The position numbers and the translations under genes were made by a program. DNA of 64,000 nt from Candidatus Thorarchaeota archaeon (GTDB lineage Archaea > Asgardarchaeota > Thorarchaeia > Thorarchaeales > Thorarchaeaceae): positions 70,527 to 134,526 of the forward strand of contig JBHLRP010000002.1 of assembly GCA_048882485.1 (NCBI GenBank). The letters run 5' to 3'. Of this stretch, positions 1 through 64,000 are shown piece by piece. Under the pieces are notes generated by a model. It ran no database searches, was not told the DNA's origin, and saw only the letters and a program-made list of their open reading frames with translations. Within the stretch, counting starts at the first letter, position 1, and each line of letters starts with the position of its first letter.

Positions 1-1
1 C

Positions 2-175
2 GCTCGCTTCACTGATGAACCGATGCCTGAAGGCCCGGGCAAAGGTCAAGTGGTGGATCTTGAACCGATGCTTAATGACTACTACAGGCTTAGGGGGTGG
101 GACCTAAAAACAGGTCTTCCCACAAAGGAAACAATCAAACGACTATCATTGGGATGGACAGCCAAGTACCCCTAG
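2..175 (+). CDS. 3' end of aldehyde:ferredoxin oxidoreductase family protein (partial, enters from left edge)
   Basis: Manual translation ARFTDEPMPEGPGKGQVVDLEPMLNDYYRLRGWDLKTGLPTKETIKRLSL..., stop TAG at 173-175; matches the typical AOR C-terminal pattern RF..EP...GP.KG...ML..YY..RGWD..G.P..ET. Confidence 0.85.
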   Translation, partial: ARFTDEPMPEGPGKGQVVDLEPMLNDYYRLRGWDLKTGLPTKETIKRLSLGWTAKYP

Positions 176-178
176 CCT

Positions 179-1147
179 TTACATTCGAACATAATCCACT
201 CTGTGACTATTGCCGCAGCTTGGACATGCATATTGATCAGGACCGACCCAGTCTATAGATTCCCATGACATAGGAGCGTTGCAGTGGTCACAGCGATTCT
301 TAATTACAGGCTTGACAAATACAGTTCCTGCACCAGCCTGTGCAGAGCTGACTTCCATTTCTACTTTTGTTTCCTGCGCTACTGGAGTTGCTACAGAAGC
401 TGAATCACTATAGGTGTATTGGGAAAGCGGATGTCTGGGATTGATATAATTGAATGGTCTGATTAGCCAGTCAAGATAGTCCTTGCCAAGGTCGTCCCAT
501 TCTCTTTGCTGCCACATCTGCAAGAGGTGGTCCTGCCGTGGAACCCTTCCTCTAACGTCAAACTCTCCAGAGGTTGCTTTAATCTTCAATCTATTCTTCC
601 GAGCCTCAAAGGTTTCAACCATATGGAGTGGAAACATGTACATCTTCTTCTTCCTATCATCAAAGATGTAGAGGCGATAGTTAGTCAGAATAAACGCGTC
701 AGGCCAGTAGGTGAATACAGCCTCTCCTCTTAGCCACGCAAATGTCGAATAGAAATGCCTTGAGAACCTTCGGTGGTAACCGATGGTAGTCCATCGATTA
801 TATGGATGATCAGGGTGAACGAATGGAACACCGCAGACCTCACAGAGCTTTCTCTGGTCGCCTGCATTGAGACTTTCAAATTCACGAAGCCCCAAGGCGC
901 CTCGTAGTTCCTCGCTTCGCGGCAAGGCTCCCATTACGTTGATTATTCCATTCACAACCTTGAACATAGCGGACCTCGGTGTGAGTTTGTACTCCTTTAT
1001 GATGTGAAGTGGAACACTGACAGTGGTGTTGGAGCCTCTATCGAACTGAGCCAGTCTGTAGTTGCTGATAACTGACTCAGCAGCTTGTGCTACAACACGT
1101 TCTCCTTCAATTGGTATATAGACCGGAGCGGACATCGGAACAATCAC
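179..1147 (-). CDS. Hypothetical protein with two PH/GRAM-like repeats and a C-terminal Zn ribbon
   Basis: Internal repeat GERVV..ISNYRL..VPLHII vs GEAVF..LTNYRL..FPLHMV; C-terminal CDHC...CPSC; start may be the Met of MSAPVY. Confidence 0.6.
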   Translation of the reverse strand: MIVPMSAPVYIPIEGERVVAQAAESVISNYRLAQFDRGSNTTVSVPLHIIKEYKLTPRSAMFKVVNGIINVMGALPRSEELRGALGLREFESLNAGDQRKLCEVCGVPFVHPDHPYNRWTTIGYHRRFSRHFYSTFAWLRGEAVFTYWPDAFILTNYRLYIFDDRKKKMYMFPLHMVETFEARKNRLKIKATSGEFDVRGRVPRQDHLLQMWQQREWDDLGKDYLDWLIRPFNYINPRHPLSQYTYSDSASVATPVAQETKVEMEVSSAQAGAGTVFVKPVIKNRCDHCNAPMSWESIDWVGPDQYACPSCGNSHRVDYVRM

Positions 1148-1237
1148 CTATCAGACGAACTGTCTTGTCTGAACCTCTTCTTAAATGCGATGTTAAAAAG
1201 GTTCACCGTATAAGGATTCATGCACCGCCAGAACTGG

Positions 1238-1450
1238 CTAAGTTTTGGGTATCACTATATAGAGCACATCTTCGTAGGCAAGTATTCCAAACCCACTTGG
1301 ATTCTCAAGTTTGACATAGTCATCATGTACTTCAAAGACTCGAACATTCAAGATCTTCGCCAGCGTGTCTTTCTGTGTATATCGCAGATACACCGTGAAG
1401 GTCTGCTGAGTTTCATTGAGATCCGTGAATATCTCCTTCCAGTTTGGCAT
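1238..1450 (-). CDS. Small hypothetical protein, possibly Sm/Hfq-like fold
   Basis: 70 aa, N-terminal helix followed by alternating beta-strand pattern; co-oriented with neighbours. Confidence 0.5.
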   Translation of the reverse strand: MPNWKEIFTDLNETQQTFTVYLRYTQKDTLAKILNVRVFEVHDDYVKLENPSGFGILAYEDVLYIVIPKT

Positions 1451-1516
1451 GGCAATTTCTCCAGTGGATGCAGTTCATCATGTCGGCCATTTAACACTTG
1501 CCACCTGTGCTATATT

Positions 1517-1969
1517 TCATTGCAAGGCTTCTAATGAGCGAGGCTCAAGACCAATCCCTCGAAACAGTTTCTGTATGGTTTGTTCCGTCCCACTCCCACT
1601 ATGCCTGAACAGATGAGTACCACATTTCGCCCTGCAGTCAGATGAGCCAAATCCTTTCGGTCCTGCAATGAACTTCTCATGCAGTTTTAGGATGCTGGCA
1701 ATCTCGCATTCCCTTTTCCTCTCAGATTCTGACCAAATCACCTGCTTGGGTGGGCCTGTGACCTTCAGTAGCAGGTCAATGTGCCAGTGAGGCTTTTTCT
1801 CACTGGAGATGTGCCTTCGAATACGATGTTCGAGGCTGGTTGACGCATTCCCAAATGCTGAGCCAATATAGACCCAATTGCCAGATTCAAACTTTTGTGG
1901 TCCAATCGCACCGATTGGCACCTTAATATCATCTGAAATGGAGATGATGAGTGCATAGACTCCTTTCAT
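1517..1969 (-). CDS. GIY-YIG (Uri superfamily, DUF123-type) endonuclease
   Basis: KGVYALII...YIGSA...RIRRH...KKPHWHIDLL...GFGSSDC..C.THLF motifs. Confidence 0.85.
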   Translation of the reverse strand: MKGVYALIISISDDIKVPIGAIGPQKFESGNWVYIGSAFGNASTSLEHRIRRHISSEKKPHWHIDLLLKVTGPPKQVIWSESERKRECEIASILKLHEKFIAGPKGFGSSDCRAKCGTHLFRHSGSGTEQTIQKLFRGIGLEPRSLEALQ

Positions 1970-2084
1970 TCAGCACCGTCCTCGACTGGTCTGTTTCGTT
2001 GTGAGAGCTTTAGCTCGGCAGCTGATAAGCATCACTGACCTACGATATCATCATAAGGATTGGTCATTTATCAAGAGCATAACA

Positions 2085-3029
2085 ATGGCAGCCTCAGAGA
2101 TTATCCCGGGAGTCTATATGATTAGAGGAAAATTCGCGGATGAGTTTGGCTTCATTTCATCCTACATAGTGGTGAGTGGGGAAAGCGTGCTGGTTATCGA
2201 TCCTGGCACTGCTGGAGACCCTGGTGATAACACTATTGACCTGATACGTAATCTTGGCCTTGGTTCCGGTGATGTTGTGGGAATTCTCTGTACACATGGG
2301 CATCCGGACCATGTAGGAGGCGTACACAGATTGAAAAAGAAAACTGGCGCTCCTGTACTAATTGGAGAGGAGGATGCTCGTATCCTTGAAGACCCTCAGC
2401 TTTTCCTAAAGGATCGAATGTTTCTTGATGTTGCAGAGCGCATGACAATGAAGGTTGACAGAGGGCCTCTTAGAGTGAACTACAAAGGAGTGGAACCATT
2501 CAGGAAGCTCCGAAACGGAGACACGGTGAATGTTGGAGATATTACATTACATGTCATTCATACGGGGGGTCATAGTGCAGGTCATTGCGTATTTCATGAT
2601 AGAGCAAACAAGATTCTTTTCACGGGGGATGAGGCTAGCAACTTCCCAAATGATCCCAGGAAGTTCTACATCGACCTGAGCGGGAGTATGGCTGCACGAA
2701 GTAGCGCCATTTCTTACATGAAGTCTCTTGGAGCTGATTATCTTTTGCCTGGGCATGATATCCCGCACCTCTTTGAGGATGTCCGATTATTACTTGAGCA
2801 AGTTGGAGATGGCATCATCCATTTCCAAGACAGCATATTGCATCATCTCGAAGCCCGAGATGAAGCAGATGTGGAACAACTTGTCTTCGACATAAGAGAG
2901 TCGCGTAGCATACCCATTCCACAGACTTACGAATTTCTGCTAGTTACAACGATAACGGTCGTGTTGCAGGGACTTCAAGGGGCCGGGTTGGTAAGAGTCG
3001 ATGAAAGAGGAGTTTGGACTCGGATTTAG
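2085..3029 (+). CDS. MBL-fold metallo-hydrolase
   Basis: THGHPDHVGG, GHSAGH, FTGD, PGH motifs; ATG at 2085 preferred over the track start at 2001. Confidence 0.85.
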   Translation: MAASEIIPGVYMIRGKFADEFGFISSYIVVSGESVLVIDPGTAGDPGDNTIDLIRNLGLGSGDVVGILCTHGHPDHVGGVHRLKKKTGAPVLIGEEDARILEDPQLFLKDRMFLDVAERMTMKVDRGPLRVNYKGVEPFRKLRNGDTVNVGDITLHVIHTGGHSAGHCVFHDRANKILFTGDEASNFPNDPRKFYIDLSGSMAARSSAISYMKSLGADYLLPGHDIPHLFEDVRLLLEQVGDGIIHFQDSILHHLEARDEADVEQLVFDIRESRSIPIPQTYEFLLVTTITVVLQGLQGAGLVRVDERGVWTRI

Positions 3030-3123
3030 ATTTGAGGCCATTCGAGCTACATTCAATAATTAGCCTTACACTATCCTCTCATTCTATCCTAGATATTTCG
3101 ATTGACTACTAGGCGGTTTTAAG

Positions 3124-5793
3124 ATGAGTCGGACGGAAAAGAAAGTCGAAACTCCAAGCACAGTGGAGGCCATTAGAATGGCATCTGCTTCAGTTCTCGG
3201 CACTACCACGAATCTAGGCTATCCTCTAGGAAGTGCCGTGGGTTCAGGGAGCATGATGGAGGAGAACTCGGATGTGGTAGCGATGAACATCGCCCCTCTT
3301 GTTTTCGCGATACGCGATGCTCTTCTGGACGCCGAGGGTCTCGAACTTCTATCACTTGAATGGGACTTGGAACGAAAACCAGGTCCTGGAGTTCTTCCTG
3401 AACAACTTGTTGTTGCCGGAGGTACTTCCGAAGGTATTGGATCTCATGTTGTCATTCTAAGTTGGGAAAAGGGCGCAGTAGATCCATTCAAGATTGACAA
3501 ACACATGCAGACGCTCTCCAAGAAGATGTCCGATATAGAGAGTGCAATTATCAGCAATGGAATGAGCTACGAAACTCATGGCCTGCCCGTGCTCAGAAGG
3601 TTCAATGACCGCCTCAATCGTGTCATTTTCGTCGAGATGCTGGACAGACGTTTTCAAGCATCTTGGGACTCTCTTCAGCTCAAATCTGAGCATGTGGACA
3701 AAGAGATTGAAGTGACCATGAACTTCCGAGAAGACTTCACGCTTCTTCCGCCTGGGGTAAAAGTTATGGACCGTACACTTCTCGAATTCTTCCTGCCCCG
3801 GGAGAGTGAAGACAAGGTTCTCAGGCATTTCAAGCATAGAATACTCACACCCCGCGGTCTCGAAGCAATCGCTATCAAGGTTCCAGAAGCCGGACGGGCA
3901 ATTCTTAGTGAGCTAAACATGTACGCCTATAGTATAGAAGAAGTCGATATTGCAAATGCTACGACTATGAAGTTCACCGAATTTCTTGGCAGAAGTGAGG
4001 TGGCACTCCGTAATCTGCACTCATTCAAGAGAGAATTGGACGAGTTTGTATCATTGGTCACTGATTCTGTTGAGTCTTTTGAGAAGATAACGGAGCAGCA
4101 TGTTACTTCAGGCAAGACTCTCTCTTTGCTTGATCACAAGACGGAGATATTAAATCAAATTGACATGCATGCTGACTTATTCGTTGGATTCAGAAAGAAC
4201 ATCGCACAGGCACTCACAGAAGAGCTGGTGAAATCTGCACAGCGCGGATTCCATGATATTCCAGAAGTACGAGCATGGCGGCTTGGCAGCACTGCATCAT
4301 ACTTTAACCTCTATGCGAAACGCACGACTCGCTATTTCTCAGATGCAATGAATCAGTTTCTAGTCGTTAATGCTGCCCGACAGGCTTTCGTGACTGCCTT
4401 GAACAGATTCCAAGATGAGATGAAAACGTTCACTGATGAAGCCATAGAAGAGGCGCTCTTCGACAAGTTCTACGTCGAATTGCATTCTCAAATGAATGCC
4501 ATTTTCGATAAGGTGTCTTACGAAGGCTCTGTTTACCGGCACCTGGATGAAATTCTGGCCATCATAAACAAGGATATGCTGGAGGCCTTCGACCGCATTG
4601 AAATATGGGATCTTGTCGGATTTAGTGATGTAGCTGAAATAACGAAATCGGAGATTACCTCCAAGTATGCCAGCGAGTCAGAGACCCAAGAAGTTTCTCA
4701 GGATGGACGGGCTATCCTGGCAATATTGGAAACCTTCGAGGACCTCGTTCTGAATATCATTCCCAATGTTGCGGATACCCTGCTATCAAAGACCCTGATA
4801 AGAAAGGTCATTGACAAAGTTCTTGGTGAAGGCGCAGATCTAACTAAGGAAATTGGCGAGTTCATAGAAAACATGACCCAAAAGCCCGATGAATGGAGAG
4901 ATGAGGCTCGGCTATGGGTCAGAGGGTATCTGGAAACGGTCGAGCCTCAGATGAAAACGCCTGAGAAATTCTTGGCACTTCTTAGATATGTGCATAACAA
5001 AGTTGGCTTGGGTTCAACTGCGCAAGCCATTGTAGACAAGGTCACTTTCGAAGCCAATCAGCAGGAAAAAGCATACCAGCTGATTGTAGAAGATTGGGAA
5101 CAGACTTGCGAACGCATTGAGTCAGAAAATCAACCCATTCGTGAGAATAACAGAAAACGTGCGGAGGCTCTTGCTCTAGCTGAGTCTCAGTATAATGAGG
5201 AGAAAGTACAATATGACATCGATATGGAGAAGTATCGCAGAGCTTTGGAGGCTGCAAAGGCATTGGCTGAAGAAGTGCCTTCTCTAGCACCTGGTGAAAT
5301 TTCTCCCGCAGTTATTGAGCCTCCTCCGTTGCCTACCGAGCCGAAGCGTCCACAATCGCTTGACATGAGAATCGTTGAAGTGAATAATCAGTTTCCTGAG
5401 ATGGAGGAGATTCCTGTTCCGGAGAAACCTGTTCCCCCTCCAGAGATGCACCACTACATTGGCCTTCGAAACCTGCTTACCAAGCAGTTAGACAGCATGG
5501 ATGTAGCTCAAGAGAAAATGAAGCAAGTCTTCGCAGAGAGTCTGAAGCAAATGCTCTCGGAGGCTTCATCAGTGTCAGCTGAATTGACGATTGAGATTGG
5601 GGAAGACTTTCTGGAATATCTGCGTAACATGGAGATTCGGAGTCTAGGCAAATTGCTTCCACGTGCGACCAGGGCATATCTAAGAGATCCCAAGAATCCG
5701 GAAATTATCTATCTTGTGACATACGAACAAAGGGGCAATGAACTCACTGTAACCGTAGGTGATACTCACCTTCGCAACATAGGAGGTGTCTGA
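3124..5793 (+). CDS. Large helical hypothetical protein with coiled-coil and Pro-rich segment
   Basis: 889-aa ORF, acidic and helical; EPPPLPTEPKRP and PVPEKPVPPP segments; no recognised catalytic motif. Confidence 0.75.
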   Translation: MSRTEKKVETPSTVEAIRMASASVLGTTTNLGYPLGSAVGSGSMMEENSDVVAMNIAPLVFAIRDALLDAEGLELLSLEWDLERKPGPGVLPEQLVVAGGTSEGIGSHVVILSWEKGAVDPFKIDKHMQTLSKKMSDIESAIISNGMSYETHGLPVLRRFNDRLNRVIFVEMLDRRFQASWDSLQLKSEHVDKEIEVTMNFREDFTLLPPGVKVMDRTLLEFFLPRESEDKVLRHFKHRILTPRGLEAIAIKVPEAGRAILSELNMYAYSIEEVDIANATTMKFTEFLGRSEVALRNLHSFKRELDEFVSLVTDSVESFEKITEQHVTSGKTLSLLDHKTEILNQIDMHADLFVGFRKNIAQALTEELVKSAQRGFHDIPEVRAWRLGSTASYFNLYAKRTTRYFSDAMNQFLVVNAARQAFVTALNRFQDEMKTFTDEAIEEALFDKFYVELHSQMNAIFDKVSYEGSVYRHLDEILAIINKDMLEAFDRIEIWDLVGFSDVAEITKSEITSKYASESETQEVSQDGRAILAILETFEDLVLNIIPNVADTLLSKTLIRKVIDKVLGEGADLTKEIGEFIENMTQKPDEWRDEARLWVRGYLETVEPQMKTPEKFLALLRYVHNKVGLGSTAQAIVDKVTFEANQQEKAYQLIVEDWEQTCERIESENQPIRENNRKRAEALALAESQYNEEKVQYDIDMEKYRRALEAAKALAEEVPSLAPGEISPAVIEPPPLPTEPKRPQSLDMRIVEVNNQFPEMEEIPVPEKPVPPPEMHHYIGLRNLLTKQLDSMDVAQEKMKQVFAESLKQMLSEASSVSAELTIEIGEDFLEYLRNMEIRSLGKLLPRATRAYLRDPKNPEIIYLVTYEQRGNELTVTVGDTHLRNIGGV

Positions 5794-8245
5794 TTTGTCA
5801 AGTTCTTGGGTCATTAAGACTCGCCAGATGAGTGAGGCAGGGAAGGAACTTATCCTTCGTGAGGCTCTAGCTACTCATCTAAGAAGCACAAGAGCTCGGC
5901 AGATATTCCATGAAATGATTCCTGACCCCCGGCTTCTGGATGAAGTCTTGGCAGCCTTTGCATCGTTCTATTTGCAGAGCTATCAAGGAGTCCGTCTGCA
6001 TACTATTGAAGATGCTCAGAATCTGAGCATTGAAGAACAGGAGAAGATTGGTGCAGAAACAAGAGTTCAGCTGGAAAATGAAGTTCGCAAACTCCTTGGA
6101 TCGAAACAACGAGAAGAAGTAGCAGTCGGGAAATTACTCAGTGAATTCGTTATACGCTTCTGTGATGAACTTGGTAGCAGAGATCCTGCTGATGATGAAA
6201 CAGTCACAAGGACCGGAGATCTCCTCAGGGAGTATTTAGGAAAGATTCCAAATGAGTTCTCACAGAATCATGATGTTGACTTCCTCAATCAGTTGACGAG
6301 ATATGATTCAAATCTGAGGGAAGAACTATATGCCAAAGCATCTGGTCTCAAAGAAACCGCAATGTCTCTACGAGAGGAGGTCCTTCGAGAACACGAAGCA
6401 GAAGTAATAGAGATTACAGTTCTGAAAGAAGGCCTAAAGCGGATATGGGGCGAGCCAAGTTATGCCAGCGCACATATCGCTGAGTCCATGAATTATCCAG
6501 CAACAATGGGCGAAATCGCAAAGGATGTGGCAAATAGATACTGCAAACCAGCTGATGAACTGGCCACCATCAAGCGTGCTCATGAGATACGTCTAAACTT
6601 TCTGACGGCAGTTGAGACGCAATTCACAAGTTCAACCACACTTGACGACTACGAGAAGCAACTTGTCGATAAGGTGTCTGAGGATGTCGCATCAGCAATT
6701 GAAGCCAATCCGGCAAAGGCTTTCGATCTACTCTCCCATCTCTTACAAATACCGTCCACGGACATCGCTGCAGCATTAAGACGCAAGGGTCTGTCAGACC
6801 CATCTGACTTGGTCAAGGGCTTCAGAATTATGGAGGAAGCAAAGATTGAGAAAACTGAAACAGAGGGTCCTGCCATCAGCGAGGTAGAGATGGATTACTT
6901 GGAACGATCGCTCAAAGCAATAGACAAGCTTGAGAATATCTTGGAGCGACCTGTAAAAGGAGCGTTAAAGGCTCAGGGTCTCAGGGCATCAGAGCTTGAT
7001 AAGTTCACAATTGAAACTCTAGCAAAGGACCGGGACTCGCTCATTGGTTTTGAGGTCACAGTTTTGGAAGCTCTTAAGCAGAAAACCAGAGTCCCTTCTC
7101 CAGAAGATGTCAAGCGACTTCTTGAGGCGCGTGAGAAGGTGAAGCAGGGTGCACTCAGCTCTATTGGGGTGTCCTCCTCCTCAGATATAGTTCGACATCG
7201 TCGCCATGGCGAAACCATTGCGGCTCTGAGGTTCGACCTGGTATGGCATCTCACATCAGGTATCCTTACAAATCTCTCGCGTGTGGTTGAAACATATATC
7301 CGCTCCAAACAGGATCTCCTGCGCATCAAGGCTCTTCTCAAGAGTATCTATGAGAGTCCCGAGACTGACCTTCAGGCGCTTCGAGAGGAAATCCTCATCG
7401 ATTTGGCTTCTCAGAGAATCTATGAACTGAAGACGGTCTATCCTGGCTTAAAAGCCCCAGAGATCACTTCATGGATGCACGCTCGGCTTTCCAACAAGGA
7501 TATGACTGCTGCGAAAGCAGCACTTGATAGCACGCCAAGTCCTGTCTTTGAAGGTGTAATCGACACCGAGCTCGTGACAGATCAGTTGGACTTTGATAAC
7601 TATGCAATTGCGTATGATATCATGCATCGGTTCCTTAGAACTGAACGCAGGAAGAAGCTTGCCAAGGAGGAATTGGCACTCGAAGCCAAGCTTGAGGAAC
7701 AGAAAGTTGCAGAGAGCATGAAAGCCTCACTTGATGTCTTGACTTGGATTTATACTAAGAGTCAGACGGTGTTTAGAGCTATTGGGAGAGTAGGTGTCAA
7801 GGGTCTTGAATGGAACACAAACGATGATTCAAAATGTGCCAATCTCCTTGCATTCTATATCCGAACTAGTAGAGGTCGGAAGTTATGTTCAGTCTGCGGC
7901 GAAACGCCACCGGATAACAAGTGTCCAACACATAAAGCAACCAACATGATTCCGAGCAATGATATTGAGAACTTGGCAATATTTGTAATGAGGTCGATAA
8001 CTGACATAAAGCAAGGTCTCATTGGTTCAGCAGCCAAACCAGTGACCCTTACAGAAGCAAGGTCGATAGTGGACAGGGAGATTAGAGCTCTGCGCAGGAA
8101 CGGTAGGATAACAGGAAAGACAAATCTGAAGCAGCTGATGCCAGGTGATATCAATTACGTTATTGGCCCTGCAATAGCTAAAGTCATTGGAAAATACTTC
8201 AATGAATCGTTGCAGTATGCGGCTAGGCGGGTGAATTTGGCCTAG
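5786..8245 (+). CDS. Large helical hypothetical protein with C-terminal Zn-knuckle
   Basis: 819-aa ORF, GTG start after AGGAG overlapping the upstream stop; CSVC...CPTH motif. Confidence 0.75.
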   Translation: MSDLSSSWVIKTRQMSEAGKELILREALATHLRSTRARQIFHEMIPDPRLLDEVLAAFASFYLQSYQGVRLHTIEDAQNLSIEEQEKIGAETRVQLENEVRKLLGSKQREEVAVGKLLSEFVIRFCDELGSRDPADDETVTRTGDLLREYLGKIPNEFSQNHDVDFLNQLTRYDSNLREELYAKASGLKETAMSLREEVLREHEAEVIEITVLKEGLKRIWGEPSYASAHIAESMNYPATMGEIAKDVANRYCKPADELATIKRAHEIRLNFLTAVETQFTSSTTLDDYEKQLVDKVSEDVASAIEANPAKAFDLLSHLLQIPSTDIAAALRRKGLSDPSDLVKGFRIMEEAKIEKTETEGPAISEVEMDYLERSLKAIDKLENILERPVKGALKAQGLRASELDKFTIETLAKDRDSLIGFEVTVLEALKQKTRVPSPEDVKRLLEAREKVKQGALSSIGVSSSSDIVRHRRHGETIAALRFDLVWHLTSGILTNLSRVVETYIRSKQDLLRIKALLKSIYESPETDLQALREEILIDLASQRIYELKTVYPGLKAPEITSWMHARLSNKDMTAAKAALDSTPSPVFEGVIDTELVTDQLDFDNYAIAYDIMHRFLRTERRKKLAKEELALEAKLEEQKVAESMKASLDVLTWIYTKSQTVFRAIGRVGVKGLEWNTNDDSKCANLLAFYIRTSRGRKLCSVCGETPPDNKCPTHKATNMIPSNDIENLAIFVMRSITDIKQGLIGSAAKPVTLTEARSIVDREIRALRRNGRITGKTNLKQLMPGDINYVIGPAIAKVIGKYFNESLQYAARRVNLA

Positions 8246-8565
8246 AGATGACCTGTTATATTTTCGGTTATCCATTTCAAGTAGTCCTGTGAGCCTCCCT
8301 GTATTGGGATGCTAATGAACTCCGGTACATCATACGAGTGATGGGCTCTCAGCTCATTCCATAGGCTTTCCTGAAAAGTACGTTCTGTCTTGATGAACAG
8401 GATGCTTTCTTCATCATCCACGACCTTGCCCTTCCACCGGTAGATGCTCCTTATTGAAGGGACAATGTTCACACAAGCACACACCCTCGCCTCGACGAGT
8501 CGTTTTGCCAGAGCGGTAGCGTCGCTATTTGGACAAGTAGTGATCGCCAAAATGTACTCTGTCAT
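8242..8565 (-). CDS. cutA: Divalent-cation tolerance protein CutA
   Basis: ACVNIVP.I.SIYRWKGKV..D.E...IKT...HSYDVPE...YLKWI signature. Confidence 0.93.
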   Translation of the reverse strand: MTEYILAITTCPNSDATALAKRLVEARVCACVNIVPSIRSIYRWKGKVVDDEESILFIKTERTFQESLWNELRAHHSYDVPEFISIPIQGGSQDYLKWITENITGHL

Positions 8566-8658
8566 AGTTTTTCGTTAGCTACACCAAGCCATAAATCATA
8601 TGCAATATCCTATCGAGCTAGAAACGAATGTTATTATCCTGAGAATTCCAGTGTATGG

Positions 8659-9132
8659 ATGGTTTGGAAGATGAACATAGGATTTTCCCGAAGAATTGCT
8701 TCCCTTTTGCTTGCTACGACTCTCTTAGCACCATATTTCATTATCGAGCAGAATCTGCTTGGTGGAGCAACATTCAGGATCGCAGCACCGCTATGGTCAC
8801 TTGTATCCTACTCAGGTGCGTCATTAATATTCGAGTTTCCCCTGGGACTCACTCTGGACTACCTTCCATTTTGGGGAATGGGTCTCATAGTATCTGGCGT
8901 TACCTTCTTCTCAATAACTAGAGAAGATTTAACCAAGGTGGGATACGCTATTGTCATGGTCATACTATTGCTAATCCAACTTGCATATTTCATTGTCATT
9001 GGCTACCTCACTACTAGTGGCCCTCCTATCTTGATAACTCCAATTCCATTAGTTGCCGTAATGGCGTTATTGCTGACACCAGCGATAATCAGATCACCAC
9101 ATTCCTCTTGGGAGGCAAGGCCCCCTGTATGA
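8659..9132 (+). CDS. Small multi-pass membrane protein, unknown function
   Basis: 157 aa with about 4 hydrophobic segments. Confidence 0.65.
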   Translation: MVWKMNIGFSRRIASLLLATTLLAPYFIIEQNLLGGATFRIAAPLWSLVSYSGASLIFEFPLGLTLDYLPFWGMGLIVSGVTFFSITREDLTKVGYAIVMVILLLIQLAYFIVIGYLTTSGPPILITPIPLVAVMALLLTPAIIRSPHSSWEARPPV

Positions 9133-9212
9133 CATATTCATGGTATGCTTCACTTTGTAACCCCTAGTTTATATGCGAGATGCCAGCCACGCATCAATTA
9201 AGGGTGAAACTG

Positions 9213-10607
9213 TTGGGCAAAAGATTCGTTCCAAAAGGAGTAATGCCTGCATTGGTCACGCCGTTTACAAAGGATGGAGACATTCTCGAAGAAGGATTCA
9301 GACAGGTGATTGATTTCACCATAGGAAAAGGAGTGACTGGAGTCGTACCAGCTGGGACAACTGGCGAGTTCTCATATCTAAGGACAGAGGAGCGTAAGAA
9401 GCTTCTCAAGCTTGCTGTAGAGTATGTAGATGGAAGAGTCCCTGTCATTGCTGGCACCGGTCAGAATAGCACCAGAGCCACTGTAGCACTTAGCCAATAT
9501 GCGGCTGATATTGGCTGTGATGCCGCACTGATTATTTCTCCATACTATCTACGACCTGCTGACAAGGGATATTATGACCACTATGCCGAAGTTGCCAGAA
9601 AAGTAGAATTGCCCGTAGTAATGTACAATATTCCTCAATGCACACTAGGTATCCTCAACTCAAATGTTGTTGAGGATTTGGCTGAACTTGATAATATTGT
9701 TGGAATCAAAGATAGCGGTGGAAACATCGGACATACGGTTGAATTGATCCAGAAATTGAAGGGGAAGATGCCTGTATTGATTGGTCATGATGAATGCTTC
9801 CTCTCTGCTATAGCAGCTGGTGCAAGTGCTGCCATTATGGCTTCTGCGAACATAATCCCACACATCTGGCTGGAAATCATGGAGTCTGTGAAATCTGGCG
9901 ATTATGCGAATGCTGCTCAACTGCAACAGAATGCACAGACTCTGGCAAGGATAGTCACAAGGAATGGTGGTGGACCACCAGTAAAAGCAGCGCTGAAGAT
10001 GATGGGTATCAAAGCTGGTAGGAGCAGAATGCCCCTTGATACGGGCGGGACATTGACACTCGAACTCAAAGAGGAAATCCGCTTGGAACTAGAAAAGTTG
10101 GGAGTGATTGAGTCATTGACTCATCCCGCTCCTGGGCTCACCGCGATTAAGGATATTCTTCAAGAAATGGATTTGGAAATAAATGAGGCAGATACCAACT
10201 ATGGTGCGGGCTCCAACGATAAGGTCACAGTGAGCATTCTAGCTGGTTCAAAGAGAGGCTCTGTTGGTAGAGCATTTGTGACATTACTAACCACCCCGCA
10301 CGTGGGCCGAGAAGCTCTCACAGTTATTCTTGAGCCGAACTTGCCAGTGAAACCATCAAGCTTGATGTTTCCCATCAGCAAGATTGAATCTATGAGACAG
10401 GCTTCTCTCTTCTATGGACCAGTTCAGGCTGGTGCTGCACGCGCGGTTGCAGAACATCTTGAGAAGAACCTAATCCCCAAAGAGGTCCTATCGAATAATG
10501 TAATTTTGATGGCTTTGGACATAGACTTGAACACGCGTGATCGCAGAGAGATTAGAGCTGCTACTGAAAATGCAGTAAGTGCCGCTCTAAGTCAGATGTG
10601 GAGTTGA
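9213..10607 (+). CDS. DapA/NAL-family class I aldolase fused to a degenerate formaldehyde-activating enzyme (Fae) domain (paralog 1)
   Basis: ALVTPF, GTTGE, YNIP, GIKDS motifs; C-terminal LTVILEPNLPVKP...FYGPVQAGAARAVAE resembles Fae; likely TTG start at 9213 after GGGTGA (track start 9180). Confidence 0.82.
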   Translation: MGKRFVPKGVMPALVTPFTKDGDILEEGFRQVIDFTIGKGVTGVVPAGTTGEFSYLRTEERKKLLKLAVEYVDGRVPVIAGTGQNSTRATVALSQYAADIGCDAALIISPYYLRPADKGYYDHYAEVARKVELPVVMYNIPQCTLGILNSNVVEDLAELDNIVGIKDSGGNIGHTVELIQKLKGKMPVLIGHDECFLSAIAAGASAAIMASANIIPHIWLEIMESVKSGDYANAAQLQQNAQTLARIVTRNGGGPPVKAALKMMGIKAGRSRMPLDTGGTLTLELKEEIRLELEKLGVIESLTHPAPGLTAIKDILQEMDLEINEADTNYGAGSNDKVTVSILAGSKRGSVGRAFVTLLTTPHVGREALTVILEPNLPVKPSSLMFPISKIESMRQASLFYGPVQAGAARAVAEHLEKNLIPKEVLSNNVILMALDIDLNTRDRREIRAATENAVSAALSQMWS

Positions 10608-12091
10608 TGAAAATGGCGAGTCATACCTATCGATTCAAAGGTGTCTATCCTGCTCTGGTTACTCCGTTTGATGAACATGGTGTCAATGAGAAACAGTATC
10701 GACGCCTGATTGATTATACAATTGGAAAGGGTGCTACTGGATTGGTTCCATGCGGTACAACTGGCGAGTTCACCAGCATGCGATTCGAGGAGAAGGTGAA
10801 TGCTATTCGAATAGCCTGCGAAGCTGCTGCTGGACGAGTGCCAGTAGTGGCAGGTACTGGAGCCGCATATACAAATGATGTGATTAAGTTGACAAGAAGG
10901 GCTGCAGAATTTGGAGCCTCCGCAGCTCTTGTCGTAACTCCATACTTCCTCAAACCATCTACAAAGGAGGTCTATGAGCACTTCGAGAAGATAGCGAATT
11001 CATCAGAAATACCAATCATCGTGTATAACATTCCTCAGGTAACCGGGGTCATGCTTGATTGGTGGGTGATTGACGGATTGCGAGAGATTGAGAACATAAT
11101 TGGCTTGAAAGATTCAAGTGGCAATCTCGTGCATTTGACCACAGTTCTTGTTCGCAAACCGGATGAGTTTCAGGTTATGGTTGGGCACGATGAGGTAGCT
11201 CTTCCTGCACTTGCTTCGGGATGTGATGGTGCAATTCTGGCCAGCGCAAACATCTTTCCGGATCGCTACCTAAAGATGCAAGCTGCTCTCGCCACAGGTG
11301 ACCTCAAGGAGGCTCTGATAATTCAAAGAAGCATTCAGAAGACAGTCCGGATTTTTGTCAATCGAGGTGGAGGTCTAGCCATCAAGGCGGGACTAAACAT
11401 GATGGGCATTCCTGTGGGATCGGCTCGTCGCCCTCTACAGGAAAGTGATTCTTTGAGATACGAAGACATTGATGAACTCAGGACTTGTTTGGAAGACCTT
11501 CAATTGATTGAGCGCGGACTTGTGACCTTTAAAATGGGTGAAAGAGAGCTTCTGGCTGAAAGCTATCCAAAGGCGGTGGGACTAGTACCGAATGTTGTAG
11601 AAGATTTGACATTACTACATGGCGAGGCATTGGCAGGAGAAGGGCAAGAGGTGGCACACGTCGACCTAGTTATGGGAGTTAGAGACGGACCGCTTGGTGC
11701 TGCGTTGAAGAATGCTGGAAAGATTGTCGAAGGCGTTCATTCATCAAACATCATCAAGGACCTAGAACCGCTTACTGTGTTTGCACCAACTGTGACTATA
11801 ACGAGTGAGAAGCAGAAGAAGATGGTCATGGAAGTCGCGCAGAGAGCTGTAGCCGATGCTGTTAGACGCACAGTTACAGATGGAGTAATCCCTGAGGAAC
11901 TCATTCCAGACCTTGTTATCGCAGTTAATACATTTGTGCATCCAAATGCTGTTAATCCAAAGAGAGTACACATAAACAACTTCCGAGCTGTTCGCTTTGC
12001 GATTCGAAGAGCAGTTGAGGGGCGACAAACTGTGGAGGAGATTATTCAGCGAAAGGAGTCTGCACGCCATCCATTTGCATATAATCCATGA
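10607..12091 (+). CDS. DapA/NAL-family class I aldolase fused to a Fae domain (paralog 2)
   Basis: ALVTPF, GTTGE, YNIP, GLKDS; C-terminal GEALAGEGQEVAHVDLVMG...AQRAVADAV..GVIP...RHPFAYNP matches Fae; ATG at 10607 overlaps the upstream TGA. Confidence 0.85.
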   Translation: MKMASHTYRFKGVYPALVTPFDEHGVNEKQYRRLIDYTIGKGATGLVPCGTTGEFTSMRFEEKVNAIRIACEAAAGRVPVVAGTGAAYTNDVIKLTRRAAEFGASAALVVTPYFLKPSTKEVYEHFEKIANSSEIPIIVYNIPQVTGVMLDWWVIDGLREIENIIGLKDSSGNLVHLTTVLVRKPDEFQVMVGHDEVALPALASGCDGAILASANIFPDRYLKMQAALATGDLKEALIIQRSIQKTVRIFVNRGGGLAIKAGLNMMGIPVGSARRPLQESDSLRYEDIDELRTCLEDLQLIERGLVTFKMGERELLAESYPKAVGLVPNVVEDLTLLHGEALAGEGQEVAHVDLVMGVRDGPLGAALKNAGKIVEGVHSSNIIKDLEPLTVFAPTVTITSEKQKKMVMEVAQRAVADAVRRTVTDGVIPEELIPDLVIAVNTFVHPNAVNPKRVHINNFRAVRFAIRRAVEGRQTVEEIIQRKESARHPFAYNP

Positions 12092-12194
12092 AATCTATGG
12101 ATTGGTTTTCGGCAAAGGAGTTAATAATGGGTTATCCCCTGAAGGTTGCACCGTTCCATCCCCTAGAATTCACTACACATGAAACAATGGCGGA

Positions 12195-12374
12195 ATGCAA
12201 ATGGAGAAGGATTACTCCGAAGACCTGCAGAGAATCCTGCGCGACATGGACAATCCAAACCTATACACACTGATCAAAGAGGATGAAGAGATTGTTGTTG
12301 AGGTCGAATCAAGGTTCATAGCTATTTCTCGACGCAACGGAAATCTCTACACAAAGCTTCTATCATCAGAATAG
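12195..12374 (+). CDS. Putative small protein (59 aa, below the ORF-track cutoff)
   Basis: Manual translation MQMEKDYSEDLQRILRDMDNPNLYTLIKEDEEIVVEVESRFIAISRRNGNLYTKLLSSE*; protein-like composition; purine-rich GGCGGA just upstream. Confidence 0.5.
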   Translation: MQMEKDYSEDLQRILRDMDNPNLYTLIKEDEEIVVEVESRFIAISRRNGNLYTKLLSSE

Positions 12375-12638
12375 GGCCTGAAGCAAGCATGATAATCAGA
12401 TTGGCCGAATGTTAAGTTTGTGCAGTTTTGGGTATTACTTCTGTAGAAACTACTCCTATTGTCGAAGTTGCATTTCATTGCCCCTTCAAGAAATGGCTTC
12501 TAGCTTAAGTTTTGGAGGGTTCTACAGGATTAAAGATGCAAATCTCGGTTATATACTTGATTTCCTAGGATAGGAGTAAGTCTTGCATCCCTATCAGGCT
12601 GCCGCGACCACCACATCCATCCGTCGGAGTTCCAAAAA

Positions 12639-12812
12639 ATGGCTGAGACCTGCGTAATAAACATCCGCGATCTACCAGGACGGAAATTGCGAAAAAGGGT
12701 CCGTGTATTTTTGCAAGGGGAAACAGTATCGGTTGAAGATGTAGAGGGACAATCTTACGGAGTTACACTTCAGCGAAATAAGCTATTGATCAGTCCTGTG
12801 ACGGGGAATTAG
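12639..12812 (+). CDS. Putative small protein (57 aa) embedded in a structured region
   Basis: MAETCVINIRDLPGRKLRKRVRVFLQGETVSVEDVEGQSYGVTLQRNKLLISPVTGN*; GGAG upstream and TTATATA box near 12549. Confidence 0.4.
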   Translation: MAETCVINIRDLPGRKLRKRVRVFLQGETVSVEDVEGQSYGVTLQRNKLLISPVTGN

Positions 12813-12990
12813 AATCAGCCGATACTTGGTCTCAGCCTACACTTCTTCACTTCTAGTGAGTGGCAGATCTCAGCATGCTCTTGGGTCGTCATCGCGATAG
12901 CTCAGACAGGGGTAACCGCCTCATTGACCTGCTAAATCTAAGTGTAGCCGCTCCTACCCTGATATGTCCTGTGCAAAAAATACGGAATTC
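12641..12990. ncRNA. Candidate structured RNA element of unknown family
   Basis: Nested inverted repeats: GGCTGAGACC (12641-50)/GGTCTCAGCC (12828-37); AGTATCGGTTGA/TCAGCCGATACT; TTGCGAAAA/TTTTTGCAA; CTACACTT/AAGTGTAG. Confidence 0.35.
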
Positions 12991-13217
12991 ATCCAAAGCA
13001 TAAAGATTTCAGAATATAAACGGTATCCGAATAGTCCTCATAATACTAGGGTGAACGAGCATCCTACCTCACAACTATCGCAAAAAAGAAGCCAAATCTT
13101 AAAACCTCATTTATATTGTCAAACTATTAGCGATTCCACAGGTAGGAATGGAGATAGAACAATGCAGACGTACTGCATATCTTACATTCTTCTAGACGAG
13201 TATGTAAGGTTCGATGG

Positions 13218-16200
13218 ATGATGAAAAAGGAAAGCAGCGAGAATCTACCAGGAAGAGAGCGCGTTGAAAAGATAGGCTCTAACTGGACAGAAATGATTAA
13301 GCTTCACAAACAGGCGGCAGAGTCCTATTTAGACCAGAAAAAGGTGAGGGAAGCCGCAGGAGCACACAAAAAGCTTGGATATGCTTATGCGCAGTTTGCA
13401 GAAACAGTTGATACTTCAGGTGAATATATAGACCAGACCAGAAGTGCTATTGATGCCTTCAGAAAAGCTGCGACTCTCTATAAACAGATAGGCAACAGGC
13501 AGGAGGAGTTGGAATGCATTGGAGAAGTCTTCTTCTTCAGCGGGTCTGTAGCAGGGTCCAATATGGAGCTTAAGAAGGCGTTTAGTAAATCTCGTGAGCA
13601 CTTTATTGAATCAAACGAACTCTTTACCAAGGAGAATGATCAAAAGGGTCGAGCGCGGACTTTGAGTCGTGCTGCATTGGTTTCATTCTACCTAATTCTT
13701 CAATCTAACGACAAACAAGAGGCTCAACGGATTTCTCAGGAAGGCATAGCCATTGCAGGAGAATCTTGGGAGCTTTCAAAGGATGTTGGAAATGTTCAAT
13801 CTCTTGCTGAATCATTGTATGCTGCATTTTCTCTATGTGTGGCTCATATGTTTGTTGCACCTTATAGAGGGGATGAGAATTGGAAGGAATACAACAAGAA
13901 ACTCCTATGGAAGTGTGATGAGAGTATAAAGGCTATCGAGGATTGTGACAATCCTCTTTTCATTAGTATGGTTCACCTTGCGGCCGGTACCCTATACACC
14001 TTCTTTGGATTTAATTTCATTAAGCATGATAGAGAACAGAGAGAATACACTGAGAAGGGTTTTCAGTTATTGGAGAAGGCTCTAATCTTCGCAAAGAGAG
14101 CAAATAATAAAATCTTGATATTAACTTCGCTATGGTGGTTGAACTGGAATGCTCTTAATACAGCAAGATACGAGCACATCCAGAAACGAATTTTCGAAGA
14201 CATCTGGCTTATGGAAGAGGCCGGAAGAATATTTGCAGAATCATACTCTTTTTGGTTTCATGCTGGAAAAGTCATGCCAGGTTACTGTTATGCAAACTTG
14301 CTTCGGATGAGTTATTACACTACTGCTCAGAGGAAGGCTTTTGCTGAGAAAGGAATCGAATATACAATGGAGTCCATGAAGAAGGGAACCCCCGGACCAA
14401 CAGATGTTTGGCTATATTCGTCATTAACATGGTCACATTCACTACTAGCTACTTTCGCTGATACGAAAGATAAGCGGAATCAACACGCCCAGAAAATGCT
14501 TCAATACGCTCGAAGGGCTGAAGAAATCTGTGAGGAATTTGATGGAGATTGGACTCGAGCTGCTGGGTATTCTTCCACTTACGGAGCCTACAAGACTCTC
14601 GCAGACATTGCAGAAAGTGAGAAAGAAAGAATCAAGCATCTATCAGCTGCAATAGATGCCGCTAGAAAGTATAATCAACATCCAGTGGAAAGCCGTACCG
14701 GCATCGTAGCATCCCAAATTCGGCTAGGGCTTCTCTACCAAGAGCTTGGTATTTTGGCGACAAAGATCGAACCGCTTAGAAAGGCAAAAGAAACTTTTCT
14801 AAGTGTAATCAAGGAGAGTCGTGATAGGGGATATCATTTCTATGAGGCTGCGGGTCACGAATATGCTGCACATATAGAAGATCGACTTGGCAATCATATT
14901 GCTTCCGCTGAACACTACGAAAAGGCTCAGGAGGCTCACACAGAGTCGTTGAGAACCATTGACTTCAAACCTATGAAAGAGAGGGTAGAGGAGAAAGCAA
15001 ACTATGCTTGTGCATGGAACATGATTGAGAAGGCTAAAGCCTTTCACAGGATGTCAAATTACCAAAAAGCTAAGGAAAACTATGAGAATGCATGTGAAAT
15101 TCTGAAAGAACTACCGAGCTTTGATTATGAAGCATATTACTACTCTGCTTGGGCTATGCAGGAAGACGCAGAACAACTCAGTAGGCAGGAAGAACATGAG
15201 GATGCTTTGGAAAGATATGAAGCAACCAGAAAGAGCTTCGATAGCGCGATAAAATCACTGGAAGAAACCTCCACTTCTTTGAAAAAGAGATATGAGAAAG
15301 AAAGAATCGAGAAACTCAAAAAAGTAGCCAAGGTGAGAATGAACTACTGTTCCGGTAGAGCAGATATCGAAAGAGCAAGAATCCTAGGAAAGCAGGGTGA
15401 ACACCTAGCAGCTGCAGAGAGATTTGCTTCAGCGGCTTCTGAGTTCAAGGATGTTCTAACTCGATTCAGGATTAAAACGGAACGAATGGAGTTGGAGGCT
15501 GTATACAACCTCTGCAGAGCTTGGGAAAGTATGGAGCTTGCAGAGAACTACGATGACGCAGACAGGTTCGCAGAAGCAGCAAGCCTATTCACCGAAGCCA
15601 GCAAGCTCTTCACCGATACCAAGCTGAAGTTGTTAGCCAAAGGTAACTCAGCTTTTTGTAAGGCTTTAAAAAACGGGTGTGAATTTGACGAGTCAACAGA
15701 AACAGATGTCAAAGCATCACTCTATCCAAAAATCAAGACGACGCTTAGAAAGGCAGCGTCTGCCTATCGGAAAGGTGGTTACGATGGCGGAGCCGATTGG
15801 GCTCTTGCAACATCTTCCTATTTCGACGCGACATGGCACCTAATCAAAACGGACGAAGAGTTGGATATTGACAAAAGGAAGAAACTCCTCAAAATCGCGA
15901 CTAAGTATCTGAAATCAGCAGCTGAGCTTTTCAGTAAATCAGGTCACAAACACAAGGAGAGGGAGATACTAGGACGCTTAGACATGGTCGAAAAGGAAGA
16001 GCGTATTCTAGTTTCAGCCTTAGGCACGATAACAGAGCCATCTATCTCTAGAAGCACATTAGGCATTGTCGCCCCTTCATGTCCTACAGAAACCAGCTCC
16101 TCTCCAAGAATAGGGGAAGTTCGTCAGTTCACTGAAAGAGCATCACAGGTCAGAATAGAAACGAGTCAGAGAAAATACGAACTCATTTACGAGAACCTAC

Positions 16201-17045
16201 TTGAAGAAAGCGCAAGTATTCAAAGAAAGGAATGCAGGGTTGGCATCGCCCAGATAGGAGTTTCCAAGACAAGCGATATCCTAAATGAATTCTATGAGAT
16301 GAAGACTGATGGCTTTCTAGGTCTTAGGCAGGATAAAGTCGAAGCTGTAAAATCCAGAGTCATAAGCATGATAGAATTCGCCTACAGAGAAGGTGTGAAC
16401 ATCCTACTATTCCCTGAAATGACCGTCGACCTCAATTACAACGAATTACTAGAAGACATAATCCGCCTAGCTAAGGAATACCGTATGTACATTATCCCAG
16501 GATCATATCATGACGATGATACAAAACAGAACCTCAGTACGGTTGTAGGACCAGAGGGAATCCTTTGGAAACAGGAGAAGCACATTCCAGCTACTATTCA
16601 CTATAAAGGTGAAAGGTTCACTGAGGAAATAGGATCCGGAACGCTCCCGAGGAGAACGTTCGTTTGTGACACAGAGTTTGGAAGGATTGCAATTGTTATA
16701 TGTCGAGACTTTCTGGACATGGACCTAAGGGTGGAGCTAAAGAACTTTGAACCTCCAGTGGATCTAGTGTTCAATCCAGCATTCACCCCGGTTACAGCAG
16801 ACTTCAAGGCAGCCCACTTTGATGCTCGAAGATCCATCTACGCCTATTGTTTCTTTGCAAATATTGCTGAGTTCGGAGATTCGCTCATTTACACTCCTGA
16901 AAAGGAACGTGTCGAAAGAAGTATACCACCGAGGGAGGAAGGTCTAATCTACAAGGATGTGCAGCTTTTCCAACTTCGTTCAGAACGCAAAAAGTGGGAA
17001 AAGAAGCAGGAGAAACAAAGGTCGTTTATACAAAGTACAAGATGA
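13218..17045 (+). CDS. TPR-like alpha-solenoid protein with C-terminal carbon-nitrogen hydrolase (nitrilase) domain
   Basis: About 950 aa of A..Y.KA-type helical repeats; C-terminal VGIAQ, LLFPEM (Glu), QEKH (Lys), ICRDF (Cys) catalytic triad. Confidence 0.8.
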   Translation: MMKKESSENLPGRERVEKIGSNWTEMIKLHKQAAESYLDQKKVREAAGAHKKLGYAYAQFAETVDTSGEYIDQTRSAIDAFRKAATLYKQIGNRQEELECIGEVFFFSGSVAGSNMELKKAFSKSREHFIESNELFTKENDQKGRARTLSRAALVSFYLILQSNDKQEAQRISQEGIAIAGESWELSKDVGNVQSLAESLYAAFSLCVAHMFVAPYRGDENWKEYNKKLLWKCDESIKAIEDCDNPLFISMVHLAAGTLYTFFGFNFIKHDREQREYTEKGFQLLEKALIFAKRANNKILILTSLWWLNWNALNTARYEHIQKRIFEDIWLMEEAGRIFAESYSFWFHAGKVMPGYCYANLLRMSYYTTAQRKAFAEKGIEYTMESMKKGTPGPTDVWLYSSLTWSHSLLATFADTKDKRNQHAQKMLQYARRAEEICEEFDGDWTRAAGYSSTYGAYKTLADIAESEKERIKHLSAAIDAARKYNQHPVESRTGIVASQIRLGLLYQELGILATKIEPLRKAKETFLSVIKESRDRGYHFYEAAGHEYAAHIEDRLGNHIASAEHYEKAQEAHTESLRTIDFKPMKERVEEKANYACAWNMIEKAKAFHRMSNYQKAKENYENACEILKELPSFDYEAYYYSAWAMQEDAEQLSRQEEHEDALERYEATRKSFDSAIKSLEETSTSLKKRYEKERIEKLKKVAKVRMNYCSGRADIERARILGKQGEHLAAAERFASAASEFKDVLTRFRIKTERMELEAVYNLCRAWESMELAENYDDADRFAEAASLFTEASKLFTDTKLKLLAKGNSAFCKALKNGCEFDESTETDVKASLYPKIKTTLRKAASAYRKGGYDGGADWALATSSYFDATWHLIKTDEELDIDKRKKLLKIATKYLKSAAELFSKSGHKHKEREILGRLDMVEKEERILVSALGTITEPSISRSTLGIVAPSCPTETSSSPRIGEVRQFTERASQVRIETSQRKYELIYENLLEESASIQRKECRVGIAQIGVSKTSDILNEFYEMKTDGFLGLRQDKVEAVKSRVISMIEFAYREGVNILLFPEMTVDLNYNELLEDIIRLAKEYRMYIIPGSYHDDDTKQNLSTVVGPEGILWKQEKHIPATIHYKGERFTEEIGSGTLPRRTFVCDTEFGRIAIVICRDFLDMDLRVELKNFEPPVDLVFNPAFTPVTADFKAAHFDARRSIYAYCFFANIAEFGDSLIYTPEKERVERSIPPREEGLIYKDVQLFQLRSERKKWEKKQEKQRSFIQSTR

Positions 17046-17133
17046 AGTGCCCCATTTGAAATCGTGAGAAGCTACTTTCCTATTGCTAGGAATCTTCTTA
17101 GCCTAGACAGTATTGCTCAGTGCAGGTTGTTAT

Positions 17134-18267
17134 ATGACTGACAGAAGCAGACTAGTATCATTAGCACAAGATCTAGTCGCTATCAACTCTGAAAATCCTC
17201 CTGGCAGTGAAGCAGAAGTTGCCAGTATTCTTCAAACCCATATGGAAGACCACGGCATCTCCTGTGTTTCCATCGGGCCTAGAGCGCGGCCCAATCTACT
17301 GTTCTCAACTATAGAGGATGAAATCGGTCCTCTCGTGATTCATGGGCATATGGATACGGTTCCAGTTGGTCCCAGAAACTCCTGGACGCATGACCCATTT
17401 GGAGGGGAGATAGTTGATGGCCTGCTTTTTGGAAGGGGTGCTGCAGACATGAAGGGGCCAGTGGCAGCCCTTGCTGAAACAATGATCCAATATAGTAACG
17501 AAAGGCACTTGACCCCCCTACTCATGCTTGCCACATCAGGTGAAGAGAGCGGCTTCACAGGTGCTGAAGAAGTCGCAAAGAATGGCCGCTTGAATGGAGT
17601 TCAATATGGCGTTTGCGCGGAACCAACTTCGCTTAATGTTTTAGTGGGAGAAAAGGGGATTTTTTGGTCAAGAGTTATCTCAGAAGGAAAGGCGGCCCAT
17701 GGCTCACGACCGGAGGAAGGAATCAATGCTATTGAACTATGTATTCAAGCACTCGAGGTCCTTACAGGGGCTGAGTATGACTATGAACCCGATTTTCTTC
17801 TAGGAACTCAGACGATAGGCGTTGGCCTCATAAAGGGGGGCGTCAAGGTGAATGTGGTCCCCGATACCTGTGAAGCGTTTCTAGATATGCGAATTGTCAA
17901 AGGTCAGACTCCTGAAAGCCTCCTCGATGATATGAACAGGCGACTCGTAGAGGCTGGTCTATCAGACCATGTGAGAGTAGAAACTGTCCATGGAGCATCT
18001 GCAACTATCACGCCTATTGATTCAGAGATTGTTTCAGTCAGTATCGATGCAGTCAGACATATCACTGGCATTGAGCCGAAACCAGCCGCAGCCACTTATG
18101 GAACAGACTGCTCTGTTCTTCAACCCAAAACTGGCATCACCAATGTGATATGCGGTCCCGGTTCAATTGAACAGGCCCATCAACCTGATGAATTCATAGA
18201 CATAGAGCAGCTGGTTCAGTCTGTTGGTGTCTATTTGGAAATTGCTCGACACTTTTCTGGGACATGA
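17134..18267 (+). CDS. M20 family metallopeptidase/amidohydrolase (ArgE/DapE-like)
   Basis: HGHMDTVP, GRGAADMKG, GEESG, AEPT, GKAAHGS, AHQPDE motifs; ATG at 17134. Confidence 0.9.
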   Translation: MTDRSRLVSLAQDLVAINSENPPGSEAEVASILQTHMEDHGISCVSIGPRARPNLLFSTIEDEIGPLVIHGHMDTVPVGPRNSWTHDPFGGEIVDGLLFGRGAADMKGPVAALAETMIQYSNERHLTPLLMLATSGEESGFTGAEEVAKNGRLNGVQYGVCAEPTSLNVLVGEKGIFWSRVISEGKAAHGSRPEEGINAIELCIQALEVLTGAEYDYEPDFLLGTQTIGVGLIKGGVKVNVVPDTCEAFLDMRIVKGQTPESLLDDMNRRLVEAGLSDHVRVETVHGASATITPIDSEIVSVSIDAVRHITGIEPKPAAATYGTDCSVLQPKTGITNVICGPGSIEQAHQPDEFIDIEQLVQSVGVYLEIARHFSGT

Positions 18268-18343
18268 TACTGGTCATCTTGCATAGGAGAAACCTTAAAG
18301 TTGACCTTTGGCAGTGGAGCCCTTTAGAAGACCATCCGCTTAG

Positions 18344-18886
18344 ATGGGGCGTCTATTTATGCAAATTGACGTGATTCTTGACCAATTGACGGAAATCGTT
18401 ATGGATCCGATATTCCAGTTGCTTGTACTGTTCTTCATCATCCTCGCTGTAGTGATATTCGCCTTAAGAAGAAGGGGCGGGCCATCTAGGTCTCCTGTTG
18501 TAGGGAAAATACAGAAGATGATTGGGGATGTGGAGAGGGAACGCGCTATCAAGGTGCCTGAGGTTAAATCACGGAGTACTATAGTCACAGATATTTTTGA
18601 GAGCGAGATGAAATCAGTGGGGCTTCAACCCTCCACTGAATCAGGGTATATCCCTGTTTCATACACTCCACTTGCCCGATTTCTAGCTGAACGAGGTATT
18701 GCTAACGATATTGCATCGGCGATTTCTGCTGGACTCAAGGAAGAGGAAACCGAAGAGGACGTTCGAAATATAATAGACGCGGCTGCAGGCACTCCTGACA
18801 TCGATCTTACCCCTGAAGAGATCCAGAAAGCACAGGACCTTGCTGTGGAAGAATGGAATCGGGTAAGGAAGTCAACTGGGACTTGA
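18344..18886 (+). CDS. Single-pass membrane-anchored hypothetical protein
   Basis: One TM segment (IFQLLVLFFIILAVVIFAL) followed by RRR and an acidic helical domain. Confidence 0.65.
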   Translation: MGRLFMQIDVILDQLTEIVMDPIFQLLVLFFIILAVVIFALRRRGGPSRSPVVGKIQKMIGDVERERAIKVPEVKSRSTIVTDIFESEMKSVGLQPSTESGYIPVSYTPLARFLAERGIANDIASAISAGLKEEETEEDVRNIIDAAAGTPDIDLTPEEIQKAQDLAVEEWNRVRKSTGT

Positions 18887-18896
18887 GGCTGTTCCA

Positions 18897-19625
18897 ATGA
18901 CTGATCTACTATACATGAGCGATAACTATCTGCGGGAATTCGATGCGATTATCCAGATGGTCGCAGAAGACTATCTTGTACTGGACCAGACTGCGTTCTA
19001 CTATTTAGGAGGAGGACAAAGCAGTGATCGTGGAAGTCTTTCCTCTGAAGGCACATCCCTAATGATACACGAAGTCAGGAAGGCTGAAGGGGAAATCCGC
19101 CATTACGTCAAGGGCTCAATTCCGTTCGATGTAGGTACTAAGGTTCACGGTGAGCTAGATTGGGACTATAGATACGAATGCATGCGCTTTCATACTGCAC
19201 AGCATCTTCTATCTCGATACTTACAACTGGAATATGGCCTCACTACTGTCGGAAATATGATTAAACCCGGGCGGAGTAGAGCTGACTTCACACCTATGCA
19301 TTCTTTTGATGATGCTATGAAGCGCGACGTAGAGGCGGGGGTCAATGCCCTTTTTGCTAAGGAAATGGATGTTGAAACCAGAATGATGCCTCGTGCTGAA
19401 GCAATCGCATTCCTCAATGAGCATGGATATCAAACTCGCTATCTTGAAATGGTTCCAGAAAGTGTTACTGAATTCAGGGTTCTTGTTATCGGAGATTATG
19501 ACGCTGCTTCATGTGCAGGTACTCATATTGCAAATACGCGAGAGATAGGCACCATCAAGATAGGAAAAAGCAAGAATGTCGGTGCGGGGAAACAGAGGAT
19601 ATATTTCTCGCTCGAACCTCCTTAA
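18897..19625 (+). CDS. alaXM: Alanyl-tRNA editing protein AlaX-M
   Basis: LDQTAFY..GGGQ.SD.G, HTAQH and CAGTH Zn-binding motifs, 242 aa. Confidence 0.9.
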   Translation: MTDLLYMSDNYLREFDAIIQMVAEDYLVLDQTAFYYLGGGQSSDRGSLSSEGTSLMIHEVRKAEGEIRHYVKGSIPFDVGTKVHGELDWDYRYECMRFHTAQHLLSRYLQLEYGLTTVGNMIKPGRSRADFTPMHSFDDAMKRDVEAGVNALFAKEMDVETRMMPRAEAIAFLNEHGYQTRYLEMVPESVTEFRVLVIGDYDAASCAGTHIANTREIGTIKIGKSKNVGAGKQRIYFSLEPP

Positions 19626-19686
19626 GCAAAGCTACCAACCAACAGTTTTATGCAAAGTTGCATCACCAAAGGATGTGGTTGTATCC

Positions 19687-20964
19687 ATGAAAGCACTCGT
19701 TCTGACAGCTGGCCAAGGACTCAGACTGCGGCCTCTCACTTCGAGCAGGTCAAAGACAATGCTCATGATAGCAGGAAGGCCCGTTCTACAATACATCATT
19801 GACAGTTTGAAAGACAATGGTATACGTGATATTGTGATTGTAGTGGGACATGGTCGCGAGGAATTAATCGATCACTTCCAGATGGGTGGCGATCAAGGAG
19901 TCAGAATTCGATACGTCATTCAGCACGAGCAAAAAGGTGTGGAGCATGCAATTCTCCAGGCAAAAGATGAACTTGAAGGCGAAGAGGAATTTCTCCTTGT
20001 GAATGGAGACGTTCTAGTTGAATCTGAGATGGTTGAGCGCACTCTTTCGAATCATAGCTCTGCGAATTCCGACATCACCATGCTTGTGACACTCGTTTCA
20101 AATCCTGAGCAATTTGGAACCGTGAAGATGGGAAAACATGGAGTTGTGGAGAAGCTAGTTGAGAAAGGTGGGCCTGATAGATATGTGAGCAATTATGCAG
20201 TTGCTGGAGTTTCTGTTCTCAAATCTGATGTAATACCACTTCTCGAGAAACATGAAACAATGGAATATACTGTTGAGAAGCTGATTGGAAAGGGCAGGAC
20301 AGTTAATGCAGTAGTCTGGGAAAAGGAGTGGGCGGAGTTCACATGGCCTTGGGATATTCTCAATGCCAACCGGATTGTAATGGATAGAGAATTGAAAGGC
20401 AAGGGCAGTTTCATTGCAGAATCTGCTGAAATACACAAGAATGTGGTTCTAGAGGGACCAGTTTTTATTGATGAAGGTAGCATCATTAGACCTGGAGCGA
20501 CAATTCGAGGTCCAGTATACATCAGCAAGAATGTCTATGTGGGCAATAATTCGCTTGTGCGGGATTACTCCAGTCTGTGTGAAGGTGTTCATCTTGGATA
20601 TGCTGTCGAAATGAGGAACTCAATGGTCTTCGATAATGTGATGGTTGGCAGACTCACCTTCGTAGCCGATTCCATTATTGGCAGGGACTCGTGCATCGAG
20701 GCCGGAGCTCAAATGTGGAATTGGCGACCTGGCGGCAAAGCAATCAAGCTGCAATTTGGTGATGAAGAGGTTGAAGTACCAATCAAGAAGCTTGGTGCAA
20801 TCATTGGGGATCAAGTCGTCATAGGAGTCAATGCATCAGTTATGCCTGGCAAACGCATTGGGGACGCAAGCACAATTGCCCCGGGATGTGTCATCAATCA
20901 AGACATACCACCAGATAGTGATGTCACTGTGAAGCAGCAAATCACGATTAAAAAGAAGAAGTAA
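19687..20964 (+). CDS. Sugar-phosphate nucleotidyltransferase with left-handed beta-helix (archaeal GlmU-like)
   Basis: MKALVLTAGQGLRLRPLT..RSK N-terminus, NGD, WPWDIL, hexapeptide repeats; ATG at 19687. Confidence 0.88.
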   Translation: MKALVLTAGQGLRLRPLTSSRSKTMLMIAGRPVLQYIIDSLKDNGIRDIVIVVGHGREELIDHFQMGGDQGVRIRYVIQHEQKGVEHAILQAKDELEGEEEFLLVNGDVLVESEMVERTLSNHSSANSDITMLVTLVSNPEQFGTVKMGKHGVVEKLVEKGGPDRYVSNYAVAGVSVLKSDVIPLLEKHETMEYTVEKLIGKGRTVNAVVWEKEWAEFTWPWDILNANRIVMDRELKGKGSFIAESAEIHKNVVLEGPVFIDEGSIIRPGATIRGPVYISKNVYVGNNSLVRDYSSLCEGVHLGYAVEMRNSMVFDNVMVGRLTFVADSIIGRDSCIEAGAQMWNWRPGGKAIKLQFGDEEVEVPIKKLGAIIGDQVVIGVNASVMPGKRIGDASTIAPGCVINQDIPPDSDVTVKQQITIKKKK

Positions 20965-20978
20965 ACGGCATCATGCCA

Positions 20979-21653
20979 TCATTTTTCCCATGGGACCTCT
21001 GCAATGACCTCGTCATCTGCATACACATAGAGAATGTCATCACGAAGGAGCAATTTCAAATCGTAGTCGGCTCGAATTTCTCTTACTCTAATTGCTTTTC
21101 CTTCAATCATCAGGATTGAGTGCACGGTACCATCATAAATCGCAGTATCGTGCATCATCTTGAACAGCTCTCTCCTTTTAGATGGCAGAATTCTAAAGTC
21201 CTCAAGGAGCTGCTCAAGTACTCTTCCTTCATGGTCGTTGAGTAATTCCCTAATGCTTTGAAAGCCTAAGTAGCGGTCCTTCCCTTTTTCAATTACATGA
21301 TCCTTATACTTGTTGACAAATGCGCGTTCTACTGCTAGGTAGTGACCTAGACCACGGCTGATGGCATCCAAATCAGTCGCTTCTTCAGACGAATCGTGTC
21401 CTTTTGCAGGATGGCTGATTTCATGAGCCAGTAATCCGATTATCGCAGGTTCAGGCCAACCCATAACATCTTGATGGCATGTGATGTTAATTGCACCCAC
21501 ATCGCTCCATCTCACTTGTCCGTAGGATTTCAAAGCACCTGCACATGCTCTGATATTCCTGCCTGCTAGTTCGGGGTATGCATGTACTACGAGCCTGCGC
21601 ACCAACTTGCCAATGTCACTTGATTGTACTGGCACCTTAATCCCTTGATTCAA
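20979..21653 (-). CDS. Hypothetical zincin-like protein (HExxH)
   Basis: IIGLLAHEISH followed by EEATDLDAISRG, a minimal metallopeptidase-like pattern. Confidence 0.6.
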   Translation of the reverse strand: MNQGIKVPVQSSDIGKLVRRLVVHAYPELAGRNIRACAGALKSYGQVRWSDVGAINITCHQDVMGWPEPAIIGLLAHEISHPAKGHDSSEEATDLDAISRGLGHYLAVERAFVNKYKDHVIEKGKDRYLGFQSIRELLNDHEGRVLEQLLEDFRILPSKRRELFKMMHDTAIYDGTVHSILMIEGKAIRVREIRADYDLKLLLRDDILYVYADDEVIAEVPWEK

Positions 21654-21700
21654 CTATCAGGAGCACGAATAGAGCTCTGAATAGTTGGAGCAATGAGCAC

Positions 21701-21710
21701 CTTTAAAAGT
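21701..21710 (+). promoter_or_regulatory. Putative TATA box for the eS25 gene
   Basis: CTTTAAAAGT in the divergent intergenic region about 55 nt upstream of the proposed start. Confidence 0.4.
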
Positions 21711-21763
21711 CGAACCCAAAACCTTCGCGTGATTCCTCAACAATTGAAAGGAGAGTAATTGCT

Positions 21764-22669
21764 ATCAGTCGGAAAAAATGGGGCAAGACAGCTGCAAAGA
21801 CAGAAAGAGTCGTCAGAGATGCCATTCTGAAGCCAGATGTAGAGGCCAATATAGACGAGTATCTTGCGAAAGTCCGCTCTGTAACCCAGTATGACCTTGC
21901 AAACCGATTTGGTGTTAGAATGAGTGTTGCGCGACAGATCCTCCGGCGGAAAGAATCAGATGGTGTTCTTGTTCCATACATTCGGGAGGGCGGCCTTGAG
22001 GTCTACACAACACCTGCTGAATTGGAGAAGCGAGAGTCAGAAGCCCCAATAATGATTGCAGATGCTCTTGAGGAGGTTGCCTCTTCTGTACCGAAAGCTG
22101 CAGTCATCACCGAGGAAATGGATGCAGAACTAATAGCAGCATCATCAGCAGGCAGTGTTGTGAAGCCCAGCAGGTTGGCGCGGCAGAGAAGAGAAGCAGG
22201 AGAGAAGAAGGAGGAGAAATCCAAAGCAAAACTTCCTGAAGTTATTGTTGAGCCACTAGTGGAGCCTGTTGAGATTCCGCCTCAGCCCGAGCCTGAAACA
22301 ACGCCCAAGCCAAAAGCCAAGCCGAAGAAGAAGGTCACAAAGAAGAAGGCTGAGGAAAAAGCCAAGCCTAAGAAGAAGGTCACAAAGAAGAAGGCCGAGG
22401 AAAAGGCCAAGCCTAAGAAGAAGGTCACGAAGAAGAAGGCCGAGGAAAAGGCCAAGCCTAAGAAGAAGGTCACGAAGAAGAAGGCCGAGGAAGAAGCTAA
22501 GCCTAAGAAGAAGGTCACGAAGAAAAAAGCCGAGGAGAAACCTAGGAAGACCACGGCTAAAAAGACTGAGGGCAAATCCACAGCTAAGAAGACTACTACA
22601 AAGAAGACCACGAAAAAAGTCGAAGAAAAGCCTAAGGCAAAGAAAACGACGAAGAAATCAGACAAGTGA
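21764..22669 (+). CDS. rps25e: 30S ribosomal protein eS25 with long acidic linker and Lys-rich repeat extension
   Basis: In frame upstream of the track ORF: SRKKWGKTAAK...VTQYDLANRFGVRMSVARQILR..ESDGVL...LEVYT, matching eS25 (KKKW...ITP..V.ERL.I.GSLAR..L...G.I...IYT); no in-frame ATG/GTG/TTG between stop 21704 and 21920. Confidence 0.8.
   Translation: MSRKKWGKTAAKTERVVRDAILKPDVEANIDEYLAKVRSVTQYDLANRFGVRMSVARQILRRKESDGVLVPYIREGGLEVYTTPAELEKRESEAPIMIADALEEVASSVPKAAVITEEMDAELIAASSAGSVVKPSRLARQRREAGEKKEEKSKAKLPEVIVEPLVEPVEIPPQPEPETTPKPKAKPKKKVTKKKAEEKAKPKKKVTKKKAEEKAKPKKKVTKKKAEEKAKPKKKVTKKKAEEEAKPKKKVTKKKAEEKPRKTTAKKTEGKSTAKKTTTKKTTKKVEEKPKAKKTTKKSDK
22316..22540 (+). repeat. Five tandem 45-bp coding repeats (AKPKKKVTKKKAEEK)
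   Basis: Units start at 22316, 22361, 22406, 22451 and 22496; differences mostly at synonymous positions. Confidence 0.95.
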
Positions 22670-22826
22670 GAGTCGTTCTTCAATCATTCAGATAGCATAA
22701 TTGTCCATCCCACTTCAATCTCTTCAATTCGCGTTCCATTAGCATACATGTGAATGTGAATTTAGAAAAAGAAGCTAGGGGCTGACCAAAGTCCAAATAC
22801 AGCCTATTGGCCGCCTCGTTCCATCA

Positions 22827-23378
22827 CTACTTCAGACCTGCGATCTGACGATCAATCTCTTCAAGCTGGGTATCCAGCTCGGCTTCCTTGGATTTGTAAT
22901 CATCTTCTGGAATGTAGCCTCTCATGTAGTCAAATCGGAGATCTGTGAGTGACGCTTTTAATCGGTCCTTCTGCTGAAGCAGAAAATCTAGTTGGTCACT
23001 GCCCTCAGCAGCAACGGGTTCAGCAGCAGGTGCCGCAGCCGGTTCCGGAGCAGGCGCAGGGGCTGCTGCAGGAGTTGGCTCTGGCGTGGGCGTCGTTTCT
23101 GCTGATGGAGCTGGAGCTGGAGTGGGTTCAGCTACTGGTGCAGCTGCTGCTGGAGCAGCTGTCTTTACACTCTCCATTTCCTCCATGTTCTTTCTCAGAG
23201 TATCAATCTGATTTGCGATTTCCGTGAAGCTATCATTAATCGTTTTGTTAATTGCCGTCTTCATCTTGGCGAGGTTCTCTGCCAACTGATCGGCAAGCTT
23301 CTTGGTTTCTGCAACCTTCATAGCGTAGGTTTCGATTTCCTTCAGCTTTGTAGTTAATTCACCTATGTCAAAGGCCAT
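22827..23378 (-). CDS. Coiled-coil protein with Ala/Pro linker and C-terminal steadiness-box/CdvA-like helical hairpin
   Basis: N-terminal heptads, APAAAPVAEPTP linker, C-terminal LTDLRFDYMRGYIPEDDYKSKEAEL. Confidence 0.65.
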   Translation of the reverse strand: MAFDIGELTTKLKEIETYAMKVAETKKLADQLAENLAKMKTAINKTINDSFTEIANQIDTLRKNMEEMESVKTAAPAAAAPVAEPTPAPAPSAETTPTPEPTPAAAPAPAPEPAAAPAAEPVAAEGSDQLDFLLQQKDRLKASLTDLRFDYMRGYIPEDDYKSKEAELDTQLEEIDRQIAGLK

Positions 23379-23512
23379 GAAATGTCACCTTAGTATAGCC
23401 TACTATATCGATAGTGCTAGTGCATGGTTCTTAACCTTTGCCGTGGTGGATATTCCATTTAAAGCCCAAATTCAGGCAACTCTCCACCTACGGTGGCAAC
23501 TCTTGATACTCC

Positions 23513-24364
23513 TTATGCAGCCTTGGTTTCGGCTTTCCCCTCAAGAATTGCTTTGCGAATTATCTGAATCAACCGGTCTCTATATGAAATATCGATAGCG
23601 ACCAATTCGTAGGTTGGGATGCCAAGAATCTGTCCAACTCTCTCAGGTGTCAATGCGGTAGGCAGATCTTGCTTATTGGCAATGCCAATTACTTTCGCTT
23701 CAGGAACTTCGTCCTTTACCAGTGTGACCAGTTTCTTGCTTCGAAGGACATTCTCAAGAGTGCTGTCTGTGACAATCACTACGACTTGTGCATTCGCAAT
23801 CATTTTCGCCCATAAAATGCTAAATCTTGACTGACCGGCCAAATCCCAGAGCACAATGTTGGCGTTCTGAACTTCTTCCGGAAGCCGCTTAATGCTCACA
23901 CCAATCGTCGGATCGTGGACAAGAGGAAGTGTTTCGCCTCTTAGTAAATGCAGAGTTGTTGTCTTACCCACACCCGCGAAACCGAGTATCGCAACTTTGA
24001 CCATGGTTACAGCAATTTCATCCACTTTGGCATCGAATCCGTCCAAGGGCTGCTTGGCTGTGGCTAGGTTAGCAAAGTCCTTCATGAATGTTTCAACCAT
24101 TTGGGTCATCTTGTCTTCAATCTGTACTGAATCGTCTGCTTTATCAGCAACAAAGACGAAAGTGAAGAAGTCTCTCTGAGCGAAGAATATTCGAGAAATG
24201 GCTACGTTCATAAACTCAGTCTTTCCTTCAAGATCGACACTCCTAAGGAAATGGACAAGATTCACAAGAAACTCAACCAGACTTGCCTTTGAGTCACTCT
24301 TAGCATATTCTTTGGAGTAGAGAACGTTTCCTTCTTGACCCAAAATATATACACTTCGAATCAA
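23513..24364 (-). CDS. Longin-domain / small GTPase (Arf/Rab-like) fusion
   Basis: TTG start at 24364 after GGAGTGA gives MIRSVYILGQEGNVLYSKEY (longin-like); G1 GFAGVGKTT, G2 PTIG, G3 WDLAGQ, G4 NKQD. Confidence 0.88.
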   Translation of the reverse strand: MIRSVYILGQEGNVLYSKEYAKSDSKASLVEFLVNLVHFLRSVDLEGKTEFMNVAISRIFFAQRDFFTFVFVADKADDSVQIEDKMTQMVETFMKDFANLATAKQPLDGFDAKVDEIAVTMVKVAILGFAGVGKTTTLHLLRGETLPLVHDPTIGVSIKRLPEEVQNANIVLWDLAGQSRFSILWAKMIANAQVVVIVTDSTLENVLRSKKLVTLVKDEVPEAKVIGIANKQDLPTALTPERVGQILGIPTYELVAIDISYRDRLIQIIRKAILEGKAETKAA

Positions 24365-24365
24365 C

Positions 24366-25469
24366 TTACTCACTCCAAGTCTGCACAAGAAGCTCCAAAT
24401 ATCTTCTTGCGGTATCTGAACCAAGCTTTTTCTCTTCAATCTTTGTTGCGACTATCGGAAGAATATACTCCGGCATGAAGATTTCCATCTTTGGATTGGT
24501 TATTAGTGCCCAAACTCCTTCTTCCTCGAAATTTGCAACAATTCTTTCTGCTTCCATGGCCCATAACGCCTTCTGAACAACTTCATCAGGGAATGAGATT
24601 TCACTGGCAATTTGACCAAGACGAAGTGGCCCATTTCTTAGGCAGTCTAGAACTGCGTAGTTGATACTGTTTGCCATAATTCTGGCAATCTTCTCTCTAT
24701 CTTCTAGAATTGGCGAATTGGGATCAGTGACCGGCAAAGTGGGATTATAGCCCTTCGTTGGTGGGTCCGGAGAAAAGAAATTCTTCAGATACTCTTGATA
24801 TTGGGGCATTAAATTAGGATGAGCAACACTAGTAGCATTGAATGACTTAGTAGGTGGAGATCTGTGTGGGAACACATCTTTCAACAGAAAAGCTGTTTCC
24901 AACTTACCGATGATTTCCACCGCGACGATTCCTGAATCCATCAGGGGCGTCATAGCTTCCCTCAAGTCCACATTGTCACTCTGAATTTGATTCTTCAGCC
25001 ACATGGACAGTTTGGCAGTACTCTCAACACCCTCCGAGTGGAGCCTTTCCAAAAGAAGGGCCGAGGAAGGTGTCATGTAAATAGCGGCCGCCTTTTGCTC
25101 GTCATCGACAACAGGCATGGAGCTTTTCTTAGTCAAGACTTCTTCAATATCTAATGATTCTGGATCCGCAATCATGAGTTCCAGCATGAATCTGCCCATC
25201 CCTTTGAGTTCATGCGAGATATCCGCCAGAACATCATCCTCGTTTAGTACATAGCACACTGTCCAGCCTGGAAATGTTTCCATTGCAAAGGAGGCAATTC
25301 TCATCCCTTCAATCTCAGAATCTCTGATTTCCTCTTCTTTTCCTTGCTGACGCTCAAAATAGACGAGATTGAGCATGGTTTCCGTCAATGCAAGAGAAGA
25401 GGGATGACGCTTCTTCACAAGGAAACCATGAAAATCATCTAATTGAATGATGAAGGCGGCTTCTGGCAT
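24366..25469 (-). CDS. Longin/uDENN-like N-terminal domain plus winged-helix domains (NPRL2-like architecture)
   Basis: MPEAAFIIQLDDFHGFLVKKRHP N-terminus; C-terminal VLDCLRNGPLRLGQIASEISFPDEVVQKALWAMEAERIV wHTH; ATG at 25469. Confidence 0.6.
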   Translation of the reverse strand: MPEAAFIIQLDDFHGFLVKKRHPSSLALTETMLNLVYFERQQGKEEEIRDSEIEGMRIASFAMETFPGWTVCYVLNEDDVLADISHELKGMGRFMLELMIADPESLDIEEVLTKKSSMPVVDDEQKAAAIYMTPSSALLLERLHSEGVESTAKLSMWLKNQIQSDNVDLREAMTPLMDSGIVAVEIIGKLETAFLLKDVFPHRSPPTKSFNATSVAHPNLMPQYQEYLKNFFSPDPPTKGYNPTLPVTDPNSPILEDREKIARIMANSINYAVLDCLRNGPLRLGQIASEISFPDEVVQKALWAMEAERIVANFEEEGVWALITNPKMEIFMPEYILPIVATKIEEKKLGSDTARRYLELLVQTWSE

Positions 25470-25535
25470 TTGTCGTTCCCACCTCGGACAGACAATCATT
25501 GCATAAAAGAATGACCGTTATGTATTCCTTGCGCC

Positions 25536-25922
25536 CTATTCTAAATGCTCAATGCACTGGATGTTTCCATTTTCATCCAGGATCCAGCAATTCTCGCATA
25601 CAGAAATCCCACAGATTGCGCATATTCCGATATGATGATTCAGTCCTTCGAACTTGCGGACTCTACCATTCACTGAATGGATATCGCAGTACATGCTACC
25701 GCAACGATTGCATGACAGAATAGCATCATTTCTACAGAGCACACATGAAGATTTTCCCTGGGCTTGAATGAGTTTGCCCTCTCGTGCATAGCCGGGGCAG
25801 GCTTTAACTTCACAGAATCCTATTCCTTTGTAGCTGCCGCAATGGGTGCAGTAAGGGTCAAGGACTGATTTGTTTCTCTTCATTGCCTTTTGGTGCTCCA
25901 GTTCTTGAGAAGGCGCTCTCAC
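25536..25922 (-). CDS. Cys/His-rich multi-zinc-finger protein
   Basis: CTHC..C..C, CVLC..CNRC..YCDIH, CAIC..VCENC..CIEH. Confidence 0.7.
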   Translation of the reverse strand: MRAPSQELEHQKAMKRNKSVLDPYCTHCGSYKGIGFCEVKACPGYAREGKLIQAQGKSSCVLCRNDAILSCNRCGSMYCDIHSVNGRVRKFEGLNHHIGICAICGISVCENCWILDENGNIQCIEHLE

Positions 25923-25989
25923 AGACTGCAGAATGAGGTGTTAGAAAGGATGAAAAGGATTTCTTTGCCAACGAAAGGAGTGGACCCCA

Positions 25990-28293
25990 ATGGACATTGA
26001 GAAGCACACTCTCATCATCCCGACAACTGCAGCCCGTAGTATCCAGTTAGCGGGAGGTCCACCAATGGAGCAGGCTATTCCGGAGGATTATGTTCTTACA
26101 TCAATGGTAATGCGCGCTCTTGAGGCTCGAAATGGCCAGGAACTGGAGTTTGTCCTTAAGACATACTATCCCATAATGGTCGTGCAGTCTTCAATACCCA
26201 ATTTCTGCTTCTTAATTGAGCTACTCGGAATTAGCTCTGGGAGTTTGCTGCCCATGACTGGGAATGATATCTCAGGCATTCAGAACTGCATTGAATCATC
26301 TGAAACCCCAAACCAACTCCAAAAGTGCATTGAAGATACACACGACTTGGTTGCCTCCCTGATGAAGAGCAATGAGATGACCATTCCAGGATTGCTCTCC
26401 GGAGAGCAGGCTGATGGGATTTCAGACCTTATGGATTGGCCAATAAGTGATGTTCTGGAGGAATTTGGTCTTCTTTTGCCAGAGGCCATAAGCAGCAAAG
26501 AAGTATCTCGCTTGTTTGACACTCTATTCGAAACCTCCCGTGTCCTTGGTTCGGTAAATGATCTTCTCTCAAAACTGCTGGATATGATTCATCAGAAAAT
26601 CATGAATATTGTTGGTGAGAGAAAATCTGAGTCATCTCACAAGACCAACAGACTGCAGCAACGAATAGAGTTCTTGAAAAGAGAAATCGAGATGCTCGAT
26701 TCTCGTTTGGAACAAAGGCGCGATGCCGCAGAATTGATGCATGAAAGAAAAGCAAGAGCTGATGCGCTAAAGAGGGATGAGGCACGGCTCGAGGAATTGC
26801 TTGGGCGCACTCGCGACACCTCAAAGAAGCTGCTGGAACAAGAAGAGCTTCTGCGCAATGAGATTAATGCAATGAGTTCCGCAGTTCGAAAGCAAAGGGA
26901 GCTGCTCGATAATTACCTTGTACCACTTAGAGGGATTGAAATTCAGGACAAATCATCACTTCTTCTAATACCCTTTGTCATGGCTGGTTTCTCTAAGAAG
27001 GGGCGCTTGAAAATCGTGGTATATCCACCTTCTCGACTAAAGGATGAGCGACAAAAAGTTGGGCGCTTGCGGGAATTTGCTGACGTCTTCGTACCTTCTT
27101 CAGATGCGATGAGTTCCTTAGCAAGCATAATCAATAGCCGTGCAAACAGAGATGTGACCCTGAGGAAACATATCAGAGAACTCTCAAAAGAGATGAGTCT
27201 TCTAGCTTCAAAACGCGCCCGCAAGTTGCTTCGTGAAGGGACTCAAGCTCTTGTAGCGGATGGCTTGATCAAGAGGTCAATGATGCAGGAGCTGGACTCA
27301 ATTCTCGATGGGATTCCTGAGCAAAGCATCAAAGCCAGGAGAGTGAAAAGGTCCAAAGTCTTTCCTGCTGGAGACGCCGCTTGTAGGGTTAGATTCCACG
27401 TATATGACGATTCAGGAAATCCAGTGCCTGGAGCTGCTCTTGAGTTGGGTGCTTTTACCGCGAGTTCTGATTCCAAGGGAGTGATAAAAGCCTCCTTTCC
27501 AAAGAGCAATTATGAGGGACGAGTTAGTGCCAGAGGCTATCGTGAGCGCCAGTTGGAGTTCACGCTCAATACGCCAGGAAACATCGTCGTTCCGATAGTA
27601 CTTAGCCCGCTTTCAAAAGAAGAGAAATTGGATAAAGAGCTGGATGTCCTCATTGATCGTGCAAACAGAATTGAACGTATTCGGGAACGGCTCGGAGAAG
27701 CATTTGAGAAACAAGGGGCTACACTTCTGAAAATTCCAGCATACAGAAGTGCGTTGGTCGAATTGCTATCTGAGCTAGGATATGATGCGGAAGCTTGGAT
27801 TGCTCAGGCAAGAAGGAAACGAGGCATGGTCAAAGGTCTGCTCAAACGAGACGATCGAATTGATGGTGTGAGAAGAGACATACTACGACTTGCTGAGGAG
27901 TCCAGGGAGTCTGGTGGTGTGATGCTCTTCTCCAAACTGCTTTTGCGTCTTGATAATATGGGTTGGGCGACTAGTTCAGATGAAGCGGAAGCCATTATCA
28001 GGCACATGTCAAAGGAAGGTCTCATTGAAGGACTTTCCACCCTCGAGAGTGGAGCTGTGATTGTGAAATTCATTCCAGTTGCTTTGACTGATGACCCTCA
28101 GCAGCTCATGAGTCTCGCAGCAGAAGGTGATGGAAGTCTGACTATTGAGGCAGCGATTGTGAAGCTTGGTTGGACTGAAGAGCGCGTCAAGAACGCATTG
28201 GATCTGCTCGTTGAAGAGGGTGTCGCCAAGATGCAAAGGAGCTATTCTAAGAGTACACAATATTGGTTCCCCGGGCTTCGGGGAAAGAAATAA
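25990..28293 (+). CDS. Coiled-coil + Ig-like (carboxypeptidase-regulatory-like) + ESCRT-II Vps22/EAP30-like domain protein
   Basis: Central heptads; VYDDSGNPVPGA...SDSKG...VSARGY beta-sandwich; C-terminal GGVM...IPVALTDD...LGWTEERVKNALDLLVEEG...YWFPG resembles EAP30 (GGLI...VPAELNMD...LKWETERARQVLEHLLKEG...YWLPA). Confidence 0.8.
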   Translation: MDIEKHTLIIPTTAARSIQLAGGPPMEQAIPEDYVLTSMVMRALEARNGQELEFVLKTYYPIMVVQSSIPNFCFLIELLGISSGSLLPMTGNDISGIQNCIESSETPNQLQKCIEDTHDLVASLMKSNEMTIPGLLSGEQADGISDLMDWPISDVLEEFGLLLPEAISSKEVSRLFDTLFETSRVLGSVNDLLSKLLDMIHQKIMNIVGERKSESSHKTNRLQQRIEFLKREIEMLDSRLEQRRDAAELMHERKARADALKRDEARLEELLGRTRDTSKKLLEQEELLRNEINAMSSAVRKQRELLDNYLVPLRGIEIQDKSSLLLIPFVMAGFSKKGRLKIVVYPPSRLKDERQKVGRLREFADVFVPSSDAMSSLASIINSRANRDVTLRKHIRELSKEMSLLASKRARKLLREGTQALVADGLIKRSMMQELDSILDGIPEQSIKARRVKRSKVFPAGDAACRVRFHVYDDSGNPVPGAALELGAFTASSDSKGVIKASFPKSNYEGRVSARGYRERQLEFTLNTPGNIVVPIVLSPLSKEEKLDKELDVLIDRANRIERIRERLGEAFEKQGATLLKIPAYRSALVELLSELGYDAEAWIAQARRKRGMVKGLLKRDDRIDGVRRDILRLAEESRESGGVMLFSKLLLRLDNMGWATSSDEAEAIIRHMSKEGLIEGLSTLESGAVIVKFIPVALTDDPQQLMSLAAEGDGSLTIEAAIVKLGWTEERVKNALDLLVEEGVAKMQRSYSKSTQYWFPGLRGKK

Positions 28294-28332
28294 GACCCTC
28301 TCAACTCAACCAGCCACATTGAGGAATTTCCA

Positions 28333-29121
28333 ATGAACCGTTTGTCGCATATGATATTTGCATTTTCTCTTTTCGTAGGAATGTACACGCTAATCTATGC
28401 CTTCAGTGTCTGGCTAGCTGGCTCTGGCCTTCTCTTTGATCTGCTGTTCTATTACATTGCAGGTGGTATTATTCTCACTATTTTTGCCGTGCCAATCCTG
28501 TTCTTCAAAGCCCCAAACAAAGACATGGCCAACCGAACGAGTAGCAACCGTGGTGCTGTGGGGGCGATGTCATTCATGACATTCTGCATTGGTTCACTTT
28601 GTGGAGCTGTTTATTATCAGTGGACTTCGGGAATTCTCTTCATTGGAGATATCTCCATTTTCATAGGTGCCGTGATAACGATGTCAGGCGCACTCATGCC
28701 AGACTGGGATATCCCATTTCTGGGAATAGCAAGACACAGAAACATCATTTTTCATTCCATAATTCTTCCGCTCCTCATTGTCTTGATGACGCTAGTTAAT
28801 GTTGCGCAAAGCATTGTTTCTTCATATTCATTGAGTATCGGGGCTCACACAGAATACTACATCACCGCCCTCTTTCTGATTGGATATGCCTCACATCTCT
28901 ACCTGGATATCTTTCCAAGTGATGCAAATCCATTGGAGATAATCTGGCGCTCTGTAGACATTACTAGCAGCGCTCCAACTGGATTGAAACCCTTTGGCCC
29001 TATTAATATCTCAAAGAAGAACGCTCGAATGTGGCTAGTAGGAAATGCAACCCTGCTAGCGCTCATTGCATTGGGATTGCTAGGACTCTACTTCTATAAT
29101 CTGACGCTTTTGGCACCGTAG
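28333..29121 (+). CDS. Membrane-bound metal-dependent hydrolase (YdjM-like)
   Basis: Multi-TM with SH, MPDWD, HRNIIFHS and GYASHLYLD motifs. Confidence 0.75.
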   Translation: MNRLSHMIFAFSLFVGMYTLIYAFSVWLAGSGLLFDLLFYYIAGGIILTIFAVPILFFKAPNKDMANRTSSNRGAVGAMSFMTFCIGSLCGAVYYQWTSGILFIGDISIFIGAVITMSGALMPDWDIPFLGIARHRNIIFHSIILPLLIVLMTLVNVAQSIVSSYSLSIGAHTEYYITALFLIGYASHLYLDIFPSDANPLEIIWRSVDITSSAPTGLKPFGPINISKKNARMWLVGNATLLALIALGLLGLYFYNLTLLAP

Positions 29122-29123
29122 GA

Positions 29124-29417
29124 TTAATCCCAATCGTCGTCGAGGAATTCATCCTCCTCTTCGAGTTCACGCTCAGGAGGCAAATCGCTATCCTCGTCAA
29201 AATCGTCTTCATCGTCATCCTCAAATAGAAATGTGTCAGGGTCGACTTCTTCTTCACTCTCTTCAAGTGCATCGGCTCGCTTTGCCTTCTTCTTGAGATG
29301 GCTTGCCATACATAGATTGTCCAAGGGATCGTAATGTTCGCATTCTGGGCAACACTCCCCTTTGTGATCGCAGGTATAGAATGCCCCGCATATCTTGCAA
29401 CACTTCAGTTCCGACAC
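29124..29417 (-). CDS. Small Cys-rich protein with acidic tail ending DDDWD
   Basis: CCKIC..C...CCPEC...C N-terminal half, then an Asp/Glu-rich disordered tail. Confidence 0.7.
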   Translation of the reverse strand: MSELKCCKICGAFYTCDHKGECCPECEHYDPLDNLCMASHLKKKAKRADALEESEEEVDPDTFLFEDDDEDDFDEDSDLPPERELEEEDEFLDDDWD

Positions 29418-29552
29418 ATTTCTGCACCATGGAATTGTAGTAATACATATGAACTCTCATTTATGCCAAATAAGCGTGTCCCTGTGATACCGTTTTGCCG
29501 TCCAGTTAACGTTAAATGAGTCGAACTAGGATTTGTTTCAGAGTGGTTACAT

Positions 29553-31289
29553 TTGGACAGTCTTGAGAACGAGGTGCGCAAATTCGTCTTGGACAATGGG
29601 GTTAAGTATGATGGCAAGCCAACTGTTAAGTCGGTCATGAGTGCGATAATGGGTGCCAGAGCGGACTTGCGGTCTCGCGCTCGTGAGATAAAGGAAATCG
29701 CTCAACATCTAGTGACAGAAGTTGAGAAGATGTCAGTAGAGGAGCAGCGAGCCGAGCTGAAGATGATAGCCCCAGAAATGTTGGAGGTGCCTCCCGAGGC
29801 CATTGAAGATAAAGAACTTCCAGATCTTCCTAATGTCGACAAATGGCCCAAAGTAGTAATGCGACTTGCACCCTTTCCTTCTGGTCCATTGCATATCGGC
29901 AATGCAAGAATGGTTATTCTAAATGATTACTATGTCAAGAGATATGATGGTGAATTGATACTCGTCTTTGATGATACGATTGGTTCAGCAGATAAGGCAG
30001 TGGAGCCAGATGCCTTTGACCTGATTCCAGAAGGACTCGAATACCTCGATGTCAAGTGGCATCGTATTGTCTACAAATCTGATCGGTTGCAGATCTTCTA
30101 CAAATACGCAGTTGACCTCATCGAACGGAACGAGGCCTATGTATGCGACTGTGATGCTGATGTCTGGAGGACGGAGCATAAGGTCAAAGGAAAAGCTTGC
30201 AGTTGTAGCTTTCTGACCTCTAAGGAGAACCTCGCTAGATGGGAAAAGATGCTGGATGGAACGTATCCTGAGAGAGGTGCAGCTGTACGACTTAGGACAG
30301 GTATGACTGATCCAGATCCTGCTATGCGGGACCACGTGATTCTGCGAATCTCCGAAACGGAACATCACCGAGTGGGTACGAAATATCGGGTTTGGCCTCT
30401 CTTGGAGTATTCATGGGGCATTGACGACCATGAGCTTGGAGTCACGCATATCATTCGAGGCAAAGACTTGGTGAAAGAGGGTAAGATTGAGCAACACATC
30501 TGGAATATCTACGGATGGCAGCATCCCGAGCTTATCTACTTTGGCCGACTGAAATTCCAGGACGCCAAGCTCAGTAAGAGCAAGTCACGAAAGGAAGTGC
30601 TCGAGGGTGTCTATTCCGGATGGGATGACCCACGAACATGGAGTTTGCAGTCATTGCAGAAGCGGGGAATACATCCTGATGCTATTAGAAAAGCACTGCT
30701 TGATTTGGGTCTCAGCATCACTGACATCTCAATGTCAATGAAGGCTGTATATGCAGAGAATCGCAAGCTTCGTGATGCTGATGCACCCCGGGCATTCTTT
30801 GTGACATCGCCTATTTGGTTGGACTTGTACCAAGTTCCTGAAGGTATACAATCCGCAGAAGCTCCAGTGCATCCAGATTTTCCAAAGCGCGGTAAACGCA
30901 ATATACCGCTTTCACGTGAGAAAGCTGACTCGCTTGTGAGAGTTGGTATATCTGACGCAGACTATAGGAAATTGTCTGAAGGTGAAGTCTTTAGATTGAA
31001 GGACTTGGCAAATTTCACCCTGAAGAAAGGGAAGAAACCCCAGGGCGTTTTTCACAGTCTGGATGTTGATGAAATCCGCCAAGTTGGAGGCTCAATCATT
31101 CATTGGATTCCAAAGTCAGCCTCTGTGCCAGTTGAATTGACAATGATTGATGGAGAGCTGGTGACCGGGCTGGGCGAACCAGGAATGCGTGCTATTAGAG
31201 AAGGCACATTCCTCCAATTCGAGCGAGTGGGTTTTGCCCGAATCTATGAATCGGGTGACATTATCAAGGCTGCATTCTCACACAAATGA
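29553..31289 (+). CDS. gltX: Glutamate--tRNA ligase (archaeal type)
   Basis: RLAPFPSGPLHIGN (HIGH), THIIRGKD, KLSKS (KMSKS), WDDPR, QFERVGFAR. Confidence 0.96.
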   Translation: MDSLENEVRKFVLDNGVKYDGKPTVKSVMSAIMGARADLRSRAREIKEIAQHLVTEVEKMSVEEQRAELKMIAPEMLEVPPEAIEDKELPDLPNVDKWPKVVMRLAPFPSGPLHIGNARMVILNDYYVKRYDGELILVFDDTIGSADKAVEPDAFDLIPEGLEYLDVKWHRIVYKSDRLQIFYKYAVDLIERNEAYVCDCDADVWRTEHKVKGKACSCSFLTSKENLARWEKMLDGTYPERGAAVRLRTGMTDPDPAMRDHVILRISETEHHRVGTKYRVWPLLEYSWGIDDHELGVTHIIRGKDLVKEGKIEQHIWNIYGWQHPELIYFGRLKFQDAKLSKSKSRKEVLEGVYSGWDDPRTWSLQSLQKRGIHPDAIRKALLDLGLSITDISMSMKAVYAENRKLRDADAPRAFFVTSPIWLDLYQVPEGIQSAEAPVHPDFPKRGKRNIPLSREKADSLVRVGISDADYRKLSEGEVFRLKDLANFTLKKGKKPQGVFHSLDVDEIRQVGGSIIHWIPKSASVPVELTMIDGELVTGLGEPGMRAIREGTFLQFERVGFARIYESGDIIKAAFSHK

Positions 31290-31339
31290 ATCGTACCAAG
31301 CGGCCAAAGATGACTTATAGCTGAGGCGCATTTCCTAGC

Positions 31340-32101
31340 ATGGTGTCAATATTGGCCAAGAAGAAGTCCGCAAAACCCAAGGTGTCTGCATCAATGTTCA
31401 AAATAACTGGTGCTCATGCCAAGATGAAGATTGATCAAAAGAAGGAGAAGATGTTCTACTTCAAAGAGAAGGTGAAGCCAGAGAAAGCTATGAAGAATGC
31501 CCTCAAGGATGGCGCAGATTTCCTCGAAGTATCTCCTGATGTAGCAAAGGCCTCCAAACCGGCTCTGAAGTATGAATTCTATTGCATCTATAATGCAATT
31601 CTTGAGCTCAAATTCCTTCGCCTTAGACGCCAAGAACTCGGTGTCAATGATCAGGTGTCGGGTGCATTTGTTGGTAAAGAGGTAATTCTGCCAAAGAAGG
31701 GCAAGACAATTCCAGGGAGAGCCCTTCATCTTGAGCTGATTGAACTCTTCGAGCTGAAGAGAACTGACGGAATGACTGTTGATGGAAAGACAGGTGGTCC
31801 AGCTGATGCTGTTGAGAAACTATTGAAAGGCCCAGGCAAGAAGAAGGCGACGCCGGCGTGGATTCGTAAAAACAAGATTGCCTCAGGGAAGTACAACTCG
31901 ATTGAGAAGGTTGTCAAGACCGTTGCCAAGCTTGCAGGCAGCAGGCCATCTGATGCAAAGCGAGTTACTGAACACAGTTTGACCTTCAAACGGCTTGATG
32001 GATTCTATGTTCCCGCATATTATGTGAAGGTCAAAGCAGGTGGAAAGGCTCAGACGATGCGTGTCAATGGCCTCAATGGCTCAGTATCCCTTGATGTCTA
32101 G
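31340..32101 (+). CDS. Basic (Lys-rich) hypothetical protein
   Basis: 253-aa ORF, Lys-rich, C-terminal FYVPAYYVKV...RVNGLNG. Confidence 0.65.
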   Translation: MVSILAKKKSAKPKVSASMFKITGAHAKMKIDQKKEKMFYFKEKVKPEKAMKNALKDGADFLEVSPDVAKASKPALKYEFYCIYNAILELKFLRLRRQELGVNDQVSGAFVGKEVILPKKGKTIPGRALHLELIELFELKRTDGMTVDGKTGGPADAVEKLLKGPGKKKATPAWIRKNKIASGKYNSIEKVVKTVAKLAGSRPSDAKRVTEHSLTFKRLDGFYVPAYYVKVKAGGKAQTMRVNGLNGSVSLDV

Positions 32102-33675
32102 TCCTCAGACTTGCCCCACCCTCCTCCACCTGGTGTTTCAATACGGATGATGGCTCCTTTCGGAGCAGTCACCGTGGTCTTGGCTTGCAGCTCATGTACC
32201 TGACCTTCGTACTCTACGCTGTTTTTGCCGGAAACACCAGCCTCCCCTCCTTTGAGGCCCCAAGGTCTACTCTGCCGTCTCTCAGATTGTATTGACACCG
32301 TGCAATCATCGCAGAGGAGTTCTATTTCCCTGACAATTCCATTTCCACCATGCCACTTGCCCGCTCCACCAGTTCTTTGCCTAATTATATATCGCCAGAT
32401 TCGGAGTGGGTATGAGTCTTCTAGTGACTCAATAGGAGTGTTTAAGGTATTAGTCATGTGAGTATGAATCCCATTCTCTCCATGTATCCCCGGCATTGCA
32501 CCAACTCCACCCCCTATGGTTTCATAGAATGAAAATGGAGTATTTGATCGCTTGTCAATGCCGCCGATTGCTACATTGTTCATGGTTCCTTGGCTGGCTG
32601 CAGGAGTTTCTTCAGGAGCAATTGATGCCATTGCACCAAGTATGACATCAACGATCCTTTGCGTGGTTTCAACATTTCCAGCTGATACTGCCGCCGGATA
32701 TTCGGGATTGAGAAGTGAGCCCTCTGGGACATTAACATTCAAAATACTCCAACAGCCCTCATTTGTAGGAATGTCACTACCGAATAGCACTACAAAGACG
32801 TAGTAGACAGCAGAGAGAGTCGATGCGAGCGGACAGTTAATATTCCCTCTGACCTGGTCAGCTGTCCCTTCAAAATCGATTATGGCTCTTCGTTCTTTGA
32901 TTGCTATTCTTGCGGAAATTGGTACTTCCCAAGTCCCAGCTCCATCGCTGTCCATGAAGTCTGTGAACTCGGATTGCAGCCCAATATAGTTGGTAAGCCT
33001 CTCCGTCATCATCTCTCTCGAATAGTCAATGAGCTCCCTGAAGGATTGAACCAGAGTGCTCCATCCGTGTTCACTTGCGACAGAATGAAGTCTAGCTATC
33101 CCTACATGATTAGCGGCGATCTGTGCATTCAAATCCCCTAACCGTTCATCAGGAGTCCGAGTTGCCTTAAGCAAATCTGATATTGCATCAGGTTCCAACT
33201 TGCCCTTTTGAACAGCAATTCTTGGCTTTATTATGACCCCTTCTTCTTGAATTGAAACAGAAAGTCCTGGCATAGAACCAGGACTCACCCCGCCGACATC
33301 GGCATGATGTGCTCGGTTGGCAACAAAACCTCCTAACATATCGCCATCAAAGACTGGTGCTACTAGTGTCAAGTCAGGCAAATGAGACCCTCCCGAAAAG
33401 GGGTCATTGTGCAACACCATTGTCCCCTCAACAAAGTCATCACCTATTTCATCTATGCATGCTCTCACAGAGAGAGGCATAGCACCCAGATGAACCGGGA
33501 TGTCCTTAGATTGCGCGACCAATTTGCCATCAGTATCAAATACAGCACAGCTGCAATCACGTCGTTCTTTGATATTGGGACTAAATGCAGTCTTTCTCAG
33601 AGCCACACTCATTTCTCTGGACACTGATACGAGGGCACTCTTGATTACTTCGAAAGCAATGGGGTCTTCTATCAT
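32098..33675 (-). CDS. Hydantoinase B / 5-oxoprolinase subunit B
   Basis: FSPNIKERRDCSCA, IPVHLG, NDPFSGGSHLPD, HHADVGG, TPGGGGWG; ATG at 33675 overlaps the subunit A stop (ATGA). Confidence 0.92.
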   Translation of the reverse strand: MIEDPIAFEVIKSALVSVSREMSVALRKTAFSPNIKERRDCSCAVFDTDGKLVAQSKDIPVHLGAMPLSVRACIDEIGDDFVEGTMVLHNDPFSGGSHLPDLTLVAPVFDGDMLGGFVANRAHHADVGGVSPGSMPGLSVSIQEEGVIIKPRIAVQKGKLEPDAISDLLKATRTPDERLGDLNAQIAANHVGIARLHSVASEHGWSTLVQSFRELIDYSREMMTERLTNYIGLQSEFTDFMDSDGAGTWEVPISARIAIKERRAIIDFEGTADQVRGNINCPLASTLSAVYYVFVVLFGSDIPTNEGCWSILNVNVPEGSLLNPEYPAAVSAGNVETTQRIVDVILGAMASIAPEETPAASQGTMNNVAIGGIDKRSNTPFSFYETIGGGVGAMPGIHGENGIHTHMTNTLNTPIESLEDSYPLRIWRYIIRQRTGGAGKWHGGNGIVREIELLCDDCTVSIQSERRQSRPWGLKGGEAGVSGKNSVEYEGQVHELQAKTTVTAPKGAIIRIETPGGGGWGKSED

Positions 33676-35720
33676 CGTGTTGCCCTCCTCAGCCATAGGC
33701 TCCCGTTTCTCTGCTGCTTTCCTTCCCATTCCGGCGCAATGTATGTAGTAGTATCTAGTTGCTCAATGATTGCAGGACCCACTACCTTTTGGTCAAGAGC
33801 AAGCTTCTCACGCAGAAATATGTCGGTCTCCACTCTTTCAGAAACTCCAACAACCACTTCTCTGGAGTGAACCGGCTTCCCATCGCCATCAATTGATTGC
33901 TCTGAAGACTTCCATTTTGCTTGTGGAGATCTTGCTGTGACTCTTGCAGTAACCCACTGAACCTCTCGGTTCTTCATTCTGTAGCCATAGCTTCTTTCAT
34001 GAGCGCTTTCAAAGCCCTTTGCGGAAGCTCCGGCGAGGTCCTTGGCATCAAGCGACACTATAACATTGATTTCATGGGATTGGCCTTTATATCGCATATC
34101 GAGTGACCATTGAAGAGTAATGTCTTCCTGAACAGCTCCCTGCCCGAGAAGCTGAGCTTGGGCATCCTCAGACAGTCTCTCTAGAATCTCCCTGATGCCC
34201 TTCGAAGAAGCAACTTTGCCACTAATCATCACTGTCCTCATAACGTCAACACGAAGGTCTGCACAAATGAGACCCAAGGCAGAGGTGATACCAGGATTCG
34301 GGGGAACAAGAATCGTATCAATCTCTAGAGCAGATGCGATATCGACAGCCTGAGTTGGTCCAGCTCCTCCGAACGGGACAAGGACAAAGTCACGAGGATC
34401 TCTCCCTCTCTCAACAGTGACTTCTCGAATCGCTTGTACCATGTTGTTGGTTGAGATTCTTATGATTCCCAGAGCAGTTTCATCCAGTGACCTATCAAGG
34501 CTGTTGGCGATTTTCCCCACAGCCTCTGAAGCATTCTCTTTGCTGAGGCTGATTTTCCCTCCCACAAAGAAATCTGGATTTAGTCGACCCAATATCAAAT
34601 TGGCATCAGTTATAGTTGCATCTGTGCCTCCCTGTGAATAGGATGCAGGTCCTGGGTCCGCTCCTGCACTCTGTGGGCCGACATGCAACACCCCCGCACG
34701 GTCAATCCATGCGATGCTGCCTCCCCCAGCTCCTATTGTCTTAACATCCACCGATGGCATTCTAACAGGAAGTCCCGCGACCTCATTATCTGGTCTTACT
34801 ATCACACGATTCATGATGGCGCTAATATCGCAAGATGTGCCCCCCATGTCCAGAGTGATCGCTCGATTAACTCTTCCCTGCTTCGCAATCTCCCAACCTC
34901 CTATCACTCCTCCAGCAAGCCCTGAAATAGCCAGCCCTATAACTCCTCCATGAGTCTGTGAGCAGAGAACAGTACCTCCATTAGATTGCATCACTGTTAG
35001 CTTTGTCTTGGGGCAAACTGCTCTGATTGAGGTGTCTAATCGGCTAAGATAATCCAGAATTAGAGGACCCAAAAATGCCTCGAGCACTGTAGTGGATGTC
35101 CGTTCATACTCCCGAAACTCAGGAAGGACCTTTGATGAAGCAACTATGTAGGTATTTTGGACTCCGCGAAGCGCCTCCAATAGCGTTACTTCGTGCCTGG
35201 AGTTCAGGTATGAGAAGAGAAGAGATATTGCCACTGAGTCGGGCTTTCTGTCCTTTACAAGTGACTCTACTCTCTTAATCTCTGCATCTGCTAGATCAAT
35301 AATCGGGTTGCCTTGACTATCAAGACGTTCAGCTACACCAATGCGATTGTTGCTGTCAACAAGCGGTTTGGGCCTTGCCGCAGTGAAGTCATAGATTTCT
35401 TCTCTATTCTGTCTTCCAATCTCTAGAACATCTTCCAGTCCACGTGTAGTTAACAGAAGAACATCAGCGCCTTTTCTCTGCAGCATGGCATTCGTTGCCA
35501 CGGTTGTTCCATGCACTACAAGAGTCACATCTTTTGAGTCGATCCCATGATCAGACAGAATCTCCTCTACCCCAGTTAGGACCGCTAAATCCTGAGAGCT
35601 TGGAGTAGATGGTATTTTGTGAATATAACTCTGGCCTGTAGCTGTGTTGGAAACTATGATATCAGTGAATGTGCCGCCCACATCGACACCTATTACTATC
35701 ATCTTGCTGCTTGTGGTCAT
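33672..35720 (-). CDS. Hydantoinase A / 5-oxoprolinase subunit A
   Basis: GVDVGGTFTD, HGTTVATN, EYERTSTT, DMGGTSCD, IGAGGGS, FGGAGP. Confidence 0.93.
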   Translation of the reverse strand: MTTSSKMIVIGVDVGGTFTDIIVSNTATGQSYIHKIPSTPSSQDLAVLTGVEEILSDHGIDSKDVTLVVHGTTVATNAMLQRKGADVLLLTTRGLEDVLEIGRQNREEIYDFTAARPKPLVDSNNRIGVAERLDSQGNPIIDLADAEIKRVESLVKDRKPDSVAISLLFSYLNSRHEVTLLEALRGVQNTYIVASSKVLPEFREYERTSTTVLEAFLGPLILDYLSRLDTSIRAVCPKTKLTVMQSNGGTVLCSQTHGGVIGLAISGLAGGVIGGWEIAKQGRVNRAITLDMGGTSCDISAIMNRVIVRPDNEVAGLPVRMPSVDVKTIGAGGGSIAWIDRAGVLHVGPQSAGADPGPASYSQGGTDATITDANLILGRLNPDFFVGGKISLSKENASEAVGKIANSLDRSLDETALGIIRISTNNMVQAIREVTVERGRDPRDFVLVPFGGAGPTQAVDIASALEIDTILVPPNPGITSALGLICADLRVDVMRTVMISGKVASSKGIREILERLSEDAQAQLLGQGAVQEDITLQWSLDMRYKGQSHEINVIVSLDAKDLAGASAKGFESAHERSYGYRMKNREVQWVTARVTARSPQAKWKSSEQSIDGDGKPVHSREVVVGVSERVETDIFLREKLALDQKVVGPAIIEQLDTTTYIAPEWEGKQQRNGSLWLRRATR

Positions 35721-35751
35721 TCATGAGATAAGAACGCTTGGGACTCTTTGG

Positions 35752-36708
35752 TCATTTGGCATTCCAGTAGTAGTAAACAGAATTGTGGATGGATTGGAAT
35801 CCAAATTGATTGTACAGATTCATTGCCGGAGTGTTCAAGATATCCATCTCCAAGGCGACTTTTTTGAACCCTTGTCGTCTTATGGAATCCATGCTTCTTG
35901 CAAGAAGATTGCGGGCAATGCCCTTGCCTCTATGCCTCGGATGGACCCCAATTGGCCCAATGTGCGCTTTCCCTTCCTCCTCTCTCACTACGATAAATCC
36001 AGTCACTCTATCATTATCCATCACGCACAGTGTGGCGTCGTCAACAAACTGTCTAGTTCTACTGAACCAATAATTGAAGGAATCTATTTGCTGGTCTTTT
36101 GTCAGAGAAAGAAAAAGACCATCTTTGCTGTCCAAGAATGAGTCGAAGAACGGTTCGAAGAGGTCTTCATTGCTGATCTCGGAAATTCGCTGGACTGTAA
36201 TGCCATCAGATTCCTCAAATTCAGGCATATTGCCAGTTATCGCGGCTTCCATATAGGTTTCTTCCGTTGCATATCGAAATCTTTCTTCCTTATACCAGCC
36301 CTCATATCTGTAGAGAAGCGGCCTGATTCTACTTGTGATTTTGTTGAACTGAACCTCCAGTCTCTCCTTCCCCATTCTCCTCGTTGCTTTCTTTGCCTCC
36401 CGAATCAGCTTCCTTGCCACAACTCCGTAGCTATCACTAGGCAAGACCTCAGGGTGCCACTCTCCAATGAAGACCATCCTCGCAAATCCTGTGTAGAGGC
36501 TGAGCCAACCCAACAAATCGTCTGGCCTATCGGACATGCAGAGAAGTACCTTCAGATTGTCATCGTCAGCAGCTGCATCAAGTGCCTCTATGAATTTCGC
36601 AACAGGAAGATCGGGGCTTCCTCTCTCTGAAGCCTGTCTTGCTTGGTATGCCACTTTTGCCAATGCTGCGGTATCAGCATCTCTCATTGAAGAGACCTTT
36701 ATGCGCAA
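35752..36708 (-). CDS. Tandem GNAT-family acetyltransferase
   Basis: C-terminal IGVHPRHRGKGIAR acetyl-CoA motif and NTPAMNLYNQFGF; degenerate N-terminal GNAT. Confidence 0.82.
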   Translation of the reverse strand: MRIKVSSMRDADTAALAKVAYQARQASERGSPDLPVAKFIEALDAAADDDNLKVLLCMSDRPDDLLGWLSLYTGFARMVFIGEWHPEVLPSDSYGVVARKLIREAKKATRRMGKERLEVQFNKITSRIRPLLYRYEGWYKEERFRYATEETYMEAAITGNMPEFEESDGITVQRISEISNEDLFEPFFDSFLDSKDGLFLSLTKDQQIDSFNYWFSRTRQFVDDATLCVMDNDRVTGFIVVREEEGKAHIGPIGVHPRHRGKGIARNLLARSMDSIRRQGFKKVALEMDILNTPAMNLYNQFGFQSIHNSVYYYWNAK

Positions 36709-36838
36709 TGATTTCGCCCCGCCTGTTTGTCTTGATATATTGCATCAAGCTGATAAGGTTGTCCCCTTGTTCACTTCCCCTTGGCAATGATTTATTCGTG
36801 AACAACAAGTCAGATTGTCTGTCCTGAGGATTGTTGAT

Positions 36839-38023
36839 ATGAGCGCAGATTACTCCGAAGTTCTTGTCAGATATGGCGAAATTGGAATCAAATCCAAACA
36901 GACGAGAAAGCGCATGGAAGACCTATTAATCAGGCACATCAAGGCGGCACTGCGGGAGGCTGGTGTTGAGTTTAGCAGGATTCGCAGGGAGTACGGGCGC
37001 ATATTCATTGTAACCGAAATGACAGAAGAAGCCAGCACTATTGCCGCAAAGATATTTGGAGTTGTGTCCGTTTCGCCTGCAGTTGCAATTCAATCCGATC
37101 TAGATACTATTCTTGAAACTGGTCTTGGGATGGCTCGACGAATCTTTGTCAAGAACAAGTCCTTTGCAGTTGGTTCTAGAAGAGTTGGAACACACAATTA
37201 TTCTAGCCAAGATATCAGGGAGAAGCTTGGTGCTGCAATCCTATCAGGCCTACCGGAGTTGGAGCTCACTGTTAACTTAACATCCCCTGAGCAGTCAATC
37301 TATGTCGAAGTTCGAGATCATAGTGCCTATCTATTTACAGATACAATCGATGGAGTGGGCGGAATGCCTACTGGGTCTCAAGGAAAGGTGGTTTGTACTC
37401 TTTCAAGCGGTCTGGATTCTCCAATCGCCGCATTCAAAGTGATGAAACGAGGATGCATTCCTGTGTTTGTCAACTTCGACAACACACCCTATGCAAATGA
37501 TGACTGCAATGCCATTGTAACGGAGCAGGCGCAGCTACTGGCCAACTACATCCACAACTTCGAGGTCAAGCTATACATTGTCCCCCATGGCGAGGATCTC
37601 AGCGAGGCAGAAATCCATGGTCCTCCGAAAATGACCTGCATATTCTGCAAGAGGAATATGCTGAGAATGGCGAGAGCAATCGCCATCATGGAGGATGCAG
37701 ATGCGATTGTGACTGGCGAGATCATCGGAGAGCAGGCCTCGCAGACTACAATGAATCTCAGAGCTATCAATACCGCAGTGTGCGACTTTCCTATACTCCG
37801 ACCATGTGCTGGGGATGACAAATCAGACATTGAAGCTTTAGCTCAGAAGATTGGGACTTACAAGTTTGCAGAGGAAGGTCTATCTTGCTGCACACTTGCA
37901 CCGAAATATCCAGTGACTCGAGGAAGTTCTGACGAGGTCGAAAAGGCGGAAGAGAACATGACCCTGGATGTTTTGAAGAAGCAGGTTGACCAAGCACGCA
38001 TAATCACACTGAGAACAGGATAG
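36839..38023 (+). CDS. thiI: tRNA 4-thiouridine synthase ThiI (no rhodanese domain; CxxC+C type)
   Basis: VRYGEIGIKS, THUMP domain, PP-loop SSGLDS, CIFCKR, GEQASQT, CC; ATG at 36839. Confidence 0.92.
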   Translation: MSADYSEVLVRYGEIGIKSKQTRKRMEDLLIRHIKAALREAGVEFSRIRREYGRIFIVTEMTEEASTIAAKIFGVVSVSPAVAIQSDLDTILETGLGMARRIFVKNKSFAVGSRRVGTHNYSSQDIREKLGAAILSGLPELELTVNLTSPEQSIYVEVRDHSAYLFTDTIDGVGGMPTGSQGKVVCTLSSGLDSPIAAFKVMKRGCIPVFVNFDNTPYANDDCNAIVTEQAQLLANYIHNFEVKLYIVPHGEDLSEAEIHGPPKMTCIFCKRNMLRMARAIAIMEDADAIVTGEIIGEQASQTTMNLRAINTAVCDFPILRPCAGDDKSDIEALAQKIGTYKFAEEGLSCCTLAPKYPVTRGSSDEVEKAEENMTLDVLKKQVDQARIITLRTG

Positions 38024-38114
38024 GCGCGCTTCACTTTGCTCTTCCTAGAAACCTCAAGAGCCTCAGGGGAGTCCTCTTAAGCCTCTAAAGCTATCATACG
38101 GAGATGTAAGAGGC

Positions 38115-38122
38115 TTTAAATA
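38115..38122 (+). promoter_or_regulatory. Putative TATA box of the histone gene
   Basis: TTTAAATA about 55 nt upstream of the TTG start. Confidence 0.5.
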
Positions 38123-38175
38123 TCATCCAGCTACGAACAGCTCTAGTGTATGCGAAATACGCGGAGAGAGATGCG

Positions 38176-38412
38176 TTGCCAAGGTCAAGAAAGGACAGGA
38201 TTATCCCAGTGGCACCAGTTGATAGACTAATCAGAAAAGCAGGTGCCGGACGAGTCAGTGACAAGGGTGCAGAGCGACTGGCACAGATTCTTGAAGAGAT
38301 AGGCGAGAATCTGGCCAAGCGGGCGTATGAACTCACAGACCATGCTGGGCGCAAGACTATAACTGAAAAGGACATGGACCTTGCGTACAAACAATGGACA
38401 CGTGGGATCTAG
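38176..38412 (+). CDS. Archaeal histone (HMf-like) with short basic N-terminal extension
   Basis: IPVAPVDRLIRKAGAGRVS...HAGRKTITEKDM histone fold; TTG start at 38176 after GGAGAG gives MPRSRKDR. Confidence 0.92.
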   Translation: MPRSRKDRIIPVAPVDRLIRKAGAGRVSDKGAERLAQILEEIGENLAKRAYELTDHAGRKTITEKDMDLAYKQWTRGI

Positions 38413-38491
38413 TTGGAAATAGACGAGAGATGAGTTCAGAGAGGAGTGGTGTTCATCAAGCTACAAAGCGCCACTATATGGGGGGGGCTGA

Positions 38492-39181
38492 GTGAGTAAA
38501 GGAGCACGCTATGTGGAGGATGGAATAGCCCTTCTTTCATTACATGATGTGAGCCCTGCCTTTGAGGATGATGTTGTCGCGACATACGACATGTTGATTG
38601 ACCTTGGAATCTCAGATTTCACACTACTTGTGACTCCAATGTACGCACTCAAGAAATCTAACAGTCTTGAGAACAGCCCTCTTTTCTGCGAGTTTCTAGC
38701 GTCTTTGGATTTGGAAATCTCTCTGCATGGATACAGCCATTTCACAAAATCTGGCTCGATGGATGAGTTCCAGAAAATGGATAGAAACCGTGTACTACCA
38801 AGGATGAAATCTGGGAAGGCAATGATTTCTGACCATATCGGGAAGAACGCGGTAGGATTTGTGCCCCCCTTATGGAAAGCACCCCAACGGGTTGCTGGCG
38901 CGGCGCAAGATGCAAGAATGAGCTATTGTGCAATAGGCAACCGCATACATCTTTTATCTGTCTCGTCAGCCTTGACCACGGCCGACTTGCTTGTCAGTCA
39001 AGGTACAAAATCGACATCGTTCACTAATCAATTGCTGGAGATAGAATTGGGTGGCTCGGTTCAGGTAGGTGTTCATCCTCGTGACCATCGCGAGAATAGT
39101 GTTTTTGATTTGCTTGCCGACATGAAGGATCGGCTGGACTATCAATTTGTAGGCTACCACTCCTATCTGGTCAATGAGTAG
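38492..39181 (+). CDS. Polysaccharide deacetylase-like protein (DUF2334-like)
   Basis: LHDVSP, LHGYSH, GFVPPLW, GVHPRD motifs. Confidence 0.75.
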   Translation: MSKGARYVEDGIALLSLHDVSPAFEDDVVATYDMLIDLGISDFTLLVTPMYALKKSNSLENSPLFCEFLASLDLEISLHGYSHFTKSGSMDEFQKMDRNRVLPRMKSGKAMISDHIGKNAVGFVPPLWKAPQRVAGAAQDARMSYCAIGNRIHLLSVSSALTTADLLVSQGTKSTSFTNQLLEIELGGSVQVGVHPRDHRENSVFDLLADMKDRLDYQFVGYHSYLVNE

Positions 39182-39398
39182 GGCCACTTCTAGTAAAACC
39201 ATCCGCGAATTTCTTTGTAGTAAACTCATCAGCATAATTCGAATTGTCGAAAAAGCGACAAGGGCGATTGTCTGAAGAACCAGATTGGCACGCCATTGTT
39301 TATTATGTACGATTGTAATCCTCCAACCTGCACAACACCACCAGCTGCACGCTAGTGACCATGTTGGAGTCATGAGAGAGGATTGGCAAAGGAGGTCT

Positions 39399-42300
39399 AT
39401 GCCTTTGAGGAAAGGTAGTTTCTTAGCAATATTCTTAGTCTTGCTGTTTGTAGCGCCTGCAAATAATGGACATTCACCGTTTGTCAATCCTGCATCGACC
39501 CACAGTCCATATGAGAGCGATGGGGACACGCCGTTTGGCTTCCTTGCTGGCGATAGCATGAGCGGCTCTGGAGATCCTTTGTCTACCTATGTATCTGGGA
39601 TTCTCGAAAACAGCAGTGAAACTCAAATTGATTCGTCGACTTCGGTAACCGGTTCATTATCTGTTCCAAGTGGCTATTCAGGCACCAGTTTGGATGTTGG
39701 TATCGATTCGTTATCAATGACGGTCACGGATAATCTTCGCAATCCATCCTTCACCACTTGGCATGATGAACGATGGCACGTAGGAAATAGTATCAACTTC
39801 TACGATGATAATATTGATGTGCCTGACTCTTGGACTTTGGTGAAGTCCGTTAATTATGATGATGCCCATCCTCTGCATGGTGATTGGGAACTCAATGACT
39901 ATTCCGGTGGCTATGGTGGAAGTCGGGCATGGCGATTTGAGGCAACAATTGGTGGTAGCGATTCACTCACCCCTGATGATGCAATCTACTTGAGTCAGTT
40001 TCTGCACGCTCCATGGCGCGACCTCTATGAGATTCGAATCAGTTTCTATTACTACGTTCTTTCCACTTCCAATATGCTCGACCAAGTTCACCTGTTTTTC
40101 AAGCTGGGCGATTTAGCCGAAGAGAAATTCCATGTCTTCCAGCCAGGTGATACGACCGACGCCTGGCTTCAGGAAACTGTCACATACACATCAGCGGACC
40201 TCTCATCTGTGACGGTTCCCGATTCTTTGCTTTTCAATATTGGACTCGCCACAGATGTTTCTGGCACATTGGGCACCTACCAAGCAGCCTTCGTATATGT
40301 AGACGAAGTTAAGATAGAAATGGATGTGCGCCCGTATCCTGAGCAAATAGGTCTTAACGCCAACAACACAGCAGTCGTGGGTTCCATTGCGGGCAACATC
40401 TCTACTTTTGTACCCGACAACGATGGGCGTGACTGCTGGGACTACTCTAATCTAGGTATCGATCTGGATGGGTACAATAATGACGGTCGACCTGAGTGGG
40501 GTCTCTGGGGGACCTTCTGGAATACTTCAGAGCCATACGAGCTGGGGTTGCAGTTCCCTTTGGATATTCCCAAGGGTGCTGTCATTGAGAATGCATATGT
40601 CGAGATTCAATCAGCAGGTGGGTCGGGAGTTGTTCATGGAAGAGTCCATTTATCCAGTGAAATGGCCGCGGGTGGAGCTATCGAGTCATTTGCTGACCAT
40701 GAACAGAACTATGAACACTTGGAGGACACCTACAGCTGGCTGGCTGCCAGTTACGATTGGCAATTGACTGCGTGGGGGAATGGAGTCAGATATGCTACTC
40801 CAGACATATCCCCTCTTCTGCAGAACGTGGTTTCATCAAGTGATTGGTCAAGTGGCCAATATATCGCTGTCATGGTCAGTTACATGTGGTCAAGTTACTA
40901 TCAATATTATAACAACATCAGAGGATCTCTCTATGATACCAACGACGCAGATGACAATGCTCGGCTTTATGTGTCATATCGAGTACCTTTGGCAGAAGAT
41001 GTTGTATTAGTGGACCGAGAGGAAGCTCGTCGGACTCTTAAGTACAAGAAGGGCATAACTGTTGACTACACAAAGGTTGCTGCTGATCTCACTGATTTCC
41101 CTCTATTGATTGATATCATCGATACAGACCTTCATACTGATGTCTTTCCGGGTGGAGATGACATTGCTTTCATGGTAGATGGTCAATTTGTGGAGCATGA
41201 GATCGAGTTCTTTGACCAGAATCATAGTCCAACCGAAGCACATCTCGTAGCGTGGGTAAAAGTTCCATTCCTATCAAGTTCAACAGACACAATCATCACT
41301 ATGTTGTACGGAGGATCTGATGCTCGGAGTCTAGAAACAAAAGGTGTCTTTGCTGATTACGAGATAGTCCATCACATGAATGAAGCGCCAAATGGGACGC
41401 TAGTTGATAGCTCAGGGAATTTGCATTACGGTTATTCAATTGGAGGCATGACTGATACACAAAGCGTAGCAGGAGCTATAGGAAGTTCAATCAACTTCGA
41501 TGGATCTGATGATGCAATCACGGTTGGTCAAATCGACACTGATGAGTGGCCTTCTTTCACTGTTACTGGATGGGTAAGCCAAGATGTAGTTGGGGATGAT
41601 CGTATCTTCTCCAAAGCGCCAAACACAGACGGAACTCAAGCCATAATTCATTTTGCAATTAATGGCGCCTCCGCGTTCAGGGTTCGTATGAACACTGATG
41701 GCACGGGAGGAGGTGCTTCAGGTTCAGTGGACTCAACTACATTGACGGTTCCAGGCAACTGGGTCTATTTGGCGTGGTCTTGGAGCGCAGCAACTGCGTC
41801 AATGCGTCTATATGTAAACGGGACATTTGACAGGTCTGTCGCCAGGGATGGAGATACGGTATTGGATTCAATCCTTCCATTCGTGATCGGTAACTGGCAG
41901 ACAGGTCCCTACGACAACCGTTTCTTCGACGGGAAGATAGACGAGATTCGGATGACACAGATGGTGTTGTCTGATGGCTGGATTGAAACGGAGTTCAATA
42001 ACCAACTTGATCCATCCACCTTCTATTCTATGGGCTCTGAACAATCCAACGCGGCAACTCCCGATGTGACCTATACTTCAGTTCAATTCACAACAGGCTC
42101 TTCAATCCCAGTAAATCTCGGATTTACACTCGCCCTAGACTTCGAGGGTTTTGGAAAATCTCTTGATGAGAACTTCAATGAGGGAACCACCTTCCATGCC
42201 GTCAATGATAGTAGCACTGTCACATGGATAGCCAAGGTTTTGGTGGCACCCCTTCCCAATGTGGCCAAGATGGAGGTCCAAATAAGCTATCCAATGACTG

Positions 42301-45300
42301 AGTGGCGGCCGACATCTGTCACCAATCCCATTGGCGTATCCAAGAGCTATCTGACTGATTGGACCTATACAGGTGGAGTATTGACTCTTCTACCTGCCGC
42401 AGTGGATGTATATGGAGTCTGGATCTTGGAGTTTGAGGGGCTCAACTATCTGAGTGATTTACAGCTTGGAGTATTTGGCGGATCCCTATCTTCGACTGCT
42501 GAATTCCAGACAAACCATACAATGCAATTTGAAGGCACTTCCCTATGGCATGCCGGGTCGGCAACCCAGCTCTATCTAACGGATCCAACAGGATCTGCCT
42601 GGAGTACACCCATCACTCATAACACGGCTGGGAGTGACACCCATGAGATTCCGTCATTTCAATACAGAAAAGTAATCACCATTGATAATGCGAAAGTATA
42701 CGATGATGTTGCCAACTTCCCATTTCTGCTGGATATCACAGATGCAAATGTAGATGATCGAGCTCAAGCTGATGGCGACGACATTCTCTTTGTTCAGAAT
42801 GGGGTTGTCATTCCCCACGATCTTGTGGAATATACTGTGGCGGCAGGTTCTGCTCACGTTCTAGCGTGGGTTCAAGGCAACTTGTCCAACTTGGTGGATA
42901 CGGACATCACAATGTACTACGGTAACTCAATCGTTGGACCACAGGAGCAGCCAGCAGCTGTGTGGGGTGAAGAGTATGTTGGTGTCTACCATCTAGAGGA
43001 GTCCCCCACTGGCGCCACTGGCGAAATAATCGATTCTACGACGTATGGAAATGATGGAACTACTGAGGGATCCATGAATTCAGCTGACTTGGTTGATGCG
43101 ATGTTTGGCAAGGGACTTGATTTCGATGAGATTGATGATATGATACGAATAAAGGACGACGCAAGTCTGGACACTGTCGCAACCGCGGGAACTATCCAAT
43201 TATGGATTTGGTGGGATAATGCATCTGACGGCCAATGGCAGAATATCATGGATTCGAGCAATCGATTCAATGGCAATCCGAATGATGGATTTGAATGGGC
43301 TCAACAAAATGATGGTGATCACTTCTTCTACCCATGGGCCGGAGTGGGTTCAGATTATAATCTGGGGACGAATCCCTTTACTAATCAGCAATGGCACCAT
43401 CTAGCAGTTACCCTCAATTACACCAGCAGCCCAAAGAGTGTGAAGATGTACGTGGATGGGAGTGCCATTCCGATTGTAATTCCAAATGTTCCGATATTCT
43501 GGACCCAAATCGCAAATCCAGGAGATTGGCAATGGGGCGGAGATCCTGATTATCCAGACAGGTACTTTGACGGGATGTTTGATGAGATTCGAATTGCTAA
43601 TGTGGAACGCTCGGCGGGCTGGTTATTCACTGAGTTTGTCAATCAAGACAATCCAACAGCCTTCTACAACAATATCGGGTTAGAGCAATCGCGCCAGACA
43701 TACAACTCTACATTCGTGAAGGCTCTCGATGATACAGCAGCCGCAGGAATCTGGACTGTAACAGCCCTTTTCAACGATTCTGGAAGCGCTGTCGACTACA
43801 GTGTAGGAATATACGAACGAGAGTTCATTGTGAAACATGATACATCTTTGATATTGCAGGAACCAAGTGATGCAGTTGGAGACCGTCTTACCGTTACCAC
43901 AGCAGGCGAGTGGATTTATGTCGAATATGAGCTGACTGACGATATCACGGCAGCAGGTGTGCCTGATGCGACAGTCACCTTGAATTGGACCGTATCAGGT
44001 GCTCCGACTCAAATCATATTGGATGACTTTGGTACTGGCACCTATGGCAAGATGTTGAACACAAACAACTTGGGGACAGCTCAGCGATGGCGTGTCAATC
44101 TTCAATCTACTCATCAGTTCTACAATGATGCAACCGAGTACATCAACGTGGATCTATACCATCAAACAAATCTAGATTACGGAGATGTGACGACGACTCC
44201 AGCTGATGTTGACTTCACTGCAACATTGACCTTTACAGACATATATGATGGTTCTCCAATTGTAGGTGCGGAAATAACATTGGATGGTAGTCCCGTGACT
44301 CACAATGACTTGGGTCAAGGGAGGTATAGTGTGTCCATTCCAACTGGGGCTCTCAGCCTTGGTCAACATTGGTACATCTTCAATGCGACTCTAACTGGTA
44401 GCTATCTCGAGATGGCCAGTGTGAACATTACATTTACTCTCAGGCAACATTTCACCTCTGTCAACATCCAAGGCGACTTGGTTCAGCCATACGGCTTTGA
44501 TACACAGTTCGATGTGATATTTCTCGATCTTGATACCGGAGGTGCAGTCCCGCTTAGTGCTGTAAGTCAATTCTCATTTGACCCTGCATCCTATGGTATC
44601 CAAACTAGACCGGGGACTAGCTATTCCATAACTTTGACTACAAACACCTGGGATGTGGCTACAGAATCTGTGACGCTCACACTCACTATGGCTGACACAA
44701 AGTACGCGATTCCTCAAGCCTATTTGTTTGATATCGCAATACGAGCGCGATTTACTTCCGTATCAGTTTCAGGGTCCTTTGTGCAACCTCATGGAAATAT
44801 GACACCATTGAGTGTCTACCTCTGGGACCATGATGCAGAAGAAGTTGTACCAATTGGCTTTGTGGACGGGCTGATATTTACGTGGCCAGGCGATTCACAG
44901 GCAATTCTAAGTCCTTCCAGCTACAATGTGGTCCTTGATACTTCCACATGGGATGTTGGCACAACCACGGTGACTCTCATTGCGAATCTACCCGGTGCCG
45001 AATATCTTAATCCAAGCAATTTCGTCTTTGATATCACAATTCGTAGTATGTCCACGGTGCTCTATCATGATCCATCCGACCTGGTTTTTGCTGAGGGAAG
45101 TGATTTCTGGATTGATTTGCGTGTCAATGTTAGTGAGGCTGGAGCGAGCTTTGGTGAACCTGTTACTGGACTCACCCAAGGAGAATTCTCACTTAGAGGT
45201 AATCCGTATCCCTTCACCATTGACACAACAGACAATCTCATCGGACGATACCGATTGACGATTTCCTACGCAAACCTAGGCCCAGGGGCATTCACGATTA

Positions 45301-48300
45301 CTGTAATTGTGACCCCATCCGATGCTAGCCATGGTAGAGCTCAAGTCACGATTCAATTCTTCTATGCAGAGGTCCAGACTTCTCTTACATCACCGACACA
45401 TCCTCAGGTGACCACTCCATTTGCCACTGATGTTCAGTTGACTCTAAACTATACTGACATTGAGAGTGGACTTGGGATTCCAGGCGCAACTATTACAAAC
45501 ACGAGTATCAACATTTATGGGCTTGTCGACCAGGGAGCTGGGATCTACACGCTATGGCTTGATGTTACCGGATTTGCAGAAGGCAGTCATGCCTTCACCC
45601 TGGGCGCAGACAAGGTTGGCTATGAATCCCGATCCCTTTCATTCACTGTTTTGATTCGAATTGCATACACCTATGCGATTCCTTCTGTCGGTGCTCTCGA
45701 CATACCCATTGGCAATTCGCCTATTTTCTACGTCGATTATTGGGATATTGACCATGATGCGCCGGTCGACAACTCCTCTGCACCATATACGCGAGTATTG
45801 TCTACTTGGCATAATTTCACAGTCGTCTACATCCCTGCTCAGGAACGGTATCAGATAACCTTCATGACCTCAGATTCAGATTCTCTTCAGACCAATATTG
45901 TCTACACTTTCAACTTCTCTAGAGGGTCGAATTATCAATTTGGCATCTTCAATATTACAGTTTCAATACGAACTCACAACACTGACTTCCGATTAGTAAG
46001 CGCTATTGAGCCTACAAGTAATGTGGGAATAATAAACATCTCAGTCTACTATGGAGATCTTGATAACAACTTCGGCGTTGATTCAGTCAATGTTGCATTC
46101 AGTGTGGAAAATGCCAGCGGTTCAGTGATTTCAAGCAGCCTATCATTAGGTGGAGGCTTCTACATAATTCAGATCGCAGCTAATCAGTTCGGTTTAGGCG
46201 TTCAGACATTCACCGTCTACGCGGATTGGATGGGTCCATTTGCAAAATACCAGAACAAGGACTTTACAACAACTGCAAGTGTAGTCGGACTCGAATCAGC
46301 TCTAACACTCCTGCAGGCATCTGCACCAACACCCTATCTTGATAACATGAGCTTCTTATTCTTCTATAGTGAGCTAAGCGGCGTCGGCATCGATAATCTG
46401 ACAAGCAATGTGTTTATTCATGTCAGTTTCCAAGGTGAATCTGTTGACCTCGATCAAGTAAGCATCTATGACTATTCCATAACGCAGCCTGGCAACTACT
46501 CCATTCAGCTTAACACTTCAATCTTTGATAGAACAGGTATCATCTACATGAATGTCTTTGTGAATTGGACAAAAGGAGTTGCGCCATTCTATCAAAACCG
46601 AACTGATGTGGTCACGCTGAGAATTCTGCCCCGAGACACATTGGTATCTGTGTCGCCTCCTTCACCCACAAGCTATCTTGAGAATGCCTCCTTTACATTT
46701 ACTTTCGAGGATATTGCTGGAGAACCCAGTACTCTGATATTTGACTCCCCTTCACTTACAATCTCATCGAATGTGACCTTCTCCTATACAGAAACAGGAG
46801 GAACATACACATTCGAGTTCAACACGACAGAGTTCGGATCCCTTGGCAAGAAGGCTGTATTGCTGCATGTGAATTGGGCTGGCACTCCATTCTATAAGAA
46901 CAGAACGAATATCATTGTATACATCACTATTATTGGACGGTTGACATTCCTCGAGTATCTTGCACCTGCTCCAACCCAGTATAATGACAATGTTCAGTTC
47001 AATGTTACATGGACTGACATCACGGGTGGTGCATCGGATGGCATTATAGGAGCGACACTTGCGCTGTATCAGGATGCGACTCCGATAAATCCCATTTACT
47101 ACAGCTGGTTGGATATTGGCGGAGGTATCTATTCTGTAGATCTAAGTGCTACCTATAATCCTCCAGGAGAATACAACCTAAGAGTCGAGATGTCAATAGG
47201 CTTATTCTATATTTCTGACGCAACAGTCAACCGTCAATTCACAATACGGCAGCGCATCACTCTACTATCTGCGGAACCTGTGAGAGATGTGCCTTATAGC
47301 TCAGATGTCGAGATCATCCTATATTACCAGGACCTGTTTACAATTAGCTCAATATCCAATGTCACTGGTGCTGTCACTTTTGAGATTCTGAATCCTGGTG
47401 GTTGGAATTTTGTGATTAGCTACAACTTCGTAAACCAATACTATGAACTAAGTGTTACTACATCCGACCATCCTGAGCTGCTCATTGGAGTGACATATAC
47501 ATTCAATCTTAGAATGATCTATGACTCCATCGCTCCATATTATGCCGGTGATGACCTTTCCGTAGACTATGAGCTACGTGTAAGGGACTCCACCATTGAG
47601 CTAGACGCAGCCCCGACTTCCACTGCCTATGATAATGACGCAAGCTTTGTAGTCTACTATGAAGACGCAGATGCATTAAGTGGCATAGCAGGTGCAGATA
47701 TTTCGGTATATCTCAATGGTACTCAGCTAATTGAGAATACTGACTATACAATGAGTGAAGGGGCTGCAGGACTTTATCTATTCGATGTGGATACAGGCTC
47801 ATTGGTAGGCCTTGGCCTTAATACTCTGGTAGTTTATGCGAATTGGCTGGGCACTCCCTATCATGAAAATCTGACAATCAGTGTTGGTATAGTTGTACGT
47901 GAACGATCTACAATAATTGAGTTTACTCAACCACCAGCTAGAACTGAATACCTTGATGATGTGGCTTTCAAATTTGTATACAAGGACCTAGACACAGGTG
48001 CTGCTGGTGGGAATCCTGTTCTTGGTCTGACAAAGACCGAAGTCAGACTCTACTACAAGAATGGCACAGAGATACCCTCTCCATATTTCTCATTGGCTCC
48101 TGATGGCAATGCGTATGAGATAGTCGTTAATTCGGCACTTCTTAGTGCGGTGCTTGATAATGCCTACTCTCTGAGGGTGGATGTCGATTGGAATATCGGA
48201 ATTGCCCCGTATTATGAGGATGATTCCACAACTCTTAGAGTCACAATAGTAGGCCGATCGATGTCTGTTGATCCCGCAACGATAGAAACCACTCCTCAAA

Positions 48301-51300
48301 CAGGCCCGCTTGGTACGGAGAACATGACTATTTTCTTCACAGTTTCTGATGCTAGTAATGGCAACCCCATTGAAGGAGCAACTATCATCCTTACATGCCA
48401 GGAGCAAGGAATCTTCACATCTTGGCTGATTCGAGGCACAGGTCCCGAAGCGGGTGAGTATACAATTGAAGTTGACACTCTCACGTTGACTACTGGAATC
48501 GGGCACGGCACGTTTCACTTTGAACTAGAAGTTCAGTGGAATCCATCAGATATTCCGTATTATCAAAATAGGTCTGCCATCGTATTGACTGGCGTTGTCG
48601 ACCTTGTATTAACGAATCTACAGGCTGATGCTCCTTCGCCTGCGGCGCCGTACATTGGCCAAAATGTTTCTCTGATTGTCACTTTCACTGACATAGACCA
48701 TAGTGTGGGAATTGATGGCGCTGGATTTACAATTGAATACGCTGTGGGTCCCGTTTTTGTGGAAACTCCTGGTTACAGTCTTACTGGAACTTCTGGTGAG
48801 TATAACATCACTTTTGGCACAGGAAATATTCCGCAACAGGATTCTTATGTTCTGAGGATTACTTTTTCCAAACCGGGGTACTCTCCACAAGTGGTATTGC
48901 CTACAATTACAGTTCAGAATAAACCTACAAGGATTGATGTGCATCAGGTTTCGTATGTGGTGAATTGGACTGAAACAGTTACAATTTACGTCAATTTCAC
49001 TGATACATTCAATGATGAACTCATTCCTCTTGCAAGTGTCACTTGGAGCTATCGTGACTATCAAGATCAAAGCTTCGCAATAGCAGGCAATGGAATATAC
49101 TCTGCAGATATTACTGCAGACCTATATGATTCAGGCACATGGGTGTTATCAATCAAGGCTGAAAAGGAACAATTTCAGCTTGCAACTGCGACTATTACTC
49201 TTGTTGTTCTGCCTCTCCCAAGTGAGATGGAAATCGTAAAGCCAGCGCAGGCTATTTATGATGTACCTCGTGGTGATCTGGTGAATATCACAGTCTTTCT
49301 GAATGATACAACCAACGTTCTGCCAATAGCAAGAGAGGAAGTAGTACGAGTCTATATCCTATTCCAAGGCATCCAATATCCAATGCAGGAAGACACCAGC
49401 TTTGGGAGTGGAGGCTATTGGTGGGGATACGTTCCCGGCTCTGTTACAGGAAACCTCGATCCCCGTGCATATGATGTCCGAGTAACGGCTGAATTTGTGA
49501 ACTACGAGCTTGCAGTCGGCCAATTTGGAATCTACATTCAACAGACAAGAACTGAGATTCGAATATGGGACGAAAAGACATCTCAATTCTCGAATGAAAC
49601 GGTGACATTTGAAGCCGTGTTCCTTGAAGAAGTGAATTTCACTCTGCAAATCATCGCACCTGCTCCTGCGTTCACCAATGCGAGCAATACATGGGAGATA
49701 AACAGCTCCTTGGTTTACTGGTTTGAATCTAGGTGGGTACTCAACTACACTTTCACCTTCAAGGGAAATGGTATCTTCGAGTTGCTGTTCAACACGTCGG
49801 AAGCATCTTACGGAACATGGGGTCTGACATTCACCTCAATTCCAACAAACACATTCTTTGCTGAAGACGCTCTTCTTGTCACCTTGGTTATCGCAAAAAT
49901 CCCTACGGATGTCACGCCGCCCATTGTGGGCGATTTCTATTGGGGCTGGAACGGAACCTTAAGTTTCGATTATTGGGACACCCATTATGACAAAGGGGTC
50001 ATTAATGCCACGGTGAAATATTCATACTACAACTTCAAGGATTTACCTGGCTATGACTGTCGAAACGGAACTTACCTAGTCTATATTGATACCGCATTCC
50101 TTTTCCCAAGCCCCACAATAGGGTATCCTATTATTGTCACATTCGAATACGAAGAAGGCGACTATGAGAGTCGAACTTCAGGCGTAATAATTAAGGTTCT
50201 CGAGGTGCCTACCGAAATACTTCTGAACACCACAGGAGCCCTCGGTGGTTTTACTCAGCTAGATGGAGAAATCAAGGTCTTCGAATATGATGTTGCTTTT
50301 GGCGGAATCATTGATTTTGAGTTTCTATACAATGATACAGATGATTCTGAAGGATATGTTGGAGGAATATCAGGCTCAGTGACGAATCGCACTAATCTAT
50401 ATCACACTATTAACATGAACAGTGATTCGCCGCTATTGGCAGAGGTTGGCAACGGTATGTATAGATTCCAGTTTAGTACCATGAATAGTCGGCTGTTTGA
50501 CAAGATAGGCGGGATCCCAGGAGCCAGTCCAGACATTCCTTATATTTTTGAAGTGACACTATGGCTCGCTAATCGGTCTGCTGGTACGGTTCGAATCCTA
50601 ATTACAGTCATCGAAGTTCCAACTGAAATCAGCCTTGTCGATTCTCATCTATTAATTGGCTATGGGCTGGAAGGCTATGTAACAGTGCTATATTGGGATG
50701 ATTGGAATAATCAGCCTATTACAGGAGCTAACATAACTGCAGATACTAATAATCGCTTTGTAATTGTAACAGATGCCTACGAAAACTCTACCCCAGGCTA
50801 CTATACGGTTCGTTTTATGGGCTATGCAGAAATCCTAGATATCTTTCGGGACGAACAAGATGCCTCTATTATTTTCAGTTTAACTAAGGAAAATTATCTG
50901 GCCAAAAGTCAGATTGATCTTGATGTTGTAATCCAAGCCCAGGTACTCCTTACGCCCATGGAAATAGTGATTCGAGATTATGGCCCTCTCCTTATACCAT
51001 TGAGTCTAGTCATGGTGCTTCTACTAGCTGGCTACGTAAGGGTGTGGAGCGTACCAAAGAGAATACGCCAGATAAATAGCCAAATCAAAGCAATTCGTAA
51101 GGGCAAAATGCCCAAGCCAATTTCTGACGTTATGAGCAGAAAGCAGCTTCTATCTGGTCTCTTCAACGATACCTATGCCCAGATGAAAATAACGCGAACA
51201 CCTGAGCAAATGCCTGAGGAGTCAATAGAAATAGCTGTGCCAGAAATGGGCGAATTGCTCATCCAGCTGGCAATACTCACCAATCTCAGTGCTGACGAAC

Positions 51301-51764
51301 TGGAGGAGTTCCAAGCTGACATCTCTAAAATGCGACTCAGTGAACAGGCCGCCTTTGTCAGAGAAGTCATCATGCAAGAGGCAGTTCGCGCCGCTCGACG
51401 AGATGGCAAAACACCCGAAGAAATAATTGAGCAGGTAAGAGTGGAAGCTCTCCGCAGGGTTAGTGGCGAAGAAGGTGTTATCGATGTGGGTCTGGCTGTC
51501 AAAGAAATGGAGGAAGAGTCCGTGCGAATAGTGGCTGAAGAGAAGCCTAAGAAGGAGGTCGAACCTGATGTTGCTCCCTCAGAAGAGGAACCCTCCGCTC
51601 CCGGCGAAAAACTCAGTCAATATGAACTAGAGGAACTTCGAAAGGAGCTGGAATCTCGAGGCGTTCCTCCACATGAAATCGACACGATCATGGAGCAGGC
51701 TCGAGTGCTTCCGCGCGAATTGGTCGAGGAGCTCGTGAAGAGCCTTGGCGACAGGAAGAAGTAG
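39399..51764 (+). CDS. Giant cell-surface glycoprotein (~4120 aa): signal peptide, 2x DUF2341+LamG, many Ig-like repeats, C-terminal TM and cytoplasmic domain
   Basis: MPLRKGSFLAIFLVLLFVAPA signal; YKKGITVD..FPLLIDI and YRKVITID..FPFLLDI; FDG.IDEIR LamG motifs; many NxS/T sequons; TM LLIPLSLVMVLLLAGYV. Confidence 0.85.
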   Translation: MPLRKGSFLAIFLVLLFVAPANNGHSPFVNPASTHSPYESDGDTPFGFLAGDSMSGSGDPLSTYVSGILENSSETQIDSSTSVTGSLSVPSGYSGTSLDVGIDSLSMTVTDNLRNPSFTTWHDERWHVGNSINFYDDNIDVPDSWTLVKSVNYDDAHPLHGDWELNDYSGGYGGSRAWRFEATIGGSDSLTPDDAIYLSQFLHAPWRDLYEIRISFYYYVLSTSNMLDQVHLFFKLGDLAEEKFHVFQPGDTTDAWLQETVTYTSADLSSVTVPDSLLFNIGLATDVSGTLGTYQAAFVYVDEVKIEMDVRPYPEQIGLNANNTAVVGSIAGNISTFVPDNDGRDCWDYSNLGIDLDGYNNDGRPEWGLWGTFWNTSEPYELGLQFPLDIPKGAVIENAYVEIQSAGGSGVVHGRVHLSSEMAAGGAIESFADHEQNYEHLEDTYSWLAASYDWQLTAWGNGVRYATPDISPLLQNVVSSSDWSSGQYIAVMVSYMWSSYYQYYNNIRGSLYDTNDADDNARLYVSYRVPLAEDVVLVDREEARRTLKYKKGITVDYTKVAADLTDFPLLIDIIDTDLHTDVFPGGDDIAFMVDGQFVEHEIEFFDQNHSPTEAHLVAWVKVPFLSSSTDTIITMLYGGSDARSLETKGVFADYEIVHHMNEAPNGTLVDSSGNLHYGYSIGGMTDTQSVAGAIGSSINFDGSDDAITVGQIDTDEWPSFTVTGWVSQDVVGDDRIFSKAPNTDGTQAIIHFAINGASAFRVRMNTDGTGGGASGSVDSTTLTVPGNWVYLAWSWSAATASMRLYVNGTFDRSVARDGDTVLDSILPFVIGNWQTGPYDNRFFDGKIDEIRMTQMVLSDGWIETEFNNQLDPSTFYSMGSEQSNAATPDVTYTSVQFTTGSSIPVNLGFTLALDFEGFGKSLDENFNEGTTFHAVNDSSTVTWIAKVLVAPLPNVAKMEVQISYPMTEWRPTSVTNPIGVSKSYLTDWTYTGGVLTLLPAAVDVYGVWILEFEGLNYLSDLQLGVFGGSLSSTAEFQTNHTMQFEGTSLWHAGSATQLYLTDPTGSAWSTPITHNTAGSDTHEIPSFQYRKVITIDNAKVYDDVANFPFLLDITDANVDDRAQADGDDILFVQNGVVIPHDLVEYTVAAGSAHVLAWVQGNLSNLVDTDITMYYGNSIVGPQEQPAAVWGEEYVGVYHLEESPTGATGEIIDSTTYGNDGTTEGSMNSADLVDAMFGKGLDFDEIDDMIRIKDDASLDTVATAGTIQLWIWWDNASDGQWQNIMDSSNRFNGNPNDGFEWAQQNDGDHFFYPWAGVGSDYNLGTNPFTNQQWHHLAVTLNYTSSPKSVKMYVDGSAIPIVIPNVPIFWTQIANPGDWQWGGDPDYPDRYFDGMFDEIRIANVERSAGWLFTEFVNQDNPTAFYNNIGLEQSRQTYNSTFVKALDDTAAAGIWTVTALFNDSGSAVDYSVGIYEREFIVKHDTSLILQEPSDAVGDRLTVTTAGEWIYVEYELTDDITAAGVPDATVTLNWTVSGAPTQIILDDFGTGTYGKMLNTNNLGTAQRWRVNLQSTHQFYNDATEYINVDLYHQTNLDYGDVTTTPADVDFTATLTFTDIYDGSPIVGAEITLDGSPVTHNDLGQGRYSVSIPTGALSLGQHWYIFNATLTGSYLEMASVNITFTLRQHFTSVNIQGDLVQPYGFDTQFDVIFLDLDTGGAVPLSAVSQFSFDPASYGIQTRPGTSYSITLTTNTWDVATESVTLTLTMADTKYAIPQAYLFDIAIRARFTSVSVSGSFVQPHGNMTPLSVYLWDHDAEEVVPIGFVDGLIFTWPGDSQAILSPSSYNVVLDTSTWDVGTTTVTLIANLPGAEYLNPSNFVFDITIRSMSTVLYHDPSDLVFAEGSDFWIDLRVNVSEAGASFGEPVTGLTQGEFSLRGNPYPFTIDTTDNLIGRYRLTISYANLGPGAFTITVIVTPSDASHGRAQVTIQFFYAEVQTSLTSPTHPQVTTPFATDVQLTLNYTDIESGLGIPGATITNTSINIYGLVDQGAGIYTLWLDVTGFAEGSHAFTLGADKVGYESRSLSFTVLIRIAYTYAIPSVGALDIPIGNSPIFYVDYWDIDHDAPVDNSSAPYTRVLSTWHNFTVVYIPAQERYQITFMTSDSDSLQTNIVYTFNFSRGSNYQFGIFNITVSIRTHNTDFRLVSAIEPTSNVGIINISVYYGDLDNNFGVDSVNVAFSVENASGSVISSSLSLGGGFYIIQIAANQFGLGVQTFTVYADWMGPFAKYQNKDFTTTASVVGLESALTLLQASAPTPYLDNMSFLFFYSELSGVGIDNLTSNVFIHVSFQGESVDLDQVSIYDYSITQPGNYSIQLNTSIFDRTGIIYMNVFVNWTKGVAPFYQNRTDVVTLRILPRDTLVSVSPPSPTSYLENASFTFTFEDIAGEPSTLIFDSPSLTISSNVTFSYTETGGTYTFEFNTTEFGSLGKKAVLLHVNWAGTPFYKNRTNIIVYITIIGRLTFLEYLAPAPTQYNDNVQFNVTWTDITGGASDGIIGATLALYQDATPINPIYYSWLDIGGGIYSVDLSATYNPPGEYNLRVEMSIGLFYISDATVNRQFTIRQRITLLSAEPVRDVPYSSDVEIILYYQDLFTISSISNVTGAVTFEILNPGGWNFVISYNFVNQYYELSVTTSDHPELLIGVTYTFNLRMIYDSIAPYYAGDDLSVDYELRVRDSTIELDAAPTSTAYDNDASFVVYYEDADALSGIAGADISVYLNGTQLIENTDYTMSEGAAGLYLFDVDTGSLVGLGLNTLVVYANWLGTPYHENLTISVGIVVRERSTIIEFTQPPARTEYLDDVAFKFVYKDLDTGAAGGNPVLGLTKTEVRLYYKNGTEIPSPYFSLAPDGNAYEIVVNSALLSAVLDNAYSLRVDVDWNIGIAPYYEDDSTTLRVTIVGRSMSVDPATIETTPQTGPLGTENMTIFFTVSDASNGNPIEGATIILTCQEQGIFTSWLIRGTGPEAGEYTIEVDTLTLTTGIGHGTFHFELEVQWNPSDIPYYQNRSAIVLTGVVDLVLTNLQADAPSPAAPYIGQNVSLIVTFTDIDHSVGIDGAGFTIEYAVGPVFVETPGYSLTGTSGEYNITFGTGNIPQQDSYVLRITFSKPGYSPQVVLPTITVQNKPTRIDVHQVSYVVNWTETVTIYVNFTDTFNDELIPLASVTWSYRDYQDQSFAIAGNGIYSADITADLYDSGTWVLSIKAEKEQFQLATATITLVVLPLPSEMEIVKPAQAIYDVPRGDLVNITVFLNDTTNVLPIAREEVVRVYILFQGIQYPMQEDTSFGSGGYWWGYVPGSVTGNLDPRAYDVRVTAEFVNYELAVGQFGIYIQQTRTEIRIWDEKTSQFSNETVTFEAVFLEEVNFTLQIIAPAPAFTNASNTWEINSSLVYWFESRWVLNYTFTFKGNGIFELLFNTSEASYGTWGLTFTSIPTNTFFAEDALLVTLVIAKIPTDVTPPIVGDFYWGWNGTLSFDYWDTHYDKGVINATVKYSYYNFKDLPGYDCRNGTYLVYIDTAFLFPSPTIGYPIIVTFEYEEGDYESRTSGVIIKVLEVPTEILLNTTGALGGFTQLDGEIKVFEYDVAFGGIIDFEFLYNDTDDSEGYVGGISGSVTNRTNLYHTINMNSDSPLLAEVGNGMYRFQFSTMNSRLFDKIGGIPGASPDIPYIFEVTLWLANRSAGTVRILITVIEVPTEISLVDSHLLIGYGLEGYVTVLYWDDWNNQPITGANITADTNNRFVIVTDAYENSTPGYYTVRFMGYAEILDIFRDEQDASIIFSLTKENYLAKSQIDLDVVIQAQVLLTPMEIVIRDYGPLLIPLSLVMVLLLAGYVRVWSVPKRIRQINSQIKAIRKGKMPKPISDVMSRKQLLSGLFNDTYAQMKITRTPEQMPEESIEIAVPEMGELLIQLAILTNLSADELEEFQADISKMRLSEQAAFVREVIMQEAVRAARRDGKTPEEIIEQVRVEALRRVSGEEGVIDVGLAVKEMEEESVRIVAEEKPKKEVEPDVAPSEEEPSAPGEKLSQYELEELRKELESRGVPPHEIDTIMEQARVLPRELVEELVKSLGDRKK

Positions 51765-51957
51765 CCCCTATGCTTCTTCCTTCCATCTTTCTTATCTTTC
51801 GAAAAATAGACAGCTCTGACTACAGGTTATTGAGAATCGACACACCATTTGTTATTATACATGTCTTGTCAGTCAGTACCCGCCACATGCTATTCCCTCG
51901 AATGTAATCCAAAAACTGGGAGTTCTGCAGGGAATGGACATACTGAGGTTGTCTGCA

Positions 51958-54900
51958 ATGAGGAAAGGTGCAATCATCAGTCTATCACTTGTAATCCTAT
52001 TCTTCCTACCATCTGTCATACCCATGGATGGTTCATCTGTGCCGGCTGCGGTGATACCAACTCCGTTTGATGGTCAAGGACTCTTAGCAGACAGCTCAGG
52101 GCCATATACAGGCAAGGGTGGAGCTCTGGATGTAACATATCAAGGCACATTCACAACAAACGCTTCTACCTGGAGTGCCAATGGACAAAGCTATGCGGCA
52201 GACTATAGTCTTGGGACATCCTTCTCAGTTCAGAATGCAAGTACAGTCACTTGGACTGCCTATGTTTCAGTTTCCCCGCCAGCAGAAGTGGAAGATGTCA
52301 GTTTCTCAGTGGACTATCCACGCTTAGAGTGGATTCCTACCGCAGTGACAGACCCACTTGGTGTGTCCAAGACTAATCCGGTAGATTGGACCTGCTCTCT
52401 GGGAGTACTAACAGTTTCGTCAACTGCTGTCGTGACCTACGGCTTATGGAAGATCGAGTTCCTAGGCGGCAACCATCTATATGATATGCAGTTCGATTTG
52501 GGAGGAGGAGTGGAGGCCACAACAGCCACTTACGACATAGGACAAGATATGGAGATTAAGGGCGTTTCATCCTTCATCAACGGTGGGACTTCCCAGCTTG
52601 TTTTGACTGACCCAACAGGAACGGTCTGGCAAACGATGACAGACACAACCTCAGGATTCAGCAGCCATGTCATACCCTCGTTCCAATACAAGAAGGACAT
52701 TACAATCAATCAAGCTGCGGTGGGTGCAGACTTAGATTACTTCCCAGTGATGGTTAGCCTAATCGATACGGGCTTGCATAATCATGCTCAGTCCAGTGGC
52801 AATGACATCGTGTTCGTTCAGAACGGGCTAGTTCTCGACCATGAAATAGAGATTTACAATCCAACCTATTCTCCTACCGAAGCCCAACTTATTGCGTGGG
52901 TAAAAGCGAATGTTTCGGGCAGTGTTGACACTGTCATTTCCATGTATTATGGCAACCCAATAGTGGGGCCGCTAGAGAATCCAACAGCGGTCTGGACTCA
53001 GAACTACGGTGCAGTGTATCATCTTGGAGAGAGTGCCACTGATGAAGGTACAAGCGCAGTTCATTATGACTCAACAAGCAATTCGTATTATGGAAATCAG
53101 ACTGGGAATGCGGGTGCTCCAGGATTGGTAAGCGGCAGCCAAGATTTCGATGGAATAGATGACAAGGTGGTAGTGGACTCATCTCTTGGCTTTGATCCCA
53201 CTGGCGACCTGACGATTTCGGGATGGTTCAATCTCGATAGCACATTCACTTCTAGTTCAGGAACATCGCAGGTGCTTATGGCCAAGTACTTGACAAATGA
53301 TGACGACATGCACATTGCACTTGCAGGAACTGATTATAGTCAAGCTACAATGACGAAAGGCTCATTGGTCTTTAAGATGGAGAACAATAATGCCCAGAAA
53401 TACAAATGTACACAGAGAATCACCTGGGGTAGCTCAAATTGGTTCTACTTCGCTGCTACAGTAGACGCGGATACACCAAACAACAACCAGATCTACATCA
53501 ACGGACTTCTAGACACAAACGCAACGAGTGTTGCAGGAGGCGCGTCATATGGCAATCTGACCTTCTCAGCAGACTGGGAGATTGGAGGAGGATTCACTGA
53601 TGGACAGATTCCGGGTGGGCAAGGTTTCTTCGATGGCGTAATGGATGAGGTTCGCATCTCGACAACACTTCGTTCAGGGGCATGGCTTCTGGCTGAGTAC
53701 TATAATCTGGCCTTGCCCGGGTCGTTCTATTCAATAGGTAGCGAAAGTGAGCGTTCAGTTGTTGCTCCCAAATTCACAAAAGCAATAGATGCGACAGCAA
53801 TAGCTGGTCTTTGGACAGCATACGTTCATTACAATGACAGCGGTGCTTCCGTGGACCACCGAGTTGGAGAATACCAGAGAGAGTTCATAGTTCAGCATAA
53901 CTCGACTCTTACTATTGATTCGCCCACCGGAATTGCCACAAAGGTTGTGGGAGATCTCCTATACATAGCTGTGAATCTGACAGACGATATCACGGCTGGT
54001 TTCGTCAGTGGCGCAACCGTGACTGCAAACTGGACAGATACGGGAACGCCAATAATAGTATCCTTAGAAGACTATGGGGATGGTAGATACGGCAAGGTTC
54101 TGAACACTTCTGATCTCCAGGATAACAGGCGCTGGCGAATCGACATTCAGTCTTCCCATCCTTATTACAATGATGCGTCCGCTTTCTTCAATCTTGACCT
54201 TATTCATGATACGACTCTAGCTTATGATTCTCTGACAACAACTCCAGTGGGATGGAGGCTCGAAGTGAGTCTGCTCTATAAGGACACGTTTGATGGGTCA
54301 CCAATCTCCGGAGCTACAATCAAGTTCTCAAATGGCACCTTAGCTAATGTTGTCTGGGCTGGTGGAGGGCGATATAATCTTTCCCTATCCTCATTCGGAC
54401 TTAGCAAAGGAAACCACATGTTCTCTTTCGTTGCTGAACCACCAAGCTCCTACCTTGCTGACGGAACTGTGGATGTGACTTTCACAATTCGAGCACACCA
54501 AACCGCAGTTTCAGTTTCTGGAGATTTATTGGTGCCATTCGGTGAGGATACCCCTCTAACAATACAATTGATAGACTTGGATAATCAGACCATAGTGCCT
54601 ATTGGGAGCGTTTCCGATTTCACATTCACAACCTCAAGCTATGGAGTCCAGACTGATAACTCACCTGCGGATTATCTCTTCACGCTCGTATCAAACGGCT
54701 GGTCAATAACACCTTCAGAGTCTGTCACGCTATCGGTGACATTATCGGACTCGAATTATATCGTTCCTGATGACCACGTTTTCAGCATTGAGATTCGAGC
54801 GCATTACACATCTGTTAGCGTGTCTGGAGACCTTGGCAAACCCTTGGGCAACAACACGCCAATAACCGTAGTCTTAACCGACTTGGATACTGGTTCTCAG

Positions 54901-57900
54901 ATAGCCATTGGGAACGTTGCCTCCTTTTCATTTGCCTCCAGCTACGGAACTCAGGATGAGAATTCGCTTTCTTCATTCGACGTCACATTGTCAACTTCTG
55001 GCTGGGCCGTCGGCAGCACAACGGTCACGCTAACTGTGGCTATGTCAAGTTCGAATTACTTTGCGCCTGCTGCTTATGATTTTGATGTAGTGATCGAGAG
55101 CCTTACTATCTACATGTATCATGAACCGAGTAATCTGAGGTTTTCAACTGGCCAGGACTTCCTCGTGTTCTTGAGAGTAAATGTCAGTGAACCAGGACCA
55201 AGCTACGGAAGTCCGGTCCAAAGTCTTATTCAAGGCGAGTTCTTAGTACCAGGATATTCCATCTCCATCGACACAACTGACCAATCGATTGGCAGATATG
55301 GTCTCACAATCTCAGCTGCGAGTTTCAGTGACGGCTATCACACCATCACGGTCTATCTTGATCCCTCCAGTGCTAACTATGCCAGCACGACTCTGGTGAT
55401 CACATTTAGATATGAACCAGGTCTGGCTGCTTTGTCATCACCAAGCTATCCTCAAATCACAACACCCTTCGGAACAGATGTCCAGATTTCACTCACCTAT
55501 GAGGACGCTGATAGCGGTACGCCTATCACCGGAGCTACAATCGGTGGTGATATTGCCACTTATACTCAGAATTACACTGCAGGTGTATATACAATTTGGA
55601 TTGATGTAGCAGGATATACTGAGGGTTCACATCAGTTCACATTGTGGGCTGATGAAGCGAATTACCAGAATAAGACCCTCACCTTCACATTGGTCATTCG
55701 AAACGCCTTCACCTATGCATTGCCTAGTGTAGGTGCCCTTGACATTCCTTTAGGTAATGATCCTATCTTCACAGTAGACTATCACGACATAGACAATGAC
55801 GTTCCAGTATCGAACGTATCAAGTGATGTTACAGTCGTTTCTAGCTGGGGTAGCTTCGATGTTGTTTACCTTTCTGGACCGGGGCTGTATGAAATCACAT
55901 TCAACACAGTTGACACGGACACTCTGGTTCAGAACCTAGTTGTCACTTTCACCTTCTCAAGACCAAACTATCAGGATGGAGCCTTCACAATTTCAGTTAC
56001 TATTCGTCCTCACAACACTGATTTCAGACTCGTAAGCGCAGTTGATCCGACAACTTTCAATGGAATCATCAATATTTCATTGTACTATGGCGACATCGAC
56101 AATGCCATTGGAATTGAGCCGCTTGGGAGTCTAACGATTACTGCAGTGAATGATTCAGGTCCTGTTTTGTTCAGCACTATCGATGAAGGGGGAGGGTTCT
56201 ACACAGTACAAATTGCTGCAAACCAATTCGATCAGGGACTCCATACCTTTAACATCACTTTCAGCTGGTCTGGCCCAATTCAGAAATATCAGACAAAATG
56301 GCTTGAAGTCACTGCAAATGTGATTGGTGAGGATTCCCGCCTTACAATCATGGCCGCCTCAGAGCCAACTGCCTATCTCGGCATGATGAGCTACATATTC
56401 TTCTACAGCGACCAAGGAGGAGTTGGCATTACGAACGACACATTCAATGTTCATATCTCGGTGTCCTTCCAAGGAATTTCTGTAGATCTAGGACAGGTGA
56501 GTATTCAGGAGATAAATAGCATATCTCAACCCGGCAACTACTCGATTGACTTCAATACCACCATCTTCCCTGGGACTGGGCTATATTACATGAATGTCTA
56601 CATTAATTGGACTGAGGGTGTAGCTCCATTCTACACCAACCGTTTCGATGTAATTTCTGTACGAGTACTACCTCGTGACACACTGGTGTCTGTAACGCCT
56701 CCATCACCTACATACTATGGCGAAACCGCATGGTTCATTTTCACCTTTGATGATGTGACTGGAGGAAGCAATGTTCCCATTGCGGATGATCCCGCATTAG
56801 ATATAACAATAAGTCTTCTAGGCTACAGTGTCAACTACTTGTCTGGAACGAAACAGTTCAATGTGAGCTTTGACACGAGTCTGCTTGGTGCACCCTTGGG
56901 ATCAAGGCCTTTCACTTTGGATGTCACGTGGGCTGGTGCACCATTCTATACAAACCGTACAGGTCGCACAATCTCTATTGTTCTCTTGGCACGCCTAACG
57001 GTTCTAGATTATCAAGCTCCAGCACCTACACCGTACCAAGACAACGTCACATTCACTGTGACTTGGACAGATGTAACGAATGTCGCATCAGGGATATCTA
57101 TTGATACACTTGTGCTGTATGATGTTGCAACTCCAATTCCCTATCCTACATTTTACTCTTGGACTTCACTAGGAAATGGTCAGTATGAAATCACGGTCAA
57201 TACGACCTACTATACTGATCCAGGGTTCTATAATCTGATAGTTGAACTCACATCCGCTGACTTCTTCATCTCAGATGTGAGTGCATCTCGGGTGTTCAAC
57301 GTTAGGCAACGAGTGACACTTCTATCTGCAGAACCCACTGATAGGTTACCATACAACTCTACACTACAATTTGTCCTGAACTATCAAGATCTATTGACCC
57401 TAGGAGTCATCGGCAACGGCTCGGGTCTGGTAACCTTCGAGATTCTGAATTCATCTACCTGGTACTACTCAATATCCTGGAATGCGGTCCTCAAGCAATA
57501 CGACTTCACGGTGGAAACATACAATCATCCCACTCTGGCCATTGATACTCCTTACGCATTGGAAGTCAGAATGACCTATGCAAACGTGGCTCCATTCTAT
57601 GGTGCCGATACTGCATACATCCTGTTTGAGTTGAGATCCAGGTCCTCAAAGCTTGTACTTCAAGATACTCCTGAATCAACTCCATATTTGGACTATGCAA
57701 ACTTTACAATCTTCTATAGAGACCTTGATGCTGCAGGTTCAGTTGGAATTGTCGCTGATAGCATTGAAGTATACAAAGGCGCGATACCACTTACCCAAGG
57801 CACAGACTATTTGGTATCGAACCTCGGCTTGGGAGTCTACTTGCTATCTGTAAACACGACTGCTCTAGATGGTCTTGGCGCAACGGTGCTAGATGTCTTT

Positions 57901-60900
57901 GCCAATTGGAATCCTCTGAATAGGCCATATCATGATGATGCTGATATTGGCGTTTCAGTGGTGACAACCGAGCGAGATGCCGACGTACAGATTCTAGTTC
58001 CTCCATCACAGACCCAATATTGGGACAATGTGACACTGACCTTTGCATACTTTGATCTTGGCAGAGGTGTAGAAATCACCGGCATAACAGCCTCAAACAT
58101 TGAAGTGTGGGCGGAGGGTGCGCTTCTTGCTACAGGAGACTTCATACTGACTCCTATCGGACCCAACTTCCAGCTGGAAGTCAACTCCTCTGTCTTGAGC
58201 CCGACTTTGGTTAGCGGCTTTAATCTGACAATTTTCGTTGACTGGAATAATCTCGCTGCACCGTATTATCTCGATGATTCAACACTAGTCAGAGTCACTC
58301 TTGTTGGAAGGAGAATGACGTTTTCAGCTGACCCCATTGGCGATGCTGACCTTGGAGGCCTCTTGAACATCACATTCCGTCTTTTTGATCAAGATCAAGG
58401 ATGGCTTATAGCAGGTGCTATAATCTCCTTTGATGGTCAGACTGTTTCTCTGACGCTTGGAGTGAATTATTGGGTAAATGACGTGGGCGGAGTATATACC
58501 ATAAGTGTCGACACGCTAGCATTAGGCAGTCCCGGTCCTTACAAGTTTGATTTGGATATTGCGTGGAATCCTGGCACAGCCCCATTCTATAGCGCCCTCG
58601 CAGCAATTGAATTGACCGGTGTCGTTCGAGAGATAGACACCGATTTGACATTGCTTAGTCCCGCCACGGGGATTGTTGAAGTCTATTGGCAAGACCAGGC
58701 GTACGTTGATGTTTCCTTCGATGACCTGTTCAATCTAGTTACTATACCCGGAGCAATAGTAAGGTATGATTCAGGAATAGCAAATGGTTTCTTTGATGAA
58801 TCCATTGTCACTCCTGGGACTTACAATGCCTTTATTTCGACAGAAAATGCCACCACTGGAACTCATGTTGTATCTATAACTGCGAGCCTAGCCAATTATG
58901 AAACTGCCATAACATATGTTACCATTATCGTAAAGGCACTGCCGTCAGAGATGATTCCAATTTCCCCAGTATCTGGACAGGATTTCATCAGTAGAGGGAG
59001 CGCCATAGAAATAACCATCTATCTGCGAGATGACTACATTACACTCGCACCTATAGTAGACTCCAGAGTGCTATCCGTATTGGCGAATTTTGAAGGAGTT
59101 GACTATCCAGTTGTCTACAACGGCACAGTAGGATATTACGAGCTTCTCATACCCGCAGATGGCCCAACCATTCTTGACATTGGGACTTACAATGTCCGGG
59201 TCACTGCGACCTTCAACTTCTATGACCCTGCAACGTATCTGTTCAGAGTTACACTGACTCAATCAGCTACCGAGCTTAGGTTCACAGGAACCACAGCAGA
59301 GGATATGTCACGTGTTTACACTCAAAGTGTCAATTTCTCAGTCATGCTGGTTCTACCTGATTTTGGAGATGCCCTATTCTATAATTCTACTATCACGTGG
59401 TCCGTTGTTGGTACTAGTTTGTCTGGAACATTAGCAAATCCACGAACAGGCTATTATTCAAAGATTGTCGATACCACCACTATTGGATACGGTATCTGGC
59501 CTATATCCATTAGAGCAAGAACATGGGCCAATGCATCAGAGTTTGCGGACACATCCATACAACTCACACTGACAATAACGAGGATCCCAACGACTGTGAT
59601 TCGTCCTGGGAATCTTGATGTCTATTGGGGATGGAGTGGAAATATAGAGTTTATCTACTCCGCGGGTTCGTTCGGCAATGTAACAGGTGCTAATGCACCA
59701 TTCACATGGGACGTAGTGAGTGGGAATGCAACTGGAGGGCCAAATGGTCGGTATTTTGTATTCGTTAACACTTCACTTGTTACCCCAGGATTCTATACCC
59801 TGAGTCTCACACTCAGCAAGGAGAACTACCAAGAGGGACCCGCATCAATATTGATTAGAGTCCTAGAAGTGCCCACATCAATCTTCGTAGACTCGGTCGT
59901 CTATACTCCAGCATATGCAGGAGAATTACTCTCCATGACTGATCTACAGATTCCTCTTGGCGAGTCAATGGTCATCGATTTATGGTATAATGACACTGAT
60001 GACTCCGAAGGGTATCTTGGAGGACTACCCGGAGCATTTGCTACAGCTAACAGCTTCCTTAGAGGCCCGACAATAGACACACCACTGAATGTTTCATTGG
60101 TTGATTTGGGGCTTGGACTGTATCGAATAACATTTGACACAACAGACCCGGATATCGCAGCTATTGTCACAGACGAGCCATACAGGTTCTACATCGAAAT
60201 GGACCTGGAGAATCGTAGAATTGCTGAGATACTGATTAGAATCGTCGTCATCGATATTCCAACTGAGCTGACTGTCATTGATGATGTACCTGACGAGATA
60301 ATCAATGGTGATACGATCGTCTTTGAGATATTTCTCAATGATACTTGGCATAATGTGGGGCTTGCAGGACAAGATATTGTGCTAACAAGTGAAGGCGGCC
60401 TGCAAGGTGCAGTAGGATTGAATTGGGAGGATATGGGCAATGGGTACTACCGTATCACTCTGAGTACTGGCGGATTTATGAATGCGGGCGCTGGCTTTGT
60501 CACAATTAATGTCGAAATTCCGGGTTATGCTCCTATGACTACAAATGTTTTGCTATCGATTTTGCCGAGTGAAACCGACAGAATGTTTCAATCGGTACTC
60601 CTCTATGGCCTCCCACTAAGTTTAATGCTATTCATTTTGCTTGGCGCTTACATTAGGGTATGGAGTGTGCCGAAGAAACTTAGGCAAATCAACGGCCAGA
60701 TCAAGAAGCTCCGGAAGGGGAAAGTGCCTGAACCAATAGCGGATGTGAAAAGCCGTCGAGAATTGATTGCAGATCTCTTCAATAACACCTTTGGCGAATT
60801 GCAACTCACACGAGTAGCATCTCAGATGCCAGAGGAGTCAGTTCCTATCGAGATACCAGAAATGGGTGACCTTCTCATTCAACTTGCTATACTGACAAAT

Positions 60901-61365
60901 CTTGATGCTGATGAGCTCGATGAGTTCAAGGCTGACATCTCAAAGATGAAAATCAGTGAGCAAGCGGCATTTGTGCGAGAGGTCATTGAACAGGAAGCAG
61001 TTAGAGCTGCTCGGCGTGAAGGAAAAACAGTTGAAGAGATTCTTGAGCAAATTGCTGATCAAGCTGCTCGCCAACTTGAAGGAGTCGAGGAAGAAATCCC
61101 TGCACCGCAGATCTTGGATGTGGAGCCAGAAGTGGCTGAAGAAGTGGCGGAGCCAATTGTCAGTAAGCCGGAGGAAGCCGAAGAGATGATTGAAGTCATT
61201 ATGGATGATCGACTCAGCTTATTTGAGATTGAGGACATTAAGTTGGAGCTTGTCCGTCGTGGTGTTCCTGCTCACGAAATCGATATTATCATTAAACAGG
61301 TCAAGGACCTGCCACGAGAATTGGTGGACGAGTTGATTGAGAGCGTAGATCGAAACGACAAGTAG
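51958..61365 (+). CDS. Giant cell-surface glycoprotein paralog (~3135 aa): signal peptide, DUF2341+LamG, Ig-like repeats, TM, cytoplasmic domain
   Basis: MRKGAIISLSLVILFFLPSVIP signal; YKKDITIN..FPVMVSL; FFDGVMDEVRIS; colinear with the upstream paralog; TM GLPLSLMLFILLGAYI. Confidence 0.85.
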   Translation: MRKGAIISLSLVILFFLPSVIPMDGSSVPAAVIPTPFDGQGLLADSSGPYTGKGGALDVTYQGTFTTNASTWSANGQSYAADYSLGTSFSVQNASTVTWTAYVSVSPPAEVEDVSFSVDYPRLEWIPTAVTDPLGVSKTNPVDWTCSLGVLTVSSTAVVTYGLWKIEFLGGNHLYDMQFDLGGGVEATTATYDIGQDMEIKGVSSFINGGTSQLVLTDPTGTVWQTMTDTTSGFSSHVIPSFQYKKDITINQAAVGADLDYFPVMVSLIDTGLHNHAQSSGNDIVFVQNGLVLDHEIEIYNPTYSPTEAQLIAWVKANVSGSVDTVISMYYGNPIVGPLENPTAVWTQNYGAVYHLGESATDEGTSAVHYDSTSNSYYGNQTGNAGAPGLVSGSQDFDGIDDKVVVDSSLGFDPTGDLTISGWFNLDSTFTSSSGTSQVLMAKYLTNDDDMHIALAGTDYSQATMTKGSLVFKMENNNAQKYKCTQRITWGSSNWFYFAATVDADTPNNNQIYINGLLDTNATSVAGGASYGNLTFSADWEIGGGFTDGQIPGGQGFFDGVMDEVRISTTLRSGAWLLAEYYNLALPGSFYSIGSESERSVVAPKFTKAIDATAIAGLWTAYVHYNDSGASVDHRVGEYQREFIVQHNSTLTIDSPTGIATKVVGDLLYIAVNLTDDITAGFVSGATVTANWTDTGTPIIVSLEDYGDGRYGKVLNTSDLQDNRRWRIDIQSSHPYYNDASAFFNLDLIHDTTLAYDSLTTTPVGWRLEVSLLYKDTFDGSPISGATIKFSNGTLANVVWAGGGRYNLSLSSFGLSKGNHMFSFVAEPPSSYLADGTVDVTFTIRAHQTAVSVSGDLLVPFGEDTPLTIQLIDLDNQTIVPIGSVSDFTFTTSSYGVQTDNSPADYLFTLVSNGWSITPSESVTLSVTLSDSNYIVPDDHVFSIEIRAHYTSVSVSGDLGKPLGNNTPITVVLTDLDTGSQIAIGNVASFSFASSYGTQDENSLSSFDVTLSTSGWAVGSTTVTLTVAMSSSNYFAPAAYDFDVVIESLTIYMYHEPSNLRFSTGQDFLVFLRVNVSEPGPSYGSPVQSLIQGEFLVPGYSISIDTTDQSIGRYGLTISAASFSDGYHTITVYLDPSSANYASTTLVITFRYEPGLAALSSPSYPQITTPFGTDVQISLTYEDADSGTPITGATIGGDIATYTQNYTAGVYTIWIDVAGYTEGSHQFTLWADEANYQNKTLTFTLVIRNAFTYALPSVGALDIPLGNDPIFTVDYHDIDNDVPVSNVSSDVTVVSSWGSFDVVYLSGPGLYEITFNTVDTDTLVQNLVVTFTFSRPNYQDGAFTISVTIRPHNTDFRLVSAVDPTTFNGIINISLYYGDIDNAIGIEPLGSLTITAVNDSGPVLFSTIDEGGGFYTVQIAANQFDQGLHTFNITFSWSGPIQKYQTKWLEVTANVIGEDSRLTIMAASEPTAYLGMMSYIFFYSDQGGVGITNDTFNVHISVSFQGISVDLGQVSIQEINSISQPGNYSIDFNTTIFPGTGLYYMNVYINWTEGVAPFYTNRFDVISVRVLPRDTLVSVTPPSPTYYGETAWFIFTFDDVTGGSNVPIADDPALDITISLLGYSVNYLSGTKQFNVSFDTSLLGAPLGSRPFTLDVTWAGAPFYTNRTGRTISIVLLARLTVLDYQAPAPTPYQDNVTFTVTWTDVTNVASGISIDTLVLYDVATPIPYPTFYSWTSLGNGQYEITVNTTYYTDPGFYNLIVELTSADFFISDVSASRVFNVRQRVTLLSAEPTDRLPYNSTLQFVLNYQDLLTLGVIGNGSGLVTFEILNSSTWYYSISWNAVLKQYDFTVETYNHPTLAIDTPYALEVRMTYANVAPFYGADTAYILFELRSRSSKLVLQDTPESTPYLDYANFTIFYRDLDAAGSVGIVADSIEVYKGAIPLTQGTDYLVSNLGLGVYLLSVNTTALDGLGATVLDVFANWNPLNRPYHDDADIGVSVVTTERDADVQILVPPSQTQYWDNVTLTFAYFDLGRGVEITGITASNIEVWAEGALLATGDFILTPIGPNFQLEVNSSVLSPTLVSGFNLTIFVDWNNLAAPYYLDDSTLVRVTLVGRRMTFSADPIGDADLGGLLNITFRLFDQDQGWLIAGAIISFDGQTVSLTLGVNYWVNDVGGVYTISVDTLALGSPGPYKFDLDIAWNPGTAPFYSALAAIELTGVVREIDTDLTLLSPATGIVEVYWQDQAYVDVSFDDLFNLVTIPGAIVRYDSGIANGFFDESIVTPGTYNAFISTENATTGTHVVSITASLANYETAITYVTIIVKALPSEMIPISPVSGQDFISRGSAIEITIYLRDDYITLAPIVDSRVLSVLANFEGVDYPVVYNGTVGYYELLIPADGPTILDIGTYNVRVTATFNFYDPATYLFRVTLTQSATELRFTGTTAEDMSRVYTQSVNFSVMLVLPDFGDALFYNSTITWSVVGTSLSGTLANPRTGYYSKIVDTTTIGYGIWPISIRARTWANASEFADTSIQLTLTITRIPTTVIRPGNLDVYWGWSGNIEFIYSAGSFGNVTGANAPFTWDVVSGNATGGPNGRYFVFVNTSLVTPGFYTLSLTLSKENYQEGPASILIRVLEVPTSIFVDSVVYTPAYAGELLSMTDLQIPLGESMVIDLWYNDTDDSEGYLGGLPGAFATANSFLRGPTIDTPLNVSLVDLGLGLYRITFDTTDPDIAAIVTDEPYRFYIEMDLENRRIAEILIRIVVIDIPTELTVIDDVPDEIINGDTIVFEIFLNDTWHNVGLAGQDIVLTSEGGLQGAVGLNWEDMGNGYYRITLSTGGFMNAGAGFVTINVEIPGYAPMTTNVLLSILPSETDRMFQSVLLYGLPLSLMLFILLGAYIRVWSVPKKLRQINGQIKKLRKGKVPEPIADVKSRRELIADLFNNTFGELQLTRVASQMPEESVPIEIPEMGDLLIQLAILTNLDADELDEFKADISKMKISEQAAFVREVIEQEAVRAARREGKTVEEILEQIADQAARQLEGVEEEIPAPQILDVEPEVAEEVAEPIVSKPEEAEEMIEVIMDDRLSLFEIEDIKLELVRRGVPAHEIDIIIKQVKDLPRELVDELIESVDRNDK

Positions 61366-61369
61366 ACTA

Positions 61370-62188
61370 TCAATCCACTTTCCCGTTTTCCTCTGTGTTG
61401 AGGAAATGAGAGAGTGGGAGAGTGGTGCCAGATGCAACCGGCTTTGTCCTAGAGGCTCGTCTGACTGGATACTGTGGATGCTTTGACAAGGTGTACTTGA
61501 TATACATCTTGGACTCCTCTACATGCACATGCACCTGCGCGCAGCTGGCTAGCGCCTTGCCTCCTGCAGGAGTCCTAGCGCTTCTTGGTGATGATGGTGC
61601 TGAGATTACTGTGGCTATTCCCCTCTGTAGGGTGAATGTCATTAGATTGGTCGCCATGTGTGTGAGTTGTTGGAGTCCCTCCCCTGTTAGCCCTTCTGAG
61701 ATGTACAGGTCCGGAAGTCCAGTCACGATGAGAAGTCTCGCACGGACTCTATCGAAGAAAGACTTGAGCTGGTCCATCACAAGGTCGTACGTCTGAGACG
61801 CATTGAATGCTCGAGAGATATAGATTCTGTCCATTGCATCCTCTGGCTCAAGTCCGAGGTCGAACGCGTGGTCACTGATTCTCTCAATCTTAATCATATT
61901 GGCACTATCGATAATTATCGTTGGGCTGTCTGCACCGCCTCTGTCATTAGGGAGTTGAGCCTGAACTGCAAAACGGAGTAGGTCATCATGAAGACTACGT
62001 GAGCCGTAGAATAGGTGTGTGAGGCCCATCTCAATACCACCCCCGAGTAAGTTATCGATTGAAACGTAGCCACTGCTCATTCTTCGTCTCTCCACCTTGT
62101 CCGCAGTGAAAAACCCTGGTCTTATCTTGGATTCCGCGCCCTTCATCTCACACTCGTCCTCCGCTCGAGCGTTTTTATCCACCCCCAA
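61370..62188 (-). CDS. RadA/RecA-fold paralog with degenerate Walker A
   Basis: SSGYVSIDNLLGGGIEMG, IIIDSAN, RIYISRAFN; P-loop position reads FYGSRSLHDD (no GKT); exact start uncertain. Confidence 0.75.
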   Translation of the reverse strand: MGVDKNARAEDECEMKGAESKIRPGFFTADKVERRRMSSGYVSIDNLLGGGIEMGLTHLFYGSRSLHDDLLRFAVQAQLPNDRGGADSPTIIIDSANMIKIERISDHAFDLGLEPEDAMDRIYISRAFNASQTYDLVMDQLKSFFDRVRARLLIVTGLPDLYISEGLTGEGLQQLTHMATNLMTFTLQRGIATVISAPSSPRSARTPAGGKALASCAQVHVHVEESKMYIKYTLSKHPQYPVRRASRTKPVASGTTLPLSHFLNTEENGKVD

Positions 62189-62261
62189 AAAACGCGGGTG
62201 CAGTTGCCATTCACTTTAAATGTCATCCCCGCATATGTATGTTCTCAGGCCGGGAGGAATC

Positions 62262-62465
62262 ATGGATAAAACGCAGAAAATCAGAGTATGCCCCCGTTGT
62301 GGGAATTCCCAAATACGAGAGGCGAAGACCTCTGTAAGTGGCTGGCTGGTTCCAAAGACCTACTACTGTTCAAATGAGGAGTGCGGCTATTCCGGTTCCG
62401 TCTTTGTCGAAATAGAGGCGGATGAAGCCGACAAGTTCAGGCGTGCGATCAATGGCGACAAGTGA
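62262..62465 (+). CDS. Small Zn-ribbon protein
   Basis: CPRCG...YYCSNEECGY; ATG at 62262 after GGGAGG. Confidence 0.7.
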   Translation: MDKTQKIRVCPRCGNSQIREAKTSVSGWLVPKTYYCSNEECGYSGSVFVEIEADEADKFRRAINGDK

Positions 62466-62535
62466 GAAAATAGCTATCTGAACGAAGCAATAGACTCAAA
62501 AGTGGGCAAGGAACATCCTGCACCGGTGACTACTA

Positions 62536-62961
62536 TTGGTTACGTACGAAGGTTTTGAGTGGCCTGACGATCTGTTCTACACTGAAGACCAGATCTGGTT
62601 GAAGAAGGAGGACGGAAAGGTCCGCCTTGGATTTACCACTTTCGGCATGGACTTGGCTGGGAAGATCAAATTCGTACGCCTACGACCTGCTGGCAAAGCC
62701 ATCAAGGCTGGCCGCAGTATTGGCACTCTTGAGTCAGGGAAGTGGACCGGGCCTGTCAAGTCCCCAGTTACTGGGACCATCGCAGAGGTCAATGATGCGC
62801 TGAAAGACAATCCTGGACTGCTCAACGATGACCCATATGGTGCAGGTTGGGTGGCAGTGATTGAGCCAGAGGATCTAGACGGTGAGATTGGTACTCTTCA
62901 GGGAGGAGCCGGTCTCGAGGACTGGGTCAAGAAGGACTATGCCGAGAAGAAGGCTCAATAG
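62536..62961 (+). CDS. gcvH: Glycine cleavage H-like lipoyl carrier protein
   Basis: LESGKWTGPVKSPVTG (lipoyl Lys), VNDAL..NPGLLNDDPYGAGW. Confidence 0.88.
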   Translation: MVTYEGFEWPDDLFYTEDQIWLKKEDGKVRLGFTTFGMDLAGKIKFVRLRPAGKAIKAGRSIGTLESGKWTGPVKSPVTGTIAEVNDALKDNPGLLNDDPYGAGWVAVIEPEDLDGEIGTLQGGAGLEDWVKKDYAEKKAQ

Positions 62962-62975
62962 ATTAGGAACGAAAC

Positions 62976-63001
62976 TGTGGTGCCGGAATCCCCGGCCCAC
63001 A
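62976..63001. terminator. GC-rich hairpin between convergent genes
   Basis: TGTGG-T-GCCGG-AATCC-CCGGC-CCACA between the gcvH stop and the cdc6-like stop. Confidence 0.45.
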
Positions 63002-63007
63002 ATCACT

Positions 63008-64000
63008 TCATTTTCTTCTAGCTAACTCTCTACGCAGACTCAGTGAGGCATCATAGAGGATTTCTGGCGGCGCAATTAGATACAGAAGATTTCTTGAGTA
63101 CCCCGACTCAAAGACTATGCTCTGAAATATCAGTGTCTGAAGACTCTTCTCGATGTCCTCTGGAATGAACCTTATGCCTAATTCTTCACATTTGATCATT
63201 ACAAGTTCGTTGAGGGTCTGTCTGTCAATGTATGTCTCAGTCTTGTATGTCATCAGATGTTGAGAAAGACTCTCTAGAACTAAGAGCGTCATGAAATCAT
63301 TCATGCTGATAGCATCGATAGTGTCCATGTAGTCCAAGTCCTGTGCTGCAGTGGTTATGTTCGAGGTGGCCGCCCGAACGGCGTCTGACGTTATCTCCTG
63401 ACCACTCGATGCCATGGGCCACAATGCCTTGAGGGCTTCAACAGAAGTCCTCGGCTTGCCAGCATCGAATTCAATGACGCAGTCGGTGATGTATCTAACA
63501 ACTTCTTCAGTAAGGCCAAGTGGAAACGTGTCCTCCACTCTTTGTCTGACTATCTCATAGAGCTGTGACTGAGTATAGGTGTCAAGAGGAATCTCAAAGT
63601 CATAAGCGACCTTGGTTGCTGGACCCTTTGTGAGCAGTCTGTAATCGTGACTGTTCAACACCCCAATCGTGCTGGCTCCAATCTCCTTTGAAAGATGCGC
63701 GAGCTTCGAATAGACCTCCTCATTTGCTTCATCGATTCCATCGATGACAAAGACGGTCTTCTTTGTCGCAGAAGCTGCCATTCTCTTGAACTGCATCCAG
63801 AGCACATCAAGATCGAACGCCACGGTGATTGGAGAATTGGTTTCCTGGTGTATCTTGTCGTTCAGCTCTGCAACAACTTCTAGGGTGTCCTTCCTGCGCG
63901 CATCAACATAGACAGTATACGCATCAAAATGCTGTGGCGTGAGTTTGGTTAGGAAGTACCTGCTGAAAACAGTCATGCCGACGCCGGTTATTCCATGGAC
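63008..64000 (-). CDS. Cdc6/Orc1-like AAA+ protein with degenerate Walker motifs (partial, continues past right edge)
   Basis: Frame is open to the window edge: VHGITGVGMT (Walker A), VFVIDGID (Walker B), YTQSQLYEIVRQRVE lid motif, C-terminal winged helix. Confidence 0.75.
   Translation of the reverse strand, partial: VHGITGVGMTVFSRYFLTKLTPQHFDAYTVYVDARRKDTLEVVAELNDKIHQETNSPITVAFDLDVLWMQFKRMAASATKKTVFVIDGIDEANEEVYSKLAHLSKEIGASTIGVLNSHDYRLLTKGPATKVAYDFEIPLDTYTQSQLYEIVRQRVEDTFPLGLTEEVVRYITDCVIEFDAGKPRTSVEALKALWPMASSGQEITSDAVRAATSNITTAAQDLDYMDTIDAISMNDFMTLLVLESLSQHLMTYKTETYIDRQTLNELVMIKCEELGIRFIPEDIEKSLQTLIFQSIVFESGYSRNLLYLIAPPEILYDASLSLRRELARRK

Follow-up and report, generated by a model that had tools for sequence, protein, structure and literature searches.

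A formaldehyde-activating site predicted to be divided between two paralogous aldolase-Fae fusion proteins of Thorarchaeota

Closest described systems and the locus

To our knowledge, Fae-Hps is the sole described fusion that contains the formaldehyde-activating enzyme Fae. In the archaeal Fae-Hps proteins (NF009833), Fae is joined to an aldolase that makes or uses formaldehyde, and the two genes studied here, A and B, show the same kind of union in an archaeon that uses tetrahydromethanopterin (H4MPT). They differ from Fae-Hps in that their Fae domains are C-terminal and joined to a DHDPS-family Schiff-base barrel rather than to Hps with its OMP-decarboxylase fold, and the Fae site appears to be divided over two paralogous polypeptides. 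Against NF009833, A and B score 74.9 and 98.4 bits with a cut-off of 274, and the Fae part alone matches; since the other domain is DHDPS, A/B were rejected as Fae-Hps. Fae-Hps itself occurs in other Asgard families, as ORFs of about 400–430 aa with Fae E-values near 1e-70. The channelling that we propose for A/B would follow the logic of Fae-Hps by analogy. A literature search found no paper that combines formaldehyde-activating enzyme, dihydrodipicolinate synthase and fusion.

Three other systems are relevant. Fae of Methylorubrum extorquens (1Y5Y/1Y60, PF08714), to which both C-terminal domains match, is reported to be a homopentamer with active sites between identical subunits. PanB converts methylene-pterin and a 2-oxo acid to a 4-hydroxy-2-oxo acid and pterin; the net reaction that we propose for A/B would be the same with pyruvate replacing 2-oxoisovalerate, whereas the PanB fold is unrelated to that of A/B and its mechanism is metal-dependent. 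The genome has a strong PanB of its own, which rules out A/B as a PanB replacement. In the synthetic homoserine cycle, pyruvate and formaldehyde are joined to 4-hydroxy-2-oxobutanoate (HOB), which is then transaminated to homoserine; this HOB aldolase step is performed by promiscuous E. coli RhmA, and the product is called a non-native metabolite (PMC8879981). Unlike this engineered step, A/B would be a natural enzyme dedicated to the reaction, and its formaldehyde would be bound to the carrier.

The genes lie in a 64,000-nt stretch of a Candidatus Thorarchaeota archaeon (GCA_048882485.1, contig JBHLRP010000002.1, 70,527-134,526, forward strand), which we call the window; all coordinates are positions within it, position 1 being its first letter. 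Gene A (9213..10607, + strand) starts at a TTG in public gene calls, giving 464 aa, and its ORF (9180..10607) offers an alternative ATG at 9180, giving 475 aa. Gene B (10607..12091, + strand) lies in a frame open across 10598..12091, with alternative starts at GTG 10598 and ATG 10613. The stop of A and the start of B share the sequence TGATG (10605..10609, + strand), in which TGA at 10605-10607 overlaps ATG at 10607-10609, and GGAG at 10600-10603 precedes the ATG of gene B. The two proteins are 34% identical over their full length. The immediate neighbours of A/B in the window encode CutA (8242-8565), a membrane protein (8659-9132) and a TPR-nitrilase (13218-17045), and they gave no lead on function.

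Like DapA/DHDPS (TIGR00674; 1DHP, 2YXG, 1XKY), A and B have barrels of the DHDPS fold with GTTGE, Tyr and Schiff-base Lys, located at 9234..10040 in A (+ strand, residues 19-287, E 5e-76) and at 10634..11458 in B (+ strand, E 3.5e-74). The A barrel contains GTTGEF (9354-9371), PYY (9537-9557), YNIPQCT (9624-9644) and the Schiff-base Lys in GIKDSGG (9702-9722); the B barrel contains GTTGEF (10754-10771), PYF (10937-10957), YNIPQVT (11024-11044) and the Lys in GLKDSSG (11102-11122). Both are above the superfamily threshold (PF00701) and have GxTGE, the catalytic Tyr and the Schiff-base Lys. The original prediction, which had described two coupled genes with a TGATG overlap, each a DapA-type barrel with intact catalytic motifs followed by a Fae domain, is thus borne out at the level of motifs and Pfam profiles.

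Complementary Fae domains and the proposed reaction

The Fae half-domain of A (10218..10592, + strand) covers profile positions 11-135 of 159 (E 2.7e-27, 96.1 bits), and that of B (11621..12088, + strand) covers positions 2-158 of 159 (E 3.9e-34, 118.4 bits). Their assignment to Fae, on which the original prediction depended, therefore stands, both scores being above the Pfam threshold of 27 (PF08714). With the stricter TIGR03126 (Fae; cut-off 118.05), B passes with 127 and A fails with 87.1, and the matches to M. extorquens Fae (1Y5Y) have E-values of 5.7e-23 for B and 2.1e-11 for A.

With 1Y5Y as the reference for motif comparison, each domain departs from M. extorquens Fae in its own way. 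The Fae domain of A reads NDKVTVSILAG at 10215-10247, with Thr/Ser in place of His22/Asp24, and it stops about 25 residues early, without the C-terminal arm; it retains LEPNLPVKP (10329-10355) and FYGPVQ (10410-10427), whose Gln is the Gln88 equivalent. That of B keeps the catalytic strand GEALAGEGQEVAHVDL (11621-11668), in which EVAHVDL holds the His22/Asp24 equivalents, as well as TFVHP (11930-11944), NNFRA (11975-11989) and the C-terminal arm ARHPFAYNP (12062-12088), and has IIKDLEPLTVF in place of the PNLPxKP segment, through deletion and divergence at 11750-11782. The PNLPxKP loop and GPxQ/Gln88, which we take to be pterin-pocket elements of Fae, are kept in A and lost in B-types. Neither domain is complete, and jointly the pair holds all conserved Fae motifs, His22 and Asp24 of the AHxD strand included. 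The complementary loss described by the original prediction, namely an AH.D strand and HPF arm without PNL..KP in B, and FYGPVQ without AH.D or the HPF arm in A, agrees with this alignment; to be added is that the B protein of the window still has the Gln of GPxQ (MEVAQ), a motif that B-types in general lack.

We propose that A and B are probably one enzyme that moves a one-carbon unit between tetrahydromethanopterin and pyruvate. Each subunit would consist of a class I (Schiff-base Lys) pyruvate-type aldolase barrel followed by half a Fae site: The Fae domain of A would supply the pterin-pocket elements, that is, the EPNLxVKP loop and the GPxQ with its Gln88 equivalent, and that of B the His22/Asp24 strand and the C-terminal arm, so that one A-B Fae interface would rebuild a single complete site for tetrahydromethanopterin and formaldehyde. 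The most likely reaction would be 4-hydroxy-2-oxobutanoate + H4MPT <-> pyruvate + methylene-H4MPT, with the aldol step on the barrel Lys and formaldehyde passed to or from the Fae site without release. Cleavage of the oxo acid with capture of the one-carbon unit and synthesis of the oxo acid from pyruvate and the one-carbon unit would be about equally likely directions. We infer that the subunits co-assemble, which face of the interface each half provides, that formaldehyde is the aldehyde, that 4-hydroxy-2-oxobutanoate is the substrate and that the intermediate is channelled. Taken whole, with a hetero-oligomer, pyruvate-type aldolase barrels that are not DHDPS, a split Fae site and HOB + H4MPT chemistry, we give this proposal an even chance of being right.

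A search of the genome for the H4MPT pathway, suggested along with the original prediction, found the C1 enzymes Mch, Mtd and Mer. A and B carry the sole Fae domains of their own genome, and neither a canonical Fae nor Fae-Hps was found in the family of the window.

Alternatively, A/B could be a heteromeric class I aldolase for another substrate, such as a different 2-oxo acid donor or an acceptor like glyoxylate or glycolaldehyde; its composite Fae domain would then bind H4MPT or some other pterin in a regulatory or scavenging role, outside the main reaction. The barrel substrate is not readable from sequence; the best PDB sequence matches are DHDPS enzymes (1DHP, 2YXG, 1XKY) and YagE-type 2-keto-3-deoxy sugar-acid aldolases; the neighbourhoods outside Asgard archaea vary and include uptake and utilization genes (a peptide ABC transporter in lineage L050, sugar-use genes in L053); and one B-type (L042) has lost the catalytic residues of the barrel and kept the Fae strand. 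Nevertheless, we consider this reading unlikely. The Fae motifs are under strong selection across 40-50% divergence and are always complete per enzyme, which is more in keeping with a functional site than with a remnant. Moreover, formaldehyde is, as far as we know, the one known substrate of Fae, and we know of no pyruvate aldol product other than the four-carbon 4-hydroxy-2-oxo acid that gives formaldehyde.

Also against another substrate is the gene neighbourhood in other Asgard families, which points to a four-carbon node. In Lokiarchaeial-type families, a conserved TIM-barrel gene of no named family, here gene X, stands beside the fusion; it is directly upstream in families f13 and f22, and in f22 the two occur together in 79 of the 84 genomes that have either. 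In families f11 and f8, which are free of the fusion, X is the first gene of an operon that also encodes an aminotransferase, homoserine dehydrogenase and aldehyde:ferredoxin oxidoreductase; two of the three f11 loci have another aminotransferase gene besides. These X/homoserine-dehydrogenase neighbourhoods point to the 4-hydroxy-2-oxobutanoate/homoserine node and lend indirect support to 4-hydroxy-2-oxobutanoate as the substrate. Against the proposal, X (E<=1e-30) is lacking in families f4, f14, f28 and f5, which do carry the fusion. X matched no Pfam or NCBIfam family, a protein-atlas search gave no lead, Foldseek against PDB returned nothing at E<=0.001, and the top VIA-align match, the glutamate mutase large subunit (Z 12.2), was tied with generic TIM barrels. 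Homoserine dehydrogenase is present in 3 of 85 genomes of the window's family; it is missing from the fusion-rich families f1, f4, f13, f14 and f28 and present in most fusion-free families. The fusion and this dehydrogenase are not strictly alternative, since 35 f22 genomes have both.

Tentatively, and at somewhat less than an even chance, we suggest that 4-hydroxy-2-oxobutanoate is a real metabolite of Asgard archaea, which would be made from pyruvate and carrier-bound formaldehyde by the aldolase-Fae protein (A/B in Thorarchaeota) or from aspartate by a ferredoxin-dependent route through aldehyde oxidoreductase, homoserine dehydrogenase and aminotransferase, and would then be processed by enzyme X. 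A standard anabolic route from homoserine was looked for without success, which weighs against the proposal: ThrB was not found over cut-off in 17 genus genomes, the source genome included, and neither MetX nor O-acetylhomoserine sulfhydrylase was found over cut-off in the source genome. Of the ThrC-like genes present, the best match carries a fused PadR DNA-binding domain and might serve in regulation.

Pairing of the two paralogues and single-copy relatives

The distribution of the fusion bears on whether A and B belong together. Fae matches were obtained in 79 of the 86 genomes of the window's family, nearly always two per genome, with a shortened A-type match about 1.4 kb upstream of a full-length B-type match on the same strand, and the A-then-B pair is found in most of these 79. 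Two further Asgard families, f5 and f28, show the same adjacency, as does each non-Thor lineage whose contigs are long enough (L041-L043, L050-L054, L058/59), with A-then-B pairs in seven lineages outside Thor; one lineage with the pair is labelled Anaerolineae bacterium. In nine more pairs the available sequence spans the motifs, and all nine have the complementary losses seen here; within each type, the kept motifs vary little or not at all. A- and B-type genes were seen only as adjacent A-then-B pairs. As a test of the split-site prediction, single-copy fusions from seven further Asgard families were compared, and each of them retains AHxD, the (E/Q)PN..KP loop, GPxQ, VFVHP and the RHP arm. 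The fusion is carried by 194 of 400 sampled Asgard species, about half. In the phylogeny, the fusion barrels group in a single clade (support 100/99); the B-types likewise group together (94/92), Thor members alongside others labelled Korarchaeota and Anaerolineae.

Since the motifs are complementary and the pairing strict, and since single-copy forms keep the full Fae set, these data strongly support the prediction that A and B are an obligate heteromer with one composite Fae site. The ancestral single-gene form would have had a complete site at every interface of a homo-oligomer. This distribution agrees with the original prediction on two points: The degenerate types do not usually occur singly, and the two-gene unit is conserved in Asgard archaea and beyond. 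It could be argued that both barrels look catalytically intact alone, and that A and B are independent paralogous enzymes that do not co-assemble, with Fae domains that are either remnants in decay or have each taken on a new role. We find this improbable, because the same complementary loss, gene order and tight coupling recur in at least 10 lineages, neither type was found alone anywhere examined, and the single-copy fusions are complete in seven of seven cases. Independent decay would be unlikely to leave exactly one copy of each Fae element.

The DapA label and meaning for Asgard metabolism

In the public records examined, the fusion is mostly named DapA, and a few records say formaldehyde-activating enzyme or H4MPT hydro-lyase; none names the fusion. 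The DapA label can be traced to the NCBIfam equivalog TIGR00674, whose cut-off of 206.15 bits is passed by A (228.7) and B (230.4). Arg138 of DHDPS (E. coli numbering) binds Asp-semialdehyde. At this position, which reads YN(V/I)P(S/G)R(T/S) in DHDPS structures, A has Cys and B has Val, and Arg138 is absent from both A- and B-types across the family. The source genome (90.5% complete) has no DapB_C candidates and has two weak Asp-semialdehyde dehydrogenase (ASD) matches at contig ends, and none of 16 genus relatives has this enzyme. The missing Arg138 and the missing DapB/ASD context outweigh the TIGR00674 score, and A/B also differ from DapA/DHDPS in their extra Fae domain and in a barrel clade apart from plain DapA. 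That A and B are true 4-hydroxy-tetrahydrodipicolinate synthases of lysine biosynthesis with an accessory domain is therefore very improbable, and A/B were rejected as DapA; pyruvate-type aldolase barrels, as originally predicted, agree better with these data.

The aldolase-Fae reading would matter in several ways. Under the DapA label, metabolic reconstructions of Asgard archaea, the closest archaeal relatives of eukaryotes, credit these organisms with a lysine step that they probably lack, and miss a link from the H4MPT one-carbon pool to C3/C4 metabolism. If the proposed reaction is true, A/B would be a natural enzyme that joins pyruvate to carrier-bound formaldehyde by a C-C bond, a step that a review (PMC8879981) describes solely as a promiscuous activity put to use in engineering methanol assimilation. 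If 4-hydroxy-2-oxobutanoate is indeed a metabolite of Asgard archaea reached in this way, the engineered step of the homoserine cycle would have a counterpart in nature, and C1 units would have a new way into or out of the H4MPT pool, with a ring-type active site shared out between two paralogues. The A/B pair would illustrate clearly how an active site between subunits can become divided between paralogues in nature, and since the undivided, ancestor-like form survives in sister lineages, this evolutionary step is directly testable.

Overlapping genes with complementary Fae domains

Gene A (9180/9213-10607, + strand; 475 aa from ATG, or 464 aa from the TTG used in public gene calls) and gene B (10598/10607-12091, + strand; 497 or 494 aa) each encode a DHDPS-family barrel followed by a C-terminal Fae domain. 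The TGA stop of A (10605-10607) shares a base with the ATG of B at 10607-10609, and a GGAG lies at 10600-10603, just ahead of the B start. Pfam DHDPS matches both proteins (E 5e-76 for A, 3.5e-74 for B), as does Pfam Fae: the match of B (E 3.9e-34) spans profile positions 2-158, and that of A (E 2.7e-27) positions 11-135 of 159 only. The original prediction of two coupled DHDPS-Fae fusion genes was right in all the details that we checked, including the assignment of both C-terminal domains to Fae. The full-length proteins are 34% identical to each other, and their nearest public relatives are named Candidatus Thorarchaeota or Promethearchaeota. Upstream of the pair is a 107-aa ORF (8242-8565, - strand) that looks CutA-like by eye; downstream, beyond a 1.1-kb stretch that lacks long ORFs, is a 1275-aa ORF (13218-17045, + strand). 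Neither has an evident link to the pair.

We compared the two Fae domains with M. extorquens Fae (PDB 1Y5Y) and canonical Asgard Fae-Hps. B keeps GEALAGEGQEVAHVDL, which carries the His22/Asp24 equivalents, together with TFVHP, NNFRA and the C-terminal arm ARHPFAYNP; its PNLPxKP region is deleted and divergent. In A, Thr and Ser occupy the His/Asp positions, and the protein ends about 25 residues early; it retains LEPNLPVKP and FYGPVQ, the latter with the Gln88 equivalent. In alignments of 132 A-type and 122 B-type sequences (homologues with A-like or B-like losses), each type is invariant or almost invariant at the residues that it keeps. The complementary degeneration claimed originally is thus a property of the two types, extending beyond the genome of origin.

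Pairing and the composite Fae site

Fae matches were found in 79 of the 86 species genomes of the window's family, exactly two in nearly all 79; the shortened match precedes the full-length one by about 1.4 kb, and the two share a strand. Most genomes in which one match or none was found are incomplete or fragmented. A search of 1.84 billion representative proteins yielded only about 15-20 clusters (50% identity) of full-length DHDPS+Fae fusions. Where contigs of the divergent A- or B-type clusters are long enough, the partner type always adjoins, with A ahead of B and the two genes overlapping or separated by a few bases; these lineages bear the public names Korarchaeota/Thermoproteota and, in one case, Anaerolineae bacterium. 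The fusion is present in 194 of 400 Asgard species genomes searched. Three families have it as a pair (the window's family, f5 and f28), and f4, f13, f14, f21, f22, f30 and f32 have one gene each. Conservation as a two-gene unit, a check proposed originally, is borne out by the A-then-B adjacency in the three paired families and in the lineages with non-Asgard labels.

An obligate A+B site predicts that the degenerate types never occur alone and that single-copy forms are complete. Both predictions hold: neither type was found alone, and every single retrieved, from seven Asgard families in all, has AHxD, the (E/Q)PN..KP loop, GPxQ, VFVHP, NN.KA and the RHP arm. In the f5 and f28 pairs, motifs are lost in the same complementary way as in the window's pair. 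In the study of Fae structure 1Y60, each site reportedly lies in a cleft formed by two neighbouring subunits, His22 is said to be the acid catalyst, and Gln88 and the C-terminal arm are said to rearrange on binding. On this basis we infer that the motif sets kept by A and B lie on opposite faces of the interface. The comparative data strongly support a predicted A/B heteromer with one composite Fae site. The ancestor would have been a homo-oligomer whose sites lay between identical subunits; after duplication of its gene, each copy would have kept only the face still in use. In a maximum-likelihood tree of barrel domains, all fusion barrels form one clade (100/99) apart from plain DapA, and all B-types form one clade (94/92) spanning Thor, Korarchaeota-labelled and Anaerolineae-labelled members. 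Since B-types of several lineages share one clade, these sequences indicate that the duplication is old and that the pair moved as a unit.

Some divergent loci are of additional note. The pairs at L058/L059:7528-10479 and L053:2777-5735, on contigs of 63-297 kb, belong to the protein cluster labelled Anaerolineae bacterium; if that label is right, the pair has crossed into Bacteria. At L050:1-14594, a third, stand-alone DHDPS gene and an Opp/Dpp-type ABC transporter precede the pair, and a split class III aminotransferase, a CoA-transferase and an acyl-CoA dehydrogenase follow it; this locus looks catabolic. In a soda-lake sediment pair, the B-type (L042:1655-2788, + strand) has a barrel without GTTGE, the catalytic Tyr or the Schiff-base Lys (CTSDVGEF, NHNV, GILDA) and retains the Fae AHVDL strand, so that one barrel of this pair seems dead.

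The DapA label and gene X

Because both A and B exceed the NCBIfam dapA cut-off, the DapA label is universal. We reject this identity: in place of the Asp-semialdehyde-binding Arg of DHDPS, A has Cys and B has Val, and this Arg is missing throughout both types, the genome of origin (90.5% complete) has no DapB candidate, Asp-semialdehyde dehydrogenase is missing in 16/16 genus relatives, and the only other DHDPS-family gene in the genome is a 302-aa GNTGEF-type on a separate contig. Two near-equal Semialdhyde_dhC matches (about 100 bits) lie at contig ends of this genome (C77:10763-11185 and C35:32638-33060), with none in the 16 relatives; duplication of contig ends or contamination (genome estimate 5.8%) may account for them.

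In Lokiarchaeial-type families (f13, f22), a 427-aa gene without known family, X, always lies directly upstream of the single fusion. X occurs in 226 of the 400 Asgard species genomes, and its 426-431 aa proteins match no Pfam or NCBIfam family. In f22, X and the fusion occur together in 79 genomes, the fusion only in 3, X only in 2 and neither in 51. The genome of origin has a 64% identical homologue (contig C9:52482-53774, + strand; L060:8483-9778), and homologues across Asgard families (L055:7683-8966, L071:970-2253, L075:5444-6724) show 64-77% identity. An AlphaFold2 model from an 18-sequence alignment (pLDDT 77.7, pTM 0.81) has a helical N-terminal domain and a TIM barrel. Foldseek gave no PDB match for it at E<=0.001; the best VIA-align hit was glutamate mutase large subunit (Z 12.2, 254 residues, rmsd 4.6), tied with many generic TIM barrels. 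Near X on C9 is the best ThrC-like gene of the genome (L060:6167-7660, - strand; TIGR00260 205 bits, over cut-off), divergent from an ECF riboflavin S-component and from X, in a neighbourhood that recurs across the genus. Its product is fused to a C-terminal PadR winged-helix (DNA-binding) domain and may be a PLP-domain transcription regulator rather than threonine synthase.

X is also found in f21 and in the fusion-free families f8 and f11. In f11 it is the first gene of a tight operon that continues with a class I/II aminotransferase, homoserine dehydrogenase and aldehyde:ferredoxin oxidoreductase; 2/3 loci examined also hold a second aminotransferase. In f8 it adjoins the first aminotransferase, and the dehydrogenase-oxidoreductase pair is 6 kb off. 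The loci in fusion-free families are L071:970-7672 (+), L070:2178-8798 (-), L072:4580-9926 (+), and L073:67-1969 and 7916-10760. On the simplest account, judging from gene order, the operon would encode a linear path: aspartate, made by the second aminotransferase in loci that have one, would be converted to Asp-semialdehyde by the oxidoreductase, to homoserine by the dehydrogenase and to 4-hydroxy-2-oxobutanoate (HOB) by the aminotransferase, and X would then act on HOB. This path and the aldolase-Fae link would meet at the same oxo acid. The operon may be a ferredoxin-dependent aspartate/Asp-semialdehyde/homoserine/HOB route bypassing Asp kinase and ASD.

The proposed reaction and its direction

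Homoserine dehydrogenase was not found in the genome of origin and occurs in 3/85 genomes of its family; the fusion-rich families f1, f4, f13, f14 and f28 have essentially none, and 17/23 fusion-free Asgard families have it. In f22, 35 genomes have both fusion and dehydrogenase, 47 the fusion only, 36 the dehydrogenase only and 17 neither. The association is negative, not strict or near-exclusive, and the counts come from related genomes, hence not independent samples. The dehydrogenase pattern, X beside the fusion and the X operon point to a four-carbon HOB node.

The H4MPT (tetrahydromethanopterin) pathway on which the original prediction drew is represented in the genome by the C1 enzymes Mch, Mtd and Mer, so that methylene-H4MPT is a live metabolite. 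The only Fae domains of this genome are those of A and B; canonical Fae and Fae-Hps are missing from the whole family, and other Asgard families have them. To our knowledge, a pyruvate Schiff-base aldolase could release formaldehyde only from HOB. An H4MPT-coupled pyruvate/HOB reaction by A/B is plausible and indirectly supported: the enzyme would link HOB to pyruvate and methylene-H4MPT, with no aminotransferase needed. The net reaction would equal that of PanB, itself encoded in the genome, but with pyruvate as the substrate. In the synthetic homoserine cycle, pyruvate and formaldehyde are condensed to HOB, which is then transaminated to homoserine; the condensation is described as a promiscuous E. 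coli RhmA activity, and HOB is termed a non-native metabolite (PMC8879981).

The two directions are about equally likely. HOB cleavage with C1 capture accords with the accepted role of Fae and Fae-Hps, with the usually oxidative running of aldehyde oxidoreductases and with the uptake genes adjoining the pair in non-Asgard lineages. HOB synthesis from pyruvate and C1 is favoured by the very strong conservation of X across families and by two apparent alternative supply routes. Since neither ThrB nor MetX exceeds cut-offs in the genome of origin, the pathway there probably does not end at homoserine itself.

Our literature searches found no paper on a DHDPS-Fae fusion. The closest described system, Fae-Hps, likewise joins Fae to an aldolase, and the logic of A/B mirrors it, but in A/B the aldolase fold is different, the domain order opposite and the Fae site split. 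A/B would be another version of this arrangement, Fae fused to a formaldehyde-handling aldolase, and the DHDPS-Fae fusion is widespread and consistently mislabelled.

Follow-up and report, generated by a model that had tools for sequence, protein, structure and literature searches.

NPRL2 and NPRL3 (Npr2 and Npr3 of the yeast SEACIT complex) are subunits of GATOR1 and act as a longin-domain GAP for RagA/Gtr1; they pair through their longin domains, as do Mon1-Ccz1 and C9orf72-SMCR8. In the eukaryotic SRP receptor, the longin protein SRX acts together with SRbeta, an Arf-like GTPase. The component families of the locus described here have already been published. Longin-GTPase fusions are known in Lokiarchaeon MK-D1 and in Asgard genomes generally (Liu et al. 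2020, bioRxiv 10.1101/2020.10.19.343400; Tran et al. 2024, PMC10933270), and "NPRL2-like" proteins occur in most Thor MAGs (Liu et al. 2020). The fixed operon partners of the longin-GTPase, encoded here by genes C and A, were not described in the literature searched.

Positions 22827-28293 of the window, a stretch of 64,000 nucleotides from a Candidatus Thorarchaeota genome, contain five genes, A to E (Table 1). We consider it fairly probable (about 0.6) that they form two units which are neighbours in most Thorarchaeia, a (D)-C-B-A operon encoding a GTPase switch and a gene for a Vps22 paralogue, E. The first-pass annotation had described genes for a Zn finger, a longin plus wHTH protein, a longin-GTPase and a coiled coil on the minus strand, with a Vps22 fusion about 70 nt away in the divergent direction, and all five ORFs were found where it had placed them, with start codons slightly corrected. 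The 1 nt reported between the second and third genes was also found, since the TTG of B starts 1 nt past the last base of the C stop codon (24366); B orthologues start at the equivalent position with ATG, GTG or TTG. Orthologue comparison placed the conserved start of C at the ATG at 25469 (MPEAAF...) and not at 25499. D is more likely to start at the ATG at 25883, judging from its orthologues, which makes the D/E spacer 106 nt long; a GTG start would leave 67 nt. The E ATG is preceded, at 8 nt, by an SD-like GGAGTG. The B-A spacer carries a short hairpin (CCACC-gta-GGTGG) and TATA-like A/T stretches, and A may have its own promoter there. No Vps4, ESCRT-III or Vps25 gene was found within the five-gene cluster, which differs in this from the canonical locus as had been noted; the standard Vps22-Vps25-Vps4-ESCRT-III locus of the same genome lies on contig C11.

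Table 1. Genes, spacers and protein parts of the cluster (window positions; residues for protein parts)
Feature	Position	Strand	Description	Basis
A	22827-23378	-	183 aa	ORF
A parts			N-terminal ~70-aa coiled coil, ~55-aa Ala/Pro/Glu-rich linker, invariant C-terminal helical hairpin (LTDLRFDYMRGYIPE..Y.)	
B-A spacer	23379-23512	-	134 nt	sequence inspection
B	23513-24364	-	283 aa	ORF, TTG start
B domain	about residues 1-100		longin-like	
B domain	about residues 120-283		Arf-family-like small GTPase	
C	24366-25469	-	367 aa	ORF, ATG start
C domain	residues 1-101		longin	
C domain	residues 123-204		winged helix 1	
C part			helical linker	
C domain	residues 254-331		winged helix 2	
C part			C-terminal helices	
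D	25536-25922	-	Cys-rich, B-box-like Zn-finger protein, 115-128 aa	ORF
D/E divergent intergenic region	25923-25989	.	67 nt	sequence inspection
E	25990-28293	+	767 aa	ORF
E domain	residues 1-165 and 322-445		alpha/beta domain	AF2 model
E insertion	residues 169-309		inserted ~70-residue antiparallel coiled-coil hairpin	AF2 model
E domain	residues 464-538		transthyretin-like beta-sandwich	matches carboxypeptidase D transthyretin-like domain, Z 13.4
E domain	residues 543-759		Vps22-type helix and two winged helices	fold and sequence match

B is an active-looking Arf-family-like GTPase with a longin domain in place of the N-terminal amphipathic helix. It scored 69.9 bits against Pfam Arf (cut-off 22.3), its closest solved structures were Arl1 and Arf1 (E 2e-15), and its longin region gave a weak longin-type match (Clat_adaptor_s in Pfam). 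The motifs GVGKTT, PTIG, WDLAGQ and NKQD are kept across seven families, and B identity among Thor genera is 77-91%. B shares the Arf-type motifs WDLAGQ and NKQD with Arf/Arl GTPases but has neither the N-terminal amphipathic helix nor Gly2. B resembles SRX-SRbeta in that it unites a longin and an Arf-like GTPase in one chain, but it matched Pfam SRPRB weakly (16 bits) and the SRP context is absent.

The AF2 model of C (pLDDT 94.6, pTM 0.91) showed a longin domain and two winged helices. Its top whole-chain Foldseek matches were the NPRL3/NPRL2 chains of GATOR1 (E 1e-4), along with Npr2/Npr3, and the best VIA-align match of its longin domain was NPRL2 (8fw5_B, Z 10.2); the C family was found in 148 of the 201 Asgard genomes searched. 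C has the same domain order as NPRL2/NPRL3, an N-terminal longin followed by winged-helix-type C-terminal domains, shares their N-terminal signature W/F-D/E...LG......YPE, and is likewise genetically paired with a small GTPase. This GTPase, however, is Arf-like with an N-terminal longin, whereas in Rag a roadblock domain stands at the C-terminus. A DEPDC5-like partner was not seen, and the second longin would come from B itself. C gave no match to NPR2/NPR3 in the Pfam search. In the alignment, the longin domain of the C family lacks a conserved arginine, so there is no indication of a GAP mechanism with an arginine finger of the NPRL2 type.

C and B are translationally coupled, and all Thor orthologues have the 1-nt junction between them. 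Three Asgard classes, Thorarchaeia, Jordarchaeia and Freyarchaeia, share the order C, B, A but not its flanks, C being adjacent to B in five Jordarchaeia and five Freyarchaeia genomes; the pair is also kept in Hermodarchaeia, in convergent orientation. The coupling and this order support the GTPase switch and regulator which the first-pass annotation had proposed. This genome and family f12 also have a second, paralogous C'-B' pair. The B tree placed Thor B as sister to the "next-to-C" GTPases of families f7, f19 and f9 (support 93/87); the C tree was unresolved, and a co-duplication of C and B is therefore unproven. Most of the expanded C paralogues of f9 (Hermodarchaeia) have no GTPase neighbour. 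In G025, a genome of a sister family, the C orthologue lies on another contig than B-A, unlinked from B and E.

The C-terminal motif of A is invariant in the orthologue alignment (A2). A had been read as ending in a steadiness box or CdvA-like domain, and an ESCRT-I-like component had been suggested, but this label is not supported: A reached 22 bits against Pfam CdvA (cut-off 30), its match to GvpG was equally weak and likewise sub-threshold, and the CdvA model also matches bacteria. Among 13 members, the motif L..L...Y..G.I.E..Y...E.L matched GvpG in ten and CdvA in seven, all below threshold. No steadiness-box or specific CdvA relationship of the hairpin was detectable, and no ESCRT-I-like component is left in the cluster. 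A also lacks the PRC barrel and ESCRT-III-binding tail of CdvA and the gas-vesicle context of GvpG; its matches to GvpG/SHOCT-type and CdvA coiled-coil hairpins reflect a generic helix-turn-helix hairpin. In Jordarchaeia and Freyarchaeia, a gene of 106-120 aa follows the B orthologues, and its product is probably homologous to the hairpin (phmmer E about 1e-4; hhalign 75%, E 2.4e-5); such a gene lies immediately 3' of B in all six loci examined there. D reached 21 bits against a Pfam ANCHR-like B-box (cut-off 27) and was sub-threshold in its G025 orthologue too.

E is a second Vps22 (ESCRT-II), a paralogue with a true Vps22-type C-terminus, encoded away from the standard ESCRT locus. The C-terminus matched human Vps22 both by fold (Foldseek, 3cuq_A, E 8e-8; also 1u5t_A) and by sequence (SNF8, phmmer against PDB, E 3e-5), which bears out the Vps22-domain fusion noticed earlier, and the G025 orthologue scored 70 bits on Pfam EAP30, above threshold. 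The AF2 model (pLDDT 83) indicated that residues ~543-759 fold like Vps22/SNF8/EAP30 (Asgard cog.002769; Makarova et al. 2024, PMC10936438), but E has three times the length. Its N-terminal module has an unmatched fold, it also contains a coiled-coil hairpin and a transthyretin-like domain, and it is encoded apart from Vps25, Vps4 and ESCRT-III. E occurs almost exclusively in the Thor order, in some members of which it was not found.

The operon and E may form a single GTPase-controlled ESCRT machine, in which B, C and A as a switch would recruit or gate E towards Vps25/ESCRT-III for ESCRT-II-like membrane remodelling; we regard this as doubtful. It would suit Thorarchaeota, which are reported to be without ubiquitin (Hatano et al. 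2022, PMC9192718), and E still adjoins the operon across a divergent spacer of 67-106 nt in most Thor genomes. In G025, B-A and D/E are within 3 kb of each other though the flanks differ, and an Arf-like GTPase gene lies 3 kb from the E homologue of G029. In Odin-like genomes, a longin-GTPase related to B, from the same subfamily, is found inside ESCRT loci: in G026 it is two genes away from the ESCRT-III pair within a full Ub-ESCRT locus, and in G077 it is co-directional, 1 kb 5' of a 601-aa Vps36-like gene. These two, each a reciprocal best hit of B, suggest a possible real ESCRT link, but in the tree these GTPases form a separate clade and are not clear B orthologues. E is nevertheless separable from the operon. 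Its N-terminal part was not found in 10 of the 81 Thor-order genomes searched, and several of the genomes without detected E are 95-99% complete and yet keep C-B. Among those without detected E, B is retained in g25 (96-99% complete), G042, G041 and G019; C is adjacent in G052, and the G019 locus reads YdjM / D-C-B-A with no E. No Vps22-like gene was found within about 7 kb of C-B-A in Jordarchaeia and Freyarchaeia. The conserved partners of E elsewhere are different: in G025 and G029, which belong to two other families, the gene after E encodes a coiled coil and the next one a 1140-aa GCS2-like ligase; in this genome the pair of coiled-coil and 1146-aa genes persists 62 kb away. The gene order is conserved in Thor relatives, but the housekeeping flanks are conserved too within family f1, so local synteny there reflects inherited collinearity and is uninformative alone. 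What ties E to the GTPase operon is their adjacency alone, and this within a single order. Of the GTPase-ESCRT module first proposed, the switch and the Vps22 paralogue stand, while the ESCRT-I part and a link of operon to E beyond adjacency do not.

It is improbable that there is no functional meaning beyond C-B, with A, D and E as unrelated neighbours kept by slow rearrangement in one family. D is indeed variably present, in some Thor genera only and often absent, and synteny across nine genera extends equally to the flanking genes for NTP-transferase, eS25, YdjM and GluRS; but the A hairpin gene also follows B in Jordarchaeia and Freyarchaeia with different flanks, and B-A adjacency survives in G025 though C has moved. 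To our knowledge, the winged helices of ESCRT-II, GATOR1 and PCI type generally do not bind DNA, and those at the C-terminus of NPRL2/NPRL3 are protein-protein modules. We consider it very unlikely that C is mainly a DNA-binding regulator of the winged-helix type whose longin serves as a sensor, and the cluster a transcription factor with a GTPase co-regulator outside membrane trafficking: the second winged helix of C is similar to repressors of the ArsR/SmtB type (Z 8-9; PagR E 0.006), several C-family members weakly match HTH Pfam models and NPRL2-like longins fused to two-component signalling domains are known (Liu et al. 2020), but every HTH sequence match is below threshold and the whole-chain fold matches are NPRL2/NPRL3 and Npr2/Npr3 instead.

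With two neighbouring units as the preferred reading, C and B would pair via their longin domains, by analogy with NPRL2-NPRL3, Mon1-Ccz1 and C9orf72-SMCR8, and C would set or read the nucleotide state of B as a GEF, a GAP or a platform. A, with its coiled coil and hairpin, would be an adaptor or effector. The Vps22 winged helices of E, a protein with a novel N-terminal module, would provide a docking scaffold; in other lineages E has a coiled-coil protein and a giant GCS2-like ligase as its conserved neighbours instead of the GTPase operon.

The GTPase switch and regulator proposed by the first-pass annotation were well supported by comparative genomics, and the pair extends to a triad composed of C (an NPRL2-like protein), B (a longin-GTPase) and A (a hairpin protein). 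Together with D, a Zn finger, and E, a long Vps22 paralogue, these genes form the five-gene cluster of the window, in which all five ORFs were present as drawn earlier and the coordinates were refined for the starts of B, C and D. The gap from the stop codon of C to the TTG start of B is exactly 1 nt, and the B orthologues carry ATG, GTG or TTG at the identical start position. The probable start of D is the ATG at 25883, which would widen the D/E spacer from 67 to 106 nt. The host genome G000 is thorarchaeotal and 90.5% complete.

Coordinates of the cluster genes in the window and of related loci (L numbers are locus extracts with their own coordinates)
Feature	Coordinates	Strand	Remarks
A	22827-23378	-	ORF in window
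B	23513-24364	-	ORF in window; TTG start
C	24366-25469	-	ORF; start ATG 25469 set by orthologue alignment
D	25536-25922	-	ORF; start more likely ATG 25883
E	25990-28293	+	ORF in window
E homologue, coiled coil and ~1140-aa gene	L020:8462-14990		G025
E homologue, coiled coil and ~1140-aa gene	L021:4446-10944		G029
Coiled coil and 1146-aa pair	L107:8900-13022		G000, contig C2, ~30.9-35.0 kb, outside window
Longin-Arf-like GTPase at edge of or inside standard Ub-ESCRT locus	L105:914-8032		G026
Longin-Arf-like GTPase at edge of or inside standard Ub-ESCRT locus	L106:738-12489		G077

The Pfam Arf model matched B at 69.9 bits (cut-off 22.3), and the nearest solved structures are Arl1 and Arf1 (E 2e-15). 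The motifs GVGKTT, PTIG, WDLAGQ and NKQDLP showed no variation in 13 B orthologues of seven families, and B shares with the Arf family the Arf-type WDxGGQ and NKxD within the G1-G5 motif set. B therefore looks catalytically competent, as judged from these invariant motifs. Arf proteins begin with an amphipathic (myristoylated) helix, whereas B has a longin-like domain in that place, with a weak longin-type match (Clat_adaptor_s) over residues 1 to ~100. Longin-GTPase architectures are known from MK-D1 (Tran et al. 2024, PMC10933270), and longin-fused GTPases have been described (Liu et al. 2020, bioRxiv 10.1101/2020.10.19.343400). The Hermodarchaeota orthologue of B (L103:7251-8279, L104:7690-8781) has a ~60-aa helical C-terminal extension, and its gene is convergent to C, not downstream of it.

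The partner C falls into no Pfam family; it gave no match to the Pfam NPR2 and NPR3 models at E<=0.1, and none of 65 family members did so at E<=0.01. Its AF2 model, built from the 65-sequence alignment (pLDDT 94.6, pTM 0.91), predicts, from the N-terminus on, a longin domain, two winged helices joined by a helical linker, and helices at the C-terminus, so that C would have the same N-terminal longin and winged-helix-like C-terminal domains along the chain as NPRL2 and NPRL3. The top whole-chain Foldseek matches were GATOR1 NPRL3, NPRL2 and yeast Npr2/3 (9o5a_C, 9o5d_D, 8fw5_C; E 1e-4 to 8e-4, probability 0.94-0.99), with a global TM to the GATOR1 chains of just ~0.2, which we attribute to differing domain orientations. 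For the longin domain of C, VIA-align ranked 8fw5_B (NPRL2) first with Z 10.2 and rmsd 2.8 over 115 aa, but this rank is indecisive because the next rows, a Loki longin (Z 9.5) and Npr2/3 (Z 9.0), lie within ~1 Z. The catalytic arginine finger of NPRL2 is Arg78 in the longin domain. No invariant or nearly invariant Arg was found in residues 1-116 of C, either in the 65-sequence alignment or in its B-paired subset, and an arginine-finger GAP of the NPRL2 type is thus not indicated by these alignments. NPRL2 and NPRL3 act with DEPDC5 on a Rag-type GTPase dimer, whereas the GTPase paired with C is Arf-like with an N-terminal longin; a DEP/DEPDC5-like gene was not found in the locus. The C family was present in 148 of the 201 Asgard genomes searched, some of them with at least 10 matches. 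'NPRL2-like' proteins were reported in most Thor MAGs (Liu et al. 2020), and the NPRL2-like and longin-GTPase families are therefore already known from that study and from Tran et al. (2024); the Vps22 paralogues are likewise in the literature. In other Asgard genomes, giant proteins of 1300-2660 aa (C-family proteins P0059, P0062, P0074, P0101 and P0107; G151:C61:25067-26143) end in the complete C module of a longin and two winged helices. A 'Rosetta-stone' fusion of C with a GTPase was sought in ten longer C-family proteins, none of which had a GTPase domain and one of which had TPR repeats.

Beyond the Thorarchaeia, B-like GTPases (E<=1e-30) were found in 133 of 201 Asgard genomes. C->B pairs 9-45 nt apart occur in five genomes of Jordarchaeia (family f7) and five of Freyarchaeia/Freyarchaeota (f19), the Hermodarchaeota (f9) have a convergent C-> <-B pair, family f12 shows a C'->B->C arrangement, and contig C6 of the host genome carries a second pair, C'-B'. 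The ML tree of B-like proteins places Thor B as sister to the 'next-to-C' GTPases of f7, f19 and f9 with support of 93/87, and groups the f12 pair with the C6 paralogue of the host. Comparing the C and B trees for congruence, as a sign of co-duplication, was set aside, the C tree being unresolved with a long Thor C branch. In all six Jord/Frey loci examined, a 106-120-aa gene stands directly downstream of B and encodes the hairpin motif L..LD.DFM.GKI as in Thor A (phmmer E ~1e-4; profile-profile probability 75%, E 2.4e-5). The presence of this hairpin gene 3' of B makes C->B->A a three-gene unit in at least three classes. Outside the Thor order, neither D-like nor E-like genes were found beside B, and the Jord/Frey hairpin gene was the only A-like one. 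A small gene also adjoins longin-GTPase genes in several lineages (L065:5239-5598 on contig C6 of the host, L066:10536-10874, L105:6650-7120, L106:11252-11800); the L105 copy has an Ssb-like OB fold by Pfam, and the other copies are OB-like by eye only.

The end of A had been labelled steadiness-box/CdvA-like, which would make A an ESCRT-I-like component, and this label found no support. In A, a coiled coil and a Pro/Ala-rich linker precede the invariant hairpin LTDLRFDYMRGYIPE..Y. The Pfam CdvA model reached 22 bits (cut-off 30), GvpG fits about equally, and the CdvA model matches 7 of 14 control genomes, bacteria among them. The Vps23_core, VPS28 and Mod_r models gave no Pfam match to A, and the hairpin profile, run against the PDB, retrieved no ESCRT-I chain at E<=10; these results together leave the label unsupported. 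The Vps23_core search of the genomes had zero matches anywhere, control genomes included, and the full-length A profile matched only low-complexity Pro/Ala linkers in the PDB. CdvA is characterized by a PRC barrel, a specific coiled coil and an ESCRT-III-binding tail, whereas A scores below the CdvA cut-off, and neither a PRC barrel nor any other Pfam match was found on its N-terminal half. A 93-aa ORF next to the standard Vps22 (L026:8611-8892) was considered as a free-standing steadiness-box protein and rejected as a membrane-type peptide. D is Cys-rich with a sub-threshold B-box match in Pfam.

E, modelled by AF2 at pLDDT 83, carries at residues ~543-759 a Vps22-like region, which matched human Vps22 (3cuq_A, Foldseek E 8e-8) as well as 2zme_A and 1u5t_A; phmmer against the PDB also linked the C-terminus to Vps22 (E 3e-5). 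The Pfam EAP30 score is 20.4 bits, below the cut-off of 26.8, for E, and a passing 70 bits for the orthologue in G025, a genome of the sister family f2. Like ESCRT-II Vps22/EAP30, the Vps22-like region of E has the helical N-terminal segment and tandem winged helices. A transthyretin-like sandwich spans residues 464-538 (Z 13.4), and the N-terminal region is modelled as an alpha/beta domain with an inserted coiled-coil hairpin of ~70 residues, for which no convincing fold match was found in the PDB and only hypothetical archaeal look-alikes in the Atlas. The standard Vps22 (257 aa) is clustered with Vps25, Vps4 and Snf7 on contig C11 of the host, which makes E a second Vps22-domain protein. 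ESCRT-II Vps22 binds Vps25 and is encoded with Vps25, Vps4 and ESCRT-III, whereas none of these genes was found near E. Among 201 genomes, an E-like N-terminus outside the Thor order was found only in G029 (family f6; G029 query). Downstream of the E homologue, G025 and G029 each carry a coiled-coil gene of 214-235 aa and then a gene of ~1140 aa, whose product has an N-terminal match to GCS2/YbdK-type carboxylate-amine ligases (21.7-34.8 bits, cut-off 21). The host has kept this pair (233 aa and 1146 aa) on the contig of E, ~62 kb away, and this company suggests that E was formerly in another unit or cooperates with it as well. That ligase superfamily also includes the Pup ligases. By this kinship, a protein-tagging role beside a Vps22-like scaffold is conceivable in the Thorarchaeota, which were reported to be without ubiquitin (Hatano et al. 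2022, PMC9192718).

The order of the cluster is kept across nine Thor genera as NTP-transferase / 224-aa gene / eS25 / A-B-C-(D) <-> E / YdjM / 97-aa gene / GluRS, but the housekeeping flanks are equally kept, and conservation of order alone is therefore no proof of functional linkage. D is absent from many Thor genera. What links the GTPase cluster to the Vps22 gene is adjacency, which is restricted to the Thor lineage and broken in several genomes. Of 81 order-level genomes, 10 gave no match to the 460 N-terminal residues of E, among them all three g25 genomes (96-99% complete), G042 (95%) and G041 (98%). These genomes and G019 (97% complete), where the gene order is YdjM, D, C, B, A and E is missing, all retain B, and C adjoins B in G052. 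In G025, B-A, eS25, the 224-aa gene and D<->E all lie within 6 kb, and the C orthologue is on another contig, adjoining the NTP-transferase gene. The evidence here says that the GTPase operon and E are separable units. Among the neighbours, the 224-aa protein (window 20979-21653, minus strand) has no Pfam family and an HExxH-like motif, LAHEISHP; in G020, G023 and G025, too, it is encoded close to the cluster. A Lys-rich 249-aa ORF (window 21920-22669, plus strand) contains near-identical KAKPKKKVTKKKAEE repeats and has a homologue near B-A in G025 (L020:6173-6721). The 97-aa protein (window 29124-29417, minus strand) has two CxxC pairs, a strongly acidic tail and no family match; every Thor relative examined has its gene beside the YdjM-like membrane gene.

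A possible GTPase-ESCRT link comes from two Odin-like genomes. G026 (f3, 1.4 Mb) has the order UEV-Vps23, Vps28, Vps22, Vps25, Vps4, two Snf7, Ssb-like OB and longin-GTPase, and in G077 (f21) the longin-GTPase is co-directional and 1 kb upstream of a Vps36-like gene of 601 aa (Zn-finger/GLUE-like/EAP30). Both GTPases are reciprocal best matches of B; strict orthology was nevertheless rejected, because in the tree their clade is separate from that of B within the same subfamily, and they are taken as subfamily relatives of B only. As the two families share local synteny, they were counted as one lineage-level observation, which is suggestive only. On the boldest reading, GTPase input would replace the ubiquitin/ESCRT-I input to ESCRT-II in Thorarchaeia, giving an Arf-type-GTPase-gated prokaryotic ESCRT pathway; GTP-bound B, with C as its controller and A as its tether, would recruit E, which would direct Vps25/ESCRT-III to a membrane site. 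We consider this pathway unlikely, at roughly 15%. If it were true, the longin-GTPase of the Odin-like ESCRT loci would be a remnant of an ancient partnership between GTPases and ESCRT, and if E were truly tied to the switch, a GTPase would for the first time be seen to feed an ESCRT-II-like scaffold in a prokaryote.

In eukaryotes, the longin-domain complexes GATOR1, folliculin, C9orf72-SMCR8 and Mon1-Ccz1 control small GTPases at membranes. The C-B-A set could be expressed directly and assayed for binding, GAP or GEF activity. The locus offers a minimal, genetically matched set, an Arf-like GTPase, an NPRL2-shaped partner and a small putative adaptor, found together in at least three Asgard classes.

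Follow-up and report, generated by a model that had tools for sequence, protein, structure and literature searches.

A conserved, folded cytoplasmic tail in tandem giant surface proteins of Thorarchaeota as a probable modular docking platform

The tail of a conserved tandem pair of giant type I surface glycoproteins in Thorarchaeota is best explained as a modular docking platform, a reading to which we assign a probability of roughly 60%. Each giant has a signal peptide and a lectin-like LamG/DUF2341 head, then a stalk of beta-rich repeats of ~100 aa, one transmembrane (TM) helix, and a cytoplasmic tail. Within the tail, a juxtamembrane (JM) segment common to the surface proteins of several Asgard families most likely recruits an adaptor of ~370 aa, which possibly brings in a neighboring Arf-like GTPase. 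This segment is followed by a four-helix core that is confined to Thorarchaeota and a single further family, and by a flexible acidic linker that may present one to four copies of a terminal module (module 2), which probably binds a further partner or neighboring tails. Most archaeal surface proteins stop within a few residues of the membrane anchor. No known relatives of eukaryotes are closer than the Asgard archaea, which carry genes for numerous small GTPases and adaptor-like proteins. The family described here is near-universal in Thorarchaeota, its best-conserved part is predicted to lie inside the cell, and the tail contributes at least two protein domains for which Pfam, NCBIfam, and PDB have no description.

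The window, that is, the whole 64,000-nucleotide stretch of DNA analyzed, belongs to contig 2 of a Thorarchaeota assembly of 3.96 Mb in 157 contigs. Two co-oriented giant open reading frames (ORFs), A and then B, lie in tandem in the window, 170 nt apart. The following features were assigned to them:

39372..51764, + strand: gene A, giant type I surface protein of about 4,130 aa
41202..43616, + strand: lectin-like head region of gene A, with DUF2341 at aa 640-685 and the best Laminin_G_3 stretch at aa 1284-1444
50973..51032, + strand: single C-terminal TM helix of A, by hydropathy
51934..61365, + strand: gene B, giant type I surface protein of 3143 aa with a signal-like N-terminus
60589..60648, + strand: single C-terminal TM helix of B, by hydropathy

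The frame of gene A is open from the TTG at 39285 to 51764 (4159 codons), and the start is likely the ATG at 39372 or that at 39399, directly ahead of a hydrophobic signal-like stretch. The whole proteins A and B exhibited 43% identity over about 3060 aligned columns. An earlier note on this DNA had proposed lectin ectodomains, and lectin-like LamG/DUF2341 domains were indeed found by Pfam in A and in the names of its relatives. Laminin_G_3 scored 104 bits in gene A against a Pfam gathering cut-off of 27.6, and DUF2341 scored 24.4 bits against a cut-off of 23.4. Gene B has no Pfam match of its own and aligns to A across the LamG/DUF2341 region of the latter; its orthologues are named LamG-like, and an orthologue 93% identical to B carries PF13385. 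Gene B also demonstrated a periodicity of about 100-106 aa, and Ig-type Pfam matches are scattered in its relatives.

Tail A begins at 51033 and tail B at 60649, exactly where the earlier note had placed them, in each case with the first residue after the TM helix. Each tail is 238-243 aa long in A and B, and tails reach about 410 aa in paralogs. Four parts can be distinguished: a basic JM segment, a core of four helices, a linker that is acidic and disordered, and an end module of three helices; the JM segment and the core together form module 1 (residues 1-145). The parts are located as follows:

51033..51206, + strand: basic JM segment of tail A, residues 1-58
51216..51470, + strand: four-helix core of module 1 of tail A, residues 62-146
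51471..51599, + strand: acidic linker of tail A, poorly conserved
51600..51761, + strand: terminal three-helix module 2 of tail A
60649..60822, + strand: basic JM segment of tail B, residues 1-58, with a net charge of about +7 in residues 8-25
60832..61086, + strand: four-helix core of module 1 of tail B, with helices at 72-83, 87-97, 102-124, and 128-144 and pLDDT of about 90
61087..61203, + strand: acidic linker of tail B, residues 147-185, predicted to be disordered, with pLDDT below 50
61204..61362, + strand: terminal three-helix module 2 of tail B, residues 191-237, with pLDDT of about 87

The tail was modeled with AlphaFold2 on an alignment of 78 sequences (mean pLDDT 79), and module 1 was also modeled alone on 57 sequences (pLDDT 87). 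In the JM segment, AlphaFold2 predicted a juxtamembrane helix at residues 9-22, the amphipathicity of which was not significant, and a second helix at residues 36-51. The invariant or nearly invariant positions of module 1 are P8, R12, G24, P27, R36, L75, L79, D96, M100, S103, E104, F108, E111, V112, Q115, and E116; those of module 2 are L201, G205, and L221. Module 2 as a duplicate of the module 1 core was not established (hhalign probability 40% over 20 columns).

Searches of the Pfam, NCBIfam, and PDB sequences with single tails and with profiles yielded nothing significant, and the ESM Atlas gave no usable match to the tail. PYRIN (E 0.04-0.09), Bap31_Bap29_C, RecX_HTH1, SAP, and MrdA were considered as relatives and rejected as weak sequence matches below significance. 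Structural searches were conducted with the whole tail and with module 1 alone; Foldseek against PDB returned nothing at E <= 0.001, and VIA-align against 48,161 chains gave best Z values of 5.7-5.9, which are within noise. The structural matches were generic helical bundles, death domains, and three-helix bundles resembling the XD of viral phosphoproteins, all within noise. The module 1 core matched the death domains (DDs) of FAS/FADD with Z 5.4 and other DDs with Z 4.1-4.3, values within the noise of helical models, and it has four helices, as against the six-helix bundle of about 85 aa in the death folds (DD/CARD/PYD).

The tail belongs to a multi-paralog family, as the earlier note had anticipated. 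Nine giants carrying it were found in this genome, with open frames of 1839-6555 aa; six of them form tandem pairs on contigs 2, 19, and 1, and the remaining three stand singly. The nine loci share no common neighbors, except for LRR proteins near two of them. A HMMER search of 1.84 billion representative proteins identified 119 tail clusters; in all matches, the tail was at the C-terminus, and the proteins reached 5543 aa. Relatives with names are called only "hypothetical," "LamG-like jellyroll," or "DUF2341," and nearly all of them come from metagenome-assembled genomes (MAGs) labeled Thorarchaeota. A few tail relatives occur in MAGs with other Asgard labels. We surveyed 400 genomes of the Asgard phylum with the whole-tail profile. 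The full tail was present in 81 of the 85 genomes of the window's family and in the one genome of its sister family (1/1), and a full-length but weaker match was present in 17/19 genomes of a second Asgard family. In the remaining families, the match was limited to the first ~50 residues of the tail.

These first residues correspond to the JM motif, which spans about 55 residues and reads hydrophobic-P-x-hydrophobic-hydrophobic-R ... KG-x-hydrophobic-P ... R. The motif directly follows a single TM helix across six Asgard families, with P8 invariant and R12 and P27 conserved to at least 90%; the JM HMM gave E-values of 1e-30 for A and 8e-30 for B. Genomic context pointed to only one partner, an adaptor of ~370 aa, and to none for the four-helix core or module 2; nothing tied the tail to actin or ESCRT. 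In the window, the adaptor gene and its neighbor are as follows:

24366..25499, - strand: candidate partner, a predicted cytoplasmic adaptor-like protein of 377 aa with a weak winged-helix-like signal at residues ~250-330
23513..24439, - strand: Arf-like small GTPase, extended by about 140 aa at its N-terminus and encoded immediately downstream of the adaptor-like gene

Homologues of the 377-aa adaptor were found in 277/400 Asgard genomes, and every family with JM matches also has the adaptor. With the whole-tail profile, no JM match was obtained in four larger families without the adaptor (0/12, 0/7, 0/5, and 0/5 genomes) or in three families nearly without it (1/31, 1/22, and 1/12 genomes). 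The two genes also adjoin each other. In genomes G304 and G300 (two small-genome families), an adaptor homologue begins within a few bases of the end of a JM surface gene and shares its strand (242336-244939 and then 244951-246063 in G304; 2-1822 and then 1801-2913 in G300). A JM-only profile matched in 58/61 genomes of a large third Asgard family; the 30 best loci of this family come from 30 different genomes, and in 24 of these loci a full-length adaptor of ~370 aa follows immediately downstream, on the same strand and within a few bases. In 14 of these 24 loci, the surface and adaptor ORFs are in the same frame with one stop codon between them. Three natural fusions of a JM surface protein and the adaptor were identified as single uninterrupted ORFs, two among the 24 loci (G170:C9 and G220:C61, loci L140 and L142) and one at G197:C163. 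These fusions were found directly in the genomes, and no fused adaptor form of 661-2000 aa was present in a set of 5.8 billion proteins. Because the JM motif is essentially the sole conserved cytoplasmic sequence in the JM surface proteins that adjoin adaptors, it is the likely site of adaptor contact. We infer adaptor binding to the JM segment, and likewise any role of the GTPase, from this context.

The genome under study has two full adaptor copies, one on contig 2 in the window and one on contig 6, and a weak third copy; none of its nine giants has an adaptor gene adjoining it. The adaptor gene of the window is on the opposite strand, about 14 kb upstream of gene A, and in at least 14 Thorarchaeota genomes of about 12 genera, the contig with tail A also bears an adaptor at a distance of 19-34 kb from that tail. 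The 14-kb spacing is thus conserved macro-synteny and not an operon. Adjacency was seen for the short-tailed JM proteins of other families and not for the long helical tail of Thorarchaeota. The former bear the same motif directly after the TM helix and are mostly 500-2,700 aa long, and their tails end 30-40 residues past the motif or continue into the adaptor; the giants of Thorarchaeota, in contrast, also possess the four-helix core and module 2, with an adaptor gene that is either ~14 kb distant or unlinked. The adjacency and the fusions make a link from the surface to the interior testable.

A bolder and decidedly tentative extension is that the JM segment may be the receptor end of an Asgard-wide triad composed of a surface protein, a putative adaptor of the longin/winged-helix type, and an Arf-like GTPase. 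If it is true, surface events would be coupled to a small-GTPase switch, the triad would represent a prokaryotic forerunner of eukaryotic receptor-adaptor-GTPase signaling or cargo sorting, and the helical modules specific to Thorarchaeota would add partners.

The main rival explanation dispenses with a soluble partner and holds that the tails bind each other, A with B or with their neighbors in the coat, thereby organizing or riveting the surface layer from inside. We consider it rather unlikely, although several observations agree with it. Tandem pairs of co-oriented giants occur three times in the genome, and conservation of the A-B pair extends across Thorarchaeota. Module 2 is confined to the giants, with 14 copies in the genome and one to four per tail (two paralogs have four copies each), a variation in number expected of an avidity module. 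A further match to module 2, in a 694-aa coiled-coil protein on C51, was weak and was judged spurious. The restriction of module 2 to the giants fits contacts between tails as well as it fits another partner. However, a set of nine paralogs whose ectodomains range from 1,600 to 6,300 aa does not resemble one S-layer protein that forms a lattice, and in other lineages, the JM segment is tied to a soluble adaptor by both adjacency and fusion.

The rival also draws on a resemblance in layout to the colossal TM-anchored S-layer proteins. PySLP of Pyrobaculum arsenaticum and its Thermoproteota homologues form such a protein, with a stalk of tandem Ig-like domains and a short basic tail after a single C-terminal TM helix (bioRxiv 10.64898/2026.08.21.746120). 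The giants share with PySLP a very large size, a signal peptide, a long stalk, a single C-terminal TM helix, and a basic stretch after it. They differ in that their tails, which contain two folded helical modules, run on for 238-243 residues and in paralogs reach about 410, and in that one genome has nine giant paralogs as opposed to one lattice protein. The earlier note had stated that typical archaeal S-layer and adhesin proteins have very short tails; the short basic tail of PySLP agrees with this statement, and a long folded tail is unusual. Large TM-anchored archaeal proteins with Ig stalks (PySLP) and tandem giants in Thorarchaeota were already known, whereas neither the folded 240-residue tail nor the association of the JM segment with the adaptor is described in the literature that we found.

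The earlier note had further likened the proteins to cadherins or integrins. The likeness holds for layout, as all have a large glycosylated ectodomain, one TM helix, a conserved basic JM segment, a putative protein-recruiting tail, and paired genes. It does not extend to the domains, since no integrin or cadherin Pfam family was detected in A or B at E <= 0.01 or in the tails at E <= 10, and the tail folds had no significant structural match. The comparison is an analogy of layout only.

Another explanation, which we regard as highly improbable, is that an aloposon-type mobile element carries the A-B pair as its cargo. Aloposons were described with the twin giant genes Otus and Ephialtes in Heimdallarchaeum, and tandem giant genes were also noted in Thorarchaeota MAGs (passages of Wu et al. 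2022, PMC8813620). According to these passages, a tRNA gene downstream of the giant genes is the integration site of an aloposon, which has four upstream genes that include a MinD/ParA-like ATPase; the passages searched contain no mention of a conserved cytoplasmic tail. By this description, A (about 4,130 aa) and B (3,143 aa) resemble the twins as tandem paralogous genes of 3,000-6,000 aa. The locus nevertheless differs from an aloposon, with no tRNA gene in the 64-kb window and no MinD/ParA-like ATPase among the genes upstream of A. The genes between the adaptor gene and gene A are housekeeping genes (hydantoinase A/B, GNAT, ThiI, DUF2334, and others). Downstream of gene B are a Rad51-like gene and then GcvH, and the A-B pair and these two genes are syntenic across genera, with the Rad51-like gene after B in 47/68 loci. 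Moreover, a tree of 78 tails tracks species groups. The conserved synteny, the lack of a tRNA gene in the window, and the housekeeping genes upstream indicate that the A-B locus is a stable chromosomal locus.

Hydropathy and charge analysis revealed, in each of the nine paralogs, a signal-like stretch at the N-terminus and a single C-terminal TM helix. The 15 residues preceding this helix carry a net charge of -1 to -3, and the 30 residues following it one of +6 to +9. The ectodomains of the nine paralogs contain 1.3-2.8 NxS/T sequons per 100 aa, which is 1.4-2.6 times the expectation from composition, whereas their tails contain 5 sequons in about 2200 residues and 0-1 cysteines each. The single-pass type I topology that the earlier note had proposed, with the tail inside the cell, is thus borne out by the signal peptides, the charge flip across the TM helix, and the enrichment of sequons in the ectodomain only. 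On the basis of the positive-inside rule and sequon depletion, these features point to a cytoplasmic tail. That the tail is extracellular, or that the C-terminal hydrophobic stretch does not anchor the protein in the membrane, seems scarcely credible, because the paralogs combine a signal peptide and a single TM helix with a strong positive-inside bias, few sequons, and almost no cysteine, and because the natural fusions join the JM segment to an adaptor that is elsewhere encoded as a separate protein lacking a signal peptide.

Conservation was compared along the two proteins. The earlier note had counted 95/135 identities between the tails; this value was reproduced without gaps over the first 135 residues, where the best of 2000 shuffles gave 22. 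A second conserved module at the tail end was likewise confirmed, with 26/53 residues identical between A and B, as was a divergent acidic linker between the two conserved parts, with 22-41% identity to distant B orthologues. In the A-B alignment, the last two 100-column windows, which cover the TM helix and the tail, were 55% and 61% identical, compared with 43% for the whole protein. Against distant B orthologues, identity was 32-47% in the ectodomain, 16-52% in the TM helix, 60-72% in module 1, and 46-65% in module 2. The claim that the ectodomains are more divergent than the tail therefore stood among distant orthologues (32-47% versus 60-72%) but not among close ones of the same genus; against the four closest orthologues, the ectodomain was conserved approximately as well as the tail. 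The dN/dS ratio was about 0.1 in each; the ectodomains are therefore under ordinary purifying selection, as the tail is, and are not diversifying or hypervariable.

Recent gene conversion between the tandem copies, which the earlier note had named as another source of the tail likeness, can be practically discounted: A and B are neighboring paralogs that resemble each other most in the tail, but the synonymous sites of the tail are as saturated as those elsewhere in the genes, and A tails and B tails group in distinct clades across many genomes, leaving purifying selection as the source of the likeness. Codon identity at identical residues was 0.38-0.44 in the tail windows and 0.24-0.55 along the whole genes, and between the two tails, the Nei-Gojobori dS was saturated (undefined) with a dN of 0.24. 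In the tree, tails were labeled A-type when the next gene was another giant and B-type when the next gene was Rad51-like. The A and B tails from the same contig fell in different clades, each common to many genomes, as in the pairs L029/L035, L030/L075, L038/L031, and L040/L080. The A/B duplication is old, and the copies have not undergone concerted evolution. The A tail of the window groups with L064, and its B tail groups with L018.

The reading frames of the juxtamembrane (JM)-bearing surface protein and the ~370-aa cytoplasmic adaptor were compared in f22, another Asgard family, across loci L130-L159, 24 of which carried both genes. The results revealed that in 14 of these 24 loci the two genes lay in the same frame with just one stop (TAG, TGA, or TAA) between them, against a chance expectation of approximately 8/24 for a shared frame, and that one ORF spanned both in three loci. 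This pattern points either to fission and fusion events that have recurred or to read-through of the stop codon. L135 is an example of the split arrangement:

L135, 1-1701, JM surface protein; 1705-2817, adaptor, same frame

We further analyzed the terminal three-helix module of the giants' cytoplasmic tail, which occurred in four tandem copies in two paralogous giants of the window's genome (G000) and in one copy elsewhere; the database relatives P0045, P0047, and P0052 likewise carried four tandem copies.

G000 contig 19, 20549-32530, giant with four terminal modules
G000 contig 76, 1527-11339, giant with four terminal modules

P0123, P0212, and P0218 are close relatives (tail up to 91% identical) whose source MAGs carry the label Hermodarchaeota, Odinarchaeota, or Lokiarchaeota, and these labels probably reflect labelling or binning inconsistencies rather than the true distribution.

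Within the window, the following genes were identified:

13218-17045, +, 1275-aa protein, CN_hydrolase domain, weak MIT match
18344-18886, +, 180-aa protein, weak JM-profile match
25536-25922, -, Cys-rich 128-aa ORF
25990-28293, +, 767-aa protein, Ig-like/CarboxypepD_reg matches
61370-62188, -, Rad51/RadA-like paralog (Pfam Rad51, E 5e-16)

The 180-aa protein, found in a profile search of 4790 ORFs, comprises a short N-terminus and one TM ahead of a JM-like segment that matched the profile weakly (E 2.6e-4, HMM positions 13-54); this protein may represent a pared-down relative of the giants' tails that lacks an ectodomain. The Cys-rich ORF apparently contains several CxxC pairs of zinc-ribbon type and immediately precedes the adaptor-like gene, with which it shares its strand. 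The C-terminus of the 767-aa protein is weakly EAP30/Vps22-like (E 4.8e-4, below cut-off). The Rad51/RadA-like paralog is convergent to giant gene B, a position kept in 47/68 related loci.

Elsewhere in G000, leucine-rich-repeat (LRR) proteins were located upstream of two giant pairs, and a Ras-family GTPase-domain protein was convergent to the contig-76 giant.

Contig 19, 281-796, LRR protein
Contig 1, 177656-178786, LRR protein
Contig 76, 110-1411, 434-aa protein, C-terminal Ras-family GTPase domain

Other large single-pass surface proteins of G000 possess long cytoplasmic tails unlike that of the giants:

Contig 1, 172671-177434
Contig 12, 24404-30193
Contig 16, 2336-17848

Several further G000 giants carry short basic tails only. 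Two of the long tails appeared longin/roadblock-like when judged by eye.
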